Positions 1 to 64,000 of a stretch of DNA of 64,000 bases are shown here, piece by piece. This DNA comes from Felis catus (Eukaryota), in assembly GCF_018350175.1 (NCBI RefSeq), contig NC_058368.1:10168001-10232000 (forward strand). The letters run 5' to 3'. The position numbers and the translations under genes are program-made. Numbering within the stretch: the stretch's first letter is position 1; the number at the start of each line of letters is the position of its first letter. The notes beneath the pieces were generated by a model. That model searched no databases and had not been told where the DNA came from. It saw only the letters and a list, made by a program, of their open reading frames with translations.

Positions 1-788
1 GTGGTTGAATTGCTCCCATACGACTTCTGTTTTTATGACAGTTAAGTGATTTCTTCTGTGGGTGTTTATACTGTCTCACGATTTCGTTTTATCTTATGTG
101 ATCTTTATTTCCTGTTTGGTGGTACTTTTTGTGACAGCCTTTTAGAGTACATGAGAATCTCGGTGTATAATGCCCTCAAAAAGAGCGAAGGCTGTGCTCA
201 GGACAGTGTTAGTTCATTCTGCGTGACAAAGACTTATCCCAGCTCAGGACCTGGGGACTGGAATCTCCTCGAGAGCATCTCAGGGGCTGCTGGTCATTCT
301 GTGCCTGTATAAAATGTCAACTCAGAGCAGTTGGAGTGAAGGAAACTCAACTCCTCCAACAGCTGTGTGCTCAACACCCACTGCTAGTGACTGCCCTGTC
401 ACTCCTCATCTTTGAGCACATGCCCCAGTGCAGACATTTATTTTTATGCAGTATATTCATACGCCACTAAACTAACGTATTAGGTAAGTTATAAAACACA
501 CTAAATGCTAAAGGAAGAAGTGCTTCGGGCTGTGTGGGGGTCACACACACAGCCTTGTTTTGTGCCCTGTGCTCGAGCGTAAGCTTAGGTCTTCCGCCAG
601 CTCCTCAGTAATCCTCCGACTGCTCCCTGTCGCCTACCTGCCTTGGTCCCCAATCTCTGTCCTTTGCCTGTCCCCAGCTACGATCGGAAGAGCTTGATCT
701 TCTGAAATCTTCACTGAAACCCTTTTATCCTGAGATCTCCTACCCCACACAAAACTGAAACCCTACTGTGGGCAAGACAGAAAAGGGA

Positions 789-794
789 GTGTGT

Positions 795-834
<40 letters not shown>
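789..834. repeat. (TG)n microsatellite
   Basis: TG run with one TA interruption. Confidence 0.95.
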
Positions 835-836
<2 letters not shown>

Positions 837-3049
837 GGGGGAAAGAGGATACTTCCCATGATTGCAGACTGAAGGCTGATGGCCCAAAGGCCTTTAAAAG
901 AGCTTAAATGTTGGGTTTTAAGAGGAACAAGAAGCAGGTGTTTTGCCTCACTCTAAGGCAGAAGCAGAAGTCTGTCTTTTCCATCGGGAGCCTCATTCCT
1001 CTCAGCAGGTGCCTCTCGGCCCGCTTGGCACGTCAAAAGGAAACCAAGAGGCTCTTTGAGGTCGGCTGGTCAGATCTTCCAGGGAGTCATCCCATCAAGC
1101 TCAAGCCTGCTTTCTGTTCCTTTTCCCAGCTTGGTTCACCTATATAAAACTGTAGTCAGCGTCCTGTAAGGTGTTCCTTGCACCTTGGAGCCACATCTGT
1201 GTGACCCTATAGAGTGCTCCCAAAGCAGATGCTCCCATCTGCCCAGGGACTTGAAATACAGATGCAGCTGTCGCTTCTCCGCCTGCGTGGAAAAACCGTG
1301 GTGGCTGCTGGCACTTCTGTCCTTGGTTGTCTGTGTGTGCGATTTGTAGTTGAGCCTTAGCGGTGCCCCCCAGGGGTGAACTGAGGACTCTTTAGATGCT
1401 TTGCAGCCTCTGCTCCACTCAGATGTACCTTCTCCAAGATTCCTAGCATAAGCCGATTCCGTTGGACTTCTCCAGTTGGGCTTTTCTCTCCAGACAAGTG
1501 GGACATGGCCTATTACTTAACAAAGTAGCCTTGGGGCCAAGCTAGGCTTCGGTAGCTTTTCAGATCTCCTCTGTTCCTGGTGCCCTCAGGACGGGTGCTG
1601 GGGCAGGTACAAGATGCTTGTGCCCCAGAGCCTTGCCATTTTGCACTGACTTGGTGGCTTGTAGGATCTGCTTGCTCTGGGGTCTTGGTTTCTCTTCCCT
1701 AGTTTTGCTTTAGAATGACCTACCCATCAGCCAGCTATGCTACAGGCTGACAAGCAAGTAGGAGGTTCCCTTTGAATTCTAGTGTCTGGGACGACGCTTA
1801 TGCTTTTTGGATGGCGAGTGCCTCAGCAGAGCTCATTTGTGGTAGGGCTGAGCCAGGAGGCAAGAGACTAACAATCTTGGCAGGCATATTAGGCTGAATG
1901 AATGATTACCACCTCAGCTTAAAGTATTTTACTGGATTATCCCTCTTAGACAGTCTCAGAGCCCAGAACAGGTACATTTTGAAAGAGAGAGGGGAAGGGG
2001 AGGGATGAAGGATATGGCCCAGGGCAGGGGCTAGGGAGGTGGTGGGGGGAGGTAGGATAGAGAAGACTCCAGGAAGACACAAAATGAAGCTGGGGAAGAA
2101 GAAAGGGGGAGCAGCTGAAGGCAAATCTTTTGTTTCCAACAATTCTGAGGATCGCTACTTGGTATTGAGTTTCTCTATGAGAACTTGAGGGGTTTGAACT
2201 AGATGTCTTTAGTGGGCATTCTGTTTTCAAAATTGCTTTAATCTCCGAGTGATTCAGACCACCAACAGCTCTGACTCTTGGGGCCTCTGTTATCTATTGC
2301 TAAGGACTGTCATCTCCCCGGGTAGTCCCCCCTCGAACGACAAAATTACCTGAAATCTGGCTTCAGATGCCTTCAGCTATTACTCCCTCTCTATCTCTCC
2401 CAATCAACACTCCCAGGAATATTCCTTCCTACGGTGTGATTCAATGTTGTGACGAATATATTCACGGACTCGAGAAACTTCACCGATTGAATACCTATAA
2501 TGCCTGCTTGAGACCAAGATACATAAAAAACAAATCCTTCTTTTTTCAAGGAACTCATCGTCAGGGGTGGGAGACAGGCACGCAGTGGTAATGTCGTGAG
2601 CTCTGTAATCGAAGTAGTTTTTGGGTATGTTCCAACCCTGTGGATTGACATTGCCTGAGGGAAGGCTGCTTCTGGGAGGGAGGCTTCCTTTGAAGGTTAA
2701 GGATGAATCACCCTGACAAGAACCAGGGCCTTTCAGAGGGAGCAGAGGGAGGAGCATAAATGAAATCACGGAGACATGAGTCTGAATCTGTACGTAATAG
2801 ATACAGTAGCATCTGGATTACAACTAGTAGCCTGTCTGACATTAATTTATTTAAATTGATATTAAATTGGACACAATCTCATCTTTTTTTATTAATTCAC
2901 GCCAAATTTGATTCACCCTCTGTTTCCCTTTGGTATAAGAATGATTTTTGGTTCATTTGCTTGCTTATTTAAAAATAGCTCTTTGCTGTAAGGTTTAAAA
3001 TGGAGCCATTTGGGGCTTGCAATGACAAGGACTCAAACTAGCAAATGTT

Positions 3050-3690
3050 GAGAGTATGGAGCAAAAAGTTGCTGGTGGGTATATCAAATAGTAGGATCAC
3101 TGTAACACTTGAAACAGATCTGGCAGTTTCCCACAAAGTGAAACCAAATCTACTCCATGACCCAGAAATTCTACTTCTGGGTATTCACCCAAGAGACAAG
3201 AAAACACATGCCCGTGGAAGGGCTTGTCCAAAAATGTTCATGGCCATTTTATTCTTCACAGTCCCACACCGGATACAACCCAAATGACCACCAATAGCAG
3301 AAGGTAAACAGACTGGTATGTTCACAAGATACTACTAGATCTTAAAAAGCCCCAGTGATTGGTGTATTCAACGACAAGAACTTCAAACACATTATGCCGA
3401 GTGAGAGGAGCCAGACACAAAATCATACGTTTTGTATGTGGGCCTTTATTCAAAGGGCTACAACAGGCAACATTTATCTGTGATGAAGGAAATCAGACGA
3501 GTGAGTGTCTTGAGGGAGGAGGTGTTGACGGGGAAGGAGCCTGACAAGCCTTTCTGGAGTGGTGGCAGCGATCTCGATTATATGGGTATGGGTTACATAC
3601 CCCCAAGTGTCAACCCATCGAACTGCACGCGAAGGATCAGCGCGTTTCACTTCATGAAAAGGATACGAAAATTCAAAAAACGCTGAGGTC
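3050..3690 (+). mobile_element. Old L1 (L1M-type) ORF2 end/3' UTR fragment
   Basis: Diagnostic 'catgacccagaaattctacttctgggtattcacccaagaga' and L1 3' UTR-like sequence ending in an A-rich tract; boundaries approximate. Confidence 0.75.
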
Positions 3691-4199
3691 AGAAAAGATA
3701 TGGAGCAGGGTGGGGATGGCTTACAATTAAATGTTAGGTCGTAAAAACAAAGAACCACAGAGAATTGGAGAGTAAACCTGGTGCACACACGTGCACTCCT
3801 GACCTTTAGACCTCGGCTGACATTTGTAACATGGGCATTGAACTTGATGACATGGTACCACTTGCATTGTTCCTTTCTTTTGGTCTTTGCTACATAGATG
3901 ACAATTGCTGGGAGTAAGAAAAATTTTACAGCTCCTCTCTGATGTATATAATACACACACGCGCGCGCGCACACGTATATGTAATGACGATTAGGGAACC
4001 ATGGATGTTCCGACTCAGACAAGGCTCCTTTACTTTCCAGATGAGGAAATGGAGGCCAGAAGGTTGAAGGGCCCTCTCATGGTCAGTTATTACTCAAAGA
4101 TAGCAAAGTGTACCAAGGTTTGTTGGCAGAAGAAATAGCCCTGGCTTCAAGAAGCTCTTGAACAGTAGCCTCTATGGTTTTATGTCATCACGGTTTATT

Positions 4200-4450
4200 A
4201 CTGTGTTCTCAGTAGTAAAGGACAAGGCTATCCTATTTATTGTCTTTTATGGACCAGGCCCTGCCCAGGTGCTTCTCACATAACATTCCTAACCCAGTCC
4301 AGCAAAGGTGCAAGGTAAGCGCTATTATATATATTCAAAGACAAGGAAGTGAAGAGATGGAGAGGCCATGTGACTTGCCAAAGATCGTGAGCGCGAAACG
4401 GAAACTTAAGTCAGTTTCATTCCAAACTCCATGCTCTTTCCAGGAAGACT
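4200..4450 (-). mobile_element. MIR SINE remnant
   Basis: Degenerate MIR core 'gaggccatgtgacttgccaaagatc'. Confidence 0.55.
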
Positions 4451-4658
4451 TAATGATCCTTTCAATATGAAGTGTACTCTTTTTAATCCATACTTATACA
4501 ATTGTGCATTAGACATATGCCCTTTGATATTTTGGTCCCATCAAATTTGTATATAGAGCGCTATTCTCAGATATTTTTCCTCCTTCCTAGAATTTCTCTA
4601 TTTAGTGCGTAAGTAGTTAAATGGAAGATTTCATCCTGTGTTTCTTCATAATTTTCAG

Positions 4659-4750
4659 ACAGACAAGTTCTTGATCGCTTTATTCGCTCTCACTGTGGCA
4701 TTGACATGGGACAGGAAAATGACAGAAACGGTTCAAATGAAGAAAATTGA
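4659..4750 (+). CDS. TEX26: Terminal coding exon of testis-expressed protein 26
   Basis: Acceptor 'tttcttcataattttcag|' at 4658, phase 1; reads (D)RQVLDRFIRSHCGIDMGQENDRNGSNEEN* with TGA at 4748-4750; matches recalled human TEX26 C-terminal DRQIIDRFIRTHC. Earlier exons lie upstream of the window. Confidence 0.88.
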
Positions 4751-4882
4751 AAATCAATGAAAGCACCGGGTCAAAGGGCCTACTGAGTCATTTTTTCAAT
4801 AATGAAAAAATAATAAGATCCAAATTGTTCTAAATAATTTATTCGTGACGCTGTGTAATTTTGTTTTATTTTGTTTTTAAAC

Positions 4883-4888
4883 AATAAA
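4883..4888 (+). terminator. TEX26: Candidate polyadenylation signal for TEX26
   Basis: First AATAAA after the stop codon, preceded by U-rich sequence. Confidence 0.55.
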
Positions 4889-5809
4889 ATCATTTAAGGT
4901 CATAAATCCTTCCCACCACCAGAGCTTTAACTGTATCTAATAGATTTTGCTGTAATGTTTTGTTCTATTATCTTCTGGATACTTAATTTGTGGTTTCAGT
5001 TTTGATATCCTCTTAGACCCAGAAATTATGCCAAAGAGGTTTCTTAATTTTCGATAATTAGAGGATTTAAAAAAAACGTGTAATTGTTGATTGCCTGTTT
5101 GAAAGTTAAAAATATATATATATTTGCTTTGGAAAATATACCAAAGTTTTCTTTCGTTGTGCATATGATTAATTTGTAAATTACATGAATATAAGACGAG
5201 AAAAAAATGTGTAGGTTATTGTGTTTCTCACATCGTGTTTATCTTTGCTTTAATTGTATACTTGAACTGTCAAATTCTGAAAGAATAATATTAAAAACAG
5301 CCCACAGTAAAAATGTTTTCATTAATGTCTCCTTGGATTTCATATATTTATATTTATATATGTAAATATATAATATATAGCTGCTATGTTGTTTGTCAAT
5401 GTTCATGACTCATAGAGCTTTTTCAGTGATTAGTTTCCTGCTCATTACATACTCTTCCTCTTTGACCTCATTAATAATTTTGGCCATGAATTACCTTGAA
5501 GCTGATATTAGTGTTGCCATCCATGTTGGGCTTGCTTTTCTTTGCCTTTTCTTGGTATATCTTTGCCTTCCCTTAATTTCCAATCTTTCCTTGTAGCATT
5601 GTTTCAATATGCTTCCAGAAATACCTTATGCCTAGGTTTTATATTATAACTAATGAGAGTCTTTATCTTTCGCCAGGAGAATTTAGTCAGTAATTATGAT
5701 GCTTGACATACTTGCTTTTATGATTGCCATATTACTTTTTGTTATTCTTTATTGTTCTTTTTAGATTTACTTTAAAATTTTTTCTTTATTTTTTTTCTTA
5801 AGCCATTAA

Positions 5810-6035
5810 TTTTTATTATTTTTAATGTTTATTTATTTATTTTGAGAGAGAGAGAGAGAGAGAGCATGAGTGGGGAAGAGGCAAAGATAGAGAGAGGGAG
5901 AGAGAGAATCCCAAGTAGGGTCTATGCTGTCAGTGCGGAACCTGACACAGGCCTCGATCTCACAAACAGTGAGATCATGACCTGAGCTGGAATCAAGAGT
6001 CAGATGCTTAACTGACGGGGCCACCCAGGTGCCCC
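5810..6035 (-). mobile_element. Can-SINE (older subfamily)
   Basis: Reverse complement of GGGGCACCTGGGTGG head, (CT)n region and A-rich tail. Confidence 0.95.
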
Positions 6036-6735
6036 TGATTTTTAAATTACACTATTTTTTGAATTAAAAGCAGTTTTTGAAAAGTCATACATGGCCATTG
6101 CTGAATTTGGGGTTCTCTATTAAAATAAAAAATTACACAATTCCTATGCTTCCGGTGCCTTCTCCTTCACAACTCCTCCCTTCCCCACTTACTGATGGGA
6201 GATATTTTATTTCCCCATCTCGTAGTGTACTTCCTGTCCCATCCCCACACGCACATGTACACACACGCTCACACACACTTCACTGCTGAGGGAGTTTGGA
6301 ATTTTTGCTTCAAGCGCTTCTTAAGGATTTCCTTGCAATTTCCTTTCCTATTTAAAGAAGATGTAAGGCATATAATTTTCAGTCACATCATCAGTATCAT
6401 CCACTTATATTTAACTATCACCGGTTCCTCCATTCTTTTGTCTTTCTAAATGATGAGATCCGTGCTCTGACTTACTTTTATCTGGTTAGAATAGTTTCTA
6501 TGGATTTTCTCAGATGGGTTCCCAGGATGGTAACACCCTGAACTTTACTTATCCCACAAGGTCATTCTTTTGACCTTTTGTCTTAATTAAATGGTATCTT
6601 GTCTGGGTGTAGAATTCTTGGAACTAACTTTGATTTTCTCAATTGCCCACAGGTATTCTATTGTCTTGGTTGAGAGTACAATTTATAAGTCAGATACTGG
6701 TCTGGTTCAATTACTGCCATACGTGATCTGGGTTT

Positions 6736-6739
<4 letters not shown>

Positions 6740-6767
<28 letters not shown>

Positions 6768-6779
6768 CATGTGTGTGTG
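6740..6779. repeat. (TG)n microsatellite
   Basis: Direct reading. Confidence 0.9.
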
Positions 6780-7144
6780 CTTCCTGGAAGTTTACAAGAT
6801 TCTCGTTATCTTTAGACTATTTCGGTAACTTTTTGAAGCTATGTTCAGTTTCATTTGGAATTTTTCTCTAACTTCAGGTAATTTCTTTTACTTCACCTTT
6901 TGTTATTATGGCCTTTCTCTATGGAACTCTCTATGCTACCTTTTCTCCTTCTGAATATAATAATATTTGCAGCTGAGGCCTCCTGGATCTGTCCTTTTAG
7001 TCTTTCGCCTTTTTGTTTATAGTTGTCATTTTTAAAAATGGTTTTAACTTCTGTTGTATGTTTCTTCCTTTTGCTCACTCAAAACATCAGTTTGGTTCTT
7101 AGCAATGACCCTTCTGCTTGCCACATTTTAAAATCCAGGCATTA

Positions 7145-7359
7145 GGGGCGCCTGGGTGGCTCAGTCAGTTGAGCAGCCGACTTTGGCTCAGGTCACGATC
7201 TCACGGTCCATGAGTTCAAGCCCCGCGTCGGGCTCTGTGCTGACAGCTCGGAGCCTGGAGCCTGTTTCGGATTCTGTGTCTCCCTCTTTCTGACCCTCCC
7301 CCGTTCATGCTCTGTCTCTCTCTGTCTCAAAAATAAATAAATGTTAAAAAAATTTTTTT
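7145..7359 (+). mobile_element. Can-SINE (SINEC_Fc-like)
   Basis: Full length; TSD aaatccaggcat at 7131-7142 and 7360-7371. Confidence 0.97.
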
Positions 7360-9590
7360 AAATCCAGGCATCAAATTTTATTTTAGCTTTAGTTTTAGAA
7401 AGCCTTTTTTTCACTCTATGATTGAATCTCCTTGAGAGTTTACTTCTCTTTTGTTAAACTTATCCTTACCTTCTTCATTGACCCTGCCTTAATTGGAGCC
7501 ACCTTTTCTAATTTTGGGGTCTGGTCTTTTCCCTCAATGTATAGAGTACTCATAAAGGATATCATAGGTTGTCTGCCCTCAGGCCAGGTCAGTCCCCTGG
7601 GGCCTCTGAGCCAAGAAAAATGAGCCTTAGGGGAAGGCTGGTCAGTATTTGTTTACTGGCTGAGAAGTGAAGGGCTTGGCTAATAGAAGGGCCCTTGCTA
7701 CTGAAGGGCAGGGGAGAGTCCCATACTCCCTCTGGCTCCTCCGAGAAGGGGATGAACAACTCTTTCTCAACTGCGCAGACTGGGAAGAGTGTTGCAAACC
7801 CCTCCAGGTTTTGTATGGTCATCAGGCTTGGACAGGTTGTCTCGGAACCACAAGCGACAAGGGGACAGGTGTAGTGCTTCTGGAAGGTATATTCCCACAT
7901 CTGCCCATTGGGGCCCATCAGAGAACCTTGAATCGGAGATCCTTGCTCTGGGTTTCTCCCATGGCTCGGTGTCTACTGCTCTACCATGGCACAAAGATTC
8001 GAAAAGAATAAAGATCTCTACCTACTCTGAATTTCTGACGAATTTGTGACTTCACACAAGGCCCAGGCCCCGCTCAGTAACGTGCAATTTGGTTGTTGTG
8101 AGGTATTGGAGTGCATCGGAAGCTCCTTAAAGATAAGGCTTCTCAGCCTCACTCTCTCTACTTCCCCGGAAGTTGTGTGGGGGCATTCTCTCCTCTGCTC
8201 CCTGCCCTGAATAATAATTACCAGCAAGATTTGCGTGGGGAGGCAGCTTGACCACACAGTGTTTTATGGATCTCTTGTTTGTACCTGTCCTACTTTCCAT
8301 TTCCATTTTGTATGAAAGCAGCAATATCCCAATGGTGTCTCTTTAAGATGGGTAATTTTCTACCTATAAGCTGGTGTTTGCCCCACTTGGGCCAGCACTC
8401 GAACATCGAGCTGCTGTTGATGTCTTTCTTGGAGTTCTAGGGATTTCGCTGTGGCCAGCCAGTAATTTCACATGGATTCACTCTTAGTTTAGTGTGTGTA
8501 GTGTGGGGCTTCCTGACCGTCCTTACAACACTCACTCCAAAGCATGGTCCACACGCCACTGGGATCCTGTGACAAATACGAAACGAGTAGCCACTTCAGT
8601 CGATATTTATTGAACACCTACTTAGTCTGCAGTATTTTGTTACAGCAGCCCAAATAGACTCATACACCTACCCCAGCTGACCTGCCAGATTAACCCACAA
8701 ATTGTGAGTGAAAAATAAATGGTTTTCGTTGCATGCCACCGAGATTAATGTAACCATAGCTAAATGATTCACACACAGTATTTGTTTAGATGAGACATTT
8801 CGGGGAAACCTCAAAACAAAATGAAAGGCTTGGTACAATCAGTTCTCCCTCTTAAAAATATTAAGTCTGAACACCACTAAAAACTGGGTAGTGTTTAAAA
8901 AGTGGTTGTCTTTTAACATAGGAGAGGGCGGTTGTGTTTCCTTTGTATTTTAAAGCCTGCCAAATGGTGAAGGCATTCGAAACATTGAAAACTTCAAAGG
9001 TTCTCCTGAGGCCAGTAGCCACTGGTTATTTTAACGTGCCAAAGGGTGTGAATGATTGCTTTGCTATGGTTCCTTCTCAGAGCATATTGTCAAGACCAGA
9101 TCAGTCAACGCATCTGACGTGAATTAATTATGTGGTCCTAGTATCTCTATTACCGTATTTCAAAGAGAGTTGCATTTCAACACAGATAATGATTCTGAAC
9201 TTGTTTCTTTTGTGGAATCCCCTGATGTTTTTTTTTTTTTTTTTGATTCCCTTTCCACTCTCTTGCAAAACTCACCCCCGCACACACACCCAATCAAAAA
9301 AAAAAAAAATACATACATAACAGATTTTTATACTTTCCAGAAACATCTGTTCTTTGTTTTTAACCTCTTGAGGAAACTGTGATATAAATATGTTTAAATT
9401 TGTTCTGTTTTGTTTAAAAAATGCTTTCACGAACGGAAGAGTCGAAAAGTAACATCACTTTAAATTAAAGACTGCAGTAATTTATTTAAAAAAAAAATAA
9501 GAGGAAAAGAGAAAAATCACCATGGTGCATATGTAGTGGAATTTTCATTATGTGCTGAGAACCTCTCTGTACAGCAAGTATAGGACACAG

Positions 9591-9640
9591 CAGTGCTTCT
9601 CAACCTTGGCTGCACAACAGAATGGCCTAGAGAGATTTTG
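9591..9640. mobile_element. MER5-like hAT terminal fragment
   Basis: cagtgcttctcaaccttggctgcacaacagaat resembles the MER5 end CAGTGGTTCTCAAACTTGGCTGCACATTAGAAT. Confidence 0.6.
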
Positions 9641-9731
9641 ATGCAGGGCTCGATCTCATGAACCACGAGATCATGACCTGAGCTGAAATTAAAAGTCAGG
9701 CATTCAACCAACTGAGCCACCCAGGTGCCCC
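9639..9731 (-). mobile_element. Can-SINE 5' half only
   Basis: tRNA-related head present; CT region and tail absent. Confidence 0.85.
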
Positions 9732-9759
9732 TGTCTCCATTTAAAGTGGGCTTCCTTGT

Positions 9760-10307
9760 GTGCGTATATACCACATCTTTTTCTATTCATCAGTCAATGG
9801 GCATCTGGGCTGTTTCCATAATTTGGCTATTGCAGATAATGCTGAAGTATCAGGGTGTGTGTATCCCTTTGAATTAGTATGTTGTGAGTGGGGGGATGGC
9901 TTCAGTAGGTGATGGGGATTAAGGAGTGCATTTGTTGTGTTGAGCACGGGGTATCCTATGGAAGTGTTGAATCGCTATATTGTACACTGTATGTTAACCG
10001 ACCAGAATTTAAATAAAAACTTAAAAAATGGGGGTTCCCGGATGGCTCAGTGGGTTGAGCAGCTGACTCTTGATTTTGGCTCAGGTCATGACAGCAAGGT
10101 TTGTGGATTTGAGCCCCGCCTTGGGCTCTGTGCTGACAGTGTGAAGCTTCCTTGGAATTAATTCTCTCTCTCCCCCTCTCTCTCTGCTCCTTCCCCACCC
10201 TCTCCTGCTTGCTCTCCCTCTCTCTCAAAATAAATAAGTAAATGAAAGAAAGAAAGAAAGAAAGAAAGAAATCTTTTAAAAACTTTAAAAAATGAAAATT
10301 AAAAAAA
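9760..10307 (+). mobile_element. 5'-inverted, truncated carnivore-type L1 with a SINE in its tail
   Basis: Antisense L1 3' segment 9760-9885 joined to sense L1 3' end 9886-10030; degenerate TSD taaagtgggcttccttgt (9742-9759) / taaagtaggtttcttgt (10308-10324). Confidence 0.75.
10030..10277 (+). mobile_element. Can-SINE with (GAAA)n tail
   Basis: Degenerate head ggggttcccggatggctcag; TSD taaaaact(t)taaaaaatg. Confidence 0.93.
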
Positions 10308-10678
10308 TAAAGTAGGTTTCTTGTAGATAGCAAATAATTAGACTTGCTTTTATTTTCAATCTGATAATTTCTCTCTCAATTAGTGAGCTCATGCCATTCA
10401 CCTTTAATGTGATTATCGGTACGATTGGATTAAAATGTTTCATTTTGATATCTGTTTTCCGTTTTATTTCATATCTTCTTTTTTCCCTCTTTTTCCATCT
10501 TCTCGTGGATTGATACCAGCATATTTTTTGAATCAGTTGGATTGATCCAGATTATTTTTATTATTCCATCTTTGTCTCCTTATTATTATATATGCTGTTT
10601 TCCAAATATTTTCTAGTGCTTGCCTTAGTTTCTCCAATATACATCTTGAAGTAGCATGTATCCACTATTAAATATTTT

Positions 10679-10912
10679 GGGGTGCCTGGGTGGCTCAGTT
10701 GGTTAAGCGTCCAACTTCAGCTCAGGTCACGATCTTGTGGTCCGTGAGTTCAAGCCCCGCGTCGGGCTCTGTGCTGACAGCTCAGAGCCTGGAGCCTGTT
10801 TCAGATTCTGTGTCTCCCTCTCTCTGACCCTACACCTTTCATGCTCTGTCTCTCTCTGTCCCAAAAATAAATAAACGTTAAAAAAAAAATTTTATAAAAA
10901 AAAAAAAAAATA
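10679..10912 (+). mobile_element. Can-SINE (SINEC_Fc-like), outer element of a tandem
   Basis: Full length; TSD taaatatttt at 10669-10678 and 11143-11152 encloses both SINEs. Confidence 0.96.
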
Positions 10913-11142
10913 GGGGCGCCTGGGTGGCGCAGTCGGTTAAGCGTCCGACTTCAGCCAGGTCACGATCTCGCGGTCCGTGAGTTCGAGCCCCGCGTCCGGC
11001 TCTGGGCTGATGGCTCAGAGCTTGGAGCCTGTTTCCGATTCTGTGTCTCCCTCTCTCTCTGCTCCTCCCCCATTCATGCTCTGTCTCTCTCTGTCCCAAA
11101 AATAAATAAACGTTGAAAAAAAAAATTAAAAAAATAAATAAA
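10913..11142 (+). mobile_element. Young Can-SINE (SINEC_Fc) in the tail of the preceding SINE
   Basis: Near-consensus GGGGCGCCTGGGTGGCGCAGTCGGTTAAGCGTCCG with CpGs retained. Confidence 0.97.
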
Positions 11143-13569
11143 TAAATATTTTACTGCCTCCTATGACTTTAAAGACCTCATAATTTTATATGCCTAATTC
11201 CTCCTTCTTTCCTTTATGCTATTGTTATCATACATTTTATTTTCACCGATGTTATAAATATGCAACAGACTACTATTCTTTTTTAGATAGCTTTCTTTTA
11301 GAAAAATCAAATTTGATGTTATCTTTGTTGTATCTCTAGCACTCTCCATTTCTTTGTGTAGGTCTGAGTTTCTGTCCGATGCCGTATTCTTTAACATTCC
11401 CAAAGCTTTTCCTTCCGGTAGACTTTTGTGTGAGGATTAAGGTTAATCTTATCAGGAGCTGGGCTGAGTTTGAGGTGACTTGTTGCTAGGATTACCCTCG
11501 GTACAACAAAACCTACAAATTTTTCTCAGTTTCTGTTTGAGAATGTCTCTATTTCGCTTTCAGTTTTGGAAGATATTTTTTGAGCTATAGAATTTTTGCT
11601 TGACAGATTTCTTTTCTTCAACACTTTAATGGTGTTCTTCCTTTGCCTTATTGCTTGTGTCATTTCTAACAAGGGGCGCCCTAATTCTTATCTTTATTCC
11701 TCTGTAATAGGTCTTTCTTCGGTGACTGCCTTCAAAATTTTCTTTCTTTCTTTTTTTTTTTCCCCAAGGAGTTTGACTATAATATTAAGGTTTTTGTTTG
11801 TCCTTTTGTTTGGCTTTGGTATTTACCTTGCTTAATGTTCTCTGAGCTTCTTAAATCTATGGTTTGGTTTCTGTCATTGATTTGGGGAAATTCTTAGCCA
11901 TTATTCCTTCAAAGAGTTCTTCTGCCCTGTTCTCTTGTCTTCTGCTCCTATGATGCTAAGCACACATATATTACTTGGCATTGTCACTCAGCTCTGAAAT
12001 ATTCTGTTTTGTTCTTTTTTTTTTTTCTGCTCTATTTTCTCTTTGTGTTTCAGTTTCGCTAATGTCTATTGGCCAGTCATCAAGTTCACTGATTCTTTTC
12101 TTGATTGTGTCACGTCTACTGATCAGCCCATCAAAGGGGGCTCTTCATCTCGATTTCTACATTCTTCATTTCTAGCATTTCCATTTGATTCTTTCTTGTG
12201 GTTTGCATCTCTGTGCTGACCTTAACCTGTTTGGTATTGCATACTGTCTACATTTCCATTAGACTTTAATATATTCATGGTAGTTGTTTAAAACTTCCCA
12301 TTACATAGTTCCAACATCGGTGCCATAGCTGAGTCTTTTTCTGTTGATTGCTTTGTCTCTTGACAGTGTACTGATTTTTTTAAATTGTCCTTACACGTGC
12401 CTCATAACTTTTTGCTGGAAGCGGAACATCTTGCGTACGACAAGTGAACAGTTCTCATGACTGGGTACTGTTATGCTTTGTCTTCTAGTAGACCTTTGGT
12501 GTGGGAGTTAGCGTTCTTTCCGTCAGGTTTGTTGTTGCTATGGTTACCCTGGGTGCACCACAGGTTTCAGATTCCTCTAACAATACCTTGTAGTGGAACA
12601 GTACCTTGTACCATAGCAGCTGGCTTTCCAGAGACTTTCAATTCCTGCTCCTTCCCCAGCGTTAGGTGTCTCCTGCACGATGCACCTCAGTATGGGTGTA
12701 TCTCCACACTTGTAGCTCTGCTGGCAGTATTCTACTGTTACTTGTCACTCAGCTTGTTAGCGTCGTGGTGGGGATGTTCTCTGGTGCACTGGCTAAGCCT
12801 TATTCTTAGGCTGATACTAGGTTCCCGGGTCTTGGGATGTGGCCTTCCCAGGACTCCTGCCTCCCCTCTAGCTATAGTTCTGAGACCAGTCCTGTGCCTG
12901 TCCCTTTCCCATGAATAGAGGATATTTTCATCTCCCTTCCCTCAGCAGCAGTGGGTTTTCCCCTAGGCCCTAGAGGCAGTATTATTTTCTCCCCCCTTAT
13001 AGAATAAAGCGTTTATTCCATAGGAGAGATAGGGAAAGGGGTCGGGGTAGGGCTTCCTGCTCCTCCTGTGGTAGCTACTCTCCCTAAAGCCTGCACCATA
13101 TTTTCCCTGGAGAGTCACAAGTCCCTCCCATGAACTCCTGGTGGGGTCCATGGAGAAGTCTGCAAGGGGGTGGGAGATCCCCCAAGTCCCGTGGCCTCAC
13201 CGGGCTCCACACTCTACTGCCAGCCCCTATTTAGTTTCTATCAAATCACCAACTGTTCTTGCAGAATTCTTTCTGGCTTCCAGCTGCTTCTGTCCTAGGT
13301 TAAGCAAATATCAGTTCCCATCTGGCCCCGCGGGTGCCCGTGTCTCTTTAGATTTGGGGCTAGTTGGTTTGCCCTGTGACCTCAAGTCTGTGATAGGCAC
13401 AAAAAAAGTTGCAAACTTGCAGTTTGTCCGGGTTTCTGTGGTGGTTGTTCTTATCAGGGTGGGAATTATACCTTTTCCTCCTCTCCAGAGCCCTGAGCGG
13501 AAGCTGAAAGTCAGAAATAGGGTTTTTAGTTGAAGTTTTCTGTCTTTTAACAGTTTCTAACTTCCACTT

Positions 13570-13826
13570 ATAAGTAGGTCCCGAGGATGCAATGTACAGC
13601 ATGAAGACGATGATTTGCTATATTGTATATTTGAAAGCTGCTAAGACAATAGATCTTAAACGTTCTCATCACAAGAAAAAAATGTGTCACTATATAAAGT
13701 GATGGATATTAATTAAACTTATTGTGGTGATCATTTCACAATACCAGCATGTATCAAGTCATTGGATTGTGTGCCTTAAATTTATACAATGTTATATATC
13801 GATTATATCTCAATAAAACTAAAAAA
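13570..13826 (+). mobile_element. L1MA/L1MB-type 3' end
   Basis: 'gctaagacaatagatcttaaacgttctcatcac...tatatctcaataaaactaaaaaa'. Confidence 0.85.
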
Positions 13827-13897
13827 TGTGACTTTTTTGGCATGTTAAGGATATCTCACTAAAAAATCATACAGTATTTTTAAAATCGTGTTGACTA

Positions 13898-14113
13898 GGG
13901 GTGCCTGGGTGGGTCAGTCAGTTGGGCGTCCGACTTTGACTCAGGTCATGATCTCGCGGTCTGTGGGTTCGAGCCCCGCATCAGGCTCTGTTCTGACAGC
14001 TGGGAGCCTGGAGCCTACTTCAGATTCTGTGTTTCCTTCTCTCTCTGCCCCCCACCCCCAGTTGTGCTCTGTCTCTGTCTCTCAAAAATAAATAAATGTA
14101 AAAAAAAGTAAAA
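13898..14113 (+). mobile_element. Can-SINE
   Basis: TSD aaaatcgtgttgact at 13882-13896 and 14114-14128. Confidence 0.97.
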
Positions 14114-14229
14114 AAAATCGTGTTGACTGTTTTTAAGCAATTGATGGATATAATTAATCGGTAGTCAGTTATTAACTAATTTTACTATTTTTTAAGTTTT
14201 ATTTTATTAGTTTAATGTTTCTTATTTTT

Positions 14230-15340
14230 ATAGCAATTATAAAATACTTTGGGTAACATTTAATCAGAAACGTACAGGACCCATATGAAGAAAACTCATA
14301 AAATTCTCTAAGGAACATGAAGTAAGTCTTGAGGAAATAAAGAGGGGGTGCAGTTTCATACAGAAGATTCAAGATTGCACAAATGCCACTTTTTCTTAAA
14401 TCGACTTATAAATTTAATACCAATAGAATTTTTAACTGTAGCTTCATGAGTGTACATAACTTGACAAAAAATTCCAAAGCTCGCTTAGAAAGAATAAATG
14501 TCAAGCATAACCAGGAAATTTTTAATCCAGAAGATAATTGGAGAAAATACTTAGGAGAAAATTTCCCTTATAAATATTAAAATGTGTCATAAAGTTACCA
14601 TACTACACTCTGTCATAGGTGGAGGGAAAATGAACAGATTAACGAAAAAAATAGGCGAGGAAAAGACTAAAACATATATGGGAATGTTGGGAATGTGGTA
14701 TTTAATCAAGATGCCAGTACAAAACTGTAGGAAAGAAATGGCTTATCAAATAAATGCCACTGAAAGCCAACCGTGGGGGCAAAAAGACGTATCTATACAT
14801 CATTCCCTTAATAAATGGCAGAATGGATTAAATAAACAAATGTAAAATGTTTAAAACATGACATCTTCCAGGCACCAGAAATTTTTTGTTTTCCTAGTGA
14901 GGGTAAAAAACACAGATTCTTAAATAAAGAGACTATAAAATCTGTCCACCTCCCCAACTCCAAAACAACCTTGACCGTAAGAAAATGAGAGACAACCGAA
15001 AAAGTATTCACATCACCTATAACAGAGTAGCAATAGTATATTCAGATCGGTTTTTTTTTTCAACGTTTATTTATTTTTGGGACAGAGAGAGACAGAGCAT
15101 GAACGGGGGAGGGGCAGAGAGAGAGGGAGACACAGAATCAGAAACAGGCTCCAGGCTCTGAGCCATCAGCCCAGAGCCTGACGCGGGGCTCGAACTCACG
15201 GACCGCGAGATCGTGACCTGAGCTGAAGTCGGACGCTTAACCGACTGTGCCACCCAGGCGCCCCTCAGATTGTTTTTATAAATCAACCAGAAATTAATAA
15301 ACACCTTGATGGAAAAATGGGCAAAGGCTTGCCATGTTGG
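14230..15340 (+). mobile_element. Degraded old L1 ORF2 fragment
   Basis: A-rich, decayed L1 ORF2-like motifs; interrupted by a SINE. Confidence 0.6.
15051..15264 (-). mobile_element. Young Can-SINE (SINEC_Fc)
   Basis: Near consensus; degenerate TSD tcagatcggttttt / tcagattgttttt. Confidence 0.97.
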
Positions 15341-15399
15341 GAAAGATGAACCAAACAGCGTTGGCAAGGGTGGGAAAGGATGTCCTCATGCATGGTTAT

Positions 15400-15770
15400 G
15401 ATGTGTATTACTTTGTAACAAGTGACCAGGAACTGGGCAGCCTGAAAACAACAAAAATTATTGTCTCACCATTTGGGAGGCGAGAAATTGGAAATCAAGG
15501 GGGAAACTGGCAGGGTCATGCTCCCTCCAAAGCCTCTAGGGGAGAATCCTATGATTCTTCCAGCTTCTGGTAAACCTAGGTGTTTCCTGATTTGTAGAAG
15601 CATCAATTCAACTTCTGCCTCCAATGTCACATGGCATTCTTTCTGTGTCTTTGTGTCTTCACAAGACCATCTCACCTCTGTGTCTCTGTCCAAATTTCCC
15701 TCTTCTCATAAGGACATTGATCACATCAGACAAGGGCCCACCCTAATCCAGTCTGATCTCAGTTTCAGAG
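15400..15770 (-). mobile_element. MaLR solo LTR (MLT1-type)
   Basis: 'gcagggtcatgctccctccaaagcctctaggggagaatcc...cttccagcttctgg' hallmark. Confidence 0.8.
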
Positions 15771-15910
15771 TCCCTTTCACGAATTTACCACCATAAGATC
15801 TTTGGATAAATGGGAGACGTTACATGCGCAGTTTATTTTTTAAATCAAAGATCTATGAAACTGGAGAAAAGTGTCAATGACTATTATGTCCATTAATAGG
15901 GGACTGTTAA

Positions 15911-16128
15911 GAGGCACCTGGGTGGTTCAGTCAGCTGGGCGTTCAACTTCGGCTCAGGTCATGATCTCATGGTTTGTGAGTTCAAGCCCCGCATAGGGCT
16001 CTGTGCGGACAGTTCAGAGCCTGGAGCCTGCTTCACATTCTGTGTCTCCCTCTCTCTGTCCCTCCCCCATTTGCGCTCTGTCTCTCTCTCTCTCTTAAAA
16101 AATAAACATTAAATTTTTTTTTTTAAAA
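15911..16128 (+). mobile_element. Can-SINE
   Basis: Degenerate TSD aggggactgttaag / aggggaatgttaag. Confidence 0.95.
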
Positions 16129-16184
16129 AAAGGGGAATGTTAAGTAAATTCAGAATGTAACACCATGCACACAGTTAGGTCTCT

Positions 16185-16399
16185 ATTTTTTTTTAATGTT
16201 TGCTTATTTTTGAGAGAGAGAGACACACAGAGCACAAGCAGGGGAGGAATAGAGAGAGAGGGAGACACAGAATCCAAAGCAGACTCCAGGCTCTGAGCTG
16301 TCAGCACAGAGCCTGATGCGGGGCTTGAACCCACAAATCATGAGATCATGACCCTTGCCAAAGTCAGATGCTTCACCGACTGAGCCACCCAGGCCCCCC
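16185..16399 (-). mobile_element. Can-SINE
   Basis: Full-length reverse copy, tail-to-tail with the previous SINE. Confidence 0.95.
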
Positions 16400-16869
16400 T
16401 ACATCTCTACTTATTGACAAAGAAACTCAGTCTAGACATCTTGCTAAGAGAAAAAAAGTGACACGATGTCATTTCTATAAAATTACACAACTTCACATTA
16501 ATGTAAAATAAAAAAAAGAATACACCGATGTCCACAATAGTATGCTTTATCTCGAGGAGTGCATATCAGAGTGCTACCAGAGGATATCTCACAGGTAGTG
16601 CCTAAAGTCAGAGCACTTCCACACTTTGTGTAAAACATCAGGAGAGACGAAAGGGGACGCAGCTGTAGTGAAGTTCAGGGGACCCCACACTTGAGGACAG
16701 AGAGCCAAGCTGGCACATCTCAAAGCAGAAATCTCAGATGGGTCCCATCCGAGCTGGGCTGCTTTCTTCACGTGTAAATGAGGATCGCCACACTTCCGGG
16801 GGTTGACCCAGAGAATAAGCAGATGAAGTTTTGGGACCGACGGGCAAACTGAGAAGTGCCATTCGTTCT

Positions 16870-17810
16870 CGCTTCTCCTATTCCAGACATAGTTCTAGCC
16901 TCTGGGGATTCAGCTGGAAAAGAGATCAATTTATATCCATGGAGCTTATGTTCTTGAAGGTAGAAAATTGATAACAAACTAATAAATGCATGACACAATG
17001 ACAGTTCCAGTAGGGTGAAGGAAACGTACATAAAATACAAATATGTATTTCACATGTAATACACCAGTGTCGAATTCAGGAGTATGAAGGAAAATACAGC
17101 AGACTAACCACGGAGAGACATGAGGGGTTGCTATTTTAGGTGGGGTGGCCAGGAAGGCCTCTCTAAAGTGGCCTTGAGCTCGTTCTGAGCCGACAGAAGC
17201 CAAGGAAGAAGGCAGAATCTCGTGGATATCTAGAGGCAGGGCCTTCCAGCTGGGGGAACAGGGGCAGAAGGCCTGCACGTACTAAGAGAAGGTCAGTGTG
17301 GTACTAGATAACCCAGCAGAGAATAGTAGGAGGAGATAAGGTCAGGAAGATAGAAAGGCAGGCAGATCACAGGAGCTTCTGACGCTACGGATTTTGCATT
17401 GCATTTCGCTTGAACGAGATGAGAGTCATGGCGGGGTTTTGAGCAGAGGATTGACATTATCCACCTTCTGTTTTTAAACGATGGCTCTCTACACAGAATA
17501 TAGAGCAGGGAGGCAGAAATGAAAACAGGGAGACCGACCGGAGGCTCGTGGCAATGGCCAGGCAAGGGATGTGGGTCGCTTGGACCAAGAGGAGGTGTTG
17601 GTGGAGAAAGCAAGGAATGGTTGGACTCTGAAGGGATTTCAAAGGTAGAACCTATAGAATTTGTCGGTGGACTGAACGTGCGTTCGCGAGGGAAAGAGGA
17701 CGAGATGACCTCAAGGATTTTTCCACAAGCAACTGGAAAAATGGAGTTGCTGTCTGAGTCTGGGAAGATGGGAGAGTGGCGTTGGGTAATCAAGGGTTCA
17801 GCTTTGGACA
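16870..17810 (-). mobile_element. L2 LINE remnant
   Basis: 'ccagacatagttctagcctctggggattcagc', 'caactggaaaaatggagttgctgtctgag'. Confidence 0.8.
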
Positions 17811-17880
17811 GTGAGTGGCATTCGAATGTAATTATTATGAATTGTGCCCTGGCAGGGCAAAGTGACGAAAGAATACTTTC

Positions 17881-18078
17881 ATTTTTTAATTTTTATTTTG
17901 AGAAAGAGAGAGAGAGAGAGAAGGAGAGGGGCAGAAGGAGACAAAGAGAGAGAGAGAATCTTAAGCAGGCTCCATACTCAGCGTGGAGCCTGACGCAGGG
18001 CTCGATCCCATAACCCTGGGCTCATGACCTGAGCTGAAATCAAGAGTCGCTCAACTGACTGAGCCACCCAGATGCCCC
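17881..18078 (-). mobile_element. Can-SINE (older)
   Basis: Reverse head ...gagccacccagatgcccc. Confidence 0.93.
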
Positions 18079-19282
18079 AAGACAGCACTTTTAAGACCAG
18101 AGTTATTTTTCCTCTTTGGTCCCTCCCTGGCATCTCCTCCCCACCCCACCACCAACTTCACGTTAGCATCAGTTACCTTCTCCGGTGATGGGATTAATGT
18201 ACCTTAAGGTACCTGAGTCGGGGGGCGGGGGAGCAGAGAGAGGAGGTACCTACCCTGGTACTCCAGTTATAGACCTTGGCAGTGAGAGGCAAGCAGCCAC
18301 TCTGGGCAGAGCTCATCAGCACTGGTTGCTCCCAGCCAGAAAGCAGCAAGATTTTCTTTTGCTGCCATCTCTCTGATCATTAGTAATTGCCCTAGGGGAC
18401 CTAGTGGACACAGTTCTTATCAGTAAAGCAGCACCTGGCAGGTTTTGCTGTCTGAGACCATGAACCAGAGAGGAAGAAGAGCAGACTCTGCTCTGGGAAG
18501 GTGAGAAACATCTCACGTTAACAGGTAAGAAAAGTTATCTTCATTCCTTGCCTTTTTTTTTTTGTCTCATAGAATTTTCTAGAATTCTGCTTGGGTACAG
18601 ACAGCTGTTTGCTGTAACAGTGAGTATTATGAGGTGACTGTTTACGTTGTCAAGGAAGCAGGTTTTGCTCCTCAGGAGGAAGGTAAAGAGAAATTTGTCA
18701 CATTCACTGTGGAGCTTGACCATACCCCACATGGACCGGCACGAACATCAGTGCATTACGGTGGATTGTGCTCAGTGTCCTTAACTGGCTGTTGCTATGG
18801 AATTTTGTCTCCGTAATCAGAGCCTCTGCCTTGATAATTTGATTGCACTTAAAAAAAAACAACAAAAAAAAAACCCTTGAATTCGTGTAAATCCTGATAA
18901 CATCACGAGAGGGCTTTTGATTAATGCAAAATTAAAGCTCTTTCAGAAGCATTAATTGAATAAAAAGAACACTATTCAAAGAGCTTTAAGGACATCCCAA
19001 ACCATTTGAAGATAACAGACTCTACAGCCGTTATCTTAAAATCTGGTTAATTAAAGTGCTAAGTGTCATCAAATATTTTGACTTCGGGGTACTTTATTTA
19101 TATTTGTTTCTATCTAATTTTTTTGTTGTCCTGGCCATTAAGTATCTGTTCTTCTTTTCTCACACTGCCCAGGCACGTTAGCAGGAAAAGAAACCCTAGA
19201 GTATTTCCAGCTCAGTCTTTCAACCCATCCTTCCTCCTGGCCAAGTGTTGATCAAGTATCGTAATTAAAAGTGACCCATTTC

Positions 19283-19470
19283 GGGCGCGTGGGTGGCTCA
19301 GCCAGTTAAGCAACTGACTCTTGCTTCCCGCTCAGGTCATGATCTCGCGGTTTGCGAGATCAAGCCCTGCGTTGGGTTCTGTGCTGACAGTTGTGGAGCC
19401 TGCTTGGGATTTCCTCTCTCCCCCTCTCTCTGCCTCTCTCTCTCTCTCATAATAAAAAAATAAACATTTA
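19283..19470 (+). mobile_element. Can-SINE (older)
   Basis: Head gggcgcgtgggtggctcag; degenerate TSD gtgacccat / gtgatccat. Confidence 0.93.
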
Positions 19471-19904
19471 AAAAGGTGATCCATATTTTCTGAGGTGGCT
19501 GAGATACAATGTGCCTTTAGCTCGGCAGAAGGATGTGACAGAAACAACCGTGAACATAGTATTAAATTAGTATCTATATTGACAAACAATACGCTTAAAA
19601 TTTGCTGCACAGGTACCATCTAGGAGGCTTAGTGTCGTAGCTCGTAGGAGACCCACATTGCCTAGACATTTAGAAAGCTCATTACCTTACAACGTCCATT
19701 TGCTGGTAGGGAGTGCTCCGAAGCTGGTTAAGTCAACAACTCAAAAGCGTCATTTAACACAAAATATCCTTTCCAACCCCTTGTTCCGGCTTTGGGCCTC
19801 ACATTCATCTGGGTTGTGTGTGGTTATGGCATCTCCAACCAGAGTCCCCACGTCTGAGGCAAAGGAAAACCTCGGTGTCCCCCTTTTCTTCACTTTTTAC
19901 ATTT

Positions 19905-20128
19905 CTTCTTCTTTTTTAAAATTTATTTTGAGTGACAGAGAGAGAGAGAGAGAGAGAGCCAGCACATGAGTGGGGAAGAGGGAGAGGGGGAGACAGAATC
20001 CCAAGCGGGCTCCACGCTGTCAGCCAAGAGCCTGACGTGGGTCTCGAAGTCACCATCAAAGTCGCCAACGGTGAGATCGCCAAACTCAAGTGTGGGATGC
20101 TTCACCCACTGAGCCACTCAGGCACCCC
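19905..20128 (-). mobile_element. Can-SINE (older, diverged)
   Basis: Reverse copy; TSD tcttcacttt. Confidence 0.9.
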
Positions 20129-20429
20129 TCTTCACTTTCTAAACGCATGAGACCTTTCCCAAAAGCCACCCAGTGCACTTACACGCACATCTGATTGGCC
20201 AAGTTGTGTCACGTGCCTGTGACTAAGCCCAAACCAGCAAGGACAAAGGCGGTTACCTTTGTCGTCTTGCATCTCAGGATTCCCCCCCTCCCCCACTGAG
20301 ACGAGGGAGGAGCCCTGCCTTTCATGAAGGGCACGCCCCCTGGACACCCACCGCAAAGGCAGAGTTCTGTCATTAAAGAAAGGGTGGGGACAGAGGGCTG
20401 CTGGGGGGAAATGCATGGGCACTCTCTGG

Positions 20430-20970
20430 ATTTCTTCCCATCTTTTTAGCTGCTCATCTGTAGTCCTTTTCCTTACTTCTCTTCCTCTGCCTGTCCTTGA
20501 AATATCGGGATTCCTCAGGGCTCAGCTGGGCCCTCTTCCCTTCTCTGTGTGTCCTCTCTGCTTAGAAAATCCTATCCAGTCCTGTGGCTTGGATTGCCAT
20601 TTACACGCTGGCAACCCTCCAGACTGCTATCGTCAGCCCATACCTCTCCTCTGAGCTCCACATTTGGCAGCCAACTCCCCACTCAACAGCTCTACTTCTG
20701 TGCCTCAGAAGCATCTCAGACATGTACGTCCCAAACTGAACTTTTAATTTTCCCCCAACCAGCCCCTCCGCAGGCCTTCGCATCCTAGAAAACAGCACCT
20801 CCCTCTACCCAGTGTTTCAGAACAGATGCCTGGGAGTCAGTCTTGACACTCACCTTCCCTAACTACCCATCACAACTACTTTTCTTCTGTTCAACATGGC
20901 AGCTAGCACGGGCCCAAGGGTTCAGCCCACAGGGGGCGCTCAACAAACATTTGCTGCGAATTGATTGGAT
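20430..20970 (+). mobile_element. L2 remnant
   Basis: 'catctcagacatgtacgtcccaaactgaactt' and 3' end 'gctcaacaaacatttgctg'. Confidence 0.7.
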
Positions 20971-21162
20971 GTGCTAATGCAGCACATACCTTGATTGGAG
21001 AATGGAAATGTGAAGGTTAGAAAGGGCTTGAGGGTAATAATGGGTGGCATTCTGATAAAAGATGTTCATTCTGGGGTAAATTGAAAGGAACCTTCCCAGT
21101 GCCTTCTGACAGGTGTAATGGCGTCTTCCTCCCCAGTTCAAACAGAATGCCACCAATCTTTT

Positions 21163-21350
21163 TCTTTTTTTATGTTTATTTATTTATTTTGAGAAAGAGA
21201 GGTGGAGAGCAAGCAGGGAAGGGACAGAGAGAGAGGGCGACAGAGAATCCCAAGCAGAGATGCGGGGCTCGGACTCATGAACGGTGAGGTCGTGACCTGA
21301 GCTGAAATCAAGAGCTGGACCCTTAACCGACTGAGCCAGCCAGGTGCCCC
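21163..21350 (-). mobile_element. Can-SINE (older)
   Basis: TSD ccaccaat(c/g)tttt. Confidence 0.93.
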
Positions 21351-21654
21351 CCACCAATGTTTTCGACAGGACTTGCATGAGCGCTAAAGGAGTGGTGGCC
21401 GTGGAATCTTCTAATTTACTCGGATTTGTCTCAGAAGCATTGGCCTCCATCGTGCTCCTGGTAGCAAAACCATGTTTGATAGTGAATGCACAATGAGGGC
21501 CCAATGGGAAGTGAAATTGTGACGAAACCTGCATTTTCTCTCAAGAAGCCTTGGGTCAGTGACTAATGAACTGTTCAGCTGAGGGATGTTATTCTTGTCT
21601 TTGCCGTCATTAATGATGCTGATAAACCGTGATGTTGGAAAGATGGAGAATTAC

Positions 21655-22105
21655 ACCAGTCAGCTACTGCTGCATAACAAGCACCTGTGACATCTTGGCG
21701 AGCACTTACTTCCCACGCATCTTCCGCTTGGCTGCAGTGGCTCGTCTAGGTTGGGCATTGCTGGGATAGTTCTTGACGCCGTCACTCTAGCTGGGTGTGA
21801 CAGGGATGACTCCGTTCCGCTTGTATTTATCCCGGGTCCCAACTGAAGGGGCAGCAGTTCTCAAAGGAAGTTCTTTGCACGGTGATGGCAACAAAGGCAC
21901 GACAGGGAAAATGGAAACATTTGAAGCCTCTTAAGTCGTGGGCTCAGAACTGGCACACTGCTACTTTGGCCAACGAGGCAAAGCAAGCTACAAGACCCAG
22001 AGCGGTACGGGACGCCTTTTGCGGAAAGATCTACTGGGTTACAGGGCAGACAGCATGGATGTGGGGGAGGGGTGATGAATCAGAACAATGTTTCAATCTG
22101 CCTGA
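21655..22105 (-). mobile_element. Old MaLR LTR (MLT1-type)
   Basis: Starts 'agtcagctactgctgcataacaagcacc'; 'ggctcagaactggcacactgctacttt'. Confidence 0.6.
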
Positions 22106-22585
22106 GTGTATACTACACATCAAAGAAAACGGAAGAGAAATCGCGGGTTCAGCTTGAACTAATCAAGCCCGGGGTAGGGCTGAATTTCCTCTGTTCCCAT
22201 CTGCTTGTCACTGTAATTCAAGCTACACCTTACGGTCCCTTTGTAGTAGGCTATCCAATATAATATCCATCCCTCCCAAAGCCATTCCGTTAGTTATCTA
22301 TTCAGGAATGCCCAGACAACTTCCCAGGCTGGTGCCCTGGATGTTGGTTCCTCTGGTACGGTTGTTATGGGAAACATTTCATTTCACATCTGCTGACACG
22401 ATTTGCTGTCTCTCTAATTTTTTTTTAAAGGAGAAAGAGAGAGACTCATATTCTGATGGCTGTAAAGGATAATGAGTAATTTATTCAGAGCTATATACAA
22501 ATCAGACTATCATCTTCCAGACAGAATCAATAATATAATTTTAAGCCCACACACATTTACAAATGCTAACGCTCCAGCGCAGCTG

Positions 22586-22602
22586 GGTTGCCATGGGCAA
22601 CC
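22586..22602. promoter_or_regulatory. RFX X-box-like palindrome
   Basis: GGTTGCC-ATG-GGCAACC, perfect 7-bp inverted repeat fitting GTNRCC(N0-3)RGYAAC. Confidence 0.5.
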
Positions 22603-23221
22603 AGGGCATGCCAGCTCGTGATCTGAGACGGGCCCATGTCTCCCAGCCTGGTAAGCACATTCTGCAGACAGAATCCAAGGGAGCCAAGGATGTTAGTGTT
22701 GGCTCTGATCTGGCCGCCGCACAAATGCACCCCTGTGATGGTTTGGATTAGTTCTTGATTGAACTGCTCAGCTTTTTTAAAGCTCCTATTTGCACAGGAC
22801 TTCTTCAGTACCTCTTCTGTGTCTGTGTTTAAGCAGGTTGGGGGATGGAGTGGGGAGCGTGGAAGGAGCTATGTGGGGTAGAGCAGGTGACGAGCTGCTC
22901 TGCCATGGCCGCTAAAGGTCAGAACAGCGAAGGGCGGTACTCAGGTCAGAGGTGAGGGAGCAGGCTGGTTAGTCAACTGGAAAAGCGGGCCCCGTGGGTC
23001 TTCTCCAAAAGAGGGCCTGATCAGATGTTGGGAGCTGACCTATGTTGGCTGGGAAGACAAGAGCCGGAAACAAAAAGTCACGAAGGGAAAGGAGAAGGTG
23101 GTCGAGCACAGGCAAATAGTGGGAATGCGGTGAGAGGCAGGCAGGCCCCACTAAAAGGGCCGCAGGAAGGGAGGACACACAGGAATGGTCCATGATGGTT
23201 CCATTCAAACATGTCGGCACA

Positions 23222-23413
23222 GGGGTGCCTGGGTGGCTCAGTCTGGTGAGCGTCTAGCTCTTGATTTCTGCTCAAGTCGTGATCCCAGGGTCGATCCCAG
23301 GGATCGAGCCCCACGCCAGGCTCCATGCTAAGCGTGGAGCCTGCTTAAGAGTCTCTCTCTCCTTCTGCCCTTCTCCCCCACTCATGCTCTCTCTCCCTTC
23401 TCAAAATAATTTT
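23222..23413 (+). mobile_element. Can-SINE (older)
   Basis: Degenerate TSD aacatgtcggcaca / aacatgtcagtaca. Confidence 0.93.
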
Positions 23414-23454
23414 TAACATGTCAGTACAAACCGAAATTCACTGCCAAAGGGGTC

Positions 23455-23795
23455 CGAGTTAGCTCGGGCAGCCACAACGGAATACCACAGACCGGGTGGC
23501 TTAAACAGCAGATATGGATTTCTCGTGCTTCTGGAAGCTGGAAGCCCAAGCATCAGGGTGCTGGCATGGTGGGCACCGTGGGATTCTTGCCAAGGCATCT
23601 CTCCCCGGTTTATAAACAGTCAACTTCCCGGGTACTCACATCACGGAAAAACCGATCATCCCTCTCGTGTTCCTTTTTATAAGAGCACGAATCCACTCAC
23701 CGAGGTTCCACCCTCATGACCTTGTTACCTCCCAAGGGTCCAGTCTCCAAGTACTAGCACACCGGGGCTCAGGGCTTCCGCACGCGTATTGGGTG
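23455..23795 (-). mobile_element. MaLR solo LTR (MLT1A-like)
   Basis: 'aataccacagaccgggtggcttaaacagcaga...ctggaagctggaagcccaag'. Confidence 0.8.
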
Positions 23796-24189
23796 TTCCC
23801 AATTAGGGGATGTTCCCGGTGAGAGAGCCACTGATATTCACAAAAATCATGAAAACATTTAGAATTAGGTGGTGTTTTGTGATGTTATGACATGACTTGT
23901 CCCCCATCACTGGCCCTAATCTTGGTCAGAATCAAAGAAGAACAAGCTGACAGAGAGACCTAGGCTGTATCCCACCCCCACCACTGGACAGCAGCATGCC
24001 TGGACTTGTTCTACCTCAGTTTATACACCTGCGACACTGAAGAGGTGCCCCAGGTGCACACCACGTGAGCAGAAGGTCTTTGAGGAGACGAGCCCTGTGC
24101 ATCCCGCGGCCGGGGAGGAGACCTGTAAGCCAGAGGGTTTATGTGAGTTGGTGGGGAAACCCATCAGGAGATTCTTTTCTTCCCCCCCC

Positions 24190-24760
24190 ACCTTTCTTTA
24201 AGTGAGAACATTTAGGTTCTACTCTCTCAACAAATTTCAATTAGACAATACAATGTCATCAACTGTCGTCACCACGGTTATACGTTAGATCCTCAGACCT
24301 TATAACTGAAAGTTTGTATCCTTTTACTAAGCTCTCCCTGTTTTCCCCACCTCCATCTCCTGACAACCACTGCTGTCTCCTCTATTTCTACGAGTTTGAC
24401 TTTTTTTTTTTTTTTTTTGATTCCACATTTAATTGGTACCAGGCAGTATTTGTCTTTGTCTGGCTTATTTCACATAGCATGATGCTCTCCAGGTTCATCT
24501 GTGTTATTGCAAAAGACAGGATTTCCTTTTTTGTTTCTTTTTTCCTTTTGGAGAAACATCCAGAAGTGGGATTGCTGGATCATACGATATTTTTATTTTT
24601 AATTTCTTGAGGAACCTCCATACCGTTTTCCATAGTGGTTGTGTCAGTTTATATTCCCACCAGTGGGGCACGAGGGTCCCTTTTCTTCGCATCCTTGTCC
24701 ACATGTGTCATCTCTTATCTCTTTATAATAAGACATCCTAACAGGTCTGAGGTGACGGGA
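24190..24760 (-). mobile_element. L1MA-type 3' end with internal deletion
   Basis: L1 3' UTR joined near 24540 to the ORF2 C-terminus (ORF 24504..24704: [27 protein letters not shown]). Confidence 0.88.
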
Positions 24761-25779
24761 ATCTTTAAAATGCAGCCGAGAAGTCACAAAAAGTCCTTGG
24801 GACACCAGCTGATCCGAGAAAGACAGACAGGAAAATTAAGGTCACAGAAGTTACATAATTTGCCCGTGGGCAGAAAACCAGAGAGTGGCAGGTGGGCAGT
24901 TCCGTAGGGCAGTGGGGAGCTTCGAGCAGAGGGTGGCATGAGGAAAGGGTCTGCAGGCAAGTGGATCTGGGTTCGAGAAGAATCAGGGATGGGAGCTTCA
25001 AGAGTCAGGGAGACCCAGAAACCACCAGGTTGGGGGGGATGGGAGCAGAGAATAACAGGATTGAATGACTAGTTGGGTCGGTCAAGAGGACAGATGGCCA
25101 GAAAGGGGGCACAAGATGACTACCCTCCCGCGTTTGGGCAGCTGTTCAAACGGTGGTTCTGCTTCCAGGAAAGTGAGGAGAAGGAAGAATTAAAAAGGTC
25201 TCAGACTCGGGGACCGGGCAGCTGGTTCAACGGTGGGGCCATCCCAGGGAAATGAGACTAGAACAGCTCTAGGCATGCTGGGATCCAGGAGCCATAAGAT
25301 GGAAGCCATCTCTCCAAAAGGAGAGACCCTGCAGCCCGGGAAGTGAAGGCTGCCCGGGATTCTGGGAACAGTGGAACCCCCACCTCCACCTCCCAAACTT
25401 CATGAAGGGCATGCACCAATGTCTCTGGCTCCAGGCTTTGCCTCTGGCTCTTCTCTCCCTTGTGCTCAAGTCTTCAGGCTTCCGATCGCCCAAGATCTGT
25501 CCCCCAAACCTGATCCTTTTTTATTAACGTGTGTGCATTAGCGCCTCTGAATTGCCGACCCTGAGCATCACCATTAGGTGCTTGGCTCCCTGGGCACGCG
25601 ATCAACAGTGACGCTGACATTTCTGAGTGAGAACAAGACACTCTCCACACAGCCTTCCCTGCCTCCACTCACGCTGCAGTGACCACCGTGGGGCGGTGTC
25701 CCAGGCGGGTCCCTCCAGCGCTCCAGACCTCTACTTCTGATCGTCTGGGAGATCTCTCTTCCTGGCTATCTCAACAGGA

Positions 25780-26545
25780 GCTTTGATTCAGCATGATCTT
25801 GAGTGGCACGTCTTTTTCCTTTCGCCATGGTTTTCTAATAGCCTCTCCCCATGTACCTCGTCCAAAACCCGGAGCCATCCTTCACCCGCCCCACAACAAA
25901 GTCACGGAAGTCTGTTACTTCAGACATACACCATCATCTCCACTCCCGCTACTGCTGTGGTTCAGGCCCTCTACAGTTTTCTGTGGACTCCTGCAAACAC
26001 GTTCGGTCCCTTCTAATCTTTCCTCTTGCTACAGAGAGAAGGGTCTTTCTAAAATATCTTGCTGGCATTGGCTCTCCGTTGTTTGAGGATGAAATCTCCT
26101 TAGTGTGACATACACGCTCCTTCAGGATCTGACCCCCACTAATTGTTTTGCCCTTGTATCTTTCATCTCCTTGCTCAACTGCGTGGAGCTCCCTGACGAC
26201 ATCCGGCATCCAGCTCGCTCTGGCCTCTGCACTGGCCTACTTGCTCTGGCTCTTCCTGGAAGGCACTGCCCTTCTGGTCCTCCTGGAACGAATACTTCTC
26301 TCTCCAATGGCTTCTCCTTTGGGAAGCACCTCCCCACCCGGACCCGTCCAGCCAGAGTTAAGTGCTTCCTCTCTGTTGTTATAGTGCTCCCCCGCAACAT
26401 GGCATTTATTGCAGTGTTAAAATCATTGGCTCACCTGTCTGTAATCTCTTTTGTCTTTATAGCGCCAAGATCTGACACAATGTCCGGTATAGGTCCTGCG
26501 CTCAACAAACGCTGGTCTCGGCAAGAGAATGAATGAAGAAATGAA
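25780..26545 (+). mobile_element. L2 remnant
   Basis: Ends 'gcgctcaacaaacgctgg...gaatgaatgaa'. Confidence 0.7.
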
Positions 26546-26869
26546 CAGAGAGTTTCAGCGACGCTGTGCCACCCACACCCACCCTCATTCTGAAGGGTCA
26601 CTGCTTCCAGAGCTCAGGAGCTGGTAGACGAGCTGCAGGTTTGGGGAGGATAGATTCTGTTAAGCTGGATAATAAGTAGATTGACAATAATGTTTAGAAC
26701 CCAAATGGAACCTAGAGATTCCTTAGCCCACTTTCTCATTTTAGGGGACATGACTGGATAATGATGGGCTGCTGGACATCTTCTCTACCTCACCCAACCA
26801 GCCATGGGCAAGAGGGTCGGGGGCCCTTGGTCCATCTCATGTAGGATAGGAGGGGGCAGGACAAGCCTT

Positions 26870-27075
26870 AATAACAATAATAACGCAATAATAATAGCTA
26901 ATATGAGCAGAGCACCAACTCTACGTCTTGCACTGCTCTAAACACTTGACATACACTTTTCCATCTCACGTTTACTTTTTACCCTGGGGGTTAGGTACTA
27001 CGATTATGATCATTTCACAGTTGGGGAAATTAAGCTTCGTAAGCCATGTAGCTGTATCTCTAAACGCTACCATCC
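26870..27075 (-). mobile_element. MIR remnant
   Basis: 'ataatagctaat...catttcacagttggggaaattaagctt'. Confidence 0.6.
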
Positions 27076-30000
27076 TTTAAAAAAAAAAAGGATTGTACTT
27101 CTGCAATGTTTCCATATCCTGGCCTACTCTCTTCCCTTTGCCCTCTTCCTGCAGAGGTCCAGTGCCCTCACTTCAGTTATCCAAGGTACTTCATTTAAAT
27201 GCCCATGTTCCCAAAGCATCCCTACTCCTTCTCCCCTCCACTACTCATCCAAATCCTACTCAACTCAGTTCGCCTCTGGCTCTCTTTCCCCTCCCCTCCT
27301 CATATCCGGGAAAAGCCTGGTTTGGCTGTTTGTGGTGTAAGACCCACCACTGTCAGGGAGGTTTTGTTCCAGGACAGACTCTATGTCCTTTTGGTCACAT
27401 GAAATAAAATTCCAGGGCACCAAGAGTAAGAGACTCTACTCAGAGGTTTTCCCAGGCTCTGTAAATTCAGTTTCTACATCCAGCATTCGAGTAATAACAT
27501 CCAGGATGCTCCGAAAGATGCCCTCTTAATCACTCAATAATCCTGAACCTTCAGGAGGACCCACAGTCTACCCTATAGCTTACAGCTGAGCCTCTGAGCG
27601 GCATAACCGGTCTACCTGTTTGTTCCTTTCCCGAGAGCCCAGATTATGAGCCCGATAACCTGAAATGAGATTACAAACTTCTTTTGCCTGACTTGGCAGC
27701 CAAAGAGATGCGTTTCTTCTGAGTCTCTATATTTCAAAAAAATCCCACTGAGCAAGAAATTTAGGCAAGGGACTAGCAAGTGTTACTCTCTCTGAGCACA
27801 AATACAAAAGGGCACGTACCTATGAAAAAGTCTAGGATCTATTATTGCCTCTGTTTCTTTAAGACGGAAATACTTACGTCGAAAAAGCAGCAATCTCAGG
27901 CACCTTTGGGGATTTTCCCGAGCAGCCCCCATAACACTCTTGTAAAATTAATAGTAATTAGGATTATTGCTTAAACAACTTGTCATTTATATCTAATTAC
28001 CATGCACTACAATAAAAATGATGACAGATTCACTTTGGTGTAGCCCTTATTTAATTACAATCCTTAACTTCTATGGATTTTGTCTTAATAGTTTCCTGCT
28101 TACTTGTTACATTGTCTGTCCAGAACTGAAAAATATTTGAGAAATTAGTAATTCTAGGCTTATATTGGGGTGTCTTTTTCTTCCTTTATCCTTTTTTCCT
28201 TAAAGCAGGGCGGGAAGAGCTCAGCTTGCTGTGTTTCGTCTTGGTCAGTGAAGGCGGAGATCCTGCCCCCACACACCCCCACCCCAAAGTCCTTTCCTAC
28301 TTCTGGGGCCACTTCTGAGAAGGCGGCTGCTTAGTCTGCTCCCAAGGGAGTTGCATGTGGGCTCGAGGGCAATGGCGGTGGAGTGGGACCCATGTTCCGG
28401 GCTGGGGTCTGGACAGCATCCTGGACGCCGCAGCCATCCTGGGGGAGCCGGTAACGCTGAGCCCAGACTTGCCCCACTGGACCTCAGCCTGCAGGGGAGT
28501 AGGGGCTGCTGAGAGCCAACCCCTCCCCCCCCCCCCCCCCCCCCGGCCTGGCTGCTTCGGGCCTGCTTTGCCAGGCAGAGGATGCGCAGCCACTCCATCC
28601 GGATGGAGGGTCTGGCTCAGGGGAGGACACCACCAACCCCGCAGGCCTGGCTTGGAGCCTGAGGGCAGAAAAGGTAAGGGGGCAGGGAGGGGGACCACAA
28701 CGTCCTGGGCTATGCGGTCTCTTGGGCAGAGCTCTGGGGCTTGGCTGGAATCCCCTAGGGTCCAGGGCCGATAACCCAATTTAAAGCCAGAGACCCTACT
28801 GGGTGCGCTGTGGTCTCCTCCCGCGTAAGGTCCTCCCTGTCCTTGCTGCTCCTTAACCACCTCTCCCCTAATGCACGCACCTCCCAGACCCTTCCGTCTA
28901 ACCCACGTGGCCAGCTTCGCCATGCTTCTTGCTCTCCCTCCTTTCCATGTCTTGCAACTTTTTTTTTTTTACACAGCCGGCTGCTTTCCACTATCATTCT
29001 TTGCTTTTCAAGGTCACAATTGCCTCCTCACATAAATCGGATTCATGCTAACGTGTCAAGGGTGTGAATACGTTCCAATTAATCCGTTTTATTTGATTTC
29101 AATTCAGCAAACATTTATGGGGCAATACCGTGTACGGAGCCCCAGAGAAAACTCAAACTTAAGTAAAATATAGTCTCTCGAGACTTTATACAACTAGCAC
29201 GGCTTTTCCTCACAGGACATGGTAGTAGGCTGAGATTTTTAAAATTTTAGTAACAGTGAAGTATTCAGGTAAATGTGTGCTAGAACTCTAGCAAGTACAT
29301 CAAAGCCTTGATTTCATAATTACTATTATTTAGGATGAGGCTAAAGAAGGTAGCATGTAAAACAAACAAGTCTATTTAAAGAAACATAGTAAGTAAATAA
29401 CAGAAATGACAAAAAGCCGGGCAGGGGATGACGGATTCGGATTCGTGGCTGCTTTTCGGAGGAGGAGCTCCGTAAGAGAGGAAGATTTGCAGATCAAAGA
29501 CATGCTCCTAATGAGGAGACGGGGAGGGGGCAAGAAAGGCTTCATGGAGGACGTGACATTAGAGACGGGTCTCCAAGGATGAGTAGGAGTTTTCCCAAGA
29601 CGGTGTGCAGTAGAGGCCATCCACATGGAGGAAACAGCACACGCCAAGTCAAGCGATTGAGGCACACGGGGCCCCGAGGGGCCGATACACGATGACTGCG
29701 GGACAGTGAGGTTAGAAGTGGATCATGAGGCGCGAAGAACTGGGTTTTGTTCTTTTCGCCGTTGTGACCCACGCAACCCATCTATCAAAGGGAGCTTTCC
29801 TGGGGACAGGATCTGCACACTGTGGGTGAGATCAACTAATGGAAAGTGATTTCCCGGAATATGACTGGCATCTAAAGGAAAGATGGACGGTCGTTCACAC
29901 CAGAGTTCTTCCAGAAGACGCGCAAGTGGTGTTTGGTGAAGCCTTTGTTTTCTGAGTGGGCGCTGCGTCATGATGGAAAGTGGGTGGCGGCTCTAAAAGT

Positions 30001-31391
30001 CTGAAACCAGTGGCTCCGTGTAGGGAGCCTTTGCTCTACCCATTAGATTCTTGTTCGCTCGCCCACGATCGAAGGAAGCTTCCACCATCGTCAGAGGATG
30101 GCCGAGCTACGGGGGGCATTTTGTAGTTGAGGGTGAGTTTTGAGCTGCTTGTGGCCAGCCTGGGGTCTGATCCTTTGCAAATTGCACTTGCCCTGGCCAC
30201 ACGGTGACTGGGCTGTGCCTGGCAGGGGGCTCCCCGTTGCCGTCCCGAATAGCGACAGGATCTGAGTCTCCCGGCATGAGGCGGGTGTGGGATGGTGCGG
30301 AATCCAGGCGGTGCAGGAGGCTGTGGGTTGAAGGCACTTCAAAGCAAAAGGGCTGGCCTGTGTGGCACATATTTAAGTCAGCTGTGGGAAAACAGGCACA
30401 CAGCAGTTATTTTTAGTTTGTGTTAGAAACTGGAAGAGCCAGAGTTGCTCATAGAGTACTGGCTTTGGATGTAGGAGAGGAAGACTTTTTCAGCTCTACC
30501 CTAACTTCTGTGCCCACAGCCAGGGGGAAGGAGCCGAGGAAAGACAGCAGACAGCACAGCCAGCCCATTGTGGGCTCGTTCGAGTCTATCATCACCGTCT
30601 CCAGACTTATTCCATCTCCGAGGGCTCCAGCCTTCCTCCGGTTCCACCTGCTCCTTCATAGAATACCCCTCCCTCTCTGAATGCCCTCCCAAGGCAAGAC
30701 CCAGAAGTTTCTTTCTTTTTTGGGTGTGCAAGACTGATAATAGCTTGAACTGACCCTTGCAGAAGATTTTGTGCTTCAGCGAGGCTGGGTACCTTAATGT
30801 GAAGAAGAAAGCTCTAGCTGGACTCTGACATTGGTCACTGAGCAGAGCATCTGTCGGGGACGTGGAGTCCTTCTTGACACAGTTAAAGCACAGTATGTAG
30901 GTAGTTTCTCATCCCATGTGTGCATACACTCAAATTTGGCTGGCACCACGTAGAGCTTGGCTTTTAAGGCTGGAAAGAACCGGACCAAACGTCCTGTCTT
31001 TTCTGTAAAGAAACCAAGACCCAGAGGATTGAAGTAAGCTAAGTTCAACTGTATAGGTATTTTTTGAGCACCTACTCTGTGCTGGACAGCATGCTCGACG
31101 CAGGGAAGCAATGGTTAACGTGATCCAGTACCTACCTTTATTTCTCCACCATCATACACCCACCTGCGCAGACTCAGAGTGGGATTGTCACTTCTGCGGC
31201 TGGTGTGTCACTGAGAGTGGACAGATAGGGCACCAGATTCTTGGCCCGGATGGAGCTGTGTGTGAACAGTGACTCAGAAATGGTTTCTGTCGAGTCTAGG
31301 AACGGAGCTAGGGGAAGAGTAATTGTTGTGACTCTGAAGTCTTGGGAGATAAGGGAAGATCCAGCAGGCAGGGATTAAAAATGCAAACCGA

Positions 31392-31600
31392 GGGGTGCCT
31401 GGGTGGCGCAGTCGGTTAAGCGTCCGACTTCAGCCAGGTCACGATCTCGAGGTCCGGGAGTTCGAGCCCCGTGTCAGGCTCTGGGCTGATGGCTCAGAGC
31501 CTGGAGCCTGTTTCCGATTCTGTGTCTCCCTCTCTCTCTGCCCCTCCCCCGTTCATGCTCTGTCTCTCTCTGTCCCAAAAATAAATAAACGTTGAAAAAT
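31392..31600 (+). mobile_element. Young Can-SINE (SINEC_Fc)
   Basis: TSD aaaatgcaaaccga at 31378-31391 and 31601-31614. Confidence 0.97.
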
Positions 31601-31761
31601 AAAATGCAAACCGAGGAATTTGGTGGCTATAAGCTTCTCTTAATTCAACCGAATTCAACAAATATTTGTTGAGTGACTGTGCCCGTGACTGACAAGGGTA
31701 CCGAGAACACAAAAACGAATGAGGCCCGTTTGCTAACGTGAGAAAGTCTGTGACACGGTCT

Positions 31762-32176
31762 GCTGTGGTTTTCAAACCGCAGGTCCCGGCCCGCCAGCGG
31801 GTCATGAAATCGGCCTAGCGGATGATAATAAGCACGACTCGGGGGAAAAAAAAAAAAGGAAATAAAAGAGAATAGAATAAGAAGGAGAGTGCATCAAGTA
31901 TATTAAAGGGAAATAGCGTTTCATAAAATCAGGACTTTCAAACTTTCTTTTATATCAAAATCCTCCCTGAGAGCGTGTTAAACACACACATGTATGCATG
32001 CTATAAATCATGTGTGCATGAGTGTGTATATATATATATATATATACATGCTCACAATGTTTTCTGAGCTTATGTACGTGTATTTACACATATGTAATTT
32101 ATAGCATGCATGCATGTATATGTTTAACAGATTCTCACCGAGGATTGTGATATAAAAGAGAGTTTAGAAGTCGTGG
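31762..32176. mobile_element. hAT-Charlie-like MITE with internal inverted duplication
   Basis: Left end ctgtggttttcaaaccgcagg, right end agtttagaagtcgtgg resembling degenerate CAGTGG..TTCAAAC TIRs; exact family uncertain. Confidence 0.6.
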
Positions 32177-33819
32177 TTCACAGTACCTAACGTTGCAAGG
32201 GCTGATATTTCAGGCATACGTGCCTGTGGTGGGACCCCGGCCAATCCGTGAGCGACAGCGTGGCAGTTATCCAGTGCCACAGTGACCCTGCCTAGCAAAC
32301 AGCACAAAACCTCAGTGGCATCCAACACTCCCTGCTGGTTTCTCACATGCCCGCAGAGTCAGCTGCGCTCATCACGCCTGGCTGGCTTACGTGTGGAAAC
32401 CAGCAGGCTGTCAGCTGATCTAAGACCTGAGTGGCCGGGACGCCTGGGACAATCTGAGATGAGTGTCCCTCATCTTCTAGCAGGCTAGACCTGGCGTGTC
32501 CTTATGCTGATGGCATAAGCAAGAAGACACGTCCAGTTGTGCAAACACTTTTTACGCCTCTGTTTGCGGCACGTTTTCTAATTTTCCATTGACCAAAGCA
32601 GCAAGTTTCCACGCCAAATCTAGAAACGAGGTGGGAAGACATTGTAACCTGGCAGGTGACGAGGGCCATTTTCACAGTTTGCCACAACAATGAGTGATGA
32701 ACTTGGATTTGCTTTGATTGATTCTGTCCCCAGGCTATTGGTCTTCCCTTCTCTGATCTTGACTTTCAACAGCTGGTGCCTAGAATTCTGGAAGGTAGGA
32801 CAGGAGCCTCTCTTCCCTTTGCGGGAACATCCTTGTCCCTCTAACTCTGCATTTGGTTCCAGGGGAAAGTTCCATTCAACCGTTCCAGCAAGGGGAAGGC
32901 TTCATCCCATTTCTGTTGTGGAAGGAAACCAGACGTGTGACCTTGGGCAAGTTACTTACCTTCTTTGGTCCTCAGTTTCCCCACGGTAAAGGAAGGGGGG
33001 TGACCATATGGGTCCGAAGATCTCTTCCAGCTCAGTCTTTCTCTGGCTCTTTCCCTGACTGCCTTGCTCGTGGTACAGATCTGTTGTTCCTGTACTCACT
33101 CGTCCCCCCAGTGCTTGTAGCAGAGCAAATCCATGCTGGCCTTTTTCTGCCAAGAGTGAATATTGCCTCAGAATTCTCCTCGACATAGTACTTGATCACT
33201 ACTGTTGATCAGAATACACATGCAAGGTCAGCTGTGTCCTACTTATTTGGTGAGGCTGGAGGAAGCATCTCTCTCTCTCTCTCTTTCTCTCTTTAAACCA
33301 CTAGGAGGCCATGGAATCTACCCAAGCAGTTGGAAAAGCAGCAATGTATTCATTTTAGACTAATTTAGAGAAGCAAGCTGGGAAATGCTTGGGCTGCTCC
33401 TTGAAACGAATTTGGATCCTCTTAAGAGCTTACACAAGCTATAAAATCTCCCTGTGGTGGGAAGTCTTGAATACTCGCTGAGGAAAGGGAGAGGATTTGC
33501 CTCTTCCAATGTCACCACACTTTTAACCACACAACATATGACCATAACCAAAATAAGAAGGTAAGAATACCTCCAAGTAAAGAGGAATTTGAAGGCCACT
33601 TTTAGGGTACCAGTCACCTGAGCTAAAACAATCCCCTCTGATTTTTAGACTGTCCAGAGGAGGGACGGGAGTGATAGTGAACAGTATAGGTCTTGAAGTC
33701 CATATATCTCCACAGTCTATTCATCTGTCTGTGTTCCCCTGGGAGCTGGCCCAGGACCTTGGGCAGAGGCTGGGCACCAAAACATCGAGCTGGGCGATCA
33801 GTGACCTGGTCAGCGGCAC

Positions 33820-34215
33820 AGACAGCCTGTGTGGGGATCCTGGTTCCAGCAGTTACTAGTTGTGTGAATTGTGTGAAGCTGGGAAAGTTCATTGGCCTCT
33901 CTGTGCCTCAGTTTCCCTATATTTATTTGCGTGTTTGTTTGTTTGTTTAGAGGGGAGAGGGGAGAGAGACAATCCCAAGCAGGCTCAGTGCTGTCAGCGC
34001 GGAGCCCGACACAGGGCTCGATCCCGGGAACCGTGAGATCACGACCTGAACCGAAATCAAGCGTCGGACGCTTGCCTGACCGAGACGGTCAGGCGCCCCT
34101 GTTTCCTGACATCTAAAATAGGGAACATAATCTCCTTTACAGAGTTGTGAAGGTTGATGGAAACATGCAGATAAAGTGCCCAGTGGCCAGCTCACGATAC
34201 ACTCGATCAAGGTTA
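33820..34215 (+). mobile_element. MIR split by a SINE
   Basis: 'cctctctgtgcctcagtttcc' before the SINE and 'catctaaaatagggaacataat...agagttgtgaagg' after it. Confidence 0.75.
33922..34099 (-). mobile_element. Can-SINE (older)
   Basis: Reverse copy ending ...caggcgcccc. Confidence 0.92.
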
Positions 34216-34763
34216 GAGGGTGTGGCCGTGTTGCCTTAGGCTGCCGTCATTATTTCAAAACTGAAGCTACTCTTTTGATCTTCCTGCTCTGAACATGGCT
34301 AAGACGACCATCTTTCTTTAGAGCCGTGGCTGATGGTGGCTTTGAGAGTTCCCGGAACAGTCACCCAGAATACCCCCCCCCTCCCTTTTTTTTTCGTCTT
34401 CTTCCCTAGGTTATGCTATGATCTTTTGACACACAGATGCTTTCACCATGTAGGTTCGTTGCACAACTCCCTGCAGCCTGCCTCTTTTCCTCTTCATCGG
34501 GACGATCTGCCACGGAATCTCCTAAATTTCAACCCGTAGAACTCCCCAAACCCTCTGGAGTTATTTTCTCTTTGAGAATCTTAAGAGCACAGGATCATAT
34601 CTATTTTCTGAAGCTATAGAGACAGCCGCTCAAGGAACAGATTTTCAAAAGGATACTTTATTCGATTAATTAGTCAATTCCCTTGTCGGAGATGCGAAAT
34701 TACCCCTAAACCATCCTGACTGAGGAGACTCTTACAGTGAGCAGCACGGAGATGTTGGGTTGT

Positions 34764-34798
34764 AACAATAGGAGAGCTCATTTGCAATGCAAATGAGC
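34764..34798. promoter_or_regulatory. SOX site plus palindromic octamer (POU) element
   Basis: AACAAT at 34764-34769; GCTCATTTGCA-A-TGCAAATGAGC at 34776-34798 containing ATGCAAAT. Confidence 0.45.
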
Positions 34799-36778
34799 AA
34801 CCAGCAGGCAAATGAATCCTTATGGGAAAACCACTCTAATCATAAAAACCACTTGCTTTGGGGAGACTGCAGTGTAAGGACAAGCAGAATCATAGCTCCA
34901 TGAATTCCCCTCTAATATAGGATATTAGAGAATTATCCAGGTAATTTTCTATGAAATTGCATTTGAGTAAAGCAAAATGCATTGCCGGGCAATAGATAAT
35001 ATCTTTAAAATGTGACTCCACAATTGTAGACTGAATTATTTATGGTTGTCACTATAGCTATGATAGTTTGGAAATAAAATAGTCAGGCTTTTCTCCCTGT
35101 TTTTATTTGTAGGAAAACAAGTCATTCAAGCTTTTTAGTGATACAATGTGACTTGCTGTCGATGGCAGTTACGAATTTTCAAGCTCTGCCAAGCACAGGA
35201 GTACCCAGAAGGGACATATGTTTTCTCTGCTTTGTGTTCCAAATTTGCCTTAAAAAAACATGCAATTATGTGAAGGCCTGATTTATATTTTCAAGGAAAA
35301 GCACAATAATGGCTCTGTTTTGTAGCCGTGTTTCTCCAAAACGGATTTATATTGCTGCCTTTTCAAAAGAAGTTGGCTAATGATCATTGGATTTTCGATT
35401 TCCGTCGTGACATATGAAAATTTGATGAGGTCTGAGAGATTTAAGAACTGTTTTCTTAAGTGCAGTGGAAATTTAGTTAACAGCGTTTTGTACTGCAAGC
35501 CTGAAAAATACTTACCTTTCATCCATTTCATTATTATTATTATTGTTATTATTATTATTATTACTATTGGTGGAAGGTGGGGGAAGGGGATGCAGGAAAA
35601 ATTGTTTTTGTAGCCAGGACGGAACAGAATGATTAGGATAACAAAGAGTGAACCCTGGAAGATTGGAAGGTTGTGGGAGTGTCATGAATGTAGGAGGAAG
35701 CAGGGACGGATAGGATATTTCCTGGGGATGGAGAGATGGCTCTGGGGAGAAAATGAGGCTTTTTGGTTACATTTATACTTTAATGAAGATTCCTGTAAAG
35801 CCCCTTATAAATCATATAATCACACCGGCTGTAGATTTCGTGCCCTTCATTACTACTATTTATGATGGCGTTCACACTCCTCTTTCAGCAGCATTTCTAG
35901 TAAATTTATTGAGAGAAGATGAGTTAGTCTCTTTCTGGATTGGGGAGCCCCCTCCTGGGAGGTAGGGCAATTTTTTTGTTGTTTATTCTCTTTCAGTAAT
36001 GGAAATAGAGCAAGGTCAAAGGCCAATTTCACATAATCAGGGAGTTAGTGGACAAATAATTGCACAGCGTTAAATTTCAGGAAGTTTTGAAGTTAAGAGG
36101 AAAGAAAAGGTATCGGGCAGTGAAAAGACAGAAGGAAGGATAACATACATGCGACATGTTTTTATTGCCTTGTACAAACCTAGAGTCACTTTGCGAGTTT
36201 AGGAATACATGTCTTATGTAACATATAGGCCCATAAAGTATGTTGTATGTTTAAAATCATAAAGACACAGAAAGATACGATGGAAAACAATGGGAATGAT
36301 AGCATGTCTTCCCCATCATTTGTCAATCTTAAGGGAAATAATTTTCAAAGTCTTTAAACAATTGTTTTACCCCCTGGAATTCACATCTAGGGTGCAGGAT
36401 GAGAAGTCATATGCTCTGAGAGGTGCCATCTTGGTAGACCTCAGATTCACGTACTTTTTTCTGTATGTGTTGTATGTAAGCCTCGTAAACTCTCATCTGC
36501 TTTTTTTGGATCTAGAGAGGTTTGGTCCAAGAAATTTTTCATTCGGTGGTAATAGGTTTTGTTGGGTAAGGGCAATGGTCCCTCAGTGGGATGGAATCAT
36601 CTTTGATACGATGGAGATGATTCCCCCAGTCAGCTTTTTAATACTACCTTTTGAGTTCAGGCCTTACCAGAAAAGCTCTACAGGGAAATTTTAACTAGAA
36701 ACTTTGGGTGGAGTGTTTTCCCTTCTGGAGCTGGGTTTCCAATTTGGTTCCTTGATGAAAGCAAATTAAAAAGTAATT

Positions 36779-36807
36779 ATGGGATCATTCAAGATAGAAT
36801 TTGAAAG
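36779..36807 (+). CDS. WDR95: Tentative first coding exon (MGSFKIEFE-R)
   Basis: ATG at 36779 and donor AAG|GTACTT at 36808, phase 2; not phase-compatible with the next exon found. Confidence 0.35.
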
Positions 36808-37695
36808 GTACTTCAATTTTATGAAATGATGTGTCTCTCAATAGCTTGGGTGTCGGTCTGAGTTTTATGGTAAAGTCCACCACCTTGGAAGCTTGGAGGC
36901 TGGACGTAGTGATCTCAGAGGATGATTCTATTGGGGAAATAGCCAATTTCACCCTTTGGTATCTTCCTCAAGTCTTGTGACATGGTGCAAGGACACCGGA
37001 GCTTAACTTGGCTTTACTCACTGCGCACAGTTTATTCATTCATTCTAAGCCAGAAGTTTAGATATTTTCATTTATAAAAGCCAAATCGTTGAGATGGTAG
37101 CTCAGAGGCTGGGGGTGAGGGGAGGCAACCTCTGGTGGTCTGTTTATGGAACTAAGGACAGATGACTAAAAGACAGCTGGTTTCCCTCACACCCAGTGTA
37201 CCAAAGGCCCTCTAGCCATAGCTTCAGAAAATGTCTCCCAAGACTTCCTCTTGGTTCAGCCTGGGTTGAGATGGAACTGGGGCCAGAGGATGTGGCAGAA
37301 AGCAGGACAGGACTACTACTGAACAGGACATCCGACAGGAAAGAAAGTCTCTGTAATATGATGTAGCAAAACATTTCCAGTCTCCCTTTCCCCATTTCCG
37401 TCTAGGTCCTGACAGGTCTTCAACTGTCCTCTCCTCTCCTCCTCCTACCTCACTACTTCTTCTGTCCTTCCAACCCCATCCAGCCAATCTTCCGCCAGAA
37501 CTGGGAACTAAGAGGTCAGTTGAATTGGAATAGAGGCTAGAAAAATGAGGGTTGGGCTATCCTAAGTGTTATTCGGAGGCTTAGCTGTCTCATTGGCTTC
37601 TCATAAAGGGAGAAATTATGGGTTTCCAGAAGTTGCATTTTATGGGCATTACCATTAGTATTATATGTTTTTAACTTTTTTTCTGTTTTGATGAG

Positions 37696-37749
37696 ATCGA
37701 ACATCTAATGACTCTAGAAGGGCTACAGAACATAAAAGCACTCTCTCAG
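37696..37749 (+). CDS. WDR95: Exon IEHLMTLEGLQNIKALSQ
   Basis: Long T tract with weak GAG acceptor; strong donor CAG|GTAAGA; 54 nt, phase 0. Confidence 0.65.
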
Positions 37750-38072
37750 GTAAGACTTGACCAGGTAAGCTTTCTAGATATTCATTGGGTAACTTGATTC
37801 TCTCTTCCATGGTTAATTTTTTGGTGAAAAGTACAATCTTTTAAAATTCCTATAAAATAACAATGAAAAAGAAATTCTCCTTGGTTGTCATTTCTTAATG
37901 GAATTAGAAACAAATAGCGAATGCATGAGAGAAATGAACAAGGGGGGATAGAATGTTAGAAGTTGACAAGGTTTAGGTAAGTCTAATTAGACATTCGATC
38001 CTTTGGGTTCTTGCTCCTAGACTAAACAAAAATGCAACTATGTTCATCACTAATTGTTCTTTTTCTTCTAAG

Positions 38073-38156
38073 AAGTATGGAAAGAGAGGAAGACAGCTGC
38101 TGGACATGGAAACATTCAAATGCATAATGAAGCAGAGTATGAGGTCACAGAGTAAA
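38073..38156 (+). CDS. WDR95: Exon KYGKRGRQLLDMETFKCIMKQSMRSQSK
   Basis: Acceptor ttctttttcttctaag| (NAGNAG), donor AAA|GTAAAT; 84 nt, phase 0/0; EF-hand-like LD.E.FK.I. Confidence 0.78.
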
Positions 38157-38321
38157 GTAAATGGATTTTATAAATGTTGGGTCATTGAAGTCACAGTTAA
38201 AACTTCACCTGTATGAACTAATTAGGCTTGATGTTCCATCTGTAAGATCACTCTCAACTCTAAACTGTGATTTTTGCTAGTATCTACCTGATTCACAGAA
38301 CAGTTTATTTGGCAAAATATT

Positions 38322-38543
38322 AAAAAAAATTTTTTTCTGTCACGTTTATTCATTTTTGAGAGACAGAGAGAGACAGAACATGAGCGGGGAAGGGGCAGAG
38401 GGAGGGAGACAGAATCTGAAGCAGGCTCCATAGGCTCTGAGCTGTCAGCACAGAGCCCGACGTGGGCCTTGAACTCACGAACTGCAAGATCACGACCTGA
38501 GCCGAAGTCGGATGCTCAACTGATTGAGCCACCCAGGCGCCCC
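38322..38543 (-). mobile_element. Can-SINE
   Basis: Full-length reverse copy. Confidence 0.95.
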
Positions 38544-38651
38544 GGGGAAAATATTTTTAAATTATTTAAAAAATACTAGACCAACAAGGTATTTAGAGAT
38601 TTTTATTGAAAAGAAGGGAAAAGGCTCTTGTTGGATCACTAATCATGTCTG

Positions 38652-39101
38652 TAGATGGTCCCCGACAGATGATAGTTTGACTTTAAGATGTATGTGAAAG
38701 TCATATACAGTCAGTAGAAGCCATATTTTGAATTTTTATTTTTTCTCCAGAGTTAGAGATGTGGTCTGATCCTCTCTTGCAATGCTGGGCACAGCCACAG
38801 TGCCTAGTCAACCACGCGTTCATGAGGGTCAAGCTGATAATACGATGACAACCATTCTGTACCCAGACAACCCTCAGTATAGTATTCAATGCTTTATTAT
38901 AAAAGAGACTTTGTGTTAGATAATTTTGCCCAACTGGAGGCTAATGTAAGTGCTCTGATCACGTTTAAGGTAGGCTAGGCTAAGCTACGATGTTTGATAG
39001 GTTAGGTATATTAAATGCATTTTCCACTTAAAATATTTTCAATTTACAGTAGGATTATCAGGACCTACCCTGATAATCCTAAGTGGTGGAAGATCTATCT
39101 G
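38652..39101 (-). mobile_element. TcMar-Tigger non-autonomous element (MER47/Tigger5-like)
   Basis: 'aaggtaggctaggctaagctacgatgtttgataggttaggtatattaaatgcatttt' hallmark; ends resemble CAGATG.TCC TIRs. Confidence 0.8.
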
Positions 39102-39217
39102 TTGTTTCCAAAGAGTGTGGACATCAATTCTACCCCCAATCTGCTGGAACTAAAAGGTTTAAACATTCCCTCTGCAATCTTGGTTAGCTCAGTTGTTAGC
39201 TCAGAATATGAAATCTT

Positions 39218-39439
39218 GCGGCGCCTGGGTGGCTCAGTCGGTTGAGCGTCTGACTTCCGCTCAGGTCATGATGTCGCGGTTCATGGGTTCCAGCCCCAAG
39301 TCGGGCTCTGTGCTAACAGCTTGGAGCCTGGAGCCTGCTTCGGATTCTGTGTCTCCCTCAATCTCTCCCCTTCCCTGCCCCTGCTCACACTCTCTCCTCT
39401 CCATCGCTCTCTCTCTCAAAAAGAAAAAAAAAGAAAAAA
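39218..39439 (+). mobile_element. Can-SINE
   Basis: TSD agaatatgaaatctt at 39203-39217 and 39440-39454. Confidence 0.97.
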
Positions 39440-39479
39440 AGAATATGAAATCTTAATGAATGGCCATTCAGTCTCCTTT

Positions 39480-39803
39480 AGCGAATTACCACGACCTGGG
39501 TGGCTTATAAATAACCAACATTTATTCTCCACAGTTCTAGAGGTTGGAAGTCTGAGATCCGTGTCAGGTGAGGGTTGTCTTCCAGGTTGTAGACTTCTCC
39601 TTATGTCCTCATGTGGCAGAAGGGACTTGGGAGCTGTGTGGGGTCTCTTTCATAAAAGCACGAATATCATTCATAAAGGCTCCCTCCTCATGAGGGAAGC
39701 ACCTCCCAAAGGCCCCACCTCCTAATACCATCACATCAGGCTTTAGGATTTCAGCATATGAATTTGCAGGTGGGGTCAGGACACAAACATTCAGTCCATA
39801 GCA
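39480..39803 (-). mobile_element. MaLR solo LTR (MLT1A-like)
   Basis: 'gggtggcttataaataacc...acacaaacattcagtccatagca'. Confidence 0.85.
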
Positions 39804-40408
39804 ATAGATAATTATATTTATATAATTATTATGTATATATAATCATATTATGATAGAAGGGGCTCTTTAAGCTCTAGTGACTGAGGTTTCCTGATTACAT
39901 CATAAATCATATATAAAAGCAAATTCAAGGTAAAGCTCTTTGATCTTGTCCCTGGAATTTGAGCAAAAACATGCCCCTTCTAAGTATAAGCCCACAGTTT
40001 TAATGGCTACAGTAGAAGTTTAGGTGTGTCTAAAATTTCTCCTACAATGAGAAATGATCATTAAATGGAACCTATTTTTAAACAATCTCTCCTCTATTTG
40101 TGCAATACTATACGAAGAACTTCTGTTTGGAGGAGAGAGTGTTTTAAATGGATAAATTATTGGCTGATTTACCAACATTCCAGATCTTTTTAACCAAAGC
40201 AGTCTAATTACTTATATTCTAAGAATGTCTGGTCGCCTAGTCAGCCATTCCCTCCCTTATCCTCTCATTCATTCATTCACTATATATTTAGTGGGCCAGT
40301 ATTTACTTAGTGAATATTTACTGAGGCTTTGTTTTTAGTCCCTGTGGCACACAGTCAGTCAAGATATAGTCTCCGCCTGCAGAGAGATCAGAGCCACTCT
40401 AAAATTCA

Positions 40409-40635
40409 GGGGTGCTTGGTGGCTCAGTCTGTTAAGCGTCTGACTTCGGCTTGGGTCATGATCTCACAGTTTGTGGGCTTGAGCCCCGTGTCAGGCTCTG
40501 TGCTGACAGCTCAGAGCCTGGAGCCTGCTTCGGATTCTGTGTCTCCCTCTCTCTCTCTCTGCCCCACCCACTCCTGTTCGCACTCTGTCTCTCTCTCTCT
40601 CAAAAATAAATAGACACTAAAAATTTTTTTTTTTT
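40409..40635 (+). mobile_element. Can-SINE
   Basis: Full length. Confidence 0.95.
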
Positions 40636-41725
40636 AATTCAACATGGGGGCCGTGGGGGCATATCATCCAGACCAGGCAGTTGGGCCTGGAGGAGACAAA
40701 CCTTGGGCTAAGTTTTGAGGGATGAAGGGAATTGCTTCATAAAGGAGGGACAGACAGGCAAGGTCTTCCAGAAGAGGGAACAGCATTTCCAGAAGCACAT
40801 AGGCAAGAGCCAGCATGCTGCTGTTATACCTCTAGGGGAATCTGGGCAACAAAATGTAGGACAAGGACCAGATTATTTGGGGCCATTTGTACTAAGGTTA
40901 ATTTTATCCAGTCTATCACCGAGGAGCCATGAAACTGTGTCTTTCTTATTTAATCAAACAATGAATTGATTTTTGACCGTGTGACCATACCGTCTTAGAA
41001 TCTTTACATATTTCATTTCATTAGTCTCTGAACAGGAGAATAGCTTTGTCGGAAAGCATTCCTATTCTTATTTTGTAGCTGAAAAGACAGAGGGTTGGAG
41101 AATCTGAGTAAGTTACCTGAAGCCCCTCAGCTACTCAGGAAAGCCTTCGGGATTCAAACTCTGGTCTGAAACTAATGCCCAATATATCGGTTAAGATTAG
41201 GTTCACCTACAGGGTGACAGAAAATGCTAAGCCACCAAGACGGAAGCAAGATAAAAATTCTTTTCTCTCTCACGTAAAAAGCCAGGTAGTCAAGGGGCTT
41301 CATGAAGTCATCAGGGCGAGCCTGTCCTGCTTTGCTGCTCTCTCTCCCACCTTCCCCACGTGGGCTCCTCTTCATGGCTCACGATGGCTGCTCAGACTCC
41401 AGCGGACATGCTGTCATTCCAGGCGGCAGGCAGAGAGAAGGCGCAAAAAAGGATGCACTCCTTTCCTTTAAGGACAGTTCCCAGAAGCTGCCTGTGACGT
41501 TTTTAACTTTTCCACCAGAAATGAATCACGTGTCGTATATAGCGGCAAAGGAGGCAGGTAAAAGTCATCTTTTTTCCGAGGAAGCATGTATCCTGTTAAA
41601 AGCTGTGCATTCTCTTAGTAAGGAAGGATGGCTAACACCCCCACGTCCTCTCCACTGTTCTAGGGTTTCATAGTCTAGTCCCTGCTAAAAACCAGGAAGT
41701 ATCTCCTTCGCTCTTTCTTTTTAAA

Positions 41726-41940
41726 ATTTTTTTTTCAACGTTTATTTATTTTTTGGGACAGAGAGAGACAGAGCATGAATGGGGGAGGGGCAGAGAGAGA
41801 GGGAGACACAGAATCTGAAACAGGCTCGAAGCTCTGAGCTGTCAGCACAGAGCCCGACGCGGGGCTCGAACTCACGGACCGTGAGATCATGACCTGAGCC
41901 GAAGTCGGATGCTCAACCGGCTGAGCCACCCAGGCGCCCC
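41726..41940 (-). mobile_element. Can-SINE (SINEC_Fc-like)
   Basis: Full-length reverse copy. Confidence 0.96.
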
Positions 41941-43109
41941 ATGATTTTTTCTTTTAATATCCTCAGAATCTAGTAACATGTGCATGACACGTGCAGGTGA
42001 CAAATAAATGTTGTTGAATGAATGGATGACATGAAGACAGTGTGGCCACCGTGGACTTGAAGGGGTCTGTCCTAGCTTTCCTAGAAATTAAGAGGCGCTT
42101 CTTTTAACCCGACAGCGGTCTATGGTTACCTGGAGCAGAGAACTAATCATTTTGCATCACCTCATTTGCTTGTTTGTGACCCCGCTAAACAGCGAATGCT
42201 GTGAGGGCCAGGTAACATACCTTTCAGCTCTTGAGGCCTCAGCCTCTGGCAGCGCCCTTGGTATACCACTGGTGCTCAACCTGTGTGTCTTCTATGCGTG
42301 AGTCAACGTGTGGAGGAAGCAGGCAAGTGTCTGTCAGAATCCCGCATCATCACACCGAGAAGGCAGAGCCTTGGGCAAAATCCATATGCATAGACATATC
42401 CCCACCCCAGCTCTGGACTGGAAGAGAGACCATCTGATGGCCCACGTCCTGCCTGAGGGCCAGCTCCTGCGAGGGCTTGCGATGATGCGTGACCCTTGCC
42501 GGATACACCTTGTCCGGAGCTCCAAGATGCCCCGGTGTACCCACAGCTCTCCTCCACTCTGCCTTGTGGTGACAAGGTGGTCGAGGCGGGCAGCCTGAGC
42601 CCAGGCAGCGATTTCTCCCATCCTGAACTTTTCTCTTTCCAGTTCCATCTCTGGCCCTAGGCTCTTCTTGAGTCCATCCCTCTGGGTGTTTTGGTTTGTT
42701 TGGGCATCCAATTCAAAAACACTTGTTCCATATTATGTGCATGGTATTGTCTAGTTGCCATGGTGAAGTCTGCACTGGCAGCCGCATCCGGGAGGACAAT
42801 ACGTCTCCATTGGAGCATGACTTAGAAGGAACTGGGGCCGCGCTGAGTTCCACAGCCAGGGTCTTTGCTCACAACCTCTACACTGGCACGGAGTGTTGAT
42901 CCACCAAGGGGCAATGCCTTGGTGTCTTGAACACCCAGGCATTATCTTATTTTTACCCTTTTACTGCCATTACTACACAAAGGCAAACACACCCGGGACT
43001 TGTAAGAGAAAAGGCAGCATCTCACTCCCCCAGATAGACGTATAACCTTTCCATTTCTGTTGAAGCTACCTTCTGCATACATTCCTGAAATTACAGAAGC
43101 TTGGGGTTT

Positions 43110-43330
43110 GAAACGACTTTAGAGGTTACCGAGTATATAACCCCTTCCATGCTCAAATTTTCTTCTCTGAGAAGCCATGAGTCAGCATATGCCTGAATAC
43201 CTTCAGCTAAAGAAAACACGGTGCTTTACAAGGCAGCCCATTTCAAGGTTAGAGAGCTGTGACCTTAGGAACTTTTTCCCCTTTATGAACTGAAATTGGT
43301 CTTTCTTGACATTTTACCCATTAGCTCAGT
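43110..43330 (-). mobile_element. CR1/L3 remnant
   Basis: 'gcctgaataccttcag...acaaggcagcccatttcaaggttagagagctgtgaccttaggaacttttt' resembles the CR1/L3 3' region. Confidence 0.55.
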
Positions 43331-43334
43331 TCTT

Positions 43335-43383
43335 TTGAGCCACCATAACAAATTAGTACAAACCTAGAAGTTTAAAACAATAT

Positions 43384-43418
<35 letters not shown>

Positions 43419-44045
43419 TTTTAAGAGGGGGTGGGGAGGAGAAAGGGCAGAGAGAAAGGGAGAGAGAGAATCCCAAGCAGGCTCTGTGCTGTGGGCTCAG
43501 TCTCACGAACCGTGAGATCACGCCCTGAGCCAAAGTCGAGAGTCGGACATTTGACTGATGGAGCCACCCAGGTGCCCCCAACAATCCATATTTATTATCT
43601 CACATTTTTTGTGAGTTAGGAATCTAGTCATGGCTTAGCTGGGTTCTCTGCGGTAGGGCGTCTCATGAGCGTCTCATGAGGCTGCAATCAAGGTGGTAGC
43701 TCTGATCAGCGTCTCATCTGAAAGCTTGACTGGGGAAGGATCCACTTCCAAGGACACATGGTTGTTGCCAGGCTTCATTTCCTTGCTGGCTGTTGCCCAG
43801 AGGCTGCCCTCAGTTCCTTGCCATGTGGGCTTCTCATTAGGGCAGCTGACAACAGAGCAGCTGGCCTCATCAAAGCTAGCCAGGAAGAGAGCCTGTGAGC
43901 AAGGCCCAAGTTAGGTTCTCATGTCATCTAATCATAGAAATGACATTACCCTCTACATTAAGGTATTCTATTGGCTACAAGCCAGCTGCTCAAGGGGAGG
44001 GGATCACATAGGCCATGAATACCAAGATAGAAGTTCTAGGAGCCC
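43335..44045 (-). mobile_element. MaLR LTR (MLT1-type) split by a SINE
   Basis: 'atttattatctcaca...ggcttagctgggttctctgc...ggctgcaatcaaggtg'. Confidence 0.75.
43381..43579 (-). mobile_element. Can-SINE with (TAAA)n tail
   Basis: Reverse copy with internal deletion. Confidence 0.92.
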
Positions 44046-44279
44046 CAGTATCTCATGGGGAAAGAGTTTTAGGGTCAGCGCACTGAACTCCAACTAACCA
44101 CCCTATTCATGTTTTGGAGCAGGCATTCCAGAGATCTTTGAGTATGGTGCATTTTAATATGAAATTTATAAATTGGAAAAATTAAGATTTCCTCTCCTTC
44201 ATCCTCTCCCCCAACAACCTAGTAAAGAGTTTACTCCTGTGCCATCTATAAACGGGTTTTTTTTTTCCTTCCTTTCCAG

Positions 44280-44345
44280 AGGATTGAACAAATAGAACAG
44301 CTTTTCATGAAAATAGACTATGAATCAGTGGGCAGAACTGAATGG
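44280..44345 (+). CDS. WDR95: Exon RIEQIEQLFMKIDYESVGRTEW (EF-hand-like loop)
   Basis: Strong acceptor ttttttttccttcctttccag|, donor TGG|GTAAGT; 66 nt, phase 0/0. Confidence 0.88.
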
Positions 44346-45573
44346 GTAAGTTGGGTTATGCTTTATAGTCAAATTGAAGATTAGTAAGGAAAACACAAAA
44401 ACTGTTGGTGCCGAGTATGATATGTCCCTCAGTGCCTTCATCTACTTGAAACTGATCTGAGAGGATATACTTGTTCACAATTTTCAAATTTCATAAGGTC
44501 AGGTTAAACTCGGAATAGTTTAACTGGGGATTTCAGTAGCTAAAGCAAGTTTCAAGAAGAGTGTCCTAAAACCGGAGAATAAAGGATACATTTGTCACCT
44601 TACCCCAAAGCAAAAGTGAAACATCTGAGCAAGAAATTCTGTGACGTAATTGGATCAGTTAATACATGTCAAGTGTTTAGAACAGGGACAGTCACAAAGT
44701 AAATTGTCAACAAATATCATCATCATCATTATTATTAATGTTACCTAATTTTGATTGTATAAGAATAAGGAGCTGAGACACCTGCTTTAAACATTCTCTG
44801 CCTTTGTGTCTGTCAGTGCCCTTCTATTGTTCCAGGATGAATTAAGTTCTAAAATGACTTCTCTATTCAGACCTGGGGCCAATTCTCCAACCAAATCAAT
44901 ACAAGTGTTTACATTGCCATCTGATTTGAATAGGAAATCAGGATTCCAGAGAAGAGAAAGCTCTAGAGCAGTGGGGCTTTGGGGGCAGTGGAGAGAAAAG
45001 AGATGTTCCCAGGCCCTACAGGTCCCCCCACCCTGTGCCTATGACCACAGTTCTTTCCCCTAGGTATACCGCTGAAATTCTAAATGAGGCATATATCCTG
45101 GTGGGTGGGAACTGGGCAGTGGGATCAGTAAGGACTCGAGTCTCTGGCCAGCCACTTACTAGTTGTTTGATCTTGGGCAAGCTATGTAGCTTTTCAAAGC
45201 TTGGGTTTCCAAATGTGTAAATGGGAAGAACAGTGGTACCTATCTCATACAGTTATCATGAGAATTGTGAGGAAGATCCAGTTTGCGTGGAACATTGCAT
45301 ACTTTCAATCACCACCATCACCATCTTCTTTAGAGAGACGGAGAAAGAGACTGGAGGTGGGGAAGGGAGCCCAAGCTGGGTGACAGGCCTCCAGCCCCAG
45401 CTGAATGGGCACACCCAATTATTACTCTTGAGTTTTTGGCATACAAATGAACCAGTTTCTACAAATAATTAGGTCGTGTCCAAGAAAGGAATTATCCATA
45501 CCCTGATGGTAGAGAGAACTTTTGAAAGGAAGAAGCGTAGTAGATGTTTAATGAACCTCCTTTTACCCTCCAG

Positions 45574-45699
45574 GATGGCTTCTGCACATATCTGCAGCTC
45601 GAGTATTCAGAGCAAGCGGATGCTTTGGCCCGACAGAAAGAGGTTTCCTTCCATCTGCCTGCTGTGCTGCTGAAGTTGAAAAGAAGAAAGAGAGTTTCT
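45574..45699 (+). CDS. WDR95: Exon DGFCTYLQLEYSEQ...LKLKRRKRVS
   Basis: Acceptor ccttttaccctccag|, donor TCT|GTATGT; 126 nt, phase 0/0; continues the W|D.FCTY motif. Confidence 0.82.
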
Positions 45700-46439
45700 G
45701 TATGTGATTTTCATTTGATAAGGATGCTGAGTGCTCCAGTTTGATTTTATTTGCTATTTTAAACTGCTCTTCAAGTGGCATGATTGCAGAAATTGTGTCC
45801 TTGAATGTAATATATTCACGTTGTCTTTTGCTAGTCTATAGAATGCAAATAAAATATGATCTCTATATGTAGTACAAGATAATGCTTCATTTTGCTTCTA
45901 AAATCAGATGGAGTAATGAATTACACATGATTCCATCATGGAATTTGTCGTATGTCTTAATGAATGACAAATGGAAAAGAATTTTCCTTCTTTTTTTTTT
46001 TTTCCCTGTTAAATGATTATTTCAGTTTAGGTAGCTAGCTATCCTAGGGTTTGTCTTCAGAGAACTTATTGAATCACAGAATCAGAAATTCAGAAGGCAA
46101 AAAGCATCTGGGAAGTAGACTTAGGATAGGAATAAAAATGCCTGACCTATTTCAGAATATATGCTCTCTTTAAAGTCTTTATTATTATTGTTATCTCATT
46201 CAACAAATAGTTGAGTCTCCGACATAGCCTAGGCTCTCTGCTGGGTGCTGGGGGTATAGAAACTCACCTTTGCCCTCTGGAAACTTATCATCTACACTAG
46301 AAGTTCCTTGCAATCTTAAACCCGTTAGGCTGTGAAATAAGCCCGCCCTAGAGAGAGGGAATAAAGGTGGCTCTTTGAATCTATGTAGTAAGTTCTTTCT
46401 ACTTGAAGGAGAACATCAAATTTTTAAAAACTATCATTT

Positions 46440-46648
46440 TTTTAAAAGTTTTATTTATTTTTGAGACAGAGAGAGACAGAGCATGAGCAGGGGAGGGGCA
46501 GAAAGAGAGGGAGACACAGAATCCAAAGCAGGCTCCAGGCACCGAGCTGTCAGCACAGAGCCCGACGCGGGGCTCGAACTCATGGACTGTGAGATCATGA
46601 CCTGAGCTGAAGTCGGACGTTTAACCAACTGAGCCACCCAGGTGCCCC
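46440..46648 (-). mobile_element. Can-SINE
   Basis: Reverse copy; degenerate TSD taaaaaact..atttt. Confidence 0.96.
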
Positions 46649-46744
46649 TAAAAAACTTTAATTTTAAGCACACCTACAGTCTTATGAAATTGTCCTATTT
46701 AAAAAGGCGTATTTTTGTTTAATTCCCACTCTTCCGCACATTAG

Positions 46745-46827
46745 GACAAGTCCATCAGCCGGAAGCCCAGGTGAGTGACAGATGTCATCAGCATGCCACA
46801 GTACAACAAACTGATCATAGCGACTGG
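46745..46827 (+). pseudogene. WDR95: Exon DKSISRKPR*VTDVISMPQYNKLIIATG with in-frame stop
   Basis: Acceptor ...cttccgcacattag|, donor TGG|GTGAGT; 83 nt, phase 0/2; TGA at 46772-46774 where the WD40 motif predicts W(VTD). Confidence 0.82.
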
Positions 46828-47835
46828 GTGAGTGTCTGCAGCTCTTCAGTTGGAAGGAAACAGTCGTGGTATGACATCCATTTCCATGTGTGTTTACACA
46901 GCCACGTACACATTTGTGGTATTTGAAAGTCCTGAAGCCCTTTTTAAAAAATGCTGGCACTCATAATATCAATCAAAGCTACTTTGCAAAGTTATGGCCT
47001 TGGTTGGCCCATTGCAATGATGTCATTGCCTCAAACACGGGCAAGAGGCCCTCTTTTGGAATACTTCCAGAGTGAAAGTATGGGCCAGATGGGGACGACA
47101 TCAGTCTTGTGACCTTTTAGCACATCTTATTTCAGATTCAACATAATATTCCTATTTTATTATCCACCAAAATTCAGTCCAAAGTGCTCTGGACAGATTC
47201 AAAAAAGTCAAATCCCCAGTAAAAAATGATGCTCGTTGCTGAAGAGCCTCAGAAAAATGGGTCTGGGGCTGGGAAGGAAGATCCCGAAGGTTTTGCTCAT
47301 GGCAATGAAAGGAAAATGAATGGGCACCACCCTGGGCTGCTTGGTTAACCTCAGTCATGGCCTGGGCGAAGGGGGTGTGGCCTGGTGGGAAGGAAATTGG
47401 GAGAACTCCAAATCAACGGGGAAGCAAAAGCAAGTTCAACAGGAGGGTTAGGGGTACAGGGTCGGGGATGGGAAATGTGATCCGGGGCGGACAGACCGTG
47501 GCCTCTGGCTCTGGGGGCAAGACTAAGGGAAGGGGTGGAGCTTGAAAGGAATTCCCACAGCCCCGCCTACTGGGACTCCCCCTGACTCCCCGCAAGCTGG
47601 GGGTTCTCTCTTCTCCACCTGATCTCCTCCAGAGGCCCCTGGTTTCCTAGGCTTCAACCATTTTAATGAACAAACAGTTAATCCAACCTCAGATCATCGA
47701 GGCTACTAAATACAATTAAATGTAATAATTAAAATATATTTGTTAATATATTAAAATGTATTCATATAATTAATATTAACTGCTAAAAAACAATAAACCT
47801 GGGTGTATACTTTCATCCGTCCCAGTTTGATTTTA

Positions 47836-48064
47836 TTTTATTTTTATTTTATTTTTTTTTTCAACGTTTACTTATTTTTGGGACAGAGAGAGACAGAGCA
47901 TGAACGGGGGAGGGGCAGAGAGAGAGGGAGACACAGAATCGGAAACAGGCTCCAGGCTCTGAGCCATCAGCCCAGAGCCCGACGCGGGGCTCAAACTCAC
48001 GGACCGTGAGATCGTGACCTGGCTGGAGTCAGACGCTTAACCGACTGCGCCACCCAGGCGCCCC
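47836..48064 (-). mobile_element. Young Can-SINE (SINEC_Fc)
   Basis: TSD gtcccagtttgatttta at 47819-47835 and 48066-48082. Confidence 0.97.
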
Positions 48065-48920
48065 TGTCCCAGTTTGATTTTAAAAGCCATGCTTGATAAT
48101 GTAATTATCATGTGTTTTGCACACGTAGCAGTTCAGAGGTTGCAGTCACCTACTAGAGATTCTGAGCTGACAATTCAGAAGATGAGGCAAGGCTTATGAC
48201 AGCAGGAAGCCACTTGAGCTGCAGGGCAGGTGAAAAGGAGGTGGAAAAAAGGACATTTCACGCTGAGGGAAAGACAAGGCTTTGGAATTTAGAGAGTGAC
48301 CCCTGTTTGTTCCATGCCAACAGGTCAAAGCAGTAAGTTGTTTTTCTAACACCCACAGTCAGCTCCAAAGTAGACAGGCTAACAGAGGAAGGAAGGGGTC
48401 AAGGGTGCAGGCTGGAAAGGTGGGAAATTAGGGGAGCACCGAGTTAACCCCTTAGTCTACAGAAAGAGGCTTGGCCCTCCACTTTGCAGATCTTTATAAT
48501 ATGCAGTAAATAACAGCCCACATTTTGAGCCCTTAGGAAATCCCAAGTCCTGGACTAATCACTTTCACACACGTCTTCCCATTTAACTCTCCGGAAAGAC
48601 AGGAACTGGTAGGATCCACATTTTTACAGGTAAGGGGCCGAGTGGTGAGCTGGGATGTAATGCCCCAACTACTGGCCTGTGCCAGGCTCCTGATGGTCAA
48701 GGACAGGCCAGGCCGGTTTCGAAGCAGGCAGAAGACATGCCCCCAAACGGTAGGATAGCAGAGGGAGGCCTCAGGTTCAGCTAGAGGGGTTGCTTGGTGT
48801 GACAGGTGTTTTACTGATCAGGGGTCTCTGTTTTGTGGAATCCATGGAATATAAAATATGTTTTACAAAAGTGAAGTGAGGAGTGTAAGTTTACTCCAGC
48901 TGTGCTTGATCTTTGAACAG

Positions 48921-49013
48921 AAACCGTGAAACCCAGCTCTATGAACTCTCCAACCTGGAGCCTTACTGTCACATCGGCGGCCTGGAAGCTGTCCCTCTGA
49001 GACTGGACTACTG
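48921..49013 (+). CDS. WDR95: Exon NRETQLYELSNLEPYCHIGGLEAVPLRLDY
   Basis: Acceptor cttgatctttgaacag|, donor CTG|GTAAGA; 93 nt, phase 2/2, in frame with the previous exon. Confidence 0.85.
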
Positions 49014-49037
49014 GTAAGAGCAGCTCCAGAGCCAAGC

Positions 49038-49056
49038 AGGCCTCAAGGGGGCGCTC
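49038..49056 (+). promoter_or_regulatory. Candidate CTCF motif
   Basis: AGGCCTCAAGGGGGCGCTC versus consensus TGGCCACCAGGGGGCGCTA. Confidence 0.45.
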
Positions 49057-50136
49057 TCACCTGGTCAGCAGGGCCTTCCCTCCTCTCCCCTTGGGCAGTT
49101 ATGTTCAGTTGTGTTCAATCAGTATTGAATCAGTAAATGTCAGATTCAGTTTCAGTAAATGTCAGGGTTGCCATGCAGCCTGTGGTGACCACATCACACA
49201 TCACAGTACTGCCCAGGAAGGAGGACCCTTCTTGCATCTAATAAGGAAAGGGAAGTCTAGAGATGTGAAATGATTCTTAGAGGCATGCAATTATGAATTA
49301 ATCTGTGTCTTCAATGTGACTGGATTAACTTTCCTGAAACTCGACTCGGACCACGTTAGTCTGCTTTTTAATGGTTGCCAATTCTCTCTCCAAAAATATC
49401 CACACCTTTAAGAGATATCCAAAAATATCCAAACCCCCCTTTGCCTTTCCAGCCTTCAGCCCCCCTGAAGCCTCAGGCCTCCCAACCACCAACATAGCTA
49501 AATAGAGACCTCTCAAGTGGGTCAGGCATCGTCACCACCACGCTGCTCCCAATGCTTCCTTCTTCCCCAACCACCCATCCCATCATGTTTCTTGAGCACC
49601 TACTGCGCATACTCATTGTTGGATGTAGGACCTGTGCGTGAATGAGACGAGATTCCCAGTGTCGCAGAGTGGGTGGTTCCTACTGAAATCCTACCATTCT
49701 TCATGGTCCTAACCTTCGTGGATTCCCCTGATTCTCCTCTGTACCCAAAAACCAATGTCCCCTGGAAGCTTCCCCATCCTTCGGATGCGGTGGTCCCGCA
49801 TGTTGCTGGGGCACAGGTCCCAAGTAACTCTCAAGTGGCACCAGTGCCTTCGTCTCTGCTGTGTGCTCTCTGACCCCTGCCCAGTGACTGGCAGGCACGT
49901 AGCAGGTTCCCAAGAAATGTTTGTTGAGTGACCAAGTCAGAAAACTCTTATTTAAGTGGATGAAAGGAGGCTCCAGTTTTATTTTGCCTTTCGCTTCCCC
50001 CTCTTTCTTTTTCTTCTTATGAGATAGAAGCCTTTTAGATGTTCAATGATTTCAATAAAATATGTCTTTCAGTTCTCTTCTACCAGTCATTTTGTATTTT
50101 GAGAAATAGGGAGAAAAGTTGATGGATTAAAAAACA

Positions 50137-50158
50137 TGTTTTTAATGTTTTATTTATT

Positions 50159-50194
<36 letters not shown>

Positions 50195-50361
50195 CACAAG
50201 CAGGGGAGGGGCAGAGGGAGAGAGGGACACAGAATCTGAAGCAGGCTCCAGGCTCTGAGCTGTCAGCACAGAGCGTGACGCGGGGCTTGAACTCACAAGC
50301 CATGAGATCATGACCTGAGCTGAAGTCGGACGCTTTACCGACTGAGCTACCCAGGCACCCC
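50137..50361 (-). mobile_element. Can-SINE
   Basis: TSD gttgatggatt. Confidence 0.96.
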
Positions 50362-51199
50362 TAAAATGTTGATGGATTTAGAAGAAGTGGTTGGAAAGCA
50401 AACTTGTGGCCAAGTGGGTTCTCATAGAACAAAGCAAGGGAGAGAAAACCAGACCTGCCGGGCCTCCCTCTTGTGTAAGGCAGAGCCATCCCCCGGAAGG
50501 CCACGGAGCCCCAGCTGTTGGACTGCCCTTCTTCATCCCTATCAGAAGCCCCATTCCTGTGCCAAAGGTGGCCTCCGCCCGTAGTTCATGATGAGGGCTT
50601 GGAGACTTTCCCTGCACTAAGGGGCCCACATGACCATGGCACCTCATTGAGTTGTGTGTAGTGATTCATTGCCTTTTACCCAAGGCATCACACAGTTTCC
50701 TTGAAAATGAAAGACTGAGTTGTCACTGCTTTCAAGGAAGGACACTTTGATGAGCAAAGAAAGATGACATCTTGAGGGAACTCATTCGTCCAGGCAAAGA
50801 GAGTGCAGCTCAGCAGGCTATGCTTGTCTCTTGCTCCCCTGGTCCCCTAAGAAGACATCAATGTCCATCAGCCCAGCTCAGGAAGCTGGGCTTCTCCTGG
50901 GATGGACTGGGGACCCTGGAGAAGGCAGGACAGGGTGATGGATCCAGAAGTCAGCCCTTTTAGTTATCTCTGGGGACCTGGCCAAGTCATGTGTTCAGTC
51001 TTGAGGTGGGGTGGCTCATGTGCAAAACAGAGATGGTAGTTGTGTCTCCGGGCAGTGTGGTGAAGTCAGAAGGGCACACTGCAGATAAAGGCCTTAGCAC
51101 AGTGCCCAACAGAGCACCTACTCCCTTCTTCTTCTCACCCGATGTGCTGTGAGCCATGAGAACAATGCTTGATGGCCCCCAGGGCTTCTGTCCCCCTAG

Positions 51200-51830
51200 A
51201 GCTCTTCAGACTCCTCTCATTACACTCTGCACTCTCTCTCAACTCTCAGGCTAGCCTCTCTGGCCTCATTCAGCTCCTCAGCCTTGCTCAATACTTTCGC
51301 CCTTCAGGGCCTTTGCACATGCTGTTCCCTTTGCCTGAAAGACCTCCACTCCCACCTTTCCCTTCAGATCTGAATTTAAATCTCATCTCCTCTGACCATC
51401 CTTTCCTAATGGCCTTACCAAACTATGTCCCCACTGACCTTGTTCATTTTCTTTATTGCACAGATTATGGGCTATGAGTATAGATGGTGAATTCTTTGTC
51501 TACTGTCACTAGATTGGGAGAGCAGGACCACATCTGTCTTGTCTCCCCTGGAAGCCCATACCTATTGCAGGGTATGATACATGATAGCTGTTCAGTATTT
51601 TTTAAAAAAATTGAATAAGCAATCAAAACTTTAGTCTCTTAAATCACATCGCTAAGATTCATGTTAGGTTGTCTAAACTCTTCATGCCTTAGTTTCCATG
51701 TCTATAAAATTGGTAAATAAAAGTAGTATCCACTTCATTGGGTTTTTGGGAAGATTTCATGAGACAGGACTTGTCAAGTACATGTCTGGCACACAGAAAG
51801 GGCTCTTTAAATTCTGGTTTCCATCATTAT
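51200..51830 (+). mobile_element. L2 remnant followed by MIR
   Basis: 'cagggcctttgcacatgctgttccc' (L2); 'ccttagtttccatgtctataaaattgg' (MIR). Confidence 0.65.
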
Positions 51831-52064
51831 CATGATTAGATGAACTCTTGAGAAGAGAAGGCTAAATGGAGAGCACCCTAAATTAATAAAGACTCTAGTC
51901 ATGAGGACCTTGTTATGCCTCATCACTCCTGGGGCTTGGAAGTGTGTGTGTGTGTATGTGTGTGTGGGGGGGGGAAGGGGGTCCTTTGCTATGGACTAGG
52001 GATTCAGGAGCTGAACACACAGGACACCTAGCCTCAAGAGGAGTATAGTCCAATGGATCTGAAT

Positions 52065-52440
52065 ATGTTAGTTGGCTTGGGCTGCCATAACAAAATATCA
52101 GAGTCAGCAGCTTTGACAACAGAAACTAATTTCCTCACAGTTCTGGATGGAAAATCCAAGATCAAGGTGTGAGCTCGTTCTGTTTCTTGTGAGGGCTCTC
52201 CTCCTGACTTGCAGATGGCTACCTTCTCACTGTGTCCTCACATGGCTTTCCCGTGGTGTAGATACATGGGAAAGAGAGAGATGTGTGGTTAAGGGCACTA
52301 ATCCTATCATGAGAGTCCTACCTTCATGAGTTCATCTAACCCTAATTTCCTCCCTAAGGCCCCATCCCCAAATACCATCACATTGGGAATTAGGGCTTCA
52401 CCATATGAATTCTGGAAACACAAATATGCAGTTCACAACA
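52065..52440 (-). mobile_element. MaLR solo LTR (MLT1A-like)
   Basis: 'gggctgccataacaaaatatcagag...cacaaatatgcagttcacaaca'. Confidence 0.85.
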
Positions 52441-54302
52441 GGGAATATTGACTGACATGGGTGTGCACTCTAATCATGGCATCTGTCTCCTGCTGAGAGG
52501 ATGGAGTCAGTGGTATTGGCCACACACAAGTCGCATCAATGAATGGGGCTGTCTGTCGATGATGTCATTCTCTGACAGCCCCTCCTCTGTTGCAGGGCTG
52601 TCCCAGGGGACTAGGAGTGAGGTTCCAGATACTTCTCTGCTCCTGTGAGGTGAAGACTAGTTTGTTTTTTTATTTCCTTTCATTCTCCCTCTGGTGTTTA
52701 GCTTTCAGACACACCCAACAAAAAGCCAATTTGAAACAGCACTTATAACCCATTATAACCCCCGCAGACCGGGCATGGGGGTGTGTTGGATGGAGAGGAC
52801 CCTATGTCACCCTAAAACCTCACTTAAGAGTTGCTGGCTTGATTCCTTACTGATTCCTTGCTAAGCAACGAGCACATAAACTTTGTATTTTATCTCCATT
52901 TCATCTCACCACCCCCTCACACCCAGACCTAATCACTTAGAGCAATATTAGAACCAACATGGTATTTATCATAATATCCTGGGAGAGTAGGGTTCTGGTA
53001 AGTACAATGAGAGCTAGTTACAGGGACTGAATGCTCCAGGGAGCATTAATCATGGTGTCTGAGTGCATTTGTGGGAGCACATTGTACACTAATTGCCATG
53101 TATGGAGCTCACTCTATCATTACCTTTAATATACAATTTCGCATACAATACAACTTCTATTTTGTTGCTTTCACACCACTGTAGACACACTCTAAGGTAT
53201 GCTTCAGCCTTAAAAAGTTTAGATATAAAAGTAAAGCAGAAAGCCAAGAGAAATATGTTTGATGAATGATAAATGTATGAGCCTAACAGGACCTTTGAAT
53301 CATAAAAGACATTCAATGACTATTTTTTGACGAAGCAAATAAATACAGAAAAAAATCAGTATTTTTTAATCCCAGCTTGATCTACTGCTGATCTGTCTGC
53401 TAACCTAGGACAAGACACTGCCCTCCTTACACATAAAAGAAACCAACAACAACAGAAGAAGAAGAAGGGGGAAAAACCCACTTTACTAAGGGATGTAACA
53501 TCAACTTACCTCAGAAGATTTCTTGGAAGAAAAACTTAAGTTTTTAGAGCCTTTTATTAGAACAACATGTCAGTAAAAGACCAAGTAGAGATTGACTTCA
53601 CTTCCAAAATTAGAGACATTCCGCTCAGTATATGTAAAAAAAAGATATTTGTATTTTGAATACTACTCATAAAATGAGCCCTGAAATGTAGAATAAAAAA
53701 ACACTATTTTTTCATGTTTGCACCCCAGTGAGGGAGGTAGACAAGCCAACCAATCTGTCTTTACAACATGAGAGTTAAGTGCTGGACAGAGACCTGTGTG
53801 AGGTGTGAAGGCAGGGGTCCCACCTGTTTGACTGGAAGCCAACAGTAAAGTCTTTGCGGGGGAGTGACCTTTGAACTGGAGGACAAATAGGTCATGGTCG
53901 GCCCAGGGACAGAAAGGACATTCCAATCCGTGGCAACAGTATGAGTATAGGTGGGGAGAGGGAGGAGTGAGAGATATTGAAGTTTTTGCAGAAACCAATG
54001 TACTTTGGAATGAAAACATCTTTTAAGGAAAGAGGGAAAGAAAACATCAGGAAAGACAAGAGATTTGCTAATGGAGGGTCATCTCTGCCCTGCTAAGCAC
54101 TTTGTCTTGCATCATCAGTTCTGTGTGGATTTTATCTTAATAAATATTTCATAGCCTCCTTGTGTTCAGTCTTAGAAAAGGAAATAGAACATTATATTGT
54201 ATACTACAGCCAGCAATGTATTTTCATTTGTGTAGGTCCAACATGGTCAAATAACGGCAATTTCTTCTAATTCAACTTGTTCTATAAAATACACATGAAG
54301 CA

Positions 54303-54536
54303 GGGTGCTTGGGTGGCTCAGTTGGCTGAGTGTCCAACTTAGGCCCAGGTCATGACCTCACGGTTCATGAGTTCCAGTTACATGTTGGGCTCACTCATGT
54401 CAGCTCACAGAGCCCACTTGGGATCCTCTGCCCCACCCCCTCTCTGCCCCTCCCCCAGCTCATGCTCTCTTTCTCAAAAATGATTAAGTATTTTTAAATA
54501 AATGAATAAATAAATAAATAAATAAATAAATAAATG
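54303..54536 (+). mobile_element. Can-SINE with (TAAA)n tail
   Basis: TSD aaatacacatgaagc at 54287-54301 and 54537-54551. Confidence 0.95.
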
Positions 54537-55281
54537 AAATACACATGAAGCTCACAAAACAGAATTTTGGTAGATTATAGATTTGGCTGCAAGAAATATA
54601 TTACCTCAAATATATTTCTGACTTTTTATTTAATGACAACATTGTTTGATATAGAAATACTCTTTGGGGATAAGCCTTTTTAGAAGGCTTGGGTTATATT
54701 TTATTTTATTTTATTTTATTTTATTTTATTTTATTTTATTTTATTTTATTGTTATAAGAACACTTAACATGAAATCTACCCTCTTAACAAATTTTTTAAG
54801 GTGATTATAGGTGCAATGTTACGCAGCAAGATCTCTAGGGCTCTATTCATCTTGCTTAAGTGAAACGCTATAGCCATTGACTAGTAACTCCCCATTTCCC
54901 CCTCTCCCCAACTCCTGGCAACCACCATTCCTTTCTCTGATTCTGTGAATTTGACTACTTTAGATGCCTCATATAAGTGGGATCATGCAGTGTCTCTCTG
55001 TGCCTAGCTGATTTATCTTAGCATAAAGCTTTTCTTGCCTTTCATTTTGGTATCACATCCATGAAATCTTTGCTAAGATCAAGGTCATGAAGATTTTCTT
55101 CTATGTTTTCTTCTAGGAGATTTATAGTTTCAGGCCTTATGTAAGTCTTTAATCTATTTTGGGTGGATTTATGTATGATGTAAAATAGGGGTTCAGTTTA
55201 ATTCTTTTGCATGTGGATATCCAGTTTTACCAACACCAATGAATGGATTACCTTTCCCCTATTGTATAGTCTTGATATTCT

Positions 55282-55297
55282 GTTTTTGTTTGCTTGT

Positions 55298-55338
<41 letters not shown>

Positions 55339-55420
55339 ACAAGTGAGTGAGGAGCAGAGAGAGAGAGAATCCCACGAGGGGCAAAGAGAGGGAGATAGGG
55401 AAAGAGAGAGAGACAGAGAG

Positions 55421-55458
<38 letters not shown>

Positions 55459-55633
55459 GAGGCTCACCTGAAGTGGTGCCCATGTTTGTTTTGTTTTGTT
55501 TCTTGAAGTAGGGCTCATGCTCACCCAAAGTGGGGCTTGAGATCACCCGATGCGGGACTTGAACTCATGGACCGTGAGATCATGACCTGAGCCAAAGTCA
55601 GATGCTTAACTGACTGAGCCACCCAGGTGCCCT
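55282..55633 (-). mobile_element. Long Can-SINE variant with internal repeats (SINEC_Fc3-like) and expanded GA tracts
   Basis: SINE head plus repeated ctcacc...g(c/t)gggg units and two long (GA)n runs. Confidence 0.85.
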
Positions 55634-55950
55634 CTTTTGAAGATCAGTTGACCATATATGTGTGGACTCATTTCTGGGCTCTCTATTCTGTTCCATTGGT
55701 CTTCATGCCGTCTGAAGACATCCCTCTTCATGCCAGTACCATACTGTTTTGATTATTACAGCTTTGTGATATAGTTTAAAATTAAGAAGAGTGATGTCTC
55801 CAGCTTTGTTCTTCTTTATTGAGATTTATTTGGTAATTTGTGATTCCATATGAAGTTTTAAATTGTTTTTTCTATTTCTGTAAAATTGACATTGGGATTT
55901 TGATAGGGATTACATTGAATCTGTAGATGGCTTTGGGTGTTAAGCCTTCT

Positions 55951-56406
55951 TTTTTTTTTAATTTTTTTTTAAATTTTTTTTTTTAACGTTTATTCATTTT
56001 TGGGACAGAGAGAGACAGAGCATGAACGGGGGAGGGGCAGAGAGAGAGGGAGACACAGAATCTGAAACAGGCTCCAGGCTCTGAGCTGTCAGCACAGAGC
56101 CCGACGTGGGGCTCGAACTCACGGACCACGAGATCGTGACCTGAGCTGAAGTCGGACTCTTTCAACGTTTATTTATTTTTGGGACAGAGAGAGACAGAGC
56201 ATGAACGGGGGAGGGGCAGAGAGAGAGGGAGACACAGAATCGGAAACAGGCTCCAGGCTCTGAGCCATCAGCCCAGAGCCCGACGCGGGGCTCGAACTCA
56301 CGGACCTCGAGATCGTGACCTGGCTGAAGTCGGACGCTCAACTGACTGCGCCACCCAGGCGCCCCTGAAGTCGGACTCTTAACCAACTGAGCCACCCAGG
56401 CGCCCC
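55951..56406 (-). mobile_element. Can-SINE, outer element interrupted by a nested SINE
   Basis: TSD ggtgttaagccttct at 55936-55950 and 56408-56422. Confidence 0.95.
56162..56365 (-). mobile_element. Young Can-SINE (SINEC_Fc) nested in another SINE
   Basis: TSD tgaagtcggactctt at 56147-56161 and 56366-56380. Confidence 0.96.
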
Positions 56407-56790
56407 AGGTGTTAAGCCTTCTAATCCATGCACACAGATATCTTTCCATTTGTTTGTGTCTTGTTCAGTTTCTTTCATCAATGCATTATAGTTTTCAGTA
56501 TGTAAATCTTTCACCTCCTTATTTAATCTTATTCCTAAGTATTTTATTCTTTTTGGTGTTATTTTTAAATGAGATTGTTTTCCTAATTTCCTTTTCAGAT
56601 AGTTCATTTTTAGTGTATAGAAACACAGCTGATTTCTGCACATTGATTTTGTATCCTGCAACTTTACTGAATTTGCTTATTATTTCTGACTTTCTTCTTT
56701 AATGGAGTTTATAGGGCTTACTATATGTAAGATCATAATGTCTGCAAACAGGAACAATTTTAATTCTTCTTCTCTGATTTGGATGTCTTT

Positions 56791-56830
<40 letters not shown>

Positions 56831-58277
56831 TCCTTATTTTTATTGCCTAATTGCTCTGGGCAGGACTTCCATTACTGTGTTGAATAGAAGTGGCAAAAGC
56901 AGGCACCCTTGCCTTGTTGCTGATCTTAGAGGAAAACTATTGAGTTTTTCATTGTGAGTATGATGTGTTAGCATCGGGTTCTTCAAATATGACCTTTGTC
57001 ACATTGAAGTACTTTCTATTTCTAGTTTGTTCAGAGTTCGTAACACGAAAGGATGTTGAATTTTGTCAAATGCCTCTTCTGCATGTATTGAGACAATCGT
57101 GTAATTTTTATCCTTTATTCTGTTAATGTGGCATATCACATTAATTGATTTCTGTATATTACACCATCACTCCATCCCAGGGATGAATCTCACTTGGTCA
57201 TGGTGGATGATCCTTTCACTGTGCTGTTGGATTTGGTTTGCTAGTATTTTGTTGAGGATTTTTGTGTCTACATTCATCAGGGATAGTACCCTGTAATTTT
57301 CCTTTTCTGGTAGTATCTGGCTGCCTGTGATATCAGTGTAATGCTGGCCCTGTAGAAAGAGTGGTAAATCTTCTTTCTTTCTTTCTTTTTTGTTTGTTTG
57401 GTGTTTGGGGTTTGGTAGTATTCACCTTTGAACCTTTGAAGTTATCTGGTCCTGGACTTTTCTTTATGGGAGGTTTTTAATTACTGATTCAACCTCCATA
57501 CTAGTTATAAGTCTGATGTTCTATTCATCCATGATTTTAGTCCTGGTAGGTTTTGTGTTTGTAGGAATTTGTTCATTTTTTTTTCTAGGTTATCCAGGTT
57601 TTTTGGCATGTATTTGTTCATCATGGTCTTTTATGATCCTTTTCATTTCTAGTTCATCGATTGTCATGTCCCTTCTTTCATTTCTAATGTTATTTATTTG
57701 AGTGCTTTCTCTTTTTTCTTGGTTAATCTAGCTAAAGGCTTGTAAATTTTGTTAATATTTTTGAAACACTAGCTCTTGGTGTTGTTTGGTTTGGTTTATT
57801 TCTATTCTAATACGTCTCATTTCCTTCCTTCTGCTAACTTTGCACTTTGTTCGTCCTTCTTTTTTTTAGCTGCTTAAAGTATCAGGTTAAGTTGGCGATT
57901 TGAGATCTTTCTTTTTTTAATGTACATATTTGTCAGTATGAACATCCCTTTTAGGACTGCTTTCACTGCATCCTATAAGTTTTGGTATGTTGTGTTTTCA
58001 TTTTCATTTGTCTTGAGGTATTTTCTAATTTTATTTTCTAATTTTTTTTGTTTTTTTTACCAAATGGGTTTTCAAGAATGTGTTGCTTATTTTCCAAATA
58101 TTTGCGTATTTCCCAATTTTCCTTCTGCTATTGATTTCTACGTTCATTCTACTGTGTTCAGAAAAAAAATATTTTGTATGATTTCAATCTTCGTAAGTTG
58201 TTAAGACTTGTTCTGTGACATAACATGTGATCTATCCTGGAGAAAGATCTGTGTGTGCTTAAGAATATGTATTTTGA

Positions 58278-58503
58278 GGGGCGCCTGGGTGGCGCAGTTG
58301 GTTAAGCGTCCGACTTCAGCCAGGTCACCATCTCGCGGTCCGTGAGTTCGAGCCCCGCGTCAGGCTCTGGGCTGATGGCTCAGAGCCTGGAGCCTGTTTC
58401 CGATTCTGTGTCTCCCTCTCTCTCTGCCCCTCCCCCGTTCATGCTCTGTCTCTCTCTGTCCCAAAAATAAATAAAAAACGTTGAAAAAAAAATTAAAAAA
58501 AAA
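58278..58503 (+). mobile_element. Young Can-SINE (SINEC_Fc)
   Basis: TSD aagaatatgtattttg at 58261-58276 and 58504-58519. Confidence 0.97.
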
Positions 58504-59564
58504 AAGAATATGTATTTTGCTGCTCTTGTGTTAGATGTTCTGTATATGTCTGTTGGGCCCATTTAGTCTGCAGTGTAATTCAAGTCCTATGTGTCTTTAT
58601 TGATCTTCTGTTTGAATATTCTATCCATTATTGAAAGGAAAGTATTGACTTTTTTACTATACTTGTATTTTTATCTATTTCTCCCTTCAATTCTGTCAAT
58701 ATTTGTTTTATACATTTAGGTGCTTTAATGTTGGGGACCTATAAACTTATAATTGCAAATATCTTCCTAGTGGATTGACCCTTTTATCATTATATAATAT
58801 CTTTCTTTGTCTCTTGTGACAGTTTTTGACCTACTGGATACTTTTTTAATACAAGTATGGCCATCCCTGTTCTCGTTTGTTGGCCATTTGCACAAATATC
58901 TTTTTCTATTCCTTCATGTAAGCCCATGTGTGTCCTTAAATCTACAGTGAGTTGCTAGTAGACAGCATATCATTTTTTTATTCATTGATGGGGGAGCTTA
59001 ATCCACTAAAATTTAAAGTAATTATTGATAGGAGGGATTTACTATTGCCATTTGATTGTTTTGTTAGTCTTGTCTGTCTTTTCTTCTCTTGCTGTCTTCC
59101 TTTGTGTTTTGTTGCTTTTTTGGTATTGATACCCCTTGATTCTTTTCTATTTTTCTTTTGTGTAACTTCAATAGGTAATTTTTATGTGTGGTTACCATGG
59201 GGCTTACATAAAATATCTTCTAATGATAACAGTTACTTTTTAGCAGATAACAACTCAAGTTCAATTACACACAAAAACTCTATACTTTAACATAGTCCCA
59301 CAAACACACGTTATGTTATTGTTGTCACAGTTTATTTTTATTCATGTTGTTTAACTTAATGCAGTTTAGTTATAGTTATTTAGAATACTTTTGTCCTTTA
59401 CTTTTATGATAGAATGAAAAGTGATGTACTCACCACTATTATGGTAACTCAGCATTCTGCATTTGTCTACATATTTACCTTTATCAACAAATTTCCATTT
59501 CCGGGATCTGGATGTACATTCACTTCTCCAGATTTTAGCCATTGTTCCTTAAAAAACAAACAAA

Positions 59565-59769
59565 AAATTTTTAATGTTTATTTATTTATTTATTTTTGAA
59601 AGAGAAAGAGACAGAGAGTGAGCAGGGGAGGGGCAGAGAGAGAGGGACACACAGATCCAGAGCAGGCTCCAGGCTTTGAGCTGTCAGCACAGAACTCCAA
59701 CTCATGAACCATGAGGTCATGATGGAGCCAAAGTCAGACACTTAGCCAACTGAGCCAACCAGTCGCTCC
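59565..59769 (-). mobile_element. Can-SINE (diverged)
   Basis: Reverse copy; degenerate TSD agccatt... Confidence 0.9.
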
Positions 59770-60711
59770 AGCCATTAATTCTTTAAGTGAACTTTCTTCC
59801 TTTGTCTCTCTTCTCTTTCTGGAAAGCCTATAATTTGTATATTGGCCCACTTGATGGCATCTCATGAGTCCCTTAAGTTTTCTTCATTCTTTTTCATTTT
59901 TGCTCCTCTGACTGAATTATTTCCAATGACCTGTCTTTGACTTTCCTGATCTTTTCTTCGGCCTGAGCTAGTCTGTTTTTGAACACCACTAGTAAATTTT
60001 TCAGGTCAGTTTGGTTCTCTTCAGCTCCATGATTTCTCCTAGGTATTTAAAAAAAAAATATCTTCTGTCTCTTTTTTGAGATTCGCACATTGGTCTCTTG
60101 ACCTTGATGAGCATCTTTATGACAGTTATTTTGAATTCCCTATCAGGTAAATCATATAATTCCACTTTATTAGGGTTGGTTTCCGGACATGTATCTTGTT
60201 CCTTTGTTTGGAACATATTTGACTGATTCTTTATTTTCCTTGGACTTTTGGGTTGGTGTCTGCTCGTTAGACAAAGCAGGCATCTTTTCCAGCCTTTACA
60301 GACTGCCTTCACAGGAGAAGATCCCCATTAATCAGCTTAGCCAGGGATTCTGAGTTTTTCATTCTGTAGAGGGAAGCTGAGAGTCGAAAAGTTGGGATGC
60401 TGGACACACAAACCAACCCTTTCCTCCCCTGGATGAAGCTGGGAACAAGGGGGACCAGCTCTTCCTGGTCATATGGTGTTGAGCCACAGGCAGAGATTTC
60501 TTGTGAGATGTTTTAAGCCTCCCTACCGGCCTCAGTGAGCGTGCTTTCATACTCGTCCAGGGTGCCAGAGGCTTTCAGTTAGTTTCTGGATTTCTCACAA
60601 AGCAAATCTGTCTGTGGGTTGTTGCTGAACTAGGGTGTCTGTTGGGGGGAAGGAGGGCCCAGGGCTTCGTACGCCACCATTTTGTTGACATCGCTTCAGT
60701 GCATATTTATT

Positions 60712-60947
60712 TTACTATTTATTTATTTATTTATTTATGTTTATTTTTGAGAGAGAGAGAGAGAAAGAGAGAGAGACAGAGTGCGAGTGGGGGAGAGGAA
60801 GAGAGAGAGGGAGACACAGAATGTGAACCAGCCTCCAGGCTCTGAGCTTTCAGCACAGAGCCGGACGTGGGGCTTGAACTCACGAACCGAGCGATCACGA
60901 CCTGAGCCGAAGTTGGACACTTAACCGACTGAACCACCCAGGGGCCT
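60712..60947 (-). mobile_element. Can-SINE
   Basis: Degenerate TSD cagtgcatattt / caatgcgtattt. Confidence 0.93.
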
Positions 60948-61979
60948 CACAATGCGTATTTTAAATAGATGTTGAAGGAGACTCACTCTGGTAGAGAAAT
61001 GAGGGATGGATTAGACTGGGTTCAGAGAGACTGATAGAGTATTGCAGAAATTCAGGTGCCTCGAGTTCATCGTCTGTAAAATGGGTTTCTTCTGAGGATT
61101 CAATCAATGAATAAATATAGAGCCCTTGAACTGGTGACTGGCATATAATAAGTACTCAATAAGTAGTCGGAATTATTATTATCATCCATATGACAAATGC
61201 CGAAGGTAACCAACAGATGAGATGGAGAAGAAAACGACTCGAGTTTTGCAGAAGGCCACGTAAACTGGGCTTGTTACTGGTTGGAGGTGCGGGCCCGAGG
61301 GCCCCTGAGCAGAGGCCACTCCAAGTCTAGGTAGCTGATGGAGCCTTTCGCCACCACTTGGGGACTAACACAGGCATTTGGTTTTGCTCAGTTTGGGGGA
61401 GATAATCATTAAGGTCCCTTCCATTCTTTCCTCCTCACCCCCTCTCCAACGTCACATCTGTCGCCATAAAGGACAAGAACCAGGATGAAGGAGAGGCACG
61501 GAGGAAAGGATCTCAAAAGCGCCGCCTGCTTGACCTCTGAGCCCACTTGGGAATCTCAGATCCGCTGCCTTTGCCCGTCGGGTTTTCCCCTAAGTCCTTT
61601 CCTGACGGACTGAAGACCTCAGCTCCAAAGAGCAAACATTTGTTAAGCCTGTCGTATGCAGCGGTCCTTACAGAAGTCAAATGATGAGTAAGGAATGAAG
61701 ATTAAAGGAATGGAAGGAGAGAGAGGTGAGTACAGCTGAAGAAAAACACGACCGCCACACCAGCGGAGCTCACTCTCAATTCATGACTCTGAAGCTCAAG
61801 TGGTCCCTTGAGACCCCAGGCAGGCATCTACAAGCCCCAGGCACACTCATTCCAACCTTGTTCCAAGCCTATAATTTCATTCTTTCTCCTTCCTCCTCAA
61901 ATCCCCATCAATCCCTCCCTTATCCTCACCTTCGCTCGTGACCTGTTTCTTACCTTACAGTGAAAATTTAAGCAGTAGT

Positions 61980-62390
61980 GTCTGTAGGCCAGATGCTATT
62001 CTGGGTTCAGGGAACCCGTCAGTGTACAAAATAAGTAAGATTTTCTGCCCTTAAAAGATGTTTCCATTCGAGTGGCGGTGGGGGGGGGGGACGATTGACA
62101 ATAAAAAATAAATACTGTAAATAAGCAAGTGATACAGTATTGTTAGAAGGGGATAAGTGCTATGGACAAAGAAAAGGTAACACCCAGGATATATGTGTGT
62201 GTATCGATGGGAATGGAGGGGGCCGTCAGTTGCAGCATCAGGTAAGGTGGTCAAAAGCGGCTTCAGTGAGAAGGGGACCTTCAAACTGAGACCCAGAGGA
62301 AGCGAGGGAGTGAGCCAAGGAAGCCAGGGGGATACCTGGGAGACAGCAGCCCAGACCTTGGAAGAGGGAAGCAAAGGTCTGGAGTGAGAT
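61980..62390 (-). mobile_element. L2 remnant
   Basis: 'ggccagatgctattctgggttcagggaacc...cttcagtgagaaggggaccttcaaactgagacc'. Confidence 0.7.
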
Positions 62391-64000
62391 GTGCCCCCTT
62401 GCTCTGCATATTCAAGGACTCACAGCATCCTGTCCCTGGTCCTCTGCTACGTGCCCATGAGACCATCGCTGCCAGGCTTCCCGTGACTATTTCTCACTGG
62501 TCTCCATGCAATGACCTCCTAAGAGGCAGATCTTTTCCCTCTTTGGAGTCTTCACTGCATCCAACTCTGTGATGTATGCCATTTCTCCTCCCTTGGCTTC
62601 TGCTATAGTGCTCTGTCTCTGGTTCGCCTACCCTCACTGTTCCTCCCTCTCCTTCTTCCTCCTCACCACCGCCCCCCGCCCATGCTGAGAGCCCCTCAAG
62701 GGCTACCCTCGGCCTTCTCCTTATACCACATTCCCTCATTAAGTATTGTCTTTTCTTCAGTGGGTTCGGCCATGATTTAAAATCTACTTCTCGACACCTG
62801 CTCTCTAAATGCTACATTCATTTCCTTGTGGATGAGCTACGGGCCTTTCGAACTTGAAGCGGCAACATTACAACTGCGCTGCCTTCAAATTCTGCAGTGT
62901 TTTCCTGTCTTGATTTCAGCCTTTGTCATTCAAATTGAGAACCTCGGAGCTCCCTGTGGTTGCTTTTTCTCTTCCTCACCTTCCACTTCCAGTCGCGGAC
63001 CGGTTCTTGTCCCTTCTCTCCTCTCATTTCCGCAGTCACTGCCCCGAGTGAGTCCTCACAGTTTCTCACATGTTCTAGTTAATTGGCCCACTGCCTGCAG
63101 TCTCTCCTGTTTGCATGTTGGCCCACGAGCTCTGGGCGGATTTGATTGGGCTCTGCTCTGCTCGGTCTTGAACAAATCTCAAGGGTCAAGGCCTTTTGGG
63201 ACACGGACACTTGCCATGTGATCTGAACTCGCTCCAGCTTCCTCGAGGTATGAACGTGATGAACATCACTATCGCTTTCTGGTTTTCATCCAAGATGGCT
63301 CTCGCAAGACATGGTTCATCCCATAACAGCAGTCTCCACGATGCTCCGGGTGAAACTTCTCACAGAAGTGACAGAATCCCAGCTACCCTTCAACGCCTTA
63401 ACACACTCCGTTTGCTTCAGGTCAAGTACGTGCTAAATAAAAATGACCTGCCTGCTCCCCTTAGCTGGGTTATGAAGTGGGAACGCTGCGGATCTAATCA
63501 CTCCATTTCTGGAAGGCTGATGTCTAGAGAAGAAACTAACATCATAACTAGAGACCTACTTTGCCACCTAAAGGAAGGCACTGCTTGGCCCCTTGTGGAC
63601 AGCTGTCATCGGTTCCAGTCTCCCGGAACACCTTTCATAACTGGGAGTGGGTGATTCTCACCATTTTAAAGCGTCTAGGATTGGCGTCTAGGCTTTATGT
63701 ATTCCAGACAGAAAAATGTATGGAGTTGGTAAGATCATTAGGATTTAGAATACCAAGACTTGTCAGACACGGACTCACTTATCATACATAATACTTGGCA
63801 ATTTAGGAAGTTCAAAGAAACAAAACCTGGAGCCAATCCAAACGCTGCGGGGTACTTCTAATTTCCTGGCTCCCCTGTTCTTTCCAGGGGCATATGCTGA
63901 GTTTCCCCAGCTCTGGGGCCCCGTCCTAAGCACTGTCTGAAAACTGCAGGTTATTAGACGTGACAAAAATGCTCTCGTGAATCTTTCAGCCGAAGCCCGT

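Follow-up and report, generated by a model that had tools for sequence, protein, structure and literature searches.

The 64,000-nucleotide stretch of Felis catus DNA analysed here (the window) probably holds exons 1-8, the 5' part, of felid WDR95 in the form of a non-processed, likely unitary pseudogene, a reading given a probability of roughly 0.88 from the sequence comparisons. The sequence-only reading had proposed a WDR95 orthologue decaying in a felid, with an internal TGA and other apparent lesions. This decay is borne out by a count of seven lesions, of four types and in four exons: three stops, three frameshifting indels and one 105-nt deletion (Table 1).

Exon structure of felid WDR95

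Searching the window with the intact 1020-aa spotted-hyena protein (tblastn) gave eight colinear plus-strand matches with E from 8e-12 to 0.026. In a shuffled control 0/30 copies reached E<0.01 (best 0.17), so the WDR95 match is above chance. Exons 3-8 all have AG acceptors and GT donors, and their end phases (0,0,0,0,2,2) all match. Joined, they form 168 codons with a single internal TGA, 88% identical to the hyena protein. The six GT-AG exons that had been read as one frame in 37696-49013 were thus confirmed. They had also been said to escape the open reading frame track for the most part, and indeed none of the six lies within an in-frame plus-strand ORF of at least 80 aa, as expected from their lengths of 54-126 nt. 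The span proposed earlier is right for these six exons but not for the start of the gene, since exons 1 and 2 (18460-28673) carry it 19 kb further upstream. Exon 1 matches the ferret protein with 77% identity over 31 aa (E 5e-8, tblastn); its donor is CAG/GTAAGA and its 5' edge is undefined. Introns are retained, with eight exons over 30.5 kb and all eight donors canonical, and the locus is not a retrocopy.

Table 1. Coordinates of WDR95 exons and lesions in the window
Feature	Position	Strand	Remarks
Exon 1, coding part	18460..18524	+	ATG matches panda/raccoon dog start; tblastn to ferret protein
In-frame TGA, exon 1	18502..18504	+	Leu in panda, ferret, hedgehog, rodents, pig, wallaby
Exon 2	28417..28673	+	257 nt vs 241 nt expected from panda
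2-nt loss, exon 2	near 28460	+	
TAG stop, exon 2	28500-28502	+	
19-nt poly-C insertion, exon 2	about 28524-28542	+	run length error-prone
Frame from conserved internal ATG	28582..28662	+	shifts at 1-nt loss, ends at TGA 28660-28662 after 26 codons
1-nt loss, exon 2	about 28636-28640	+	
Exon 3, first EF-hand helix	37696..37749	+	
Exon 4, EF-hand region	38073..38156	+	
Exon 5, second EF-hand	44280..44345	+	
Exon 6	45574..45699	+	126 nt
In-frame 105-nt (35-codon) deletion, exon 6	about 45667-45670	+	hyena residues 131-165
Exon 7	46745..46827	+	
TGA, exon 7	46772-46774	+	replaces Trp186
Exon 8	48921..49013	+	
Intron 8	49014..64000	+	runs off window end

From exon 9 onward nothing was found: none of 130 tiles after hyena residue 234 matched within the window, and the exon-9 peptide of the Iriomote cat model scored at best 31 of 87. 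A candidate small exon near 52.6 kb, picked by eye, was dropped as it matched no homologue. Intron 8 also contains a LINE-like element on the minus strand (RVT_1, E 8e-8, at 57170-57421). TEX26 gave no match in the window, which has 18 kb upstream of exon 1. The adjacency of the two genes is hinted at only by a sheep-hybrid gene model in which WDR95 is fused to an N-terminus resembling TEX26 (a lead, with an Atlas score of 0.92).

Orthology and domains

In an IQ-TREE phylogeny of 27 chosen rows, the window row, which fills only 17% of the alignment columns, groups with hyena (98/94), then with panda (99/98) and then with the Peromyscus protein named "WD40 repeat domain 95" (100/100). Placentals and the named WDR95 proteins form one clade (100/100). 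Anolis WDR49 belongs to a separate clade (100/100) and the window is not found within the WDR49/CFAP337 orthologues. A third vertebrate clade (wallaby, Spea), which at a guess is EFCAB8, is also apart from the window (100/100). FastTree applied to 98 rows (from 111 candidates plus the window) agrees with this placement. WDR64, left outside the tree, matches the hyena WDR95 protein with only 126 bits and 19% identity. One Anolis species has both a WDR95-clade protein and a WDR49 protein, and the WDR95 clade takes in tunicate and Hydra proteins. Cluster members bear the source names "WD40 repeat domain 95" or "Wdr95". The orthology proposed earlier is therefore supported both by the tree, where the window is sister to hyena in the named-WDR95 clade and apart from WDR49, and by the cluster names. 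The labels "WDR49-like", "CFAP337-like" and "WDR64-like" on WDR95-clade proteins do not mean orthology.

The WDR49/WDR64/EFCAB8 family are paralogues of WDR95 (about 25-34% identity). The same EF-hand and double WD40 axonemal architecture occurs in WDR49/CFAP337, WDR64, EFCAB8, Chlamydomonas FAP337 and Drosophila WDY. Zebrafish WDR95, human WDR49 and EFCAB8 are listed as FAP337 relatives (PMC6761771).

Intact WDR95 is a protein of ~1020-1080 aa with an EF-hand pair and two WD40 propellers; of these, the window takes in the EF-hands but no more than the beginning of propeller 1. PF13499 (EF-hand) matches the meerkat N-terminal model with E 2e-6 and 28.4 bits, under the curated cut-off of 30. 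A WD40 profile matches the hyena orthologue, in whose predicted structure (mean pLDDT 81) the WD40 strands are visible. The order first read from the letters, an EF-hand segment followed by WD40 strands, is found in these meerkat and hyena orthologues. Pfam searches with two single exons gave no match. Among solved structures in the PDB, a Tetrahymena N-DRC-associated chain and the WDR64 of bovine sperm come closest, in sequence as well as in structure.

Lesions and conserved-site changes

Models from hyena, dog and opossum begin at the internal ATG of exon 2, and the site of the exon-1 TGA lies outside the models of hyena and meerkat. Exon 1 and upper exon 2 are possibly untranslated in feliforms, since the hyena model starts at the internal ATG, and if so four of the seven lesions may be harmless alone. 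The poly-C frameshift in exon 2 could be a sequencing error.

According to the predicted structure of the hyena orthologue, the exon-6 deletion removes four strands of the first WD40 propeller. The comparison took in 248 stored proteins, isoforms and unnamed fragments among them, and the deleted block is present in 178/178 homologues spanning the site. Repeats close to the deletion did not exceed chance. The deletion is the largest lesion inside 37696-49013 and was absent from the sequence-only reading. In exon 7, Trp186 is one of 11 invariant columns across 102 sequences, and Trp at the stop site is kept in 153/165 stored proteins. The bases of this TGA also form a donor (CAG/GTGAGT after 46770), in phase 2 like the natural one.

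Substitutions at conserved columns accompany the lesions. F48S in exon 3 affects a column that is Phe in 92/92 long homologues, and Q221H in exon 8, common to the Iriomote cat model, one that is Gln in 92/92. I97T in exon 5 also occurs in the Iriomote cat model, and E52G is a further conserved-column change within the EF-hand exons. Relaxed selection on this branch is supported by a post hoc test with small counts, based on an amino-acid proxy and not on dN/dS: 6/13 window-only changes fell at columns conserved at 80% or more, vs 2/23 when hyena, meerkat, panda and ferret are pooled (Fisher p=0.016). With the stop and the deletion junction excluded, 5/11 window-only changes were at conserved columns (p=0.024).

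Other data sets were compared by word content. For 44000-49200, 0.99 of 527 words were present in 14 contig sets from 8 studies, not resolved per lesion. Seven of these sets, from four studies and not marked as a possible source, also had 0.99 of the words; the other seven are so marked. This share leaves room for an error at one or two sites, because each touches ~3/527 words. Six RNA rows with part of the stretch (shares 0.08-0.68) are metatranscriptomes and were not taken as expression evidence.

Intact relatives and separateness from the human loss

Whole open models with no missing block >8 aa relative to panda (1074 aa) exist in hyena (1020 aa), ferret (1082 aa), deer mouse (1084 aa) and hamster (1119 aa); pig and rodents also have whole open-frame models. 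Orangutan models keep both the exon-6 block and the Trp lost in the felid. On the sequences compared, the lesions tested are younger than the split from hyenas and mongooses. The suggestion that this could be a loss independent of the human one is supported, since the hyena, panda, ferret, pig and rodent models are open and orangutan retains the block and Trp. Human WDR95P at 13q12.3, listed next to HSPH1 in a table (PMC7890067), is like the felid copy a non-coding version of WDR95, but a separate loss, with intact carnivoran, pig and rodent models between the two lineages. PMC13253961 describes mouse Wdr95 as having no human orthologue.

Rodent Wdr95 falls in the same clade as the window with full support, but its frames are open and the felid frame is broken. 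Deer mouse, hamster and rat show about 70% identity to the window over the 168 codons, and rat Wdr95l covers the same exons 1-8. The rodents in this comparison are the Peromyscus, Cricetulus, Phodopus and rat records, not the mouse protein.

Among the matches listed in three protein searches (in one of them the best 120 of 323), the only felid name was the Iriomote cat, with no long model, which weakly supports the lack of an intact copy elsewhere in the genome. Its model has 194 aa and leaves out exon 4 together with the last part of exon 6 and the bulk of exon 7. The felid origin of the window is supported by 90/97 residues identical to this model, including, at 89%, a 37-aa segment that comes from intron DNA. 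The model also shows conserved-column changes that the window lacks (C103R, Y211H, Y219H).

Alternative explanations

It is hardly credible that the gene is intact and the lesions are assembly or base-calling errors. One frameshift does lie within a long C run, but three nonsense substitutions, a clean 105-nt deletion and two non-homopolymer indels would be an unusual error pattern. Of the 44000-49200 words, 0.99 occur in the seven contig sets (four studies) that carry no mark as a possible source, and the same parts are avoided in the independent felid model, which shows conserved-column changes of its own. Survival of a shortened product is highly improbable. It would be read from an ATG in exons 3-5 with the donor at 46770 skipping the exon-7 stop, or else end there as an EF-hand-only peptide. 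The splice sites of exons 3-8 are all canonical, the new donor is nearer the consensus than the natural TGG/GTGAGT and in the same phase, and the join made through it is open through exon 8, with in-frame Met at positions 5, 30, 37, 41 and 56 of the joined frame. The rat Wdr95l, dog, fox, fur seal and deer models also end at exon 8. However, the bypass costs 19 more residues (two strands) beyond the 35-residue deletion (four strands), leaving ~six strands missing from the first two blades of propeller 1, and the EF-hand exons are themselves changed at conserved columns (F48S, E52G, I97T).

The erosion could be older than felids, dating to a feliform or carnivoran ancestor, with the hyena, panda and ferret models corrected or recently dead; this is very unlikely. 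In its favour, exon 1 is missing from the hyena and meerkat models, the gene is split or cut short in the models of meerkat and striped hyena, 33/303 conserved columns differ from the non-placental consensus in hyena vs 21/303 in panda, and models of dog, goat and pangolin have extra changes too. However, none of the records from hyena, panda and ferret is named LOW QUALITY, all three stay open for ~1000 residues, and the hyena rate is like that of rodents (28/293, 31/291), where the gene is reported to be testis-enriched. Models are split in rat, stoat, treeshrew and marmot as well, which points to an annotation habit at the long intron 8. Even if the erosion were older, the loss would still be separate from the human one. 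A further reading, compatible with a felid unitary pseudogene and rather unlikely, is that a non-coding or piRNA-precursor RNA continues to be made from the locus in testis, so that its splice sites would be kept. Mouse Wdr95 introns hold piRNA clusters (PMC13253961). Eight of eight donors in the window are canonical, but most GT-AG sites can survive by chance over such a period of loss. The time scale of the felid loss is taken as 10-30 million years.

Discussion

At sequence level no full WDR95 protein can be made from the felid gene, because neither start codon gives a frame that runs beyond exon 2, 35 residues of the first propeller are missing and an additional stop follows in exon 7. Spliced transcripts would be expected targets of nonsense-mediated decay. 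The docking site of relatives in the FAP337/WDR49/WDR64 family is a coiled coil of the axonemal doublet, CCDC96/113, next to CFAP57 and the inner dynein arms, and by analogy with them WDR95 may dock there too. Paralogues would then cover its job, with WDR64 at this site in sperm and, for other motile cilia, WDR49. Relaxed selection through such redundancy likely caused the felid loss, since mouse Wdr95 knockouts are fertile (PMC13253961) and WDR64 sits on CCDC96/113, the docking site of the family, in bovine sperm (PMC11779644). The loss reads as paralogue redundancy and not as adaptation, and it is unlikely to explain the poor sperm quality reported for cheetahs.

Felid WDR95 resembles other lineage-specific unitary pseudogenes in being apparently single-copy with introns, with several independent lesions and intact outgroups. 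It differs from them in that no known trait is tied to its loss and the mouse knockout lacks a fertility defect. Felid TAS1R2 is one example of such a pseudogene; ZP3r, reported as lost repeatedly in primates, is comparable. Genome-wide loss tables, e.g. TOGA with a mouse reference, may already list the felid WDR95 loss. Outside such tables and subscription journals, a search by title and the start of the abstract found, among the papers listed, none on WDR95 loss in cats. The string "WDR" is absent from the main text of a preprint on cheetah pseudogenes (10.1101/2024.04.26.591110).

Counts of changes in 32-234, beyond six common among placentals, are 6 in the window, 5 in the Iriomote cat, 5 in dog and 7 in goat; the others have 2 (orangutan, of 31 columns), 1 (hyena, ferret), 0 (panda, pig) and 3-5 (rodents). 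These counts are no more than suggestive of a wider placental erosion of WDR95. Gene models from dog, fox, seals, deer, pangolins and hedgehog are truncated, but this was set aside as weak evidence of further losses, since the same kind of split is seen for rat, meerkat, stoat, treeshrew and marmot. It is conceivable, though doubtful, that placentals shed WDR95, an old branch of the CFAP337 family, repeatedly (apes, cats, perhaps dogs, ruminants, pangolins, seals) because its docking site was taken by WDR64 in sperm and by WDR49 in other cilia, with the locus perhaps persisting as a piRNA source. If true, the pattern of keeping or losing the gene would amount to a series of natural knockouts of a single axonemal site.

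The felid gene is thus really lost, but as a probably unitary pseudogene it is ordinary; surveys of gene loss gain one small, clean data point. Its placement corrects misleading database names for a distinct paralogue, and a felid loss, apparently independent of the human case, is added for a ciliary gene with a clade as old as the cnidarians.

Identity and extent of the gene

Exons 3-8 join into 168 codons with a single TGA inside (46772-46774). The joined peptide is identical to the spotted hyena protein (P0146, a stored homologue of 1020 aa) at 148 of 168 positions, and to the panda (146), ferret (143), deer mouse (117), opossum (110) and sterlet (87) proteins at progressively fewer. The NCBI labels on these homologues are WDR49-like, WDR64-like, CFAP337-like or WDY-like. 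Members of the rodent protein cluster go under 'WD40 repeat domain 95' or 'Wdr95', and the rat model Wdr95l spans the same exons 1-8. A search of all cluster representatives gave two identity classes, about 40-80% and then about 30%.

Maximum-likelihood analysis of 27 selected rows, in which the window row occupies only 17% of the columns, makes window and hyena sisters (support 98/94), joined by panda (99/98) and then by the rodent proteins that bear the name WDR95 (100/100). Two separate clades, each supported at 100/100, hold Anolis WDR49 and a third paralogue of vertebrates. The window takes the same place in a 98-row tree of the N-terminal region alone, and the gene is a WDR95 orthologue, as the sequence-only reading had proposed. 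Beyond placentals the WDR95 clade (100/99) takes in marsupials, a lizard, frogs, fishes and, furthest out, Styela and Hydra. It thus holds tunicate and cnidarian proteins and is separate from WDR49 (proteins compared: P0302 from Styela, P0457 from Hydra, and P0321). The WDR95/WDR49 split therefore occurred early in animals or before, and database names do not reflect it. The Iriomote cat model equals the window at 90 of 97 aligned residues and opens with 37 aa from intron DNA, which match the window at 89%, so the DNA comes from a felid. Parts of the stretch also occur in sequencing runs with the label feline metagenome.

TBLASTN of the intact hyena protein against the window gave 8 colinear plus-strand matches (E 8e-12 to 0.026); shuffled copies of the same protein gave none at E<0.01 (0/30). 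All six exons that had been read between 37696 and 49013 are present with the splice boundaries and phases expected, and are too short for in-frame ORFs of 80 aa, hence their absence from the ORF track. As an extent for the gene that span falls short, as exons 1 and 2 lie upstream. Past hyena residue 234, none of 130 tiles match in the window, which therefore stops within intron 8. A LINE-like element in this intron contains a reverse transcriptase match at 57170-57421 (RVT_1, E 8e-8, one of five frames tested). One SINE was seen by eye nested in another at about 55975-56410.

Exons, lesions and a repeat at the WDR95 locus
Feature	Position	Strand	Remarks
WDR95 exon 1, coding part	18460-18524	+	revealed by orthologues
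TGA, exon 1	18502-18504	+	in-frame stop
WDR95 exon 2	28417-28673	+	revealed by orthologues
2-nt loss, exon 2	near 28460	+	
TAG, exon 2	28500-28502	+	stop
Poly-C insertion, 19 nt	exon 2	+	
1-nt loss, exon 2	about 28636-28640	+	frameshift
WDR95 exon 3	37696-37749	+	AG/GT, end phase 0
WDR95 exon 4	38073-38156	+	AG/GT, end phase 0
WDR95 exon 5	44280-44345	+	AG/GT, end phase 0
WDR95 exon 6	45574-45699	+	AG/GT, end phase 0
WDR95 exon 7	46745-46827	+	AG/GT, end phase 2
WDR95 exon 8	48921-49013	+	AG/GT, end phase 2
LINE-like element	about 54700-60300	-	within intron 8; edges by eye; interrupted by several SINEs

TEX26 had no match across the 18 kb that precede exon 1. In a sheep-hybrid model (P0024) a TEX26-like N-terminus is joined to WDR95 exons; the fusion is probably a prediction artefact and hints that the genes lie side by side on the same strand. 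Human WDR95P adjoins HSPH1 in a published table (PMC7890067).

Lesions

The suspected decay is borne out by stops, exon-2 indels and a deletion of 35 codons from exon 6. Exon 2 measures 257 nt where 241 would be expected. Models from hyena, dog and opossum begin at an internal ATG (28582 in the window), so the first four lesions in the table may be untranslated in feliforms. The frame from this ATG shifts and then stops at 28660-28662 after 26 codons. The exon-6 block is kept in all 178 stored proteins that span both flanks (248 compared, isoforms and unnamed fragments counted); in the predicted hyena structure (mean pLDDT 81) the lost residues 131-165 make up four strands where the first propeller begins.

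The exon-7 stop replaces Trp186, a residue that 153 of 165 stored proteins retain and that belongs to the 11 columns without variation across 102 aligned sequences, distant paralogues included. The bases at and around the stop (46768-46776) also form a CAG/GTGAGT donor after 46770, in the phase of the natural donor. Splicing there could skip the stop in frame but would lose 19 residues, a further two strands in the predicted hyena structure. The TGA is therefore the weakest argument for gene death, and the exon-2 frameshift and exon-6 deletion are stronger ones.

Assembly error would explain such lesions too. Against it speak the variety of lesion types and a felid model of independent origin, which omits exon 4, most of exon 7 and the last part of exon 6; only the poly-C length is suspect. 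Sampled words from 44000-49200 were present (0.99 of 527) in 14 contig sets from 8 studies, 7 sets being marked as a possible source and the other 7, from 4 studies, unmarked; this is supportive, not decisive, since a single lesion affects no more than about 3 of the words.

Timing of the loss

Compared with panda (1074 aa), the hyena, ferret (1082 aa), deer mouse and hamster proteins miss no block longer than 8 aa, and a 1161-aa pig model spans all 303 conserved columns. Meerkat models have an open exon 2 and keep the exon-6 block and the Trp. The lesions are therefore younger than the split from hyenas and mongooses, and the felid and human losses must be separate, in agreement with the independent loss suggested earlier. 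Orangutan models also retain the block and the Trp.

A post hoc proxy for relaxed selection with small counts, across five carnivorans, placed 6 of 13 window-only residues at conserved columns (same in at least 80% of the 92 long homologues), while the four remaining species, pooled, had 2 of 23 there (Fisher p=0.016); without the stop and the deletion junction the window count is 5 of 11 (p=0.024). I97T and Q221H are common to window and Iriomote cat, which alone has C103R, Y211H and Y219H at conserved columns. This pattern suggests that relaxation probably predates the split of these two lineages and continued in both.

Other placentals

Extra changes at conserved columns occur in dog, goat, pangolin and orangutan models, and to some degree in rodents. 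Dog, wolf and jackal proteins (Canis P0013, P0014, P0188-P0193, P0195) carry Ser in place of the otherwise invariant Trp186 and differ at further conserved columns, and the raccoon dog model omits exon 7. A further loss in canids is possible from these models. One sea-lion record is named LOW QUALITY, and split models are also seen where WDR95 is likely intact. Rat, dog, fox, fur seal and deer models (P0207, P0189, P0194, P0009, P0023) end exactly at exon 8, before a long intron, which reflects either the way such genes are annotated or a genuine short isoform.

Proposed function and likely cause of loss

Among solved structures, the best relatives are WDR64 of bovine sperm and a chain of a Tetrahymena N-DRC-associated model. 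FAP337, whose relatives include zebrafish WDR95, human WDR49 and EFCAB8, is reported to disappear along with FAP57, and a role in stabilising the inner dynein arms has been proposed for it (PMC6761771). CFAP337, a protein with two WD40 propellers, binds CCDC96 and makes contact with dynein d (10.1101/2023.05.31.543107). In bovine sperm WDR64, suggested to be the counterpart there of its paralogue WDR49, binds on CCDC96/113 (PMC11779644); by analogy, WDR95 may use the same site.

Mouse Wdr95 is described as enriched in male reproductive organs, with piRNA clusters in its introns and no human orthologue (PMC13253961). In that account males with a 25.3-kb deletion, an allele that leaves part of the coding region, were fertile with normal histology and sperm shape (10.2 +/- 1.5 pups vs 8.9 +/- 2.7, p=0.11, 3 males). 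WDR95 is not known to be essential. The simplest reading of the loss is that paralogue redundancy would have relaxed selection on WDR95. A search of openly accessible papers, among them the main text of a preprint on cheetah pseudogenes (10.1101/2024.04.26.591110), turned up no report of felid WDR95 loss. The locus is a fresh instance of a well-known kind, the lineage-specific pseudogene.

Follow-up and report, generated by a model that had tools for sequence, protein, structure and literature searches.

Can a nonsense codon supply the means of its own removal? This question is raised by an 83-nt exon within a 64-kb stretch of a 2.43-Gb cat genome (C1:10168001-10232000; termed here the window, that is, the whole stretch of DNA analysed), in which an in-frame TGA lies inside a perfect match to the splice-donor consensus, CAG|GTGAGT. 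A preliminary description of this exon proposed that a change from TGG (Trp) to TGA both broke the codon and improved the donor, so that the transcript, instead of being null, could escape NMD and give a protein with an internal deletion. Whether such a protein could exist depends upon the rest of the gene. As described here, the locus is very probably a felid-type unitary pseudogene of WDR95 that has long been without function, and the TGG>TGA change one of the lesions arising from its neutral decay.

An exon that could be spliced around its own stop codon

Unless prefixed by C1, coordinates below are those of the window, whose numbering is continued into 90 kb of downstream sequence joined to it; adding 10168000 gives the position on C1. 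The exon in question and its splicing signals are as follows:

46745..46827, + strand: exon of 83 nt, reading DKSISRKPR*VTDVISMPQYNKLIIATG
46768..46776, + strand: internal 9-mer matching the donor consensus CAG|GTGAGT (CAGGTGAGT), a putative donor with the cut after 46770
46772..46774, + strand: TGA in the reading frame, at a position occupied by W (TGG) in all 10 orthologs
46825..46833, + strand: natural donor TGG|GTGAGT, with the cut after 46827
48921..49013, + strand: next exon of 93 nt, reading (G/R)NRETQLYELSNLEPYCHIGGLEAVPLRLDY followed by TG; open, with donor CTG|GTAAGA

The exon is preceded by an acceptor (...cacattag| at 46744), and its first frame, which reads DKSISRKPR*VTDVISMPQYNKLIIAT(G), was fixed by tblastn with five orthologous proteins. 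(The third frame is open, but all orthologs align to the first, and an error in the choice of frame was rejected on this ground.) A cut after 46770 would leave an exon of 26 nt, which is shorter than the 83-nt form by 57 nt or 19 codons; joining 46770 to 48921 forms AG|A (Arg), continues in frame with NRETQLYE..., and drops both the stop and the 18 residues VTDVISMPQYNKLIIATG. In these respects the preliminary description was accurate: the perfect donor at the stop, the 26-nt exon and the in-frame loss of 57 nt are all borne out by the coordinates and by translation.

The ancestral state of the codon is likewise clear. Among 111 related proteins 10 contain this exon, and all 10--including that of the meerkat, a feliform--have tryptophan at the stop position (e.g., KPRWVTDVISMPQYNKL). 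Because tryptophan has TGG as its sole codon, the change at this site was TGG>TGA; given the same flanking bases, it can be soundly concluded that this change at 46772-46774 would have turned an internal GTGGGT into GTGAGT. It is because the TGA is placed between ...AG G and GT... that it completes CAG|GTGAGT, 57 nt before the natural donor. A rough log-odds matrix derived from donor frequencies (its values are approximate and are not MaxEnt scores) gives 12.6 bits for the internal site, 10.0 bits for the ancestral form of this site and 8.6 bits for the natural donor; on the + strand of the window a score of at least 10.02 is reached by 17 of 3410 GT sites. These values support the view that the ancestral internal GT would already have been a good match to the donor consensus, which the TGA makes perfect. 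Hence the proposed origin of the stop and the accompanying upgrade of the motif find support both in the orthologs and in the scores. Across the 10 orthologs that span this region, the 18 residues open to removal scarcely vary.

Identity of the gene

Judged by its protein matches and its neighbor, the locus is the ortholog of WDR95 (other names of which are CFAP337-like and WDY-like) and lies just downstream of TEX26-like exons. A search of a protein collection with the next exon (together with flanking codons and with X at the stop) gave 14 matches from 14 candidates, named WDY-like (WD repeat protein on Y chromosome-like), CFAP337-like or WDR64-like; their sources are ferret, ermine, pangolin, tree shrew, camel, rodents, deer and ostrich, with no cat among them. 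A search with a downstream exon gave 98 matches from 100 candidates, three of which are named WD40 repeat domain 95 and two of which are fused models named after TEX26/C13orf26. No primate protein is among the matches listed in this second search, and eight of the 98 are flagged LOW QUALITY PROTEIN (African wild dog, sea lion, fallow deer, white-tailed deer, pilot whale, horse, porcupine and white-beaked dolphin). It did find two partial felid models, one from Lynx pardinus (666 aa, 98% identical over the query) and one from Panthera tigris altaica (327 aa, 96%). Coding models of WDR95 are present in many mammals.

The ferret protein matches the cat chromosome exon by exon at 66-96% identity over C1:10186430-10313120 (~127 kb). 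Directly upstream of the window, at C1:10151736-10167531 on the + strand, are TEX26 (C13orf26)-like exons that are 56-70% identical to a fused hamster model. (The TEX26-like match at C1:10167295-10167531 contains three stops, which may be intron flanks or damage.) Other matches of the ferret protein within the genome, on C18, C22, C10 and C11, are 25-44% identical and correspond to paralogs, though the stricter first look by which they were found may miss weak matches. The ferret and meerkat orthologs match the Pfam WD40 family PF00400 at 88 and 108 bits (the cut-off being 27) as well as propeller families; the EF-hand family PF13499 is precomputed for some relatives, but is not among the 25 families listed for these two orthologs. 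A search of PDB sequences with the 83-nt exon and the one after it found no relative among solved structures, the only hits being designed Kelch-like repeats at E > 6.

What is known of the family comes from other species. The relatives listed for Chlamydomonas FAP337 (PMC6761771) are zebrafish WDR95, human WDR49 and EFCAB8, and fly WDY, and FAP337 is there said to act together with FAP57 in keeping a subset of the inner dynein arms in place. Like members of this axonemal family, the WDR95 orthologs bear several WD40 beta-propellers; vertebrate WDR95 is placed in it by sequence relationship, and the cat copy no longer works as one. In mouse, enrichment of Wdr95 is seen in reproductive organs, and males with a 25-kb deletion of it are described in PMC13253961 as normal in histology, sperm shape and litter size (10.2 +/- 1.5); the same text speaks of the human ortholog as absent. 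The human counterpart, WDR95P, is listed beside HSPH1 at 13q12.3 (PMC7890067). By the names of its matches and its TEX26-like neighbor the cat locus is the same gene as human WDR95P and mouse Wdr95, and, as in human (PMC7890067 and PMC13253961), it has been lost; the loss in the cat family is nevertheless independent, with a lesion set of its own. Among the titles listed by one full-text search for WDR95, there is none on felids.

Lesions along the gene

Lesions were located by tblastn with ferret, Fukomys and hamster proteins and by direct reading of all three frames at suspect exons; the reference orthologs are gene models, several of them partial or LOW QUALITY. In addition to the exon described above, the features along the gene are:

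18430..18524, + strand: upstream coding exon (the N-terminus in ferret and hamster); TGA at 18502-18504, where ferret and hamster have L
28376..28673, + strand: coding exon with three frame changes; TAG at 28500-28502 (E*G versus EQG) and a run of 20 C at 28525-28544
37696..37749, + strand: exon IEHLMTLEGLQNIKALSQ; open frame, donor CAG|GTAAGA
38073..38156, + strand: exon KYGKRGRQLLDMETFKCIMKQSMRSQSK; open frame
44280..44345, + strand: exon RIEQIEQLFMKIDYESVGRTEW; open frame
45574..45699, + strand: exon DGFCTYLQ...LPAVL/LKLKRRKRVS; ~35 codons lost near 45670, and a weak donor, TCT|GTATGT (2.4 bits)
69543..69588: exon with an open frame; several later exons are also open
75850..75896: exon reading SVGER* where orthologs have SVRELL; TGA at 75892, the phase being set by the flanking exons
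~100456-100703: exon with two frame changes, TGA at 100565 (QR*AE versus QRRAE) and TGA at 100631 (FCK*KN versus FCKRKN)
~118569-118675: exon with two frame changes; VVKVWDFETGRL, LSGFTGAHGNAGIT and LTFDSSGR lie in three different frames
132503: TGA, in LKT*AAKF
133941-133954: tandem duplication of 7 nt (TTCGGTG x2), making one frame change
133984: loss of the donor by GT>AT (after 133983)

Altogether the gene contains at least seven in-frame stops (TGA at 18502, 46772, 75892, 100565, 100631 and 132503, and TAG at 28500), eight frame changes, one deletion of 35 codons (105 nt) and one donor loss. Within the exon at 28376-28673 the sequence of the orthologs is found in three frames in turn, as LDSILDAAAILGEPVTL, AQTCPTGPQPAGE*GL, AWLLRACFARQRMRSHSIRMEGLAQGRTPP and AGLAWSLRAEK. 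The N-terminal exons are poorly conserved (~35-85% identity), for which reason the count of frame changes there is less certain. The run of 20 C at 28525-28544 coincides exactly with one of these frame changes; its length may be uncertain, and misassembly is possible.

Within the exon at 45574-45699, LPAVL directly abuts LKLKRRKRV, and the 35 residues QGLSYGGPVLRILSMPDDTLIMIREDGAIYFWSLQ that separate them in all seven of the orthologs inspected (ferret, Fukomys, hamster, pangolin, tree shrew, camel and deer) are gone, with the frame kept. This loss (~45667-45672) takes part of the first propeller blade, and CTG codons are seen on both of its sides.

Lesions accordingly lie both upstream of the stop in the 83-nt exon (at 18502, within 28376-28673 and near 45670) and downstream of it (TGA 75892, the exon at ~100.5 kb and others). 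Two ways around this stop were rejected. Recoding of the TGA at 46772, either as selenocysteine or by readthrough, is at odds with the tryptophan of the orthologs and with the many other lesions in the gene; and re-initiation at the ATG of ISMPQYN, which serves as the start in a Peromyscus isoform model, leads into a frame that stops again at 75892.

Age of the decay

The partial felid models provide an independent view of the downstream lesions. (Both lack the N-terminal half of the protein and hence do not span position 46774.) The Lynx pardinus model opens with MLRQEGTKRSLVCPKGEQNGIKPFFASTEESRHFHSVNERM and then NLLLTGGMDRII, being 97% identical to the shifted-frame translation of 100521-100703; at 118.6 kb its sequence, RLFLDLPGLMA, is again that of the shifted frame; it passes the AT donor unspliced, as LTPISWT; and it includes out-of-frame and intronic stretches. 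At least three lesions are common to this independent lynx assembly and, on this comparison, the decay is evidently old and is not an assembly error. Not all of the lesions are of equal age. Position 132503 is R in the tiger model and Q in that of the lynx, and the lynx is also without the 7-nt duplication; because neither occurs in lynx, the TGA at 132503 and the duplication would be younger lesions. Partial protein models of felids being present in the databases, a short C-terminal product from an internal start is conceivable, although the lynx model includes stretches that are out of frame or intronic.

The pattern of amino-acid replacement points the same way. Private changes were counted at the protein level within gap-free alignments of at least 60% identity (24 alignments covering 756 ferret positions); being protein counts against gene models, they are not estimates of dN/dS. 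At 454 sites where Fukomys and hamster agree, the cat has 65 private changes and the ferret 10 (binomial p = 5e-11); at 640 sites with ferret as outgroup, the cat has 79 and the meerkat 42 (p = 1e-3); and at 488 sites where ferret and Fukomys agree, the cat has 67 and the meerkat 27 (p = 4.5e-5). Looser counts for the same three comparisons are 91 versus 17, 99 versus 42 and 84 versus 27. By these counts constraint appears to have been relaxed on the cat lineage.

A single locus in a conserved position, several independent lesions, lesions shared with a related species and relaxed constraint are the marks of a unitary pseudogene, and all four are found here. The course of events would then have been that WDR95--a testis-enriched EF-hand/WD40 gene of the CFAP337/WDY family--lost its function long ago in the felid-type lineage, after which neutral decay would have added stops, frameshifts, a deletion and the loss of a splice site; the TGG>TGA change at 46772-46774 would be one such neutral lesion. 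Were the locus still transcribed, the two donors might be in competition, with no effect beyond the choice of non-coding isoform.

Chance and the coincidence of stop and donor

It may be asked how often the coincidence of a stop with a perfect donor would be expected. The 9-mer CAGGTGAGT occurs once in the 64-kb window versus 0.64 copies expected from shuffling (46 of 100 shuffles contain at least one), and AGGTGAG occurs 13 times versus 11.0 expected. Both counts being near expectation, the motif is no commoner than chance. Within the gene itself AGGTGAG surrounds three of the six TGA stops, namely those at 18502 (AAG|GTGAGA, 18498-18506), 46772 (CAG|GTGAGT) and 100565 (AAG|GTGAGC; C1:10268565, outside the window). 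At two of these three the stop could be removed in frame: at 46772, with the loss of 57 nt, and at 18502, which lies 24 nt before the natural donor (CAG|GTAAGA, after 18524). The recurrence of this arrangement in a single decayed gene, and its removability in frame in two cases, imply that the pattern is a chance product of decay; the stop-in-donor pattern at 46772 is not special.

TGA stops, in other words, readily land in donor-like AGGTGAG, as half of those in this one dead gene have done. A caution for annotation follows: where the gene is not otherwise open, an in-frame splice around a stop should not be taken as a sign of rescue.

Splicing without rescue, rescue and artefact

An alternative to a wholly inert lesion is that the dead locus is still transcribed (in testis, for example) and that a good part of its transcripts are cut at 46770, giving a non-coding isoform with a 26-nt micro-exon. 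The higher score of the internal site and its standing among the few high-scoring GT sites of the window speak for this, as do the intronic piRNA clusters of mouse Wdr95, which are a possible reason for continued transcription (PMC13253961). Against these stand the facts that the natural donor is also GTGAGT and is closer to the intron, and that the upstream donor, TCT|GTATGT, is so weak that the splice chain may already be broken. Moreover, of two strong competing donors the one nearer to the intron is usually favored, and exons below ~50 nt are poorly defined without special factors; both of these considerations argue against heavy use of the internal site. On balance such a splicing effect is rather unlikely. 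The fuller version of it--in which, by analogy with mouse, decayed WDR95 would be transcribed in felid testis, perhaps as the host of a piRNA cluster, with the TGA-made donor in use and a 26-nt micro-exon as the result--is less probable still. Of 24 sequencing runs listed for 13 sampled words of the exon at 48921, 20 contain part of the stretch; the four of these recorded as RNA are all gut metatranscriptomes and are silent on expression. A separate observation is that, if the introns of cat WDR95 hold piRNA clusters as those in mouse do (PMC13253961), the dead locus might stay transcribed.

Genuine rescue would require more: the TGA-made donor would remove the stop in frame, the mRNA would escape NMD and a working protein lacking 19 residues would be made. 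The mechanism is real elsewhere, and the internal donor is both perfect and in frame. Yet the gene has at least six other in-frame stops, together with the eight frame changes, the 35-codon deletion and the lost donor. From the 46770>48921 junction the frame runs through 48921-49013 and 69543-69588 and then meets the TGA at 75892 which, by coordinate arithmetic, is 61 codons past the junction; nor does any open path lead from the N-terminal exons into a transcript spliced at 46770. The residues to be removed, moreover, are those nearly invariant among orthologs, and an exon of 26 nt is hard to define in view of the size limits on exons. A collection of 5.8 billion proteins contains none of at least 80 aa--nor any of 24-79 aa--with this genome's version of the exon at 48921-49013, which is weak negative evidence; the short-length search for this exon gave three short genomic ORFs from other species, none from this genome and none spliced.

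Because a transcript spliced at 46770 is already broken upstream and stops 61 codons downstream, no protein would be rescued, and rescue is accordingly regarded as highly improbable. The suggestion that the transcript encodes a shortened protein instead of being null is therefore not supported: other exons carry stops and frameshifts on both sides. The preliminary description had itself recognized that frameshifts in downstream exons would make the rescue irrelevant, and such lesions are among those that the gene contains.

It is scarcely credible, finally, that the animal has an intact gene and that errors of sequencing or assembly account for all the lesions, the TGA included: although homopolymer errors can imitate frameshifts and one frame change does fall at the 20-C run, the seven stops come from base substitution rather than homopolymer error, the independent lynx model has the same shifted frames and the same read-through of the donor, a 7-nt duplication and a 105-nt deletion are atypical of errors, and private amino-acid changes are in excess.

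Comparison with known cases of donor creation

Creation of a donor by a nonsense change has been published as 'manufactured splice rescue', the first case being BUD13 c.688C>T p.Arg230* (Haque et al. 2023, PMC10853237). That article points out that TGA and TAA belong to the donor consensus, and it predicts donor creation for 0.61-2.57% of 115,171 human nonsense variants, with about 1 in 175 leading to a small in-frame deletion. The cat exon resembles the BUD13 case in that a GT donor, at the stop or slightly before it, is created or reinforced by a nonsense change and in that the consequence would be a small in-frame deletion, here of 57 nt. It differs in that the change is at donor position +4 rather than +2; in that the shortened exon has just 26 nt; in that the cat donor is a predicted one; and, above all, in that the remainder of the gene is dead and there is no function to rescue. 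Put differently, two features of such a rescue, a donor strengthened by the nonsense change and an in-frame deletion, are found in the cat, but the frame is not otherwise open.

Exonic changes can also activate donors within working genes. LMNA c.1824C>T (progerin) is a silent and dominant exonic change that activates a cryptic donor and causes an in-frame deletion. As in LMNA, a single exonic base change in the cat improves an internal GT, and splicing there would cost the exon its 3' portion while keeping the frame; unlike that change, which is silent, the one in the cat is a stop and lies within a pseudogene.

Implications and further observations

With WDR95 interpreted as a unitary pseudogene, the cat family becomes one more lineage without this testis gene, which is dead in human and dispensable in mouse, and its loss carries little biological weight. 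WDR95 may be eroding in several mammalian lineages. Should the donor at 46770 prove to be used, this locus would offer a natural, selection-free test of a perfect exon-internal donor versus a good natural donor, for which the site at 18502 would provide a second instance.

Two of the ortholog models are irregular around the exon at 46745-46827: that of Camelus ferus jumps from LKLKRRK to NRELQLYE, skipping this exon, and that of Odocoileus (deer) reads through the intron that follows it. The window itself is mammalian DNA with dense carnivore-type tRNA-derived SINEs in both orientations, translations of which recur in the list of open reading frames; two of the copies, at 46437-46604 and 47854-48021, are 88% alike.
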